Source of the DNA: Octopus vulgaris
Taxonomy: Eukaryota
Reading direction: 5' to 3'
Assembly: GCA_951406725.2 (NCBI GenBank)
Contig: OX597818.1
Coordinates: 106,020,001-106,084,000, forward strand
DNA length: 64,000 nucleotides
Each line of letters starts with the position of its first letter. Within the stretch, counting starts at the first letter, position 1. The notes under the pieces are model-generated. The model did not search any database. It was not told the origin of the DNA and saw nothing but the letters and a program-made list of their open reading frames with translations. The position numbers were made by a program, and so were the translations under genes. Positions 1 to 64,000 of this stretch are shown here, piece after piece.

Positions 1-35
<35 letters not shown>

Positions 36-104
36 CTATATATATATATATATATATGTATCTATATATATGTATCTATATATATATATATATATGTATC
101 TATA
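1..104. repeat. (TA)n microsatellite with TGTATC interruptions
   Basis: Direct reading of the sequence. Confidence 0.95.
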
Positions 105-876
105 CTCTTTTACTCTTTTACTCTTTTACTTGTTTCAGCCATCCGGCTGAGGCCATGCTGGGGCACCGCCCTTGTTGCTACCCTCTCTAAGTCCAGTTTG
201 CCGTGGCTGGCCACTGATCTAAGAGAGAGTTTGTAGCTGCTGCCCTTAGGTTACCTTCGTACCTTGCAGTGGGTTCATCTGGGATCCCGGAAAGCAGCTT
301 GTCTAGATGTTTTTTGAAAATGTCCACATCCGCATCATGTAGATCTCTTAGTTTTCTTGGCAGTTTGTTGAACAGCTGAGGGCCCCTGAACCCCAGGCTA
401 TTACAGTATCTGCTCCTTACCCTGGATGTGGAAGACGGGACCTTTGGCACCACACAGTGACGACCTGTACGGGGATTGGAACAGCTCTCAATTCCAAAAT
501 TTGGTGCTAGTCCCTCCAGGATTTTCCATATGTATATCACTGCATATCTCTCTCGTCTTCGTTCCAAGGAGTACAAATTGAGTTCCCTAAGCCTCTCCCA
601 ATAGTTCTTTTCTTTCATGGTGGAAATCCTCTTGGTGAAATGTCTTTGGATTGTCTCAAGCTCTGTGGTTAGTTTGACACTATGCGGTGACCACAGTTGG
701 GAGCAGTAGTCTAGGCGGCTTAGGACAAATGTCCTCCATAGTGTCAACATGGTCTCGCAGTCTCTTGTCCGGAATGTCCTCAGGATCCAGCCAGTGAGTC
801 GTCTGCACATTGTCGCCACCTTCGCGATGTGTGAAGAAAAAGATGCATCGTCACTCATGTCTATCCCCAGGTCCCG
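105..876 (-). mobile_element. 5'-truncated CR1-like (CR1/L2/Jockey group) LINE: RT C-terminus plus 3' tail
   Basis: Open frame [59 protein letters not shown]. The - strand tail is GGCGGTGCCCCAGCATGGCC..GAAACAAGTAAAAGAGTAAAAGAG. Same family as 44298-48817. Confidence 0.9.
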
Positions 877-4577
<3,701 letters not shown>

Positions 4578-4579
<2 letters not shown>

Positions 4580-4950
4580 GAAACGGTAATTATTTCTACG
4601 CCAGCTATGTTGTTGTTGTTTCTGTCTCATTTGGTCTAAAGTCGTATGACAACCAACGTTATATATGTTTTGTTTGTTCATTACCGTTTTCAATTTCGTT
4701 TTCGTCTCTTGTGTTTACATCCGTCTTGTGCGTTCACATTCCTGTCTTCTACCAAGAAATCTAATGCTTACAGCTTAGTTTTTTTTCTTGGGGCTGGCCG
4801 AGTTGGAGCAAATATCAGAATTGAACAGCCGAAATTTGCTATGATGGTTCGGTGTCTGACTGAAGATTGAAGGCTTCGAATGATTTGTCTGTGTTCCGTG
4901 TTCGTCCCTTCCTGTGTTTCACGTTCATTATATATAAAAACATTCATTCT
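4578..4950. repeat. CpG-rich ~370-bp island within the microsatellite, probable interspersed-repeat fragment (possibly a Penelope terminal repeat)
   Basis: Abrupt boundaries with (TA)n, high CpG, no convincing ORF. Family assignment is a guess. Confidence 0.35.
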
Positions 4951-6136
<1,186 letters not shown>

Positions 6137-6355
6137 GGCCCAGTGGTTAGGGCAGCGGACTTGCGGTCGGAGGATCGCGGTTTCGATTCCCAGACCGGGC
6201 GTTGTGTGTGTTTATTGAGCGAAAACACCTAAAAGCTCCACGAGGCTCCGGCAGGGGGTGGTGGTGATCCCTGCTGTACTCTTTCACCACTCTAAAGGCG
6301 GTGCTCCAGCATGGCCGCAGTCAAATGACTGGAACAAGTACAAAAAAAAAAAAAA
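6137..6355 (+). mobile_element. tRNA-derived SINE with CR1-like LINE-type 3' tail and poly(A)
   Basis: A box TGGCCCAGTGGTTAGG, B box GGTTTCGATTCC, tail GGCGGTGCTCCAGCATGGCC..GGAACAAGTAC(A)n. Head shared with 31696-31976. Confidence 0.85.
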
Positions 6356-8804
<2,449 letters not shown>

Positions 8805-10307
8805 TGTACAGGTGGAACTCACTGGATGCTGGATATATACCAGAAGACCTTCTGTCTGAGTCTGTTGTACCAGTTTTCAAAAAAGGAAACAAATCGCTTG
8901 CTGTGAATTACCGTCCAATCTGAGTGCTGAGATTGTGTATGACTCACTTCCTTTAGAGTCATAATATGCTGAACTCCAACCAGCATGGATTCCGTAATGG
9001 AAGGGATTGCCTGACGCAGCTACTGCATCATTTTGATGACATTTTGAGAGCCTTGGGAGAGGGCTCCAACACTGATGTCATCTACCTTGATTTCAGCAAG
9101 GCCTTTGACAGGGTTGATCATAAGATCCTTTTGAGAAAGCTGTCCAATATTGGTGTCACTGGAAAACTGCTGCAGTGGATCAAGCGCTTCCTGTCTAACA
9201 GAACCCAACATGTTGTAGTCGAAGGAGTCAAATCCAGCCCAGCCAAAGTCAGTAGTGGTGTCCCACAAGGCACTGTGTTGGGCCCACTTCTCTTCATCAT
9301 CTACATTAATGATATTACTGACACCATCAAACACAGTAACATCAGAACCTTCGCTGATGATTCCAAGCTCCAGAAGGTCATCAATGGCGTGGATGACCGA
9401 ATAAGCCTTCAGTCAGACCTACTGGCTGTTGTCCAATGGGTGGAAAAGAACAACATGTTGCTAAACGAAGACAAATTCGAACTGATCCACTTTGGAAGGG
9501 AGTACGCTCTGAAACTCCCGTACTCCCTTCCTTCTGGAGAAATACTCATGGCGTCTAACAACATCAGAGACTTGGGAGTAACAGTGGACAACAACATAAG
9601 CTGGGTTACACATATAAGCAGCAAAGTTGACATGGCCCGCAGAATGTGTTCCCGGATTCTCAGAACCTTCCAGTCGAGAGATTCCTACACCATTATCCTT
9701 CTCTTCTCTACTTTTGCCCGACCCCACCTTGAATACTGCTGTCCACGACACAAAATATTATGAGAAGTGAAGCTCCCCAAAGGTCAATCACAAAAAAGAT
9801 AGATGGCATGTCAGACCTCGACTACTGGGGTAGACTAGAGAAGCTGAAACTGTATTCACTCCAACGACGCCGTGAACGCTGCATTATCTGTATGATGTGG
9901 AAAATATTCCATCAGTACTGTCCGAATGATGTTGGCATCACCTTCAAAATACATCCAAGGCTTGGACCACGTGCCATCCGTCCACAACAAAAATCTAGAT
10001 CGCATCACATAACGACAATATGGCACAATTATTTCACCTCAATTGAACCCGCTCTCTTCAACATTACACCAGGACACGTCAAAACAGAAACTGACCACAC
10101 AAAATTCAAGAAGTCTATGGACAAATTCCTTCAAACAGTCCCGGACAAACCATCCACACCCGGATATGTCTCCGCAAACAATAACTCTCTGCTCGAATGG
10201 GCCTCGGTGCCCAAATCCTGAATTGAAAGACTTCGCCAGGTGGTGCTATTAAGTTAGACATGGCCTGGGCCAATACTGGCTGAAACCTTTCTAACTTATT
10301 CTAAGTT
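8805..10307 (+). mobile_element. 5'-truncated CR1-like LINE (second family), RT domain to 3' end, internally deleted
   Basis: [16 protein letters not shown]; QHGFR..CLTQLL..YLDFSKAFDRVDH..SGVPQGTVLGPLLF..FADD..RDLGV; after a break at ~9750, LYSLQRRRER..VPDKP. Confidence 0.92.
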
Positions 10308-10910
10308 ATATGTATGTATATATGTACATATATGTATGTATATATGTACATATATGTATGTATATATGTACATATATGTATGTATATATATATATATGTA
10401 TGTATGTATATATGTACATATATGTATGTATGTATATATGTACATATATGTATGTATATATATATATATGTATGTATGTATATATATATATATGTATGTA
10501 TGTATATATGTACATATATGTATGTATATATGTACATATATGTATGTATATATATATGTATATATATATGTATGTATGTATATATGTACATATATGTATG
10601 TATATATGTACATATATGTATGTATATATGTACATATATGTATGTATATATGTACATATATGTATGTATATATGTACATATATGTATGTATATATATATA
10701 TATATGTATGTATGTATATATGTACATATATGTATGTATGTATATATATATGTATGTATGTATATATATATATATGTATGTATGTATATATGTACATATA
10801 TGTATGTATATATATATATATATGTATATATATATGTATGTATGTATATACGTATGTGTATGTATATGTATATATATATGTATGTATGTATATACGTATA
10901 TGTATGTATG

Positions 10911-10943
<33 letters not shown>

Positions 10944-10958
10944 ATACGTATATGTATG

Positions 10959-10991
<33 letters not shown>

Positions 10992-11004
10992 ATACGTATA
11001 TATG

Positions 11005-11035
<31 letters not shown>

Positions 11036-11050
11036 ATACGTATATGTATG

Positions 11051-11081
<31 letters not shown>

Positions 11082-11359
11082 ATATGTATATATATATATG
11101 TATGTATATATGTATATATATATATGTATGTATATATGTATATATATATATGTATGTATATATGTATGTATATATGTATGTATATATGTATGTATATATA
11201 TATATATGTATGTATATATGTATGTATATATGTATGTATATATATATATATGTATGTATATATGTATGTATATATGTATGTATATATATATATGTATGTA
11301 TATATGTATGTATATATGTATGTATATATATATATGTATGTATATATGTATGTATATAT

Positions 11360-11400
<41 letters not shown>

Positions 11401-11460
11401 TATATATATGTATGTATATATGTATGTATATATATATATATATATATGTATGTATATATG

Positions 11461-11493
<33 letters not shown>
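10308..11493. repeat. TATG/TACA/TA compound microsatellite
   Basis: Direct reading. Confidence 0.95.
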
Positions 11494-11495
<2 letters not shown>

Positions 11496-11932
11496 AAACA
11501 AATCAAAATAGATGAACATCAATGGAATTTGTATCTTTGTGGACCAGTGCCGGTGGCACACAAGAAAATCATCCGAACGTGGCCGTAGCCAGTACCGCAT
11601 AGACTGGCCTCCGTGCTTTGGGGACGTAACAAACACCATCCGATCGTGGCCGTCCGCCAGCCTCATCTGGCACCTGTGTCGGTGGCACATAAAAACACCA
11701 TCCGAGCGTGGCCGTCTGCCAGCCTCGTCTGGCACCTGTGTCGGTGGCACATAAAATCACCCACTACACTCTCGGAGTGGTTGGCGTTAGGAAGGGCATC
11801 CAGCTGTAGAAACACTGCCAGATCTGACTGGCCTGGTGCAGCCTTCGGGCTCCCCAGACCCCAGTTGAACCGTCCAACCCATGCTAGCATGGAAAACGGA
11901 CGCTAAATGATGATGATGATGATGATGATGAT
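11494..11932 (+). mobile_element. 3' UTR of an RTE-clade LINE (5'-truncated copy) with ~63-bp internal tandem units and (TGA)n tail
   Basis: GGCGTTAGGAAGGGCATCCAGCTGTAGAAAC..CCATGCTAGCATGGAAA..(TGA)n matches the reverse complement of the 3' end of the RTE at 54277-55485. Confidence 0.85.
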
Positions 11933-11995
11933 ATGTATGTATATATGTATGTATATATGTATGTATATATATATATATGTATGTATATATGTATG

Positions 11996-12031
<36 letters not shown>

Positions 12032-12131
12032 TGTATGTATATATGTATATATATATATATATATGTATGTATATATGTATGTATATATGTATGTATATAT
12101 ATATATGTATGTATATATGTATGTATATATG

Positions 12132-12166
<35 letters not shown>

Positions 12167-12251
12167 GTATGTATATATGTATATATATATATATATGTAT
12201 GTATATATGTATGTATATATATATATGTATGTATATATGTATGTATATATG

Positions 12252-12290
<39 letters not shown>

Positions 12291-14212
12291 AATGTATGTA
12301 TGTATGTATATATATATGTGTATATGTATGTATATGTATATATGTATGCATATATATATGTGTATATGTATGTATATGTATATATGTATGCATATATATA
12401 TGTGTATATGTATGTATATGTATGTATGTATATATGTATGTCTGTATGTATGTATGTATATATATATATGTGTGTGTATATATGTATATATATATGTGTA
12501 TATATGTATATATATGTGTATATATGTATATATATGTGTATATATATGTGTATATATGTATATATATATATATGTGTATATATGTATATATATATATGTG
12601 TATATATATGTGTATATATGTATATATATATATGTGTATATATGTATATATATATATGTGTATATATGTGTATATATCTATGTGTATATATGTATATATA
12701 TCTATGTGTATATATGTGTATATATATATGTGTATATATGTGTATATATATATGTGTATATATGTGTATATATATATGTGTATATATGTATATATATATG
12801 TGTATATATGTATATATATATATGTGTATATATGTGTATATATATATGTGTATATATGTATATATATATGTGTCTATATGTATATATATATATGTGTCTA
12901 TATGTATATATATATATGTGTCTATATGTATATATATATATGTGTATATATGTATATATATATGTGTATATATGTATATATATATGTGTATATATGTATA
13001 TATATATATGTGTATATATGTATATATATATATGTGTATATATGTATATATATATGTGTATATATGTATATATATATATGTGTATATATGTATGTATATA
13101 TATGTGTATATATGTATGTATATATATGTGTATATATGTATGTATATATATATATATGTGTATATATGTGTGTATATATATATATGTGTATATATGTGTG
13201 TATATATATATATATGTGTATATATGTATGTATATATATATATGTATATATATATGTGTATATATGTATGTATATATATATATGTATATATATATATGTG
13301 TATATATGTATGTATATATATATATATGTGTATATATATATGTGTATATATGTATGTATGTATATATATATGTGTATATATGTATGTATATATATATATA
13401 TATGTATGTATATATATATATATGTGTATATATGTATATATATATATATATGTGTATATATGTATATATATATATATATGTGTATATATGTATGTATATA
13501 TATATATGTGTATATATGTATGTATATATATATATGTGTATATATGTATGTATATATATATATATATGTGTATATATGTATGTATATATATATATATATG
13601 TGTATATATGTATGTATATATGTATATATGTGTATATATGTATGTATATATATATATATATATGTGTATATATGTATGTATATATATGTGTATATATGTG
13701 TATATATGTATGTATATATATATATGTATATATGTGTATATATGTATGTATATATATATATATATATATGTGTATATATGTGTATATATATATGTGTATA
13801 TATGTATGTATATATATGTGTATATATGTATGTATATATATGTGTATATATGTATGTATATATATATATATGTGTATATATGTATGTATATATATATATA
13901 TGTGTATATATGTATGTATATATATATATGTGTATATATGTATGTATATATATATATGTGTATATATGTATGTATATATATATATGTGTATATATGTATG
14001 TATATATATATATATGTGTATATATGTATGTATATATATATATATGTGTATATATGTATGTATATATATATATATGTGTATATATGTATGTATATATATA
14101 TATATATATGTGTATATATGTATGTATATATATATATGTGTATATATGTATGTATATATATATGTGTATATATGTATGTATATATATATATGTGTATATG
14201 TGTGTATATATG

Positions 14213-14256
<44 letters not shown>

Positions 14257-14287
14257 GTGTGTGTGTGTGTGTGTATATACATATGTA
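11933..14287. repeat. TATG/TGTG/TA compound microsatellite
   Basis: Direct reading. Confidence 0.95.
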
Positions 14288-14581
14288 TATTGCTTTCGAT
14301 ACCCAGAAAATAAGATGAAGACCAGCCTGGTGAAATATGTCTGAGAATTAAAAGAAAAAGAAGCCCGACCTTTCAACGTGTCATGGAGCATTCTAGGTAG
14401 AGTGGCACCATACAAGCACGGTGCGCATAGGAGGAATTTCAAGTGCGATCTTTGTTTGCTAGAGAAATATTCTATTTTATTCCAAGACATTAATTCTTTG
14501 AATCAAAGAAGCGAACTCTTGAACTCATGCAGACATGCAACCAAATTCAAAATGTCAAATATCAATATCCCATATGGATAG
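14288..14581 (+). mobile_element. Penelope-like element fragment, C-terminal part of the GIY-YIG endonuclease region
   Basis: [58 protein letters not shown] matches the Penelope C-terminal pattern (CxLCxxEK..LNxRxE..CRH); one in-frame stop. Confidence 0.8.
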
Positions 14582-16410
14582 CGTATACTTTTGTGTTTTT
14601 GTTTTTTTTTATTCTCGGACTAGTTTTTGATCACACTGTTGGATTTGTTTCGTATTATGCAGGTTTTATTCCGCATAGCAAAGTTTTTGTATATATTTCT
14701 ATATATTTCTTCAGAAAAAAATCTTTGACTTAGTTTATTTCATTTTATGTATTGTATAAACCCACTTTGGTCATTTAATTTATAGATAATCCAATATAGG
14801 ATGTTATATTTTGCATGTCTTTTATCTAAAATTTTTATTATTATGCACTCAGCAATTTAAAAAAAATAATGTTGTTTGTATATACGTCAGATCGTAGATA
14901 TGTTTTTATGTGAATATTTGTATTGGCATGCATATGTGTTTGTAAGCATGCGTCTATGTATATGTGTAAGTGAGCGTGTATGTTTGTTCTTATGCACATA
15001 CATACATGGATGTATATGTATGCATGTATTCACTTGGATTTGTGTGGATGTGTTTTTACATACTTGTCTCTATATATTTATATATGTGTTCTTATATGTG
15101 TATTTACTGCTTATATACACATGTATATGTAATTTTATCTTGTGAACGTTCATTACGTATAGTCAGACTTTTTTCTTTTTTCCTTATGTTTTCTCTCCCT
15201 ATTCGTTACTTGTATAGAGTCCTGTAACTTTACACCCCCTCCCCTTCTCTTACGTCTTTAACTTTCTGTTGCTTGTAAGATCGTTACCTTTTTGTTTCTT
15301 CCCCCTCTCTGCATTTTACTTCTAGTCTATATGTATACACCAAATGATTTTTGCATACGAGCAAGATTGCATATACATATGTGTACATGTATTTGTGTGT
15401 ATATTTTCGTTTTGCATTTATATGTCTATATGTATGTGGTCTGCGCACATCTATCTGTGAATTTGATGTATACATGTATATTGGTGGTCCAGTATGAGTA
15501 TATACTGTTGGGAAATATTTTAATATATTTTAATTTCAATTCTTATGTATTAATTGTATTGATCAAATTATATTTTCTAGATAATTAATGACAATATGCA
15601 TTTGAATCAACTCTTTGATTTAAGGTTTTTCCTCGATTTTTATAATTTTATATTGAACTCATTTATTTTGTTTATCGCTCGCATATGACCATTATTTGAA
15701 AGGACCAATGAAGCAAATCCATTTTTAAAGGTGCATCATTTATGCTAGTTCTGATCAAATTGTCATATCGGTTCTATTTTAACAAAACTGTCCGATGAAC
15801 GAGAACGTGAAACTCCGAGTAACAGCTTTTGTTAAATTTCTGCTGCTTTTAAATAAAGTGTATATATATATATATATATGTACACACAAACATACACACA
15901 CACACACTCACTCCACCATTGAGCAGTATCTTTGAAAAGGAAAATGAATGCACATGCTGCAGATACATGTGCACATGCCCCAAACGCACAAAGCAGATAC
16001 ACATGCACACAGACCTGACGTGCTCGCATGTCAGATACACACGTGCACATCAATGATCTGATAATAAACCATACCCCACTTCCCCGGCAGAAAATCACCA
16101 GGTACTCACCAACACCCTGTCCTGACACATGGTTGTAGGAATAAAGACTTGAATTGATGTTGCTAATATGATTTGCATTGAACTGTAAAAACCCAGCATC
16201 TAGAAGCCATCTTGGACTTATCTCATTTGGTCACTAGAAGCTTGACGAGATAGGTTCGTTTGATAAGTTGCATGAAGCCAAGTCAGAACTGTTACTAAAT
16301 TATGTGTGTGTTTGTGTGTGTAGAGAGAGAATGAGAGAGATAAATCCATTTTTTTATTATAAAAAGTGGGCTTAAAACAAAAGATATATGAAATTTTGAA
16401 AGAAATATCC

Positions 16411-16452
16411 TCTGACATTATTCTGTATGTATTTTCTTTTCTTTCTTTCCAG
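16411..16452 (+). promoter_or_regulatory. Candidate 3' splice site (branch point, pyrimidine tract, CAG) preceding the ZNF coding exon
   Basis: TCTGAC at 16411, then ATTTTCTTTTCTTTCTTTCCAG; the exon would start at 16453. Confidence 0.65.
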
Positions 16453-16909
16453 ATTGCCTTTCAAAAAGGATTTTTGCTTGAAGTCTAGGACATCAACCTC
16501 ATTCTATTTCCTGTCATGATATGGCAAATTCAGGCGAAGATTGTAGCAGGATGTTTGATAGGTATTTTACCATGATGATACGATATCTTCCTGATTGATA
16601 GACAGTCTTCCACACCATGGTGTAAATGTAGGATATTTGAGTGGAAAACGGCAAACTTCTGCCTCCCACCATTTTCTTTCTTTCTGCCTTCTTGCAAAAA
16701 CAGTATGCAATAGCTGATAATTACTGAGTCATTCTCTCCATTCTATTACTTTATTGTTAGATTTGGAATAAAAACCTTCAGTTCTATACAGGTAGCTTTC
16801 AAGCATTGCCTTAAACAAGGCATCTTTTCCTTAGAAAATTAAATTTTAATCAAAAGGTTACCTATCTCTACTTCATCCTATCCTTCTCTGTATTTCTCTT
16901 TCTTCCAAA

Positions 16910-19900
16910 ATGGGTAAATCGTCATTTGAGTGCAATTTTTGTGACAAAGAATTCACCAATAGATCTAGATTAGATTCTCACCAGAGAATTCACACAGGAG
17001 AACGACCACATATTTGTAATCAGTGTAATCGGCCATTTCGCACAGCCTCTGATTTGAAAGTACATTTCCGCACTCATACTGGAGAGAAGCCTTATAAATG
17101 TAACTTCTGTGATCAAGCATTTGCAGTTTCACGTAATCTCACTGCACACATACGTATTCATACAGGTGAGAGACCTTTTATCTGTTCATTATGTCACAAG
17201 GCTTTCACACAGAAATCTGCACTCAATGTTCACTCCAGGATTCATACTGGTGATAAACCTTTCCAGTGCATCTTTTGTGCCAAACAGTTTGCATACTCTA
17301 ACAGCTTGAAGGTGCACTTACGTGATCATACACGTGTTGAGAATGGCAACGACATTGACACCAATAACAGCAGCAACAATAGTAGTGATATTCATTCTGT
17401 AAGTAATAACACTAACAATATTATTAGTAACACAAATCTTTCTGGTAGAGGCAGACGTAAAAAAAATAATCGTCGTAAAGCAGGTAGAGCCCCTAAAAAC
17501 CAGGAGACCATCAAGCAATCAACTGTATTGGGATTCTCCGATTATACCCAACCAGAGGAAGAAGCTCTCTATACTTGTTCTATTTGTTCCCAAGGCTTTG
17601 ACCAAATTGAGCTTCTAGCCGAGCATTGGAAGTCTCACAATGAAGACACTGATTCCGAGAAGAGTGATGACGACAATCCTTCATCAAGAACTGCTCAGAA
17701 AGATGTTAATGGTGTTGGTAAAGTACTGTCTAAGACAAAAGATAATTTAAAAGAGGAAAAGAATCAAGAAAACTTGGTTGCACCTAAATTCAACAAAGCT
17801 GTTGATGACAATGATACTTATCAAACGATTGACAAAGATAACTCTTCACATGCAGAGTTTACAGAGCCCTCTTCCATTTACTGTAACTTAAGAGAAAGCA
17901 TTGCAAAATCACTTGGTGCAATTCAGATTAGCAATGGGCAACGTCAGACAAGATCTAGAAGTAAAGAGCAGTCTGATGATCCTTCAGTTTCAACGGTAGC
18001 ACCTTCAAAACATTCTAAGTCATCAAAAAGTTGTCACTCTTCCAAATCACCTTCTGTTAGTGCATCCAATACTACGTTTGGGAGTAGATCCAAACGGCTG
18101 CTTTCAAAAAATCCAGTTGGCAGTCAGGCTAGTCAGGCAACTAAAAATATCAGTCCAACTGTTTCAGTTGCTAATAGCTCATCTAATGTAAGCCTTTATG
18201 GGAATGAATCTTTCAATTCTGTAAAAACTGAAGAAAATATGAAATGTGTTTCTGAGAACACGCACTCTGTTGATAAAGGAAATACATCCCAAGATAATAA
18301 ATGGGAAAGTTACCAGACCACTACTCTGATAGATGAAGGAGAAAACCAAAGTGCTGTTATTACAGAATCATTGGTCAATAGTGTCTCGGTGAAAAATGAG
18401 CCATCTTTTCTGCCTTCTAGTGATACCTTTTCCAAGGAAATTTCTCAAACATCAGACAATGCAATGTCTGAGACAAATCTTGGCAAAGAAATCACAAAAT
18501 CATCATCATGCCTTGTTGAAAATAAATTAGATATTGCTTCTCTTTTTGACCAAGATATTTACACATCTGCTCTCAATGATGCTCTGAAGTCTCTTCCATC
18601 AACTGCTTCATTATCCAATTCCTTCCTGAACAATGACAACAACAATCACAGCAATAACAATAGTAGTGATGAAAATAAAGACCCCCTTAACTCTTCAGGA
18701 GACATGACTGACTCTTTTATAAAGAAGGAAACAGAAGGTACTGTTTTCTTAAATCTACCCCAATCCTCTCAGCAGGATTTGGTGGCTTCTTCCTCCATGC
18801 CATCTATAATGTCAATGATGGATCAGTCCCAAATTGATATGTTGTCCAACTCCACTGCTGCTGATACATCATCAAATATAGCTGAAAAATTTAAAACATA
18901 CAAGTGTACACTATGTGGCATGATATTATGTGAGGCTGAACTTTTCGTTGAACATTTAGGGAAACATTCCCGAAATGCTAATCCATTCATATGCACAGAG
19001 TGTGGAAGACAATGCACTCGTCAGTATGATTTGAAAGTGCACACTAGAACACATACAGGCGAGAGACCATACAAATGTAGATTTTGTAAGCGTGGGTTTG
19101 CTATTTCTCGCAATCTTGTGGCACATCTGCGTATTCACACTGGGGAGCGACCTTATCAGTGCAATACCTGCAATAAGTCATTCACTCAACAAAGTGCACT
19201 ACGGACACACAGCCGCATTCACACTGGTGAAAAACCATATGTTTGTAAAAGCTGTGGCAAAACATTTTCTTATTCGTATGTCCTAAACTCACATGTACGT
19301 GATAACAAACTTTATCGCTGCAACTATTGCCAGGGAATGTATATTGGGTCTTGTGCTATTAACCTGCACATGAAGTCGCATGATGAAGACAAACAGCTAG
19401 CAGAAAATGCTGCTAGTATCGAGGAACTTTCTTTTAGTACAGATGATACTGAGATTCTGAATGAAAATGTAGTTAATGAACTGGACAGAAAGCTGTTAAG
19501 CTCTACTGGAACACCACACCTAAAGAATTCCAAGTCAAAAAAAAAGAGGAAAGGAAAATTAAAATTGATTTCTCAGACTATTGATGTTACTGAATCTATA
19601 GACTGCCAGATTACCAACATAGACAATCCAGATCTTTGGCCAAATACAGATATGCTTGTTAAAATGGAAAATAATGCTGAAGAATTCATAAGAAATGGTG
19701 AAAATTTTGGTAATGTAGATCAATCTATATTTGGAAAATCAGGTCTACCAGACCAATTGGGTTGTGATTCTCAGATTTCAAAAAATGGAGATGATCTGCA
19801 AGCACTTTATGTGGGGAATTTAGAAATGCAAAACTACAGTCAGAACTCTGAAAATGTTGCCCCAAAGAGTTCCTCTCAAGAGGGTTTTGGCGGAAAATTA

Positions 19901-22900
19901 AGTTCCTATTTTAAATATGCTAAACACTTGTCTTTACAACATGAAGCCAAAATATCAAGAAAAATAAAAGCTAGACAAAAAGCTCATATCTGCTGGTATT
20001 GTCACCGAGACTTTGGAAAATTCAAGGACCTGTGTAAACACGTGAGGAAACACTGGAAAAGCCGTCTTTACAGCTGTTCTCATTGCAAGAGGAAGTTTAC
20101 TCGTCAAACTGCTTGCAAAATGCATAAAATGATACATGGTAAGAAATATTTCAAATGTCAATATTGTAGTAAAAGTTTTGCATTCTCATGCAGCTTGATG
20201 TCTCATTTGAAAGCAGTCCACACACACCGGTGCCATGTAAAAAGCCATAATTGTCAGCATTGTTTTCAGTCATTCAGTCGTTATTACCTCCTTTCAGCAC
20301 ACATAAAAAAGCAACACTTAGGAAAATCGTCTGAGAAACTAGGAGATACATTTATAAAATCTAACAAATCATTAATCCCACAGCAGCCTTATGAAAACAA
20401 TACTGATATTCTAGGTATTGATGAGCCTCATTTACCATCTAAGGTGAGTCCAACTTCTTCTGTGCAAAATAATACATCTTGCCATCAATTGAATAATGAT
20501 CAGATTGTTATTTATCTTGAAGAAGAAGGTGATTCCAAAATGGAAGATCTTGAAAATGAGATCAATGATAATATATTATCTTCCAATTCTGGTGAAGGAT
20601 CTGCCATTGATATCAGTGCAGCATCTCTAGATGACCCTGATGCTGATGATGAAGAGGAAAATCTGTCTTGTAGCTTTTGTGAGCGCACTTTCAGCCAGCG
20701 CCATCAGCTTTTGGTACATCTTCGAATTCATACTGGTGAAAAGCCATATAAATGTACTTGGTGTCATAAAGCATTTCGTGTGTCGAATGATCTTAATGTT
20801 CATACGCGTATTCACACAGGCCAACGTCCTTATAGGTGTAAAGTGTGTGATAAAACATTTACAGTCTTACGTAACTTGTCAACCCACATGAGGGTACATA
20901 CAGGTGAAAAACCTTATCAGTGCAATATATGTACTAGATGTTTCTCTCAGAAATCAGCTCTTACGGTCCATATGCGTATCCATACTGGATCAAAACCTTT
21001 CAGATGTGGTATGTGTCCACAAAGTTTTGCTCATTCATCAAGTTTACGACAACATAAGCAGCGTCATGTCACTGGCGAGCTTGAGGAGGAGGTTTTCCGA
21101 TGTACTGTTTGTGACAAGACTTTCCCTTGCTTCAATACTCTTAGCAGTCACGTTGAAGAACACCTTCAAGAAAACTTAGAGTCAAATAGTAAAAATAAAC
21201 CTGGGTTGAGCAAAACTGCAATATCACCATCAGGAGTAGAGATTAATCAGGAATCTGTTTTGCAGGAAGAGACATACACACCATCTCTAAAAGAAACCAA
21301 CTATGCAATTAAAGATACTGCTAAAAAACGTGGCAAAAGAAAAACAAAAAAACGCAACCGTTCTAATTTATCTGATGGTTTCGATCAACAACAGCTTAAT
21401 CAAGTAAACCAAGTCATCAACAAAATGAAGCTTGAGGAAGAAGCCATGCTTTGCATCAAAGATGAATCCAATTCCTCAAGTATGATTGATTCTCTTAAAT
21501 TCAAAGCCTTGAATGATGATCCTGCAGATCCATCACCGTCGTCATCAGTTGGAACATTGGAAAAATCTTTTCGCACCTTGAATAACCAAAAGAAGAAAGA
21601 GAAAATTCCTTGTGTCAGTACTTCTCAAAACATGGCTTATAAATCTGAGCCTAGAGATTTCTCTAGCCAGCAACAGCATTTATTAGAATCTGAAAATTTG
21701 AACAAGGCTGACTTTGATGATGTTGTTGGCTTTGCTGAAAAGAGTGATGATAATGTTTCAGACACTGCCTCACAAATTTACTCTTGTAATGACTGTGAGA
21801 AAACATTTAATCAGAAATGCCTTTTATTAGCACATAGCAGGATCCATACAGGAGAACGTCCTTATAATTGCCATGTCTGCAGCAAGACATTTCGCATTCC
21901 TAATGATTTGAAAGTCCATTTGCGGAGTCATACAGGAGAAAGGCCTTACAAATGTCAAATCTGCAATCGTGGTTTTTCGATTTCTCGAAATTTAACAGCT
22001 CATTTGAGGGTTCACACTGGAGAAAGACCATTTAAGTGTGAATTCTGCAGCAAATGTTTCACTCAGAAATCAGCTCTAACAGTTCATATAAGAACCCATA
22101 CAGGTGTTAAGCCATTCAAATGTGAAGTCTGTGGTCAATCTTTTGCCTATTCTTACAGTCTCAATGTTCACAGGAAACAACAACATAATTTAAATAGCAA
22201 TAGCAAACCGTCCAGTGGCCGGCTTTACAAGTGCAATGATTGTGACCAAACATTCACACATGGCTATCTTCTTGGAATCCATCGAAGAACTCACAAGCAG
22301 CGCAGTAAAGCCAAGCAACAAAACTCAATTAATCAAGTTCCTCATGCCAAGATGCAAAGTTCTGAGGATCAGCACTTAAATTCACGTTTGAAATCAGATC
22401 CTTTCTTGTCTCTTTCACTTGTTAATAACAATCTCAATGAACTTGAAATTGACCAGATTACTCTCAGTCAGAAAGATTCTCTGAACCTTCATGAAAAATC
22501 ACTTGAAGAATTAGACCAGAATAATATGTTCATTAAAAGCAATACTAGTGATTTTCAAGCTCATAATGCAGATTTAGAAGATTTTGAAAAACCTCACCAG
22601 TCATTACGTACCAAATTTGGAATCTCAGAGAAGCTCAACAGAAAAACCAAAAGGCAAAGACGCTCAAAGTATTCATTACAATCTACAGAAAATGATGGAA
22701 ACAAAAATGGTGAAAATGAATGTGTTGAACTATCCAATACTGAAATAGATTTTGATGAAATAGAAGCAACAGCTGCACGGCTAGAGAATCTGTTATCAGA
22801 TGAACCACTCTCCATTGATGAGGCTGCTTGCAAAGTGTGTGGTAAAACATTTAGCCAAAGAGCTCATTTAGCTGCTCATTATCGCATCCATACTGGTGAG

Positions 22901-24130
22901 AGACCTTACAAGTGTCGCTTGTGTTTTAAGGCTTTCCGTGTATGTAGTGACCTTACAGTGCATCTGCGTACTCACACAGGTGAGAGACCTTACAAATGCC
23001 AATACTGCCCAAAAGCCTTTTCAATTTCTCGAAATCTTACTGCACATTTACGTACACATACTGGTGAGAGACCATTTGCATGTGGACAATGCAGCAAACG
23101 ATTCACTCAGAAGTCTGCTTTAACAGTTCATATGCGTACACATACAGGTGTACGACCATATGTATGTCAAGTTTGTAAAATAACCTTCACATATTCACAT
23201 AGTCTGAAAATGCATATCAAGCATCATCACTCCAGAGCAAGTATGTCTGATGCACCTGAGGCTTCGCCGGCATTCCAATTTGATGGCACTACTGACTATT
23301 TATTTCCAAATGCTCCTATATCTGACGGCAGTTTAATACTTGAATCTCCTGAAAAGAAATCCAATTCCAGCTTAACAGATAATCTGAATAAATTTGGGGA
23401 TGACACAGTGGCAGAAAGTGCAATGGATGCTAAATGCAGCATCAGTCAAAATATTTTTAAAGATACAATTGACAGTGAATATAATGATAGTAACATATTC
23501 TTAGATGATATGTTCTCTTCAGCTAACAGTTCTGCTAATTTCCTGACCAATAGCCAGCAGCAACAAAATTCTGCTACTTCATCTTTTAGTGAACAAACTG
23601 CTGATAATGGCAACTTTGACAACTTAACTGAGATGAATAGCAAGTGCCAAATTTGTGACAAAACATTTAACCAAAAGTCTCGTCTTGTTGCACATTTGCG
23701 TACACACAGTGAGGAGAGGCCATATCAATGTAACCTGTGCCCCAAGACATTTCGTGTAGCCAGCAACTTGTCTATACACAAGCGTGTCCACACTGGTGAA
23801 AGACCATATAAATGTGACATTTGTAGCAAATCATTCACAATCTCTCGTAATCTTTTCACTCACATGCGTACCCATACTGGCGAAAGACCATTTTCATGTG
23901 AACACTGCAGTAAAAGGTTCACACAGAAGTCAGCCTTGACTGTCCACATGCGAACTCATACTGGGGATACCCCATATGAGTGTGATGCTTGTGGGGAAAA
24001 GTTTACATACTCCAGCAGTTTTATGCTCCACAAAAAGCACAACAAAGCTATTAATTGCACCTATTGTGGAGACGTCCTTTTGGGCAAGTGTGCCTTCCGC
24101 TCTCATCTGCAAAAACACATTACTGCTTAA
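16910..24130 (+). CDS. Multi-cluster C2H2 zinc-finger protein (2406 aa, ~39 fingers in 7 clusters), uninterrupted ORF
   Basis: 7.2-kb open frame, ATG in CAAAATGG context, many CxxC-x12-HxxxH fingers with TGE(K/R)P(Y/F) linkers, S/N/D-rich spacers with K/R patches. No KRAB/BTB/SCAN-type N-terminal domain visible. Confidence 0.97.
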
Positions 24131-25778
24131 GCATTCTCAGATCAAGAGTGAAAATAAACCAGCTTACCGCCTTTGAACATGGAATCTCACTTTTTTTTTT
24201 TAAATGTGTGTATGCATGTATGTTTTGTATGCGTGTTTCTCTTTAAAAGGTTGTCTAATCTTATTCAGTTAACGGAATCAAAGAAAAAGAAAGAAAAATA
24301 GTATATAAAAAAGGAAAAAAAAAACAAATATATAAGACATGATTGAGAAGCTTTGTTGGTATTACAAAAATAGAGGAAAATATTTGAAATTATTTAAAAA
24401 GTGTTTTACATGTTTCCATCCCATTCCATATAAATAATACATGTTGTGTTCTTCATTGTTTTTTTTTTTTCCATTCTCTGTGTTTCAGGGAGCTATTTAT
24501 AAAACCTTAGATGAAAATCAGGAACATTTCTTTAACCCTTTGTTAGATTACTTAGATACCTTGTAATCATACATAGACTTAATATTAACTTGAAAATCAC
24601 TCATGGTTTCCTTATTATTTTTGATTGCAAGTACGCATTCAAAACATTCATTGTTAGATTCTTGTTTGTGTTTTTTTTTTTTGTTTTTTTATGTGATGTT
24701 GGACAATATTTTTATTTTTCATCACATGTTTTTAAAACAGACAAAACATTTTTCACATCTTCACTTATTTTTGGCTTGTTTGTTTCCTCAGGCATCACTT
24801 ATTATTCATTAAATTTTTTTTCTTTCAGTTTCTTTACTCAATGTCCATCTCACCTTTAACTACTTCGCCTCATAATTTAATTGGTTCATTCTCTCGATAA
24901 TATTCATTAGATTATAGGAAGAAAAAAAACCTTTAATAAACCTTAGAATTAATTCCTAACAAATGAAAACAAAAAGAGGGAAAGCGTGTTCTTTCTTTTC
25001 TTCATGTTTTTGTCCATGCAAAGAATTGCATTAATTTAAAGCACCATTTATTACACATTTTGTAGAATGTGCATGTGTGTGTATGTAAGCATATGTATGT
25101 ATATAAACATGTATGTATGTGTGTGTGTGTATATATATATATATGAACAAACAGATAATTATAATTTCAAAAATGATAGCCCTTGTGTATATTTTCTGCT
25201 CTTCCCATGGTTGTTCATACTTTTTCCTAACTTATATACAATTTTTCAAACTGATCAAAACACTATTTTTACACACAACACGACTACAGTTTATTAATTG
25301 ACATTAATTAATTAGTTTTTTTCTTTTTTTTTTTTCAAATATTTTATCTTAGTTTTTACATACAAGTGCACCTTTTTTAAAAAAAAACAAAATAATATAT
25401 TTCATTTTTTTTTATATTATCAACAAAGTTTGAATGATTATAAAATCCCTCTCCTCTTAAAAATAAATTAAAACATTTTCAGTTGGGCAATAAAATTTTC
25501 AAAAAGAAAAGAATGACATATATATATAAAGTAAAATCTTATTTATATTTTAGTCTGTTAAATCTTTTTGCATGGTGTTATCCTTGCAATACTACTTTTT
25601 TTTTGCAAAAATATAAACAAAAAAGTTTCGTGAGATATATATTAAAATAATAATTTAAACAAAAAAGAACAAAAAAATATAGTGATGCCAAATCCTTTAA
25701 AAAAGCAGTCATCAACCAAAGTTACCAAGGAGATAGTAGAACATTCATCAGTAACATAAGCAACCATAATAATTATAA

Positions 25779-25930
25779 TTGTTCCTAACTTAGGTACAGA
25801 GCCAGCAATTTTGACAGGAGGGTGTTTATTTTATTGATCCTGAAAAGATGAAATAAAGTACCAGTCAAATCCTGGAGTTGATAGTATCTTTCACTTGAAA
25901 TTGCTGGCCTTGTGCCTAAATTAGAAACAG
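25779..25930. mobile_element. Head-to-head fusion of two Nin-type SINE 3' halves (inverted repeat)
   Basis: TTCCTAACTTAGGTACAGAGCCAGCAATTT is approximately the reverse complement of AAATTGCTGGCCTTGTGCCTAAATTAGAAA. Confidence 0.7.
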
Positions 25931-26744
25931 CAATAATAACAGCAACAACAATTTGAAAGAATGTTTCGGATATTTCATTCACTATGTTACTGACAATATA
26001 TTTTGAAACACTTCAAAAAAAAAAAAAATGACATTTCATTATTTATTTGTTTATATATTTATTTAACATTTTATTTACATTTGTTATCTGCTAAATGAAA
26101 TTTTTTTTTCTTTCTTGTCTTAAAAATTCCAGTTTCCAGAATGAATTGTTATGAAACAATTATTAACGGTTTTTGATCCAGCATTTATTTGTACAACTAT
26201 AAGCTAAGAATGGTAAATCCACACACACACACACACAAATACACACACATATAGATAGATGTGCAACCTTTTTTGAGACATGTATATAGATAAAACAAAA
26301 TGCATAAATAAACTAACAAGTCCTTTTCCTTTTTTCCCTCACAATTTAATCTTTTAATTTTGTCTTTTTTCACCTTTGTTAATTGAATATTCATTTGCAT
26401 ATTTTCCTTCTTTCGGCTTCTTATTCTTTGTGAATACTGAACATCATATATGGGAAGAAGAAATATCTACTAGTCTATATTTTTAGGTGTCTTTAAAAAG
26501 AAACAAGAAATAAATCAAACAAAATATAAAATGAAAGAGAAAAAAAGCCACGTTGTAATTTCAATATACTTTTATATTAGTCATAATGTCTCTCTATATG
26601 GTGTTTATTACAAATTATGTATTGTTTTGCATATATGCATTCATCTCCTAATAATATTAGATCCAATATAACAACAAACAGCTTTTCCTCATCCATCTCT
26701 ATTACATTTTAGCTGATATGTCTCTAACATTAATAATAATGATG

Positions 26745-26965
26745 ATTTCAAATTTTGGCACAAAATCAGCAATTTGGGGGGAGGGGTAACTCAATTACAT
26801 TGATCCCAGTATTTAACTGGTACTTATTTTATCGACCCCCCCCCAAAAAAAAAGGATGAAAGGCAAAGTCAGCCTGGGCGGCATTTGAACTCAGAACATA
26901 ATGTTGTGCATCATGACTAAATACTGCAATGCATTTTGTCCGACATTCTAATGGTTCTAATACCC
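26745..26965 (-). mobile_element. tRNA-derived SINE with Nin-like central domain
   Basis: The reverse complement has GAGTTCAAAT (B box), GACTTTGCCTTTCATCC..GGGGTCGATAAAATAAGTACCAG and a tail ending GTGCCAAAATTTGAAA. Confidence 0.8.
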
Positions 26966-27384
26966 TGCCCCCTTAGTAGTGGTGGTGGTGAATGCACATT
27001 TATTTAAATTTCAAAGCAAAATTCTTGTTTCTGTTAGACTAGCAAATAGAATAGAATATTACACATGCTTAAAGGAACATTAATTTACACATTTCTCAGT
27101 TAGCTAACAAATTTTAAACTGATAGTGGGGCAAAGAATGAAAATAGGTATAAACATAAAATTCAATTCTGCAGTTTTGGCTTCCAGCTGATCTGGTATAG
27201 AATTGAATATTGATATAAAGCTAGACAAAAAGCTCATATCTTCTGGTATATATGTCATTGTGGCTTTGATAATCCTGGTTGTGCCCATTTTCTCCTTCGC
27301 ATATGGGTACAGTTAATTCTTAAGGTGCTCATCTTCCTTTGACACATTTAAAAAAAAAAATTCCACTGGTAGCCTTCAAATCCT

Positions 27385-27452
27385 TATATATATATATATA
27401 TATAAAAAATAGGATAAAATCTTAATAAGAAATTATCAAGTAGTTAGCGCCT

Positions 27453-27485
<33 letters not shown>

Positions 27486-27592
27486 TAAAAAAATAGGATA
27501 AAATCTTAAGAAATTATCAAATAGTTAGCGTCTCATATATATATATATAAAATAGGATAAAATCTTAATAAGAAATTATCAAGTAGTTAGCG

Positions 27593-27636
<44 letters not shown>
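27385..27636. repeat. Three ~47-bp direct repeats separated by (TA)n
   Basis: AAAATAGGATAAAATCTTAATAAGAAATTATCAAGTAGTTAGCG at ~27405, ~27489, ~27549. Confidence 0.9.
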
Positions 27637-27637
<1 letters not shown>

Positions 27638-27639
<2 letters not shown>

Positions 27640-27790
27640 TTTGTAATCAAGCTATTTTCTTCTCAATTACATGGTGTCAGGTTCATCACCATTGCATGGC
27701 AATTTGGGTTGTGTTTTCTATCATAATGGCCTGAGGCTGACCAATGCACAGTGAGTGAATCTTGTAGAGGGAGACTAAACAATAGTCGTT
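27638..27790 (+). mobile_element. Degenerate SINE 5' half (family of 41640-42027)
   Basis: Similarity by eye to the 41640-41785 head. Confidence 0.5.
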
Positions 27791-27912
27791 GTCTCTTGAA
27801 TAGGTTGCAAGACGCAATGAAAATTTTAAACTAAGTAAGTTAATGAGTGGAAATAAAACCGGTGTGTGTGTTAAATTAATAAGGCACTAAAAGAGAATGA
27901 CTCTCCCCAGGT

Positions 27913-27958
<46 letters not shown>

Positions 27959-27989
27959 CATACATACATAACTCTCTGCAACTCTCCAA

Positions 27990-28600
27990 AATTTTTCAGC
28001 TTCAAAGCTGTGGTCATGCTGGTGTACCACTGGTGACTGAGCAACACCATTATTTGAAACCTCCTCTGATATGTGGCATTTGGTCAATGAGGGAGTTTGA
28101 TGTCACTGCCCTCTTGTGTTTCCTGCTGTGAGCTAGGCTCATCTGGAACCCTTGACAGGAAGAGATCCAGTTTTGCTTTAAAGAAACTTACATCCACACC
28201 ATGCAGGTCTCTCAGGCATTTTGGAAGGATACTGAAGAGCTGTAGCCACTGAAGCCCAAACTGTTGCAGTAACTGGTCATATATTTTGATGGCGATGCTG
28301 AGATATTTGGAACAATGCAATGGCACCTTGTTCTGCAGTTTGAGTATCTTTCAGTACCAAAGTTTGGTACAAGGCCTTCCTGGATTTTCCAGATGTATAT
28401 CAGTGTATATCTTTCCTGCTTTCATTTTACGGAGATGAGTTCTAATTCTTTCAGTATTTCCCAGTAGCTGATATGCTGCATTGAGATGATTTTTTTTTAG
28501 TATAGCTTTGTTGGATTGCTTCAATTTCGACTATGAATTTTATATTGTGTGGTGACCATAGTTGAGAGCAGTAGTGCTGAGGATGTATGTCCTCCAAAGA
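27990..28600 (-). mobile_element. Degenerate CR1-like LINE 3' fragment
   Basis: QLFSILPKCLRDLHGVDVSFFKAKLDLFLSRVPDEP; tail similar to 44310-44345. Confidence 0.85.
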
Positions 28601-28658
28601 TCTGTATATATGTGTGTGTGTATATATATGTATATATATATATATATATATGTATGTG

Positions 28659-28707
<49 letters not shown>

Positions 28708-28766
28708 ATATATATATATATATATGTATGTATGTGTATATATATATATATATATGTATGTATGTG

Positions 28767-28797
<31 letters not shown>

Positions 28798-28798
28798 G

Positions 28799-28831
<33 letters not shown>

Positions 28832-28880
28832 GTATGTATATATATGTATTCTACATATGTATATGTATTCTATATATATA

Positions 28881-30070
28881 CATCATCGTTATTTAATGTC
28901 TGCTTTCCATGCTGGCATGGTTTGACTGAGGGTTGGTGAGCCAGAAGGCTGCACCAGGCTCCAATCTTATCTGGCAATGTTTCTACAGCTATATGCCCTT
29001 CTTAATGCCAACCACTCTCAGAGTGTAGTGGGTGCTTTTTATGTACCACTGGCATGAGGGCCAGTCACGTGATACTGGCATCGGCTATGACAATGACTTC
29101 ACTTGCCTCAACAGGTCTTTGCAAGTGCAATTTATTGCCCAATGATTGCAGGGTACTCTTAAATGGGTTGGTTATGTTGCATTGGCATAGGCCATGGTTA
29201 CAGTCACACTTGGCTTGCCGGGTCTTCTCAAGCACAGCATATCTTCAATGGTCTCTGTCACTTGTCATTGCTTTGGTGACGCCCACATTCGAAGGTTGAG
29301 CTTCACCACCTCATCTCAGGTCTTCTTGGGTCTATTCATTCACAAGTTCCCTCCACTGCTAGGGTGTGACACTTTTTCACCCATTTGTCCTCATCCATAT
29401 GCAACACATGACCAAACCAGTGTAGTCATCCCTCTTGCACACTACATCTGATGCTTCTTATGTCCAACTTTTCTCTCAGGGTGCTTACACTCTGTCACAT
29501 ATGCACACTAACATTACACATACTAGCTTCATTCCTTGTAAGCTTATGCATGTTCTCAACAGTCATGGTCCATGTTTCACTGCCACGTAGCATGGCTGTT
29601 CACATACATGCATCATACAGTCTACCTTTCACTCTCAGCGAGAGCCCTTTGTCACCAGCGGAGGGAGGAGCTCTCTAAACTTTGCCTAGGCTATTCTTAT
29701 TCTAGCAGCTACACTTTCAAAGCAACTGCCTTCGCTACTGACTTGGTCACCTAGGTAACGGAAGTTATCAACTACTTGTAGTCTTTCCCCATGGAATGTG
29801 ACTGGCTGTTTTCTGCACATTATTAGTGTTCATAGTCCCTGACCATTTGCCATACACAAAATCTATCTTCCCAGTTAGCCTTCCTTTGATATTGCTGCAC
29901 CTCTTATATGTCATAGCTTACACTGGGTACATCTTAAGAAGTTTCTACCTACGCCTTTACTACAGATTGAGCAAGGCCATCTACCTGGAGGGATTTGTGG
30001 TTTGTCTGCATTCCTACTTATTAACGATTGGTTTTTGCTAGATTGACTCTCAGGCCCTTTGATTCTAGGC
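28881..30070 (-). mobile_element. Degenerate RTE-clade LINE 3' part
   Basis: WPCSICSKGVGRN..CTQCKL; F-x-YLGDQVS; homologous to 54277-55485; ends in (TGA)n. Confidence 0.85.
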
Positions 30071-30770
30071 TATATATATGTATATATATATGTACGTATA
30101 TGAATATAAATATGTATGTATATGAATATATGTATGTATATGAATATATATATGTATACGAATGTATGTATATGAATATATATATGTATACGAATGTATG
30201 TATATGAATATATATATGTATACGAATGTATATATATTTATATATGTATGTATATATATTTATATATGTATGTATATGTATTTATATATATTTATATATG
30301 TATATATATTTATGTATGTATGTATATATTTATGTATGTATGTATATATTTATGTATGTATGTATATATATATGTTTGTATGTACGTATGTATGTATGTA
30401 CGTATATATATTATGTATGTACGTATATGTATGTATGTACGTATATGTATGTATGTACATATATGTATGTATGTACGTATATATGTGTATGTATGTACAT
30501 ATGTGTATGTATGTACATATGTGTATGTATGTACATATGTGTATGTATGTACATATGTGTATGTATGTACATATGTGTATGTATGTACATATGTGTATGT
30601 ATGTACATATGTGTATGTATGTATGCATATATGTATGTATGCATGCATATATGTATGTATATATATGTATGCATATATGTATATATATATGTATGTATAT
30701 ATATATATGTATATATATGTATGTATGTATATGTATGTATGTATATATGTATGTGTATATATATATATGT
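30071..30770. repeat. TATG-type microsatellite including an 18-bp GTATGTATGTACATATGT array
   Basis: Direct reading. Confidence 0.9.
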
Positions 30771-30912
30771 ATCATCATCATCATTTAGTGTCCGTTCTCC
30801 ATGCTAGCATGGGTTGGACGGTTCAACTGGGGTCTGTGAAGCTGGAAGGCTTCATCAGGCCCAGTCAGATCTGGCAGTGTTTCTACGGCTGGATGCCCTT
30901 CCTAACGCCAAC
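30771..30912 (-). mobile_element. Short RTE LINE 3' tail
   Basis: (CAT)n then CCATGCTAGCATGGGTTGGACGG..GGATGCCCTTCCTAACGCCAAC. Confidence 0.85.
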
Positions 30913-31324
30913 ATATGTATGTGTATATATATATATGTATGTATATATGTATGTATGTGTATATGTATATATGTATGTATGTGTATATGTATATATGTAT
31001 GTATGTGTATATATGTATGTGTATATGTATGTATATATATGTATGTGTATATGTATGTATATATATATATGTAAATATCTATGTATGTAGTGGTTGTCTA
31101 TTCCTTATGCAGAGTTTGACCAACACCTGTCCCTACTCTTTAGCACCCTCAGTGCATCTGAAGTAGCTTTTTAAACCAGACAATGTTTTGAAAAGACACC
31201 CACGTAGATTGCACATGTGATTTGGACTACCATGTACTGCATATAAGTTCTGATCTTTGTGGATTTTAAAATGTCTTTTGAGCCCTCCATTAGATTTGCA
31301 AATATAGTATATACTGCATTTTCA

Positions 31325-31642
31325 ATGGGTTCGCAAATGAGATTTGAGCCCAGCAAAAGGCAGGCATGGTCTGGCACAAACTGTGCACACAGAAAGGTCA
31401 TTCACATTCACCTTCTTTATCGTAGCAGTCTTCCTTAGATCTCCTTTGAGTCTTACATGCGTTATCCTGGCCTCTTCAAATGCATTAACTCCACTTCACA
31501 CGTTTGTTTGCCATCCAACTAGATCCAAAGCAAGGGTTTCTATGTCTTCTGGATCCAATCCAAGTGACTTCATTGTAGTCCTTATGCAGTCTGTTTACCT
31601 GTTTTTAGGTTTACAGGGATAGTGTTTCCCCTCTGCAAGCTC
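31325..31642 (-). mobile_element. RTE (BovB-like) LINE ORF C-terminus with terminal C2H2-like motif
   Basis: ELAEGKH..DCIRTTMKSLGLDPEDIETLALD..W..GVNAFEEAR..CTVCARPC..AGLKSHLRTH, with stops. Confidence 0.75.
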
Positions 31643-31695
31643 ATATAATATGTGTGTGTGTGTGTATATGTATGTGTATATATATGTATATGTGT

Positions 31696-31976
31696 GGAGG
31701 CGCAATGGCCCAGTGGTTAGGGCAGCGGGCTTGCGGCTGTAGGATCGCGGTTTTGATTCCCAGACCGGGCGTTGTGATTGTTTATTGAGCAAAAACTCCT
31801 AAAACTCCACGAGACTCCGGTAGTGGGTGGTGGTGATCCCTGCTGTACTCTTTCGCCGCAACTTTCTCTCAATCTTCCTCTCAGCTGGGTGGCATCATTT
31901 GCAGGCTAAAACAATGCGAAGCACATTTTGACCATTGATGTGTAGCAACATCTGATAGCCTGGTTGGTCACGTGAT
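31696..31976 (+). mobile_element. tRNA-derived SINE (same head as 6137-6355, different tail)
   Basis: GGAGGCGCAATGGCCCAGTGGTTAGGGCAGCG..GGTTTTGATTCCCAGACCGGGCG; tail ends GGTCACGTGATA. Confidence 0.85.
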
Positions 31977-31981
31977 ATGTG

Positions 31982-32030
<49 letters not shown>

Positions 32031-32133
32031 ATATACATATGTGTATGCATATGTATATGTGTATATATATATATGTGTGTGTGTGTGTATGTATATACAT
32101 ATGTATATGTGTATGCATATGTATATATGTATG

Positions 32134-32164
<31 letters not shown>

Positions 32165-33344
32165 ATGTATATACATATGTATATATGTGCATTTACATAT
32201 GTATATGTGTATATATATGTATGTGTGTATATATATACATGTGTGTATATATGTGCGTGTATATACACACACACACACGTACATGTATGTCTACATGTGT
32301 ATATACATGCACGTGTGTATGTATATATAGTGCGTATGTCTGAATATTTACCTTCATGACTTAAAAACATTGAAATTTGTTGGTGATTTCCTGTCAACAA
32401 ATCATTTGCTTGCGCTGCAATTTTGATGACATCGCTTAACAAAATCTTTTCCTTGGAAAATACCTGAGTGTTAGAAGCTGGAAGGGTATCTAGCCCTAAA
32501 GAAAAAGAACAGTTTCTCAATAAACTGTGCATGCATTTAATGCATACTAGCATGGAAATAGAGACCTAAAGCAAAGAATGTGAGTGTACTTACCATCTGG
32601 AGATTAACAACAATTATTCAAAGTCCTCAGTGCTAGAGATGTCAAGTAGAGTATAGTACAAAATTTAGATGTATTCAAGATTTCTTGTAGAGATAATCCT
32701 ATTTTGCAGATCAGATTTGTTGCTGTTGAGAGGGCGAAGAAGTTACCTCCATCAGTTTTATTGAATAAATCTGCATCTTGTATATATGTAAATGGGCGTA
32801 TGTTTGTGTGTTCCTGTGTATATATATACATGTGTATATAAAACGAATTATGAACAAGTTGTAATAGAAGAAAGCCTCAGTTGCAAATACATGAATTCAC
32901 ATTTACTCTCTCTGTTTTATATGTATCACATGTAATCTTGTGAAATGGTGGGTAAGGTTATATGTGCATATATGAAGTCCCACAATGAACATATTCACTT
33001 ACTGATGCAGTTATTCTTAATAGATAGAGCTGGTAACTTATAAATAAATCATTGAATTATTGAACTGTGTCTTAAAAACAACAATTCGCTCTGTGACATT
33101 TTTTTTTATGAGCTTTAATTTATGATATTATAATTGATTATTGTTGTAGGTAGGTAATTTTATACAATGTTAACATCGCCATTTGAATCAATAGTCAATC
33201 TGAGTATTTTATGTGTATGTGTGGGAGGGTGCATATCTATGTGTGCATGTATACATACATGAAGTAAATACCCCCCTCCCAAAGTTACATATTCAAATGT
33301 ATTGTATAAATTCTCTCTCTCCACACACATATAATTATTATTAA

Positions 33345-36100
33345 GGTGCTGAGTTCAAATTCCACCAAGGTCAGCTTTGCTTTCCATATCTTTTGGGGTT
33401 GATAACATAAGTTCCTTTTGCCCTGTGGTCAATTTAATCACCTTACCTAAAATTGCTGGCCTTGAGCCAAAATTTGAAACCATTACTATTACTACTACAA
33501 TAAGGAAGGCAGCAAGCTGGCAGAACCATTAGCAAGCCAGGCAAAATGTTAGCATTTCAAACCTTCTTGGGTTCAAATTATGTCGAGGTTGACTTTGCTT
33601 TTCATCCTTTTGGTGTCGATAAACTAAGGACCAGTCAATGTACTCAACTAGTTCCTTCCCTCTTTCCCCACAAATTTCAGGCCTTGTGCCTATTATAGAA
33701 AGGAATATTATTTCTATAAGGGTGATGGATTAGCAGAAACCTTAAATCTTCGGACAAAATGCTTTCTGATCTTTGTTCTGGCTCTTTACATTCTTAGCTC
33801 TAATTCTGCTGAGAGTAACTTTATGCTCATCTTTCTGGAGTCAGTTTAATTAACTAACCCTCTTCTCCACAAATTTGTGGTTTTGTGCCTATATTTTAAA
33901 CAAAAAGTGTGGTAGATTAGCTGACTAGCTAAAGCATTGGACGAAATGTGTTTTGATATTTATTCTGGTTCTTTATGTTCTAAATTCAGATCATGCCTAG
34001 GTTAATTTAGTCTTTCATCCTCCAGGGTTGATAAAATACAGTACTAAGCCATACCCTTCACAATTGCAGGTCTTGTTTTTGTTATTACCTTTACTACAAT
34101 ATTGAAATTGACTGCTTTTCTAACTGGTAAGTTTCTATTAAGGTGTGCTTCTCAAGCAAGAAACTCAAAGTAATGGAAAAGTAATACTTGTCTGTATTTG
34201 CTGCCAAAGTTAAAAAGCAATCTATCTATATACACATATCTTTGTATATGTGTATGCACACATAAAATGAGCTAAGGGAAAAGATCTCAAATGCACCTAG
34301 TATCATTCACTTCTGTAATGAAGTTAATGGGAGATATATCTAATGTTGTAAACAAAAAAGCCTCAGTTAGGAAAAGAAAACAAAACATAACAGCAAGTCT
34401 GAAAAGTGAGGGGAGATAGCTTATATGGTGTGAGAAAGAAAAAAAAGTCTGATCTTGTGCACAAGCAAAGACAACTCAGACATACTTCTGTCTTTTAGAC
34501 TTCATCAGCACTAGTCTTAATAATAGGGTTTTTTTCTGTTTGTTTTTTTGCTTCCTCTCTTATATACTCTACAAATTGAATCTTTTATCATGCTGTGTTT
34601 ATTACTTTTTAGCTGAACAATGGATTGGCAGAATCATGGCTTTTGATATTCTCTGTTGAAATCCAACCAAAGCCAGTTACATCTTTGATCCCTCTGAAGC
34701 TGATAAATTTCTGAGGTTGTTATAATCTATTATCTACTTCCAATTTGCTGGCCTTGTTCCTAAATTAGAAGCAATTATTATTCTTTAGCTGGGTGGTGAA
34801 TTGGCACAATCATTGAAGTGTGAAACAAAATGACTTGTGGTATTTGTTTTGTCTTTGTCCTCAGTTCAAATTCTACCATGATCAACTTTACCTTTCATCC
34901 CTCTGGGGTTAAGCTGATAAAATATAATACCAGTCAAGTACTGGGATAAATCTAATCAACTACTCCAGATCTCTGAGCTTGTAACTATGTTAGAATCAAT
35001 TATTACTCATTAGTTGTGTGTAGAGACAAAATTACTAATTGGATATATTAATAAGGCAATGGGTTTTCAATCTTAGCTCTGTTCTGTTGTGTGTGTATAA
35101 TTCTTTCAATGTTTCTCTTTCCTAGCAGTACATTCAAATTTAATTCTATGTGCCTCAATTCTTTTAAATATATTACTGATAGTGAGGAATGGAAGCTAGG
35201 TATACCAGAACTTGTGAAGTCATAGCATTTAAAATATAAAATGGTTTTGTAATTCTAACTCACTACATAAATGGCTGACTATAAACTCTGGCCTTAGATA
35301 ACCTACATTGGATCCTAGGTCTTTAAAAAATATTCACCTTAGTTGTTCTTCCCTTTTCATTTGTTTATGAATATTTCTTGTATATTTTTTTAAAGGTAGT
35401 GAGCTAGCAGAATCATTAGCATGCCAGGCAAAACGTCTCACAGCATTTTGTCTGTTTTTACATTCTGAGTTCAAATTCTGCCATGGTCGACTTTGCCTTT
35501 CATCCTTTCAGGGTTGATGAAATAAGTACCAGTTAAGCACTGGGGTTGATGTAATTGACTTACCCCTCCCCTGAAATTGCTGGCCTTGTGCCAAAATTTG
35601 AAACCAATATTTCTTGTATATTTTAAAATCTCTTACTCTTGGCCAATGGTTCGGTTTTGTTGTGACTTGTGTTTTGTTCCTGACTCAACTGATTTGAGGA
35701 GGGACCCATATGTGCCTTCTCAACATCATATTCAATCTAATTCCTTTTCAGCTTATTTTGTTTTTTAATGTATGTTGGCTACCTTGCTCATTAATTTCTT
35801 TATTTTTCATCCTCAACTCCTTCAAATGACCTTATTTTAGTTTACTTGTTGTTATATTATTATTATTATAAAAATGGCGGTGGGCTGGAAGAATCATTGG
35901 AGTGTCAGAAAAAAAATTGCCTTGTAGAATTTCTTTCTTGCCCTTTACATTCTGAGTTCAAATCCTGCTGAAGTTAATTTTGCCTTGTATCCTTCTGGGG
36001 TCAATAGAATAAAGTACCAGTCAAGTACTTGGGTCAATGTAATCAACTAACCCTGTCTCTCTTCAAAGTTGCTGACCTTGTTCCTAATTCAGAAACAATT
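33345..36100 (+). mobile_element. Cluster of about 8 co-oriented Nin-domain tRNA-SINEs
   Basis: Recurrent GGCAGAATC..GAGTTCAAAT..CTTTCATCCT..GGGGTCGATAAAA-AAGTACCAG..ATTGCTGGCCTTGTGCC at ~33345, 33506, 33720, 33908, 34613, 34790, 35395, 35876. The 35395 copy has a 19-bp TSD (AATATTTCTTGTATATTTT). Confidence 0.85.
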
Positions 36101-36258
36101 ATTACTACAGTTTTTTTTTGTTCATCAACTAAAAACAAAAAAAAAAAGCTGAAAATAACATAATTGTTTTTTTTCTTTTATTGCTGTGCAAATAACATTA
36201 AAAAATATTCTTGACTAACTTTGCTAAATATTTTGATATTTTGCCTGCACTATATATA

Positions 36259-36317
<59 letters not shown>

Positions 36318-36545
36318 GAGAATATCTAAAGTTTCTAGCATTTTTTCATTGAAGCTGAAATCTGATCCTGTAAACTTGGCATACATGCATGAGCACAAAC
36401 ACACTCAAACACATACACTCTCTCACACATTCATCAAACCATGGTCTCTATTTTTTCTTTTTTTAGGTTTCTTTTTCTCAGGCTGTCTTCTGTAAAGTTG
36501 TATGTCATACAATAGGAAAATTTAGAAAATATTTCATACCTTACA

Positions 36546-36583
<38 letters not shown>

Positions 36584-36746
36584 ACTATGTGTATGTGTAT
36601 ATACACACACATATATACATAAACATACACATACATATATGGTAGCATAGCTTGCATGAAGTGGTGTCTGATACATTTGAATGTTTATGATTTTTTTTTT
36701 TATAAAGCCGAAACATTGCAAGTCACTGGAAAATTTTACAGATCTG

Positions 36747-36973
36747 TGGTTTGTACTTTTACTTTATATTTCAATATTTGAGAGTTAGAACCCCTTTAGA
36801 AAATCTTCTGAGAAAACATGTAGGCTGAGTTTTCTGTTCAATAGCATAAATACTGTGTGCCCAAAGCAGTTAAGGTTGTGAGAAGTCAGCTCACAACACC
36901 ATGCCTCTGGAGATTTCTTGTTGAAAGGGTTCTAACTGTGAAATATTGAAATACGAGGAGAAAGTACAAACCA
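36747..36973. repeat. ~230-bp imperfect inverted repeat (foldback/MITE-like)
   Basis: TGGTTTGTACTTT..ATTTCAATATTT..AGTTAGAACCC pairs with GGGTTCTAACT..AAATATTGAAAT..AAAGTACAAACCA. Confidence 0.8.
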
Positions 36974-37239
36974 TCAACTTCTAGTATTTCTTATTGCATT
37001 GGCTTTATAAAATAATAAATTGAGAGAAAACACACACACATGCATATATATATAAATAAATATATATGTGTGTGTGTCTGTATATTTCTATGTGGATAAT
37101 TATATGCTATATATATATATATATATATATGTATACATATGTGTTTTTGTGAGTGAATATACATATATAATGTTTGTGTAATACATATATATATGCATGT
37201 ATATGTGTAATGTATATTATATGCATGTATATATGTGAG

Positions 37240-37291
<52 letters not shown>

Positions 37292-37330
37292 TCTATATTT
37301 ATACATGCATACATAATGCTTGCATATAAA

Positions 37331-37361
<31 letters not shown>

Positions 37362-37395
37362 TTAAATATTAGGTTTGGAGGTGATGTACAGATGT

Positions 37396-37731
37396 TATAT
37401 ATTAGAAAAAATAATGTACTCAGAGATCTGGATAGTTGTACGTATACAAATATTTATTAACAGGTCACGTGTTTTTACAAATCACATATAAGCGCTTTCA
37501 TCTACTCTAATAGATTCTTGAGATTTAATTTTCGTGAAAGGATTTGTCTCTTTTTATAGTATTAGTGAATGATTAATACTATAAAAAGAGGCAAATCCCT
37601 TCACAAAATTTAAGTCTGAAGAATCTATTAGAGTAGATGAAAGTGCTTATATGTGATTTGTAAAGACATGTGACATGTTAATATTTGTATATGTACAACC
37701 ATCCAGATCTCTGAGTACCTTATTTTTTCTA

Positions 37732-37738
<7 letters not shown>
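37396..37738. repeat. ~340-bp near-perfect palindrome (arms ~165 bp, ~7-nt loop)
   Basis: Arm-by-arm comparison; centre at ~37569. Confidence 0.95.
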
Positions 37739-37775
<37 letters not shown>

Positions 37776-37928
37776 ATATAAAATGTCTCTATATTCATAC
37801 ATGTACATGTATACATAATGCTTGCATATATAATGTGTGTATGCATATATAGATAGATAGATACACACAAAAGTACATATATATATATATATTTAAATCC
37901 TCTCTGCCAAATAAATTGCTAGTTAAGT

Positions 37929-38160
37929 TATTGATTTTGTCAGGGTTAGTATTAGCCTTGATCAATCAGATCTTTGATTTATGCTCAAAGGCATTCCAGC
38001 GATGACCATCTCATTTCATTCTTTTCCACTGATACAATGTATCCAAGGCTACAATATCCAATGTATCCTTTCTTATTTAAGAAGGTAGTGTGTGATTTGA
38101 GGGAGAATTGTCTGCTATTTCTATTTGGTTGTGACTTCCTATAGGTTTCCCCTCTGGCTC
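37929..38160. mobile_element. ~230-bp SINE-like insertion with 14-bp target-site duplication
   Basis: ATTGCTAGTTAAGT at 37915-37928 and 38161-38174. Confidence 0.7.
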
Positions 38161-40030
38161 ATTGCTAGTTAAGTAGTAATGAGTAGTAGTAGTTTTAGTA
38201 GTTGTTGTAATATAGAGCCAGTATAGCAAACAGTTGTATTTAATACTAGAGATAGAACTACTAGTTTAAATTATTATTGGAACTGTCTATTTTGTCACCA
38301 AAGAATTGGCCTTTGGAGATACCCTTGCACCAAATTTCTGACAGTAACGTCCATTAACTCTCTTCAAGCCACCCTTTAATAGCAGTTAAGCAGCATAGCT
38401 GGGTGAAGTGAGTAAATTTTTTTCCTGTCAGAATCTAAAGAAGAGTTTGCAAATGAGAGGAGATCAACTCTACTAATGGGCATTGGCAGTGAATATATTA
38501 CTGCATTTTAGTTTTATATACCCTCTCACTCTCTCTTGGCTTTTTAGTTTAATATTATGTACCAATGCTATATACAGTGGTCAGTTCAAATCCCCTTTAC
38601 CCTTTCCTGCTACAAGCGAAGGAAAAAATTATTGGCCATATGCCAGCCTAGTCACAAAAAAAAAAAAAAAAGGAAATTTTACCAAGATATATCCAATGGC
38701 CATTGAGAATCTGTGTTATTTATTTTTTATTTTATTTATATCTTGTATTTATGAATATTGTTGTTGTTATAGCATTCTAACCAATCTTCTCTGGTTCACT
38801 TACAGATGAATAATTCTTGCAGTACCAGTGTTAAGGTATAGCTCCCTACCACTGCATTGCCTCCATAATTGTGCGTGTATATAAATAATAATAATGTATT
38901 AGTTTAATATTTCAACTTACCAACAGCACTTGTCCAACACATTGCAAATATAATGAAATATAAAATACAAGACTTATCCAGTTCTGTTTTGTTTCATTGT
39001 TTTCTTTTTTACTTCATTTTTCTCTATATATCCTTGAAATTATTAACAAATTCATTAGTTTCTTATAACTATATATTATATTACATATTTATTTAATTTA
39101 TCTCAACAAGGAAAATTAAATGTTATATATATAAAAAAAATCAACAACTGTATAAAATAAACATATTCCTCTGAAAGAAGATGGTTGTGTACATGCCTAT
39201 TTATCTAACAGACATTTAATACAAATATTTATTTGTGGGGACACACATACAAACATGTTAAGCAAAAAACAAAGAAAATATGACTTTAAGCAAACTATTA
39301 CCCAAAGACTGAAATTGTTCCACAACAGCCTGATAGTTTTAAGGTCAGCACTTCACATAAATGCAAAAGCAATATTATATATAATATTCATATATAATAT
39401 TGGCTTGATCTCACTGCTGTGTGGAACTATTCTCCATTGAACAAACAATATAAAGAGTGTTTTTTTTCTGTATATTTTTGTTTGTTTTTGTTTTATGATT
39501 TAATTTATAAATGTTCAATCCATCAGTTCACTCATCACACTTTCTCAGGCTTAAAAAAAAAAGGTGGACCTGTGTTCATTCCATGCCTAATGGCTAAAAA
39601 AGAGAAGAAAATATGAATTGAAAAAAAGAATTAATAATTTGGTCAATAAGCCTTCTTCCACTTTTCTATTTTTTTTTTTTTTGTTAAGGTGCCATACACA
39701 CACACACAAAAAAAAAGAACTACAAAAAATACACACATCCAAGAGACTGCACCATTCATTCCTTAATTGGTTTTAGTATAAAGAAATCAATTAAGTAATC
39801 AAAGACAGTACTGTTTAGTTTTCCTTTGTTTTTATTTATCTTTTTTATTTTTTCTTGAACTCTGAAAGTATTAATGGAAGTAGCCAAAACAATTTAAGAT
39901 TTTATTTGCTGTCCATTAATATATTTTCAAAACATTGTTCATGTGGTTCATTGGATGTTTGTTCTGACAACCTCATATTTATATATACAACAAGTTAAAG
40001 TGGACTTTGTTATGTTTCGTGTGGAGTTTA

Positions 40031-40110
40031 AATAAATTATAATTTTTATGACTAAAAAAGAAAACTGTTTTGTCTTTTAAGTTAGTATTTTTTGGTTTTG
40101 GTTGTTTTTT
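40031..40110 (+). terminator. Candidate polyadenylation signal with U/GU-rich downstream element
   Basis: AATAAA at 40031, followed ~35 nt later by TGTTTTGTCTTTT..TTTTTGGTTTTGGTTGTTTTTTT. Confidence 0.5.
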
Positions 40111-40174
40111 TTAAAACTATTTTTACTGCCATTTTCTTCTTATGCTTGCCTTCTTTTACTATTTTTCTTGCTTC

Positions 40175-41096
40175 AGTCCATAGACAGTGACCATGTTGGA
40201 AGAGTATTGGCAGGGGTGTGCATTATTACGTCTCCTTTTCATAATTTTTATGAACTGTATTCACATACATAACTGTTGTGAAAGTGGTATCACAAGCCAT
40301 AAGTGTAGGATTGGTTGGCTGATATTTGCAGACAGCTTGGTGCTGGCTCAAGAGAGCTTCAGTATGCAATGAATGAGTCTGCTTCTGAGTGCTGCAAAGC
40401 AGAGTTGTGGATTATTAATATTGCAAATACTGAAATATTGGTCCTCTCAAGAAAGTCTTCCCAGTGCACTCCGCATGCTAGAGGAACATTACTTATACAA
40501 ATAGAGAAGTCTAAGTATCTCAGGGCTATATTCATGAGTAATATGAGGCTGGAGGCTGAATTAGATGCTAGAAATGCAGGTGCTGGCACACTAATGTACC
40601 AATTCAAGCTTTTGGTCCACAGAAGAGAGGTTGGTGAAAAAAAAAAAAAAAAGCCAAACTCACTATCTTCAATTTGGTTTCCATACTTATCCTCACCTAT
40701 GGTCATGAATGTTGGGTGATGACCAAAAGTGTATGACTATGAATACAAACAAGCAAAATGGGATTCCTCTGATGTTATATTACTTAACAGGATGCATAGC
40801 TGGATCAGAGAGTCTCCAGGTAATTAGAAGGTAACAGCTATAGTATTATGAATGTGATTAGAATGTCACAGGAAAGAATTGCACAATGGATCTGCCAAGC
40901 CATGCCGACCAGAAGGAGACTTAGGGGAGGACCAAGAACAAAATGATTGGATAATATATCTCAAGTGTCATGCTCATGAACTCAGCCAGAAAATTTAATG
41001 ATCTTTGCTTCTGGCATTACCCTATGGAGGAGGTGCCTGAGCACTCTATCACCATAACCCGTCCAGGAATAGTGGACAGAGAAGAGGGATTGATGT
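40175..41096 (+). mobile_element. Degenerate RTE-clade (Rex3/Expander-like) LINE RT fragment
   Basis: QGCAL..LLFIIFM..LIFADSLVL..KYL..E.ELDAR; frameshifted. Confidence 0.75.
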
Positions 41097-41251
41097 TTCT
41101 TTTTAACCCTGAGTCATCAAAAGCATTCTTGTTATGACCAGTCTGTTTCTGTATATATGTTCTTTTACTGGTTTAAGTTGTGTGTATATATGTGTGCATG
41201 CATATATATATATATATGCATACACATGTGTGTGTGTATATATGCACATTC

Positions 41252-41630
41252 CATGGCAAATTAGCAAAGCTGTTAAAGCATCACATAGAAGACTTCATAA
41301 TATTTACTCTCTTTACACTCTGAGTTCAAATCCCACCACAGCCTATTTGGGTGGTATAATTGAATTCATTGTCCAGTTTAAGGACACCATCTGAGACCTT
41401 GGATACCTTTAGCAGAGTCCACTCAGCTGTAAGCATTAGAGCAAAGTCTCTAATTTCAGGATACCTCAATAGATTTACAAACAAAATAGTGGCTGTATTG
41501 GTAGAATTGGCTGAAGTGATAGCTTTTAGTTGCATGCCTTTACTCTGAGATCAAATCTCAGATATTAACTTTACCCTTCATTCTTCTAGAGTCAATAAAC
41601 TAGTACCAGTTACATACTGAGGTAAACCCC
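41252..41630 (+). mobile_element. Two degenerate Nin-type SINE fragments
   Basis: CTGAGTTCAAATCC at ~41320; GTAGAATT..CTGAGATCAAAT..AGTACCAG at 41500-41610. Confidence 0.5.
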
Positions 41631-41639
41631 ATCAATACT

Positions 41640-42027
41640 TGTGTGGTTAGAAGTTTGCTTCTCAGCCATATGTTTCCAGGTTCAGTCTCACTGTGCAGCT
41701 CCTAGGCAAATGTCTTCTACTATAGCCTCGGGCCAAACAGAATGTTGCAAGTAGGTTTGGTTGATAGAAACTGAAAAAGCCTGTTGTATATATGTTTTAT
41801 ATATATATATATATATATATCTATGTGCATCTGTGTTTGTCTCCCCCCCCCCCCACTGCTTGTCAACTGGTGTGTTTATGACCCCCATAACTTAGCCGTT
41901 TGGCAAAAGAGACTGACGGAATAAGTACCCAGCTTCAAAAAATATAAGCACTGGATCGACTTGTTTGACTAAAAATTCTTCAAGTTTGTACTCCAGCATG
42001 GATGCAGTCTGATGACTGAAACAAGTA
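41640..42027 (+). mobile_element. tRNA-derived SINE (third family) with internal microsatellite and CR1-like tail
   Basis: Head GTGTGGTTAG..GGTTCAGTC..GGCAAATGTCTTCTACTATAGCCTCGGGCC; tail CTCCAGCATGG..GATGACTGAAACAAGTAA. Confidence 0.75.
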
Positions 42028-42479
42028 ACTATGTAGGAACAAGTGACTATGTAGGAAAATGATATTGCAAATATTTGAGCTAGCTGTGTGGACCCGTTAC
42101 ACAGCTGGTGATTTTGTCATAATTCAAATTTCACTGTAAACATTCTGTCAAGATTTTTAAACAATTTACCTCTTGTTTTGCTTGCTTCAAGATGAGTGCC
42201 TCTACCTCTTTCACAATTGAGTGGTTTCGTCATTAAGTGAATGTTTTAATGACTAAAATATTCATACTTAAAACTGTTTTTATTCTTTTATATAATTATT
42301 TAAAACAAAGATACAAGGTAAGTAAAACCAATAGGAACGGGCGTTGTGTGATTAAGGAGTTCACTTTGCACCCACAAGTTTTGGGTACATGACGTTCGTA
42401 AAGGGTTTCACATGAGTAATGGAGCGATGTCAGTATACATGCACGGTACACAGCAATAAAGGTCACGATTTGACAGCCA

Positions 42480-43430
42480 TCATGTATGTACAATATATAT
42501 ATAGACATACATATGCTTATATATGTATGTATGTAAGTATATATATATGTGTATGTATGTATATATACGTATGTGTATGCGTGTATGTATGTATATATAT
42601 GTATGTGTATGTATGTATGTATATATACGTATGTGTACGCGTGTATGTATGTATATACGTATATGTGTACGCGTGTATGTATATATATATACGTATATGT
42701 GTACGCGTGTATGTATATATATACGTATATGTGTACGTATGTATGTATGTATATGTGTACGTATGTATGTATATATATGTATATGTGTACGTATGTATGT
42801 ATATATATGTATATGTGTACGTATGTATGTATATATGTACATATGTATGTATATATATGTATATATGTACATATGTATGTATATATATGTATATGTGTAC
42901 GTATGTATATGTATATGTGTACGTATGTATGTATATATGTACATATGTATGTATATATGTACATATGTATGTATATATATGTACGTATGTATATATGTAT
43001 GTATATGTAAGTATATGTATATGCATGTATGTATGTATATGCATGTATATATATGTGTGTGTATGTATGGATGGATGGATACATGAATATATATGTGCAT
43101 GTATATATATATATATATATATGTGCGCATGCATGTATATATATGTGCGTATGCATGTATGTATGTATGTATATATGTGCATGTATATGTATGTATATAT
43201 ATATATGTGTGTATGTATGTATGCATATCTATGTGTATATGTATGTATGCATATCTATGTGTATATGTATGTATATATGTGTGTATGTATGTATATATGT
43301 GTGTATGTACGTATATATGTGTTTATGTATATATATATATGTTTGTATATATATGCGTCTATATATATGTGTGTGTATGTATATATGTATATTTATGTGT
43401 GTGTGTATATATATATATATATTGTATCAT
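42480..43430. repeat. TATG/TACG compound microsatellite
   Basis: Direct reading. Confidence 0.9.
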
Positions 43431-43467
43431 ATATAAATTAACTATTACTTAACTACTCTCTCACACC

Positions 43468-43515
43468 GTCTCCGATGAAGGGATACAATAAATATCCTGG
43501 AAACAGCTGTAAGAC
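43468..43515 (+). ncRNA. Minimal type I hammerhead ribozyme-like motif (Penelope type, degenerate)
   Basis: GTCT-CCGATGA-[AGGGATA..TATCCTG]-GAAAC-AGCT-GTA-AGAC: stem I, variant core (U4C), stem II, palindromic stem III. Confidence 0.7.
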
Positions 43516-43591
43516 CTATCTATAACTGTTCTAAAATCTACTCAACCTTGGTTTCTTATCTCATTACCAAAAAAAATTTTTATATTATATA

Positions 43592-43636
<45 letters not shown>

Positions 43637-44297
43637 GTAAATTTATATCTGTGTGTGTATATATATTTATATGTATATATATATATATATGTGTATGTAT
43701 ATATTTACACGCATATATACCATGAGAAAAGCACTGTTGAATTGTTATGTGAAATTTGGGAATTGAGGATGGAATCCACACTATGCCTGCATGAAGCCAC
43801 TACAAATACAATGTGGAGTAAAAAATTTATCTACTGTCCTGGAAAAAGTGTAACTGTAAAAATGCAGAATTATCGGAGTCATGGGCATTCAAAAAAGTAT
43901 GTATGTATAGGAATGTATGAATGAAGTCTTTAATGTTTAAGATTCAAATTATGGAAGTGCAATATTAATGCTTAGCAGTTTAAAACTGTGAGTAGTGAAA
44001 TGCAGAATTAGGTTGGCTGATTGTGAGAATCAAATATTGATCGCTTCGCAAAAATCTACAGGTGGTATGTGTTATTTCCCATGGATTGTTTAGATAAAAT
44101 ATTAGTAATATGTAGTTGATAGAAGGATCCACTGGAAGGGCTCTATTATCGATTTTTTTTTTCAACACGAGGTTTCCAGGCATGAATTCTACTCACGTGT
44201 CAAAGTATAAAAGTGATATTGTCTGCAAAAATTAGAAATAGGACACACAAAAATTCAATATTTAAAGTAATCAAACATAAACAGTGAGATAAATCCT

Positions 44298-47200
44298 TTA
44301 AAATGTTTTAGCTTGAAGGCCGCGGCCATGCTGGGGCACCACCGCTGAATGAGCTACACTAATATGTGAATCCACCTCTGATAGGTGGCACTTGATCAAC
44401 AAGGGAGTTCGATGCTGCTGCCCGCATCTGCATCTCCTGTCGTGAGGTAGGTTCATCTGGGACTCCTGACAAGAAGAGATCCAGTTTAGTTTTAAAGAAA
44501 CCCACATCCACACCATGTAAGTCTCTCAGGCATTTAGGGAGGATGTTAAAGAGCTGTGGTCCTCTGAAACCCAAGCTGTTGCAGTATCTGGACCTGTATT
44601 TTGATGGTGATGTTGGAATCTTTGGCACCATGCAGTGGCGCCCCGTTCTGCGGTTGGGGTAACTTTGAATGCCAAGATTTTCCAGATGTATATCACCGCA
44701 TATCTCTCCCGCCTCCGCTCTAGGGAGAAGAGGTTTAATACTTTCAGTCTTTCCCAGTAGCTGATATTTTCTTTGTGTAGCTTCTCTGAATTGCTTCGAG
44801 TTCTGCTGTTAGTTTTATATTGTGTGATGACCATAGTTGGGAGCAGTAGTCCAAGTGGCTGAGGACAAATGTTTTCCATAGGACCATCAGTGTCTCCTTC
44901 TCTCTTGTTCTGAAAGTTCGGAGAATCCATCCAGCTAGCCGTCTGCATTTTATCACCAGATTAGTACTATGCACTTGGAAAGATGCATCATTGCTCATGT
45001 CAATGCCCAGGTCACGCACTGATTTTGACTCAGGGATTGCAATTCTTCCTGGGCCAGTGTATCCAGTCTGCACGTTGTTTACCTTTGTGTGCCAGTAGCG
45101 CAGGGCCTGGAACTTACCTGCATTAAACTGCATGTTGTTGTCCTCAGCCCACCTGTATATTGTGTCCAGCTCCTGTTGCAGATGCACAATATTTTCAGGG
45201 TTTTGTATTGTGTGGGAGACTTTTGTGTCATCTGCATAGCTAGCAAGGGTGGTCATCGTAGCAACTGAAGGCATGTCTGAAAGGGCCACTATGAACATCA
45301 GTGGCCCCAAGACAGTGCCCTGTGGGACACCGCTTGTTATTTGTGTTTCCTTGGAGGTGGCTCCATTGCTCACAACTGCCTGTTTTCTGTCTTTTAGGAA
45401 GTTGTGCAGCCACTCTCCAAGTTTTCCGCCTATGCCGAGACCACGCAGTTTGTGACAGATCATACCATGGTCGACTTTATCAAAGGCTTTTGCAAAGTCG
45501 AGATATATTACAACCACATTTGTGCCATTTAGTAGCTGTTTCAACACCCAGTCATAGTGTTGCAGGAGCTGTGTTAGGCAGCTTCTACCTGGTCGAAATC
45601 CATGCTGGGTGTCAGACAGCAAGTCATTTTCTTCAAGGAACATGATTAGTTTCCATGACTTTGCTGATGTGTGAGGTCAGAGAGATAGGCTTATCATTTT
45701 TAGCATCTGCTCTGCTTCCTCCCTTATGGATAGGGCATATTATCTCTTCTTTCAATTTGACTGGGAGCTTACCACTTGCAAGAAAGCTCTGAAAAAGAAT
45801 CTGTAGTGGTTTTGCAAGGGCTCGTTTGCACAATTTGAGAAGGATCGCTGGAAATCCATCAGGTCCAGCAGCTGAGTTTATATCAATCTCATCTATGGTT
45901 AGTGTGATATCATCGTCAATGTTGATGTACTCAATTTTTGCCTCTTTAGCTACAGGTAAAGTGGCAAAAAATTCTTCTGGTTTGTTTACTTGCTTGTGTC
46001 CTAGAGGTGTAGTGAACACACTTTGGAACTGTTCATTCAGTATTTCACTTATCCTCATGAGATTTCCTGAGGGAACCATCTCTTTGGCAAACTTAAAGAA
46101 GGTTTTAGGGTTTGACTTGATGTTTTCTATTACCCAAGCTTCTTTATCTGATCTCTCTTTTTCATGCATCAGCAGACTTTTCTCAATTTCCATTAGCATT
46201 CTCTTGAGGCGAGGCTTCCCACCACTTTTGGTGTGCTTGCTCAGGTGGTTCACAATCCTTGTCTGTCATCTCATAAGAATCTTCCTTTCCCTAGGGATCC
46301 TGTTTTTGTGTGTGCTGGCCCTGTACACTGGGACATATTTGTCATATATGGCTTGTATTCTGGACATGAAATGTTTGTTTCATGTCAATGTCTGGTGTTC
46401 AAAGACATTTAGGCCAATCCTGTTTGAGGATCTCTTTCACAATCAACTTTCAATTTGGTTAATGAAAGTTTAGTTTGGAGAGATTGTGGATGCTTCGCAT
46501 AGACTGTGTGTCTGCAGGGGCTTTTGGTCCATACATAGACAGCTCTATTATATTGTGATCCGATACCAATGTCAGCATCACTTTAACATTATGGATAATG
46601 TCCATATTGTTTGTGAAGCAGAGATCCAGTATATCATTTGCCTTGGTTGTTTGCAGCACAATTTGCTCCATGAAAGAGGCATTTGTGAGGTGGAGCAGGG
46701 ACTCTGATGTAATCTCCAGGGATACAGGCATCCAGCAACAGGACCTCCGTAATGCCATGATGGACCGTGAAGTCTGGCGTAGCATGGTAAATTCCATTGT
46801 CTCGACCACGGTCGAACAATGATGATGAGGGACTCTGCCTGTGCTTGCTGATGGTGGGTCATCCCTGGAAGCATCTGCCCCCACCCCCCGGCCATTCCAC
46901 ATTGGGGAAGTTAAAGTCACCCATGAAGAATACACTGTTGTGGTGTTCCAGTTTGGTGAGAACTTCTCCTATTTTTGTTAGGCAGTCTTCAAACATGCTA
47001 GTGTGATTTGGGGCATCTGGTGGGCGATATGTAGTACATATGACAAAATTCAGTTGTCTTATGTGTACAATTTGAGTGTCACACACTGAGATTGAATATG
47101 ACAACAGGACTTGGGGCGTGAGGTCATCTCGGATGTACACTGTAACTCCACCATGACTCCTCCCTTTTATATCTGAGCATATGGCAACATATTACAGTAT

Positions 47201-48817
47201 GTTTAATTCTGCATCCTATATATCAGGTCCAAGATGTGTTTCTATGAGTGCCATGCATAGAGCTTGATTGCATGCCGCAAGGTCTTTCAGGAATGAGATT
47301 TTCCTTTTACAGTTGCCATGCAACAGTCCTCCTACATTTAGTAGATATATTTTTGTGACATGTGTGTTGGTGTTTGTGGTGGCCATCCTGCATCTGTTGG
47401 TGGTGGTAGGTATAGTTTCAGCTTTGTGTTTGTAGCCAAGTCAGCTTCTGGACAATTTTTTGTGCCATGCGCAAAAAAGATTGCTGTTCAGCTGCTGCCC
47501 TTCTCACATCTGGATGAAACTGGCCATTTGTTGGGCCATGGAGTATCCTTTTTGGATCATGCAATACATCTGCATATTGTCTTCTGGGAGTAGTTGGTGC
47601 ACCATTTTTCCTTCTTTGGTATCTTTCTTTTTCTTTTTGTTCTCTTCGTGGAAAGGATTGTTGTCTTGGGCCCATGCGGTTTTGGCAGGGCTTCTGATGT
47701 GCAAAACGACAGTTTGCACCATCGTTGCCATGCCAGCAGTTTCCTTGCAGGTAAAATTTGCAGATGCTCCTGCTTTTGCCCTTGAAACTCCTGTAGCTCT
47801 TGCTGGAGCTCTTCTGTTTTTTGTCTGAACAGTTTTTGTTGTGTTGTTTTTCTTTTTCTTTTCTTTTACCTCTTACTTTTCATTGCCTTCAGCAGCTTTT
47901 GCTCTGTTGGTTTTAAGATGCTTTTGTTTTTCGGCCATCACACCTCTTTAGTCTTCAGGCGTGTTGGGGGCTGGACAAGTGCCATTGTTTCCCTTGGTTG
48001 CAGGTCTCTCAGTTGTGTTTTTGGTTTTGCTCTTCTGAGGGACTGTTGAATCCTGGATGCTTTCTCCATCCTTTTTGTCATCCCTGGTGCAGTCACCTCC
48101 CAAGTGTGTCCATATGTTATCTAATTAGAGCATATGAACGGAGGAATTTGCGTTTTTTCCACTGTATCTGAGCGGTGGTCCTGGAGAAATCATTACTTTT
48201 AAGTGCTGCTGCAATGATGTTGTTTGGGGAGTCCCCTTCAGCAATCTTCCAGGCATGGACAAACAATTGCAATTCTTTTGCAGACCAGTTCCATGACACC
48301 TTTGCTTGGGATACAGTGAGAGAGTGAAATAGAGGAACAGAGAGAGGAGAGATAAGGAGATTGACCTGAGAGGGAGGGGAGAGAAGAGAAAAAAGCTGAA
48401 GGAGCGAAAGGGGGTGGCAGATCAGCCGGGAGGAAGAGAGAGAGAGAGACAAGGGGATTGACCTGAGAGGAGAGAGTGGCAGATCAGCAGAAGGAGGGAG
48501 GGAGAGAGAGCGAGATAGAGGTGTGGTAGAGAGAAAGAAGTAAAGGAACAGAGAGAGAGGAAGAGAGAGATAAGGGGATTGACCTGAGCGGGAGCAGAGA
48601 GAGAAGAGATATGGACTTAGAAATTTTAATATTTCTATTTTTGAAAACCAGTGGATGTATTCCACTGAATTTAGGTAAATAATCCTTCGAACAGACGGTT
48701 AGTAGCGACACCTGCTGCATTCAGCTGCTCTGCATTGATAAGGGGCAAATACCCTGAAACTAGTCTGCAGATGCCTGACCAGCAAGGGGAAGCAGCTGAC
48801 CTCCCCTGTTCGAAGGT
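44298..48817 (-). mobile_element. Near full-length but decayed CR1-like LINE (5' UTR, CCCH-finger ORF1, APE plus RT ORF2, 3' tail)
   Basis: ORF1 CKFYLQGNCWHGNDGANCRFAH (~47695-47765); APE GGVTVYIR..YRPPD..MGDFNFP; RT QHGFRPGRSCLTQLL..YLDFAKAFDKVDH..SGVPQGTVLGP..YADD; multiple frameshifts. Confidence 0.93.
46707..46827 (+). mobile_element. 121-bp 5'-truncated RTE-type LINE tail nested in the CR1-like LINE
   Basis: DVISRDTGIQQQDLRNAMMDREVWRSMV..* then (TGA)n; 10-bp TSD AGGGACTCTG at 46697-46706 and 46828-46837. Confidence 0.88.
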
Positions 48818-50450
<1,633 letters not shown>

Positions 50451-51690
50451 ATCTGTCAATCATGGGATACCATCCTGTCAATGACAGAATCATCACCCTA
50501 AGGCTGAGGGGTCACCCTCTAAACACTACACTCATCCAGGTTTACGCATCAATGAGCGAAGCAAATGAAGAAGAAATGCAGGATTTCTATGATGTTGTTC
50601 AGCAGACACTGGACAATGCTCCATGGAGAGATATTATCTTGATGGGAGATTGGAATGCCAAGGTGGGGAAGAGCATTACCAACAGTTTGAGTGTGGGCCA
50701 ACATGGGTTGGAGGAGAGGAATGAAAGAGGACAGGATCTGGTTGACCTTTTTATCACCAACAACCTAGTTATCAGTAACACCATCTTCCAGCATCACCTG
50801 AGAAGGTTGTACACTTGGACCAGCCCAGGAGACCGGTTTTGAAACCAGATTGACTACATCATGATTCAAGGATGATGGAAGTTGGCAGTCAAGAATGTAA
50901 GAACACGACCAGGGGCAGACTGCAGAAGTGATTATCAACTGCTGTGTGCAACGATTAAGATCCGGATGAGGTCACGGTGAAAGCAGACGAAAACAACACG
51001 GTACGGCATCACAAAGATCCTGGAGGCTTTCAGTGTTGAGATGCAGAATAGATTTCTACCGTTTCTCCAATCATACGATAATGGAGAGTGGAGAGTGGAG
51101 AAAATGGTCAACATTGCAAAGGAAGTTGCATTGAGGAATATTCCCAAATGATGGACTCTGAAGAGGCCATGGCTATCAGACAACACACTAGACATTGCAA
51201 GAAGAAGGAGGAAAGCAAAAGCAAGTGGAAACCATTAGGAATGGAGAGAACTTGACAAGCAATACAACAGACAGGCACTAGAGGACAAGAGGAACCATCT
51301 GGACCAAATATGTCTGGAGGTGGAAGATGCATCATAGAATGGTGACATCAAGTCTGTTCTTCGTTTGGTGAAGGAATTGAGTAGAAAGAGGAAGTGGATT
51401 CCATGTAGTGACGTCGTCAACGATTAAGAAGGTAACATCCTGACAGAGGAAGAGAGCATCAAAGCTATGTGGAGGGAATACAGCACCGATTTATACAGGA
51501 GGCAGGAAGATCTCCCTGCTCCACTCACTGTAGCCGAAGACAGAGAACTGGAACCACTCAAAGAAGTGAGGCAGGCACTGTACCATACCAAGATGGGAAA
51601 TATTGGGATAGAACTGTTGTGGAGACTGCGTGTCAAGATCAGGAACGACGTGGAGTGGCCGATCATCTTTATTCCCATGTACTCATCCAT
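50451..51690 (+). mobile_element. Degenerate RTE (BovB-like) LINE, endonuclease and linker region
   Basis: DRIITLRL..LIQVYA..MGDWNAKVG..ERNERG..RRLYTWTSPG..NQIDYI..RPGADC.SD. Confidence 0.88.
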
Positions 51691-52745
51691 CAAGGGTACA
51701 TGTTATTACGGATTGGTGGTTTTCTGTATGCTATTTGTCTTTCATGTCTTTTTTCCTTTGAATTTATCCATCTATGGTGTTTGGACTTATGGGTTGATGG
51801 TTGTCTTCTATAATTCATGTTTTGGCTACTTGCAGAATTATGTATTGTAGAATATGGGTTTCTAGTCTGTACTTGAGTTGAGATGGAGGTCATTTCCACG
51901 TATGTTCTTGGGTAATTAGAGGTTCAATACCTTAGTCTGGTTCCTCTGGGGTTGGTGTCTGTTTGTTTTCGATTTCCTCATATATTTTTGCTGTTGTGGT
52001 TTCGTTTTCATTATGGAAATGTTCAGGTATATATATATGTGTAGCATTGGGATGGTCTAGCTTTACATTTTATATATATATATATATTGTTTTATTTATT
52101 TAAAAAAAATTTAATTTGGAAATATACTAATGTTTTTTTTCATGCAGAACTACATTTCATCAAAAAATTCTCTCCAAGATTGAATGTTTGAAAGAAAAAG
52201 GGAGATAGTACATTTTGTATTCTAAATATAACTCAAAGAAGAGCAAAAGAAAGAAAGAGAAGAGAAAAAAGGGGGGCGAGAGAGAAAGAAAGCAAAAAGA
52301 CTTTCAGTGATGATGACCACACTGCATTTGTTTTTCTTTTTTTTTTTTTGGTTTTTTGAAGAGGTCACCATCTTTAAACCCATTCCAATACAATGGTAAA
52401 TGACTAAATGAGTAAATAAATGGTGAATAGGAAGGGGGATCTCCCATATATCTATATATCTATCTATCTATCTATCTTTCTATCTATATACCTACCTACC
52501 TACCTACCTATCTACCTACTTATCTACCCACCCACCTGTATTTCTATCTATCTCCATTGACACAGAACAAAAACAATGTTCTCTTCTTCTAAACAAAACC
52601 TCCAAGAAACATCTGTTTTATATAAATGAACAAGCTGTTTTTACATTCGAAAAACTTTATTTGACAAGTTTGAGAAACAAACAAAAGCGCTAATAATGAA
52701 GAAATGAAAAGATTTTTTCCCAAAATTCTGACAACTGATTTCTCA

Positions 52746-52788
<43 letters not shown>

Positions 52789-52821
52789 TATATATATATA
52801 TGTATATATTTATTTATTTAT

Positions 52822-53165
52822 TTACCAGTTTCAGCTTAAAGCTGTGGCCATGCTGGGGCACCTGTTTTGCTACACTATTATTAGTGAGAGCCTCCTCTGA
52901 TATGTGAAATTTGGTGAGTAAGGGAGTTAGATATCACTGCCCTCATTTGCACCTCTTGCTGTGAGGTAGGTTCATCTGGGACTCTCGACAGGAAGAGATC
53001 CAGTTTTGATTTGAAAACACCTACATCCACTTTGTGTGGGATCTCTGGCACCATGCAGTGGCAACCTGTTCTGGCATTTGTGTAGCCTTCAATGCCAAAA
53101 TTTGGCACAATCCATTCCAGGATCTTCCAGATGTATAGTACTGTATATCTCTCTCGCTTTCACCC
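52822..53165 (-). mobile_element. CR1-like LINE 3' fragment
   Basis: PNFGIEGYTNARTGCHCMVP..VDVGVFKSKLDLFLSRVPDEP; tail GGTGCCCCAGCATGGCC. Confidence 0.85.
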
Positions 53166-53173
53166 CAGATGTG

Positions 53174-53242
<69 letters not shown>

Positions 53243-53264
53243 AATCTTACAAACCAATTCCAAA

Positions 53265-53307
<43 letters not shown>

Positions 53308-53465
53308 TTATGAGAGGTAATGGTGTCAAGAAGACCCAAAGGTGTCAGGTAATGCTGAGTAAGTGCTATGGACAGACTATAGTTAAGCTCCAGGTTTGGT
53401 GACTATGCGAATGAGGAGTCCAACATAGGTGATATATCAGCATGTATATATAAAAAAGTTAACAG

Positions 53466-53552
53466 AATGAGATAAAAATCCAAGGCTGTGAAAGATCTCA
53501 GAACATTTATAAATGTTCTGAAATCTTTCACAGCCTTGGATTTTATCTCATT
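53466..53552. repeat. ~86-bp near-perfect palindrome
   Basis: AATGAGATAAAAATCCAAGGCTGTGAAAGATCTCAGAACATTT-AT-AAATGTTCTGAAATCTTTCACAGCCTTGGATTTTATCTCATT. Confidence 0.92.
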
Positions 53553-54276
53553 TTATCTCATTATCAATTTATGTGTATATATATATATGTATATTTGAAA
53601 AAAGAATGACTTCACTGGAAGTTCTAATCAGTTTAATTTATTATTTTATAATTTTTTAAAAATATAAATTTTACACTTTAGTTCATAGATCTAGTAAGTT
53701 CTTTGCTATCTTGAGTGGGGAGATTTTTTTGCAAAAATTCCTTGTTAATTTTTCTGGAAAACTTTATTGCATTCCTTGTCAAACAGATCTGATGGTTTGG
53801 GGTCTTTATGATTCTATATATGGGATTTGGGTGTGTTTGGAGTGGAGATGGGGTGTGTTAATCAGTGTGAGAGTGAAAGAGTGTTGATGAATAAGAGCTG
53901 AAGGAAAATAGTGAATGGTCAAAACAAGATACTTGATTGGGGGTGGAGTTAGGAGGTGGTGGGGTGTTAAATGAGTGTTTTGTGAAGCCATTTGAATAGT
54001 TGACAATGGTCAAATGTTTTTTCTAAATTCTTTCTCTTAGTAGTTTTCTGTTTTAGGTGTGTGTCAGGGGTGGTAGTGTCTTTTGATAAAAATATTTGTT
54101 GATAGAAATGCTTTTTAATATATATTTTAGTTTCGGAGGGGAGGTGGGGGGATATCATACTAGCTCACATATCTACTTCCCTACATATAATAAACAAAAA
54201 GTATATATACACATTCCTCTCTCTCTCACTCTTCTCTCTCTCTCTCTCTTGCTCTCTCCATATATATATATATATA

Positions 54277-55485
54277 TCATCATCATCATCATCGTTTAGC
54301 ATCTGCTTTCCATGCTAGCATGGGTTGGACGGTTCAACTGGGGTCTGGGAAGCCAGAAGGCTGCACCAGGCCCAGTCTGATCTGGCAATGTTTCTACAGC
54401 TGGATGCCCTTCCTAACGCCAACCACTCCGTGAGTGTAGTGGGTGCTTTTTACGTGCCACCGGTACAGGTGCCAGATGATGCTGGCAAACGGCCATGATC
54501 GGATGGTGCTTTTTATGTGTCACCGGCACGAGGCTAGTCGGGGCAGCGCTGGCAACGGCCCCGTTCGGATGGTTCTCTTACGTGCCACCGGCACTGGTAT
54601 CACAGCTGCAAATTCCATTGATGTTGATCGATTTCGATTTCTCACTTGCCTCAACAGGTCTTCACAAGTAGAGTTTTGTGTTCCCAGAAGGAAAGGTATG
54701 CATAAGTGGACTGGCACATCCCGGGTTATGGTCTCACTTGTCCTGCCGGGTCTTCTCATGCACTGCACACTTCCAAAGGTCTCGGTCTCTAGTCATTTCC
54801 TTAGTGAGACCTAAAGTTCGAAGGTCGTGCTTCACCACCTCGTCCCAGGTCTTCCTGGGTCTGCCTCTTCCACAGGTTCCCTCAACCGCTAGGGTATGGC
54901 ACTTTTTCACACAACTATCTTCATCCATTCTTGCCACATGACCATACCAGCGCAAATGTCTCTCTTGCACACCACAACTGATGCTTCTTAGGTCCAGCTT
55001 TTCTCTCAAGGTATTTACACTCTGTCGAGTATGAACACTGACATTACACATCCATCGGATCATACTGGCTTCATTTCTTGTGAGCTTACCCATATCCTCA
55101 GCAGTCATGGCCCATGTTTCACTGCCATGTAGCATGGCTGCTCATACACACGCGTCATACAAGAGGCCTTTTGTCACCAGCAGAGGTAAGAGCTTTCTGA
55201 ACTTTGCCCAAGCTATTCTTACTCTAGCAGCTACACTTTCAGCACACCCACCCCCGCTACTGACTTGGTCACCTAGGTAACGGAAGCTATCAACTATTTC
55301 TAGTTTTTCTCCCTGGAATGTGGCAGAAGTTGGTCTCAGAGCATTTTCAGTGTTTATTGCTCCCAAGCATCTGCCACATACAAAAAACTATCTTCCTAGT
55401 TAGCCTTCCTTTGACATTGCTGCACCTCTTATGTGTCCATAGCTTACACTTGGTGCATCTTATAGAGTTTCTACCTACATCTTTT
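54277..55485 (-). mobile_element. RTE-clade LINE 3' part (PHD-like insert, RT C-terminus, 3' UTR, (TGA)n tail)
   Basis: VDSFRYLGD..AWAKFR.LLPLL..MLHGSETWA..MIRWMCNV..LRWYGHVARM..GRGRPRKTWDEVV..DRDLWK. Confidence 0.92.
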
Positions 55486-55702
55486 CTATATATATATATA
55501 TATGCACATATATATATAAATAAATGCACGTATATCTATCTACACATACATACATATATATATAGAGTAAAATATTCTGTTTTATTGACTTTGAGAAACT
55601 CCGTTTCATGTAACCAATCCTCAGACCAGTAAGCAATGGTTTGTAAATGTTTTATAGACCAGCGTGTTGTTCCAAAAGTTCATTTCTGTCTACTGATCAA
55701 TT

Positions 55703-55703
<1 letters not shown>

Positions 55704-55753
<50 letters not shown>
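55704..55753. repeat. (AAT)n microsatellite
   Basis: Direct reading. Confidence 0.95.
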
Positions 55754-56867
55754 TTTATTTGGATATTAACCCTGGTATTTACCCTGTTAAGCTCATTTAT
55801 AGGTATTAGCTATTAGAAAAGATAATAATCTGGAGATTGTTTTATCAAACAAGAGTCTGAAAATCCATAAACATCCATAGGATTTTTACAATTACAAAGA
55901 AAGAGTGGGCAAGTTTTTCATTACATCAAATTACATCTGAATTTGATCTCATCAATTTTGTATATAGCAACGATATATGCAACTATTGCACATGTAATAA
56001 TATATGCAGCTGTTGGTTCTTTAGGTGTCATTGAAATGATACATACCAAACCAGACTCATCAGAATTAGGTATAAGGAGTCATTTGCTGCAGGAACTTGA
56101 ATTATCTAGAATTTACACATAAACCACGCTCTATTACAGGATTGCCTTTATATATTACAAACAAAACAAATCACCAGAGTGAATTAACTGGCCAAGGAAG
56201 AAAAAAAAAGAAACAGAAAAAATATCTTTTTCTTTTCAGGTGTAATAATGAAATATTTACTTATTATCAGTTTCTATAACAACAAAAAGATTTTATAGTT
56301 GTGTTCTTTATTAATATTTTATGGTTCTTAAAGTGTATCTATTTTAATAGCTATTTAGATCACAAAGCTCTAACATACATCTACCATTTTATCACTCTAA
56401 AGTCTGTTGTCTGCCAAATTATAGCAGTCAGCCAGAATGTTATCAATCTAGAAGTCCAGGATCAGCTACCTCAATAGCCAGTGGTCACATATACATACAG
56501 AAAAAGATATAGAAGATTCATACTCACAAATGTTTTTAAAGGCTTATATGCTGCATCTTAAGTAGAAAAAAAAAGGACAGAGTAAATTAATTTATATACA
56601 TATTCAAAGGATCATTTTTGTGTGTTTACAAATGAATGAAAATTTTAAAATTCTTCATCCTTATATTCATTTTGACTCATTCATATTCTCTGACTCAAAG
56701 ATTATTCAATCATAAATTAATGTAGATATAATGGTACGCCTTGGATATATATATTAATAATACCCAAATTTCAAAGTCCCAAGTAAAGTCATTTGAAGGC
56801 TGGGATATATGTATTCCTGATACACCCACATAGAATTCCAATTAGAAGTCTTTCCAAAATGGGTTTT

Positions 56868-58093
56868 GAATGGTAATCAGAGCAATGAAATTTTCGATTT
56901 CGAACTGAAAGTTTATTTTACTTTATGTCAACAAAAAGTAATGCAGTTAATCAAAGCATGCACCTAAATTATCAACACAATTTTGCAATTTTTATTAGTA
57001 GCTTATTTATGCTGGCAGCGAAGAGGTGATGAAATCACAAAGGGCTGTTTTTGCGCTTTCTTCAGATTTGAAGTTTTTTCCTTGCGAAAGTTGTCTAATG
57101 CCTGGAAAACAAGATAATCAGTTGGTGCAAGGTCTGGTGAATATGGTGGGTGATCAAATACTTCCAAGTTCAGTTCCTGTAACTTGAGTAGCATTCTTTG
57201 TGCAGCATGTGGTCGAGCATTGTCTTGCAAGATAATTGGCCTGTCTCTTTTGACCAATCTCAGTTGTTTAATTGCAATTTCACTCATCATTTCATCTAAT
57301 TAGTTGATGTATACATCCTCTGTAATTGACTTACGAAGTCTCATGAAGCCTTTTTTGGTGAATATTCTTTTTTGGATTGTGTTTTGGTACTTTGTCTCTA
57401 TCCAACCATCATACAGAATGCTTGCTATTGTTGAAAAGTATCCATTTTTCATCACACATAACAATATGATGCAAAAGTCATTCGCTTTTATGCTGTAACA
57501 GCAAAGAACAGCAAATTTCAAGATGACATGTCATTTGATGCTCATTCAGTTCGTGTGGTACCTACTTGTCCAGCTTCTTTACTTTGCCAATTTGTTTCAG
57601 ATGGTCCAATACAGTTAGAATCAAAACATCCAACCTTGCTACTAACTCACACATAGTTTGAGATGTATCTGCTTCCACTACTGTTTCCAGCTCATCATTA
57701 TCCATCTTGGTCTCAGGTCTACCATGGGGCTGATTTTCAAAAGTATAGTCACCAGACCAGAACTTCTCAAACCATCAACATATAGTGCACTTATTCGTCA
57801 CATCTCCATTAAATACCTGTTGATGTTTTGAGCTGTCTGGGATTCATTGGTTTCCTGATGGAACTCATATTCATAAACAACATGAATTTTTTATCTATCC
57901 ACGTGTTCACAAAAATTGATTTACAAGAGAAAACTCACAATGTAATCAGACACCATGAATTGCATTTCGAAAAGTGATGATGTAACTCTTCAGTGTTGTA
58001 AAGCAATGAATTGTCAGGATAAAATTTTAGTGTTAATGACTGTCAAACTTGGTGCATAAGAAAATCAGACATTTCATTCTTAATGACCTGATA
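56868..58093 (-). mobile_element. Decayed mariner (Tc1/mariner, DD34D-type) DNA transposon
   Basis: YEYEF..TAQNIN..GRP..VPHEL..CDEKWI..LQDNARPH..HPPYSPDLAPTDY..CVDNLGACFD*; degenerate TIRs at ~56870-56900 and ~58062-58093. Confidence 0.9.
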
Positions 58094-58605
58094 CTTTGAC
58101 AATGTCCTTCTCTCAATCACTGAATGCCAATTATAGTGGTTTGCTATTAGCTAACAACCTCTGCAATTGTCTTACTAAGAACGGGACATGGTTGGTCTCT
58201 GATCTGGCACAATCCCAACAGCTCATCTTAAGCTAATTCTTTTCCTAATTATTTGGAAACTTGACCTGTCAATTTGATGCACTGTCCCAATCTGTTTACT
58301 GTCAGATTGTCACACAATCTATGACATAGCACAGCTCTGATCTTCATGATGTAGGATATTGGCAAAACTTTTACTTGCAGCTTTTCTCTTAGCTAGGTTT
58401 ATCTGATGTATAACTACATGGTACCATTCTTACCACCCACTCTCTTTTTTTTTCATCCTTTACAAGCCTGTCTCTTGGCTTTTATGGATCCATTTGTTGT
58501 ATCCAGGTAGGATTTACTACCCTTCATTTGGAATTGGTCCTACAAAAATGCAAAGGACCATCGAAGTGAAAAACAAATTGGATAAAAATATACAGCATAT
58601 GAGTA

Positions 58606-58677
<72 letters not shown>

Positions 58678-59338
58678 CTGATAACTAGCAGCAACCAAAA
58701 AGTTAAAGGATTTGGAACCCACTAATTTTAACGACTATAACAGATTCATAACATTATCTATGATTCTAAGTTGATGTGTGTGTGTGTACAGAAAGAGAGA
58801 GATATGTGAATTTTAATGGGGATCTGCTATGACTAGATTTTAAAATGTTCTCTTAAGCTTCCCAAGTTTACAGATTTTATTTTTTTTAGTCTACCACAGA
58901 AAATAAATACTCACATACACACATCAATGTATAAAAGTGAACATATGGAGGGCTGAAACTAAATGCTGTAATGCATACACTTGATAACAGCAGCAACAAG
59001 AACAACGACAGTAATCATATCAACAACAAACAAGAACATCAACAGCAACAACAAAGAGAAATTTTCTGGATACAGTCATATCCAGAGATAACAGCAATAG
59101 AGTGAGAGGAGGAGAAGAAGAAGAAGGTAAAGAGAAAATGGAAGAGAAGGGAAAGAATCAATAGATATGGGTATATATAGAAAGACAAGGAGTTATACAA
59201 TGCATAATCCCATGGTTCTAGGCATTGTTCTGTAAGTGAAACAAATGATATATTGTTAGTTTTGCTTGTTGCCAAATGTGTAGAAGTTTTAATATGATAT
59301 CAGCATTATTGAATAAACCAGCATATATTAATGGCACA

Positions 59339-59374
<36 letters not shown>

Positions 59375-59796
59375 TAAAGACACTGTTATGCATTCACACA
59401 TACACACAGGCATATAATTATATGTATGTATAAGTAAACACACACACATACACAAAAGAAATAGTCCAGCATAAATATACATATATGAATAAATAAGAAT
59501 TGATGATGAGTTATGTTAGGTCTGTTTGCCTGGCTCTCTGTATGATATGCACGAAGAGATAGAGATATATGAGCATGTGTATGTGTATATACGTATATAT
59601 TTTTAATATTTCTACATTAATTTTGCATGTATGCATGAGTGAGTATGTGTGTGTATGTGTTATTGTGTGTGTGTTATAATTTAGTGAATGAAACCAACAT
59701 TGGCAACTACTGACAGGTCTTTTGCATGAAAATCATGCTATTCTCTTGGTTACTATGGTATTGCATACTTTTTCTGTCATTCATTGATATTGCTTG

Positions 59797-59833
<37 letters not shown>

Positions 59834-60000
59834 GTGTGTGTGTATATATATATATATAATACAAATAAGAAAATGGAGGAACAAATTCTTTTCAATCTTC
59901 AACTTACAGATATTACCATTTCATATTAGTTATTAACCATATAAATAGGAACATCCAAATCAAACAAAACAATATACCATAAGAATAATACACATAAAAT

Positions 60001-60127
60001 GGTCCATACAGCTGTTTCAGCCTATAGATAAAAGTATCTCATTCTGCCTATATTAGTCAGATGTATTGAGGTAATATGCAGTTAAAAATGAGTTATATAT
60101 ATATCCCAAGGCCTCGTCAGAGATTAT
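60001..60127 (-). ncRNA. Hammerhead ribozyme-like relic with long stem II (Penelope type)
   Basis: On the - strand: CTGACGA-GGCCT..AGGCT-GAAAC-AGCT-GTA; stem I poorly paired. Confidence 0.55.
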
Positions 60128-60182
60128 AAAGTACAATTATAAAAATGTAAATATAAATATGAAACAAAATACACATACAATA

Positions 60183-60231
<49 letters not shown>

Positions 60232-60489
60232 TACATAAGTGTATATATACATATATACATATATATAAGTATATATATAAAAATATACATACATATAAGG
60301 TTACAGATAATTAATTATCTATACTGGAATATACATATACATCCACATCAATGGGTACATATACAATTTTCATTACATTTCCAATATTATTATTATTATT
60401 ATAATATTAACATTAGATTATGTGCATTCTGCTATATTGGATAACTGATATTCCATAGTGGGTTACCCTCATAACCCCTATCTTACTTT

Positions 60490-62201
<1,712 letters not shown>

Positions 62202-64000
62202 ATCATCATCATCATCATCATCATTAACATCTATTTTTCCTTGTCGGCATGAGTTGGATGGTTCAACAGGAATCGGCAAGTCACACCAAACCTTGTTTTC
62301 TGTTTTGGCATGGTTTCTATGGCTGGATACCATTCCTAGGCCAACCACTATATGTGTACTTTTTACATGCCACCAGCAGCAGTGAGATTACCAAGTAACT
62401 TGCAAGGCAATACCCCTTAACTGAGGGATACTGTGGTATTGGAGGACAGAAAAAGAGGGTCCATGCATTCAAGGAGAAACAAGGCTGCTTCAGGTGAGAA
62501 AGAAGTGGAGAGTGAGAGATGAAAGAGAGGAGATGGTGAAGATGTGATGAGGATGGGATGAGGTAGTGAGTGGGATCAGGTGAGTCGGTGAGTTCTCAAG
62601 ATTGAGAAAAGAAAGAAATAGATGAAGAGGGAGATGAAGTGTGTGTGTGGGCACAGGTAGAGAGAAGGGGTACTGGGAAGGTATGTTGTGGGGAAGAGAA
62701 TCGGTGGGGACATATTGTGTGTAGGTAGGTATGTGAGGGAGAATAGAGGGGAATGCAGCAGAAGGGGAGCATAGATGGGAGAGGTTTGTTGGGGGTGGTG
62801 GTGATTGTGTGGAGGAAGGAGGGTCATGGACATAAAAGACATACCTTAATAGCCTTAATTTCAGTTAGCTGAACAGGTCTTTTTAATCACAGAAAATCAC
62901 CAGCTATCTCAGTCCTTTGTCATCTCCTATATGAGGCTCAGTGTCTGAAGAATATTTCTTACCACTTCATTTTACATCTCCCTTGGTCACACTCTTCCAG
63001 ACATTCTTTCCACATTTAGAGATCAGCGCTTCTTTATGCAGCTGTCTTCATCCATATACATTATATGATTGTACCAGCTTAGTCTGCTTTCCTGCACACT
63101 ACAACTAATACCTTCTTATACCCAGTTTTTCTCTTGGGATATTTACACTTAGTCATACATGCACACTAGCATTGCACAATCAGCAGAACATGCTTCATTT
63201 CTTTGAAGCCTTCTTTCACATGTCCTTTGCCATCACAGCCCATGCTTCACTGCCATGTAGCATAGCTGTCCATTCACAAGCTTCATACAATTTGCCTTTC
63301 ACTCAGAGGAAAAGGCCATTTATTACTAACAAAGGTAATAGCTCTCTGCACTTATTATACTAGCAACTATGCTTTTAGAGCAACCACCTCTACTGCTAAT
63401 TTTGTTACCTAGGAAACGGACACTGTCAACTACCTATAGGATTACCCCTAGATATTTGAGGCAGTCTGTTTCCTGCACACTGTTAGTGTTCATTGTTTCT
63501 GCTCACCTGCCACACTCAAAGACTATTTTCTTTGCTAACCTTCCTGTGATTCTGCTGCACCTCTTGTGTGCACTGGGTACACTATATGGAAATGCTGCCT
63601 GCACCTCTTCTACATTCAAGCAAGACCATTTCCATGAAGGGATTAGTAATTTGTCTGCTTTCCTGCTTACTCATATTTTGGTCTTTGCTAAATTAACTCA
63701 ATTCCAGGCCTTGCTTCCATACCTGAAATTTCTTCTCTAATTCTAGCAGAGATTCAGCTATAAGAGATTCATTCGTGTAGAGGGCAACCAGTTTGCAATT
63801 CGTCCAAGGGCAACTAGTTTTCAATTTGTCTGTTATGACCTGGAGGACTATGATAAACAAGAGGGAGCTGAGAGCTAATTCTTGGTGAGCCCCCATCAGC
63901 ACACAAGTTGATTGCTATACTCATTGGTGACGTTCACCTTATTGACAGCATCTGAATACAGGACTTGGACACCAACAACTCATCTGCTCCAAGCTTCCAC
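62202..64000 (-). mobile_element. Degenerate RTE-clade LINE (continues beyond the window) with GA-rich stretch in the 3' region
   Basis: G.HQ...LS.LLFIIVLQVIT..LEKKFQVWKQGLE; similarity to 54277-55485; (CAT)n tail at 62202. Confidence 0.8.

Follow-up and report, generated by a model that had tools for sequence, protein, structure and literature searches.

A single open reading frame with six zinc finger cassettes

The window, a 64,000-base stretch of Octopus vulgaris DNA, contains a large open reading frame (ORF) whose product carries 39 C2H2-type zinc finger units, 37 of them complete and two without the last histidine. It is laid out as six cassettes of five fingers (F1 to F5), a seventh cluster that is degenerate, and sixth fingers trailing five of the cassettes (Table 1). 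The fingers have Kruppel-type features, including TGEKP-type linkers and Pfam scores of 437 bits for PF00096 and 543 bits for PF13465, and a Pfam scan of the protein (E<=0.01) returned nine families, all of them zinc fingers. KRAB, SCAN, BTB, ZAD, SET (PR/SET) and homeodomain gave no match in that scan. Regex scans of three orthologues found no NuRD motif (RRKQxxP, RKxxxPxK), no CtBP-type PxD/E-L-S/T motif and no conserved PxVxL. No other C2H2 fingers were found across the six frames of the 64-kb window.

The first-pass annotation had described the cassettes as separated by spacers of roughly 100-400 aa rich in serine, asparagine and aspartate, and the measured values agree: the gaps ahead of the clusters are, in order, 422, 203, 117, 207, 178 and 138 aa, and the non-finger protein consists of 15.6% S, 10.4% N, 8.2% K, 7.8% D and 7.7% E. 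The seventh cluster is degenerate, as it had also proposed. Two spacer segments stand out for their conservation, and the acidic-hydrophobic one is a candidate cofactor-binding segment.

Table 1. Features of the zinc finger gene. Cassettes are listed from their first cysteine; aa numbers refer to the ORF protein.
Feature	Position	Strand	Remarks
AG splice acceptor	16451..16452	+	Downstream of a polypyrimidine tract; judged from the sequence, the large coding exon likely begins at 16453
Likely 5' UTR	16453..16909	+	Upstream ATGs open eight short frames of 1-25 codons, all of them out of frame with the main ORF
ORF, uninterrupted	16910..24130	+	2,406 aa counted from the first Met; stop-free, without introns
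Cassette 1, F1-F5	16931..17329	+	aa 8-140
Isolated acidic sixth finger 3' of cassette 1 (QIELLAE)	17576..17638	+	Retained in orthologues
Acidic-hydrophobic spacer motif, conserved	18503..18604	+	aa 532-565; near-invariant in three orthologues
Cassette 2	18905..19381	+	From aa 666; degenerate, acidic F1 with non-canonical linker; F2-F4 intact; F5 without last His; sixth finger close by
Basic-aromatic motif, conserved, ahead of the degenerate cluster	19883..19981	+	aa 992-1024; near-invariant in orthologues
Degenerate cluster, four fingers	19991..20317	+	aa 1028-1136; no TGEKP linkers; likely a cassette minus F3 and F4 (alignment by eye)
Cassette 3 + sixth finger	20669..21163 (F1-F5 to 21067)	+	From aa 1254; contacts 20/20 in both distant orthologues
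Cassette 4 + sixth finger	21785..22294 (F1-F5 to 22186)	+	From aa 1626; lowest constraint among the cassettes
Cassette 5, F1-F5	22829..23230	+	From aa 1974; no sixth finger
Cassette 6	23645..24118	+	From aa 2246; F1-F4 followed by an F5 that lacks the last His; sixth finger attached, similar to that of cassette 2

Transcript evidence

Overlapping contigs of run X1 tile positions 16453-24315 with 0 differences. Contigs of both X1 and X9 start at 16453, the base after the AG acceptor, those of X1 with 307 further letters lying off the window, and X15 aligns from 16451; as these three runs are RNA by guess only and a repeat mask ends at 16450, the evidence for this start is indirect. Taken together, the acceptor and the contig starts suggest a spliced transcript. 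The RNA run X24, whose reads show fixed differences from the window, places low-depth reads on the 5' UTR and on one spacer. Among the runs aligned, there was no RNA piece spanning the whole ORF and no excess of A>G changes. The splice joints listed in the runs were set aside: their ends are non-canonical and their sides short, the look of reads cross-mapped from one finger repeat to another. Cross-mapping reads of other genes were seen by eye to carry a uniform PYHCDICGKSF scaffold.

Shared and private residues of the recognition helices

Helices are given here as positions -1 to +6, with -1, +2, +3 and +6 as the contact positions. From cassette 1 to cassette 6, the F2 helices read TASDLKV, RQYDLKV, VSNDLNV, IPNDLKV, VCSDLTV and VASNLSI, with D+3 in five of six, and F3 has R+2 and N+3 in all six. 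The F4 helices are QKSALNV, QQSALRT and then QKSALTV four times over, such that Q-1, S+2 and A+3 are present in every cassette, while F5 keeps S+1 in all six and Y-1 and S+3 in five. The core that is invariant across the cassettes consists of R+2 and N+3 of F3 and Q-1, S+2 and A+3 of F4, with D+3 of F2 close behind.

The first-pass annotation was right about the coordinates of the cassettes, their presence in one ORF and, apart from exceptions in F1 and F5, their helix patterns. Its claim of a single repeated five-finger cassette stands for the ordered helices of F2 to F5. It does not stand for F1, whose helices have little in common (0.07-0.40 per contact position), nor for the size of the unit, which is 5+1 fingers, a spaced sixth finger trailing five of the six cassettes. 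Position +6 of F5 also differs between cassettes. With cassettes 2, 4 and 6 partly impaired, F1 unshared and private variants present, it would be too strong to speak of six equivalent binders. We therefore depart from the strict equivalence implied earlier: the private variants are conserved, F5 is broken in two cassettes (2 and 6), and both distant orthologues show decay of cassette 4.

Contact positions outlast scaffold and codons

Same-index fingers of different cassettes have a mean pairwise identity of 0.54 at the four contact positions (0.62 for F2-F5) versus 0.19 at eight variable scaffold positions. Between different-index fingers, contact identity is only 0.12, indicating that the pattern is not generic C2H2 consensus. 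The contact value was reached in 0 of 5,000 shuffles of finger order; the scaffold value was reached in two of 5,000, a faint index signal of the kind expected from a real duplication. Five of 20 contact columns are invariant versus none of 40 scaffold columns (Mann-Whitney p = 7e-5, with columns treated as independent). Along the helix, the signal is strongest at +3, -1 and +2, conservation extends to +1 (0.60 in F2-F5), and +5 and +8 are free (0.21 and 0.19).

The codons point to considerable age. At four-fold degenerate sites, 70 of 212 comparisons between cassettes match (0.33), against a random expectation of 0.334. These sites are thus saturated, which indicates that the duplication is old and has not been homogenised, and argues against recent duplication or gene conversion. 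That scaffold residues and codons differ widely between copies, as had been noted from the sequence at the outset, is borne out by both measures. Contacts no more conserved than the scaffold or than generic C2H2 consensus would have refuted the first-pass annotation, and this outcome was not seen.

Orthologues

In the full-length search, three clusters of orthologues stood out from the unrelated arrays in the background: Octopus bimaculoides LOC106883442 (97% identity), Argonauta hians (73%) and an ENA protein, P0003 (43% local identity, 52% in a global alignment). The O. bimaculoides cluster also takes in O. sinensis, a Logan protein and the window's own protein. The 6+1 layout is kept in O. 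bimaculoides, O. sinensis, Argonauta and P0003, and the searches made gave one orthologue per species. Six accessions of these orthologues do not occur in the main texts of the open-access papers searched, and it is possible that tables covering the whole family include the gene without naming it.

In a tree of 18 cassettes from three orthologues, each cassette position forms one side of a branch, so that position requires five changes, the minimum possible; none of 200 shuffles was as low. Support is strong for three of the six position groups, and the tree does not resolve the order of duplication. Since cassettes group by position across orthologues, the six cassettes predate the split from P0003. 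The distance of P0003 would suit a squid or cuttlefish, and octopus and squid separated about 270 million years ago. The earlier proposal of an old intragenic duplication is thus supported by both the saturated four-fold sites and the cassette tree.

Contact identity is 0.96 to Argonauta and 0.87 to P0003, versus scaffold identities of 0.86 and 0.53, respectively, which bears out the proposed selection on the contact positions. Private variants of the individual cassettes are conserved as well, as in cassette 3, where all 20 contact residues are retained in the two distant orthologues. Cassette 4 has lost contacts in both distant orthologues (15/20 and 13/20 kept), in different fingers. The architecture is real, old and selected, and it belongs to an uncharacterised gene.

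Relatives and controls

A cassette profile was searched against proteins of 61-244 aa, the range of 245-1,322 aa lying outside this search, and the ranking of the full-length search favours giant arrays. Within the matches listed, neither a single-cassette ancestor nor a non-cephalopod relative was found: the best of 237 non-family proteins has 8 of the 14 signature residues, versus 14/14 in the seven family members. A spacer-motif search of 1.84 billion representatives returned P0002 and two weak low-complexity matches, with no outside relative; a shorter-protein search with the degenerate cluster yielded none among 91 candidates; and ESM Atlas and PDB searches gave generic C2H2 matches only. 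So far, among the matches listed, the gene has been seen only in cephalopods and P0003. The octopus protein may bear some resemblance to ZNF236; the helices of P0115, the sole match labelled ZNF236-like, are unrelated, and the label is possibly wrong.

To place the signature, 126 proteins of at least 1,000 aa were compared, 97 of them with at least three clusters of at least four fingers; eight of these rows belong to the family (one a duplicate), leaving 89 controls, which are search matches, mostly vertebrate and probably including fused models, with no other cephalopod protein among them. In 85 of the 89, aligned clusters are at least as similar in their scaffold as in their contacts. In the family, with the degenerate cluster counted, contact identity is 0.33-0.40 versus 0.15-0.18 for the scaffold, a ratio of 2.1-2.6 as compared with 1.3 in the best control. 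Two frog proteins, both homogenised, equal the family on a statistic of combined excess (0.26), and two more come near. Repetition of a cassette is not rare in itself. Proteins from owl and fly carry 10-16 cassettes of four fingers, in which the signature is the opposite one, and in a Discoglossus protein there are five cassettes, which have helices in common and a scaffold that is younger.

In octopus, homogenised tandem C2H2 arrays are long and have a uniform scaffold. The protein described here has clusters of 4-6 fingers, scaffold identities of 0.12-0.19 and saturated codons, and it does differ from such arrays in the way that the first-pass annotation had stated.

Predicted DNA recognition and alternative explanations

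In the canonical recognition code, Q at -1 and N at +3 read A, A at +3 reads T and D at +3 reads C; for I, V, Y and R+2, the code cannot be relied upon. Applied to the shared residues (Q and A of F4, N of F3, D of F2), it predicts a core 5'-nTA nAn nCn-3'. Engineered modules agree with the code: QKSSLIA is assigned to ATA, SPADLTR to ACA and QLAHLRA to AGA (PMC7317221), with an ATA module likewise in PMC9705829, and the three resemble F4, F2 and F1 of cassette 5, respectively. F3 to F5 have no arginine at -1, +3 or +6, such that binding per cassette would be weak and of low information.

Our preferred explanation, in which we place roughly even confidence, is that the protein is a single-chain multivalent DNA reader, several of whose cassettes bind to copies of a single short motif, predicted to be AT-rich. 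The F2-F4(F5) core of each cassette would read about 9-15 bp, and the spacers of 117-422 aa, likely disordered, would allow four to six cassettes to occupy sites at free spacing and orientation. Avidity would thereby be gained within one chain, as SALL proteins gain it from tetramers, and selectivity would be for motif density as opposed to one long site. The conserved spacer motifs and the acidic non-canonical fingers would recruit cofactors, and bridging of separate DNA segments is a possible further step. Given six copies and long, likely disordered spacers, avidity on clustered sites is the simplest use of such a protein. Against one shared motif stand the differences at F1 and at +6 of F5 and the conservation of private variants, which fit related but distinct specificities.

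Those same conserved cassette-private residues also speak for a second explanation, by which each cassette would be an alternative DNA-binding domain, used independently of the others, with a core in common and flanks that differ, after the manner of ZNF775 and ZNF721. The cassettes would then serve a wider target set and not be engaged together. Precedents exist in ZNF775, whose three separated arrays are predicted to bind a common core with different extensions, and in the tendency of internal array duplications to diverge in human proteins, both as reported in PMC13541613. Independent use has to contend with five F3-F4 contact columns that are invariant in six cassettes despite synonymous saturation, and with four exact copies of the F4 helix, which are hard to explain without some gain from copy number. 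We regard it as the chief rival, possible if somewhat doubtful.

If the target were an AT microsatellite, the protein might be a reader particular to coleoids, with a valence of up to six in its single chain, of the (AT)n/(AT)n-AC microsatellites that abound in these genomes. It would coat and cross-link the repeats and so make them a chromatin-organising element, a specific version that we consider unlikely. Alternating tracts make up 17,987 of the 64,000 bases of the window (28%), and (AT)n-AC repeats match the predicted core in phase. As TAnAnnC, it occurs at 70.7 per kb in alternating tracts versus 9.8 per kb elsewhere, and ATATATACA, with the F4-F3-F2 site ATA-TAT-ACA, is the commonest core match in the window (551 of 1,721). 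The core ranks fifth of 120 spaced patterns, 12 of which exceed 20 per kb. Since four of 12 letter permutations fit the microsatellite equally well, we treat this fit as a lead and do not count it as evidence. In Doryteuthis, (AT)n is reported to exceed 10% of the genome (PMC9068888), and a protein with this target would provide a first trans-acting factor for a part of coleoid genomes that is large and unexplained.

It is also conceivable, though decidedly improbable, that RNA or a repeated protein partner, and not duplex DNA, is what the conserved face of the helices binds, in which case the protein would be a multivalent scaffold. F3 to F5 lack the arginines typical of strong DNA readers and have I, V or Y at -1, position +1 is conserved along with the contacts, several fingers are acidic or atypical, and C2H2 fingers are capable of both activities (PMC11602157). 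The conservation nevertheless falls most heavily on +3, -1 and +2 and leaves +5 and +8 free, Q-1, N+3, D+3 and A+3 are classical base contacts, and TGEKP linkers are retained within the cassettes.

The remaining explanation, that the cassettes have no shared function and reflect generic consensus, recent duplication or gene conversion, or a fusion in assembly or annotation, is very improbable and already largely refuted: database C2H2 models are often fusions, many matches of the full-length search carry several KRAB or RT domains and one O. sinensis RefSeq isoform stops at aa 2002, but different-index contact identity is low, four-fold sites are saturated, the ORF is single, stop-free and intronless, its layout recurs in four named species and P0003, and the X1 contigs tile it without a difference.

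Comparison with known multi-array zinc finger proteins

The octopus protein is of the multi-array homotypic C2H2 design known from BCL11, ZEB, SALL and ZNF775, with homologous arrays, long low-complexity linkers and, F1 excepted, contacts conserved between arrays. The architecture is accordingly less unusual than had first been implied, as BCL11B, ZEB, SALL and ZNF775 already have two to four separated homologous arrays. By the features tested, the protein is a member of none of the BCL11, ZEB and SALL families.

BCL11B has two homotypic arrays in which seven of eight base-contacting residues are conserved, joined by a linker of about 300 aa rich in S/T/D/E, and BCL11A and BCL11B bind clustered short motifs at free spacing and orientation (PMC13225276). 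Separated homotypic arrays, conserved contacts and a long low-complexity linker are common to these proteins and ours, and we saw no sign of orthology. BCL11A and BCL11B have two arrays of 2-3 fingers that read a G/C motif through Arg/Lys, whereas the octopus protein has six five-finger cassettes and a predicted AT-rich core. SALL1-4, with three to four separated clusters, common contact residues and micromolar AT-rich binding through Asn-adenine contacts (PMC9672407), resemble it in having several clusters with common contact residues and weak AT-rich binding, the latter being a prediction for octopus. SALL clusters have two fingers each, and the proteins need tetramers for DNA binding (bioRxiv 2025.10.27.684836) and carry a NuRD motif; in the octopus protein, which has no such motif, the valence lies in one chain.

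ZEB1 and ZEB2 place two clusters on a long linker and recognise two half-sites at variable spacing and orientation (PMC8304685); unlike the octopus protein, they have only two clusters, a homeodomain and CtBP sites (PxDLS). ZNF775 and ZNF721 have three homologous arrays per protein, those of ZNF775 physically separated and conserved back to marsupials, and 140 human proteins with internal array duplications are described (PMC13541613). The ZNF775 and ZNF721 arrays were found by overall similarity and are reported to diverge in specificity, whereas in the octopus protein the scaffold is randomised and the contacts are kept in six copies. ZNF512B, overexpression of which aggregates chromatin in proportion to finger number (PMC11602157), is a model for the bridging idea and has similarly dispersed fingers; it differs in having eight fingers, oligomerisation, a NuRD motif and no five-finger cassettes. 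Coleoid C2H2 expansions arise by gene duplication (PMC12513265, PMC9068888), and the main text of the cephalopod C2H2 family study PMC12513265 mentions neither intragenic cassettes nor the octopus gene. The octopus gene shares with that repertoire its multi-finger C2H2 character and differs in having no C2H2 neighbour in 64 kb.

To our knowledge, cephalopods have thousands of C2H2 genes, nearly all of them uncharacterised. In the one described here, contacts kept while scaffold and codons were randomised, six times over, point to a function that depends on many modules reading related DNA words, which would make the protein well suited to studying how motif density is recognised through avidity. 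It carries the design of BCL11, ZEB and SALL from two to four arrays up to six modules of five fingers on a single chain, and is extreme both in copy number and in the extent to which its contact code has outlasted its scaffold.

Organization of the octopus gene and its surroundings

In cassettes 2 and 6 of the octopus protein, the sixth finger, whose helix reads G-x-C-A, directly adjoins an F5 that lacks its last His, and this common module hints at duplication on a higher order or at a pair of fingers that binds protein. In the likely 5' UTR, the upstream ATG frames may serve translational control. The O. sinensis orthologue isoform X2 (P0121) has its annotated end at aa 2002, within cassette 5, leaving four full cassettes, and this end may reflect genuine alternative splicing or may be an artefact of gene prediction. 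Alternating tracts account for 28% of the window, and very long (TA)n-type tracts adjoin each of the LINE-like pieces.

Coordinates of features in the window
Feature	Position	Strand	Details
Likely 5' UTR	16453-16909		eight short upstream ATG frames
Odd module, cassette 2	19244-19381		F5 without last His, then sixth finger
Odd module, cassette 6	23981-24118		F5 without last His, then sixth finger
Broken LINE-like retrotransposon piece	187-2364	-	piece is the 3' part of the ORF at these coordinates
Broken LINE-like retrotransposon piece	8957-10221	+	RVT_1 match 8957-9760
Broken LINE-like retrotransposon piece	44744-47879	-	RVT_1 match 44747-45676; weak CCCH finger 47421-47879
Kilobase-long microsatellite tracts	1000-14300, 30100-31100, 42300-43400, 48700-50500, 60400-62300		(TA)n, (TA)n(TG), (TA)n(CA)

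Comparison with other spaced-cassette proteins

Three owl models (P0004, P0054, and P0050) and one from Eurosta solidaginis (P0042) each carry 10-16 spaced four-finger cassettes with the reverse of the octopus signature, i.e., contacts diversified and scaffold kept; these models may be fused tandem genes. A 2,023 aa protein of the frog Discoglossus pictus (P0063) contains five spaced cassettes of 4-5 fingers each, with ordered helices common to the cassettes and a between-cassette identity of 0.56 at contact versus 0.42 at scaffold positions. P0063 is an independent case of the octopus-type spaced-cassette design, apparently younger than the octopus protein.
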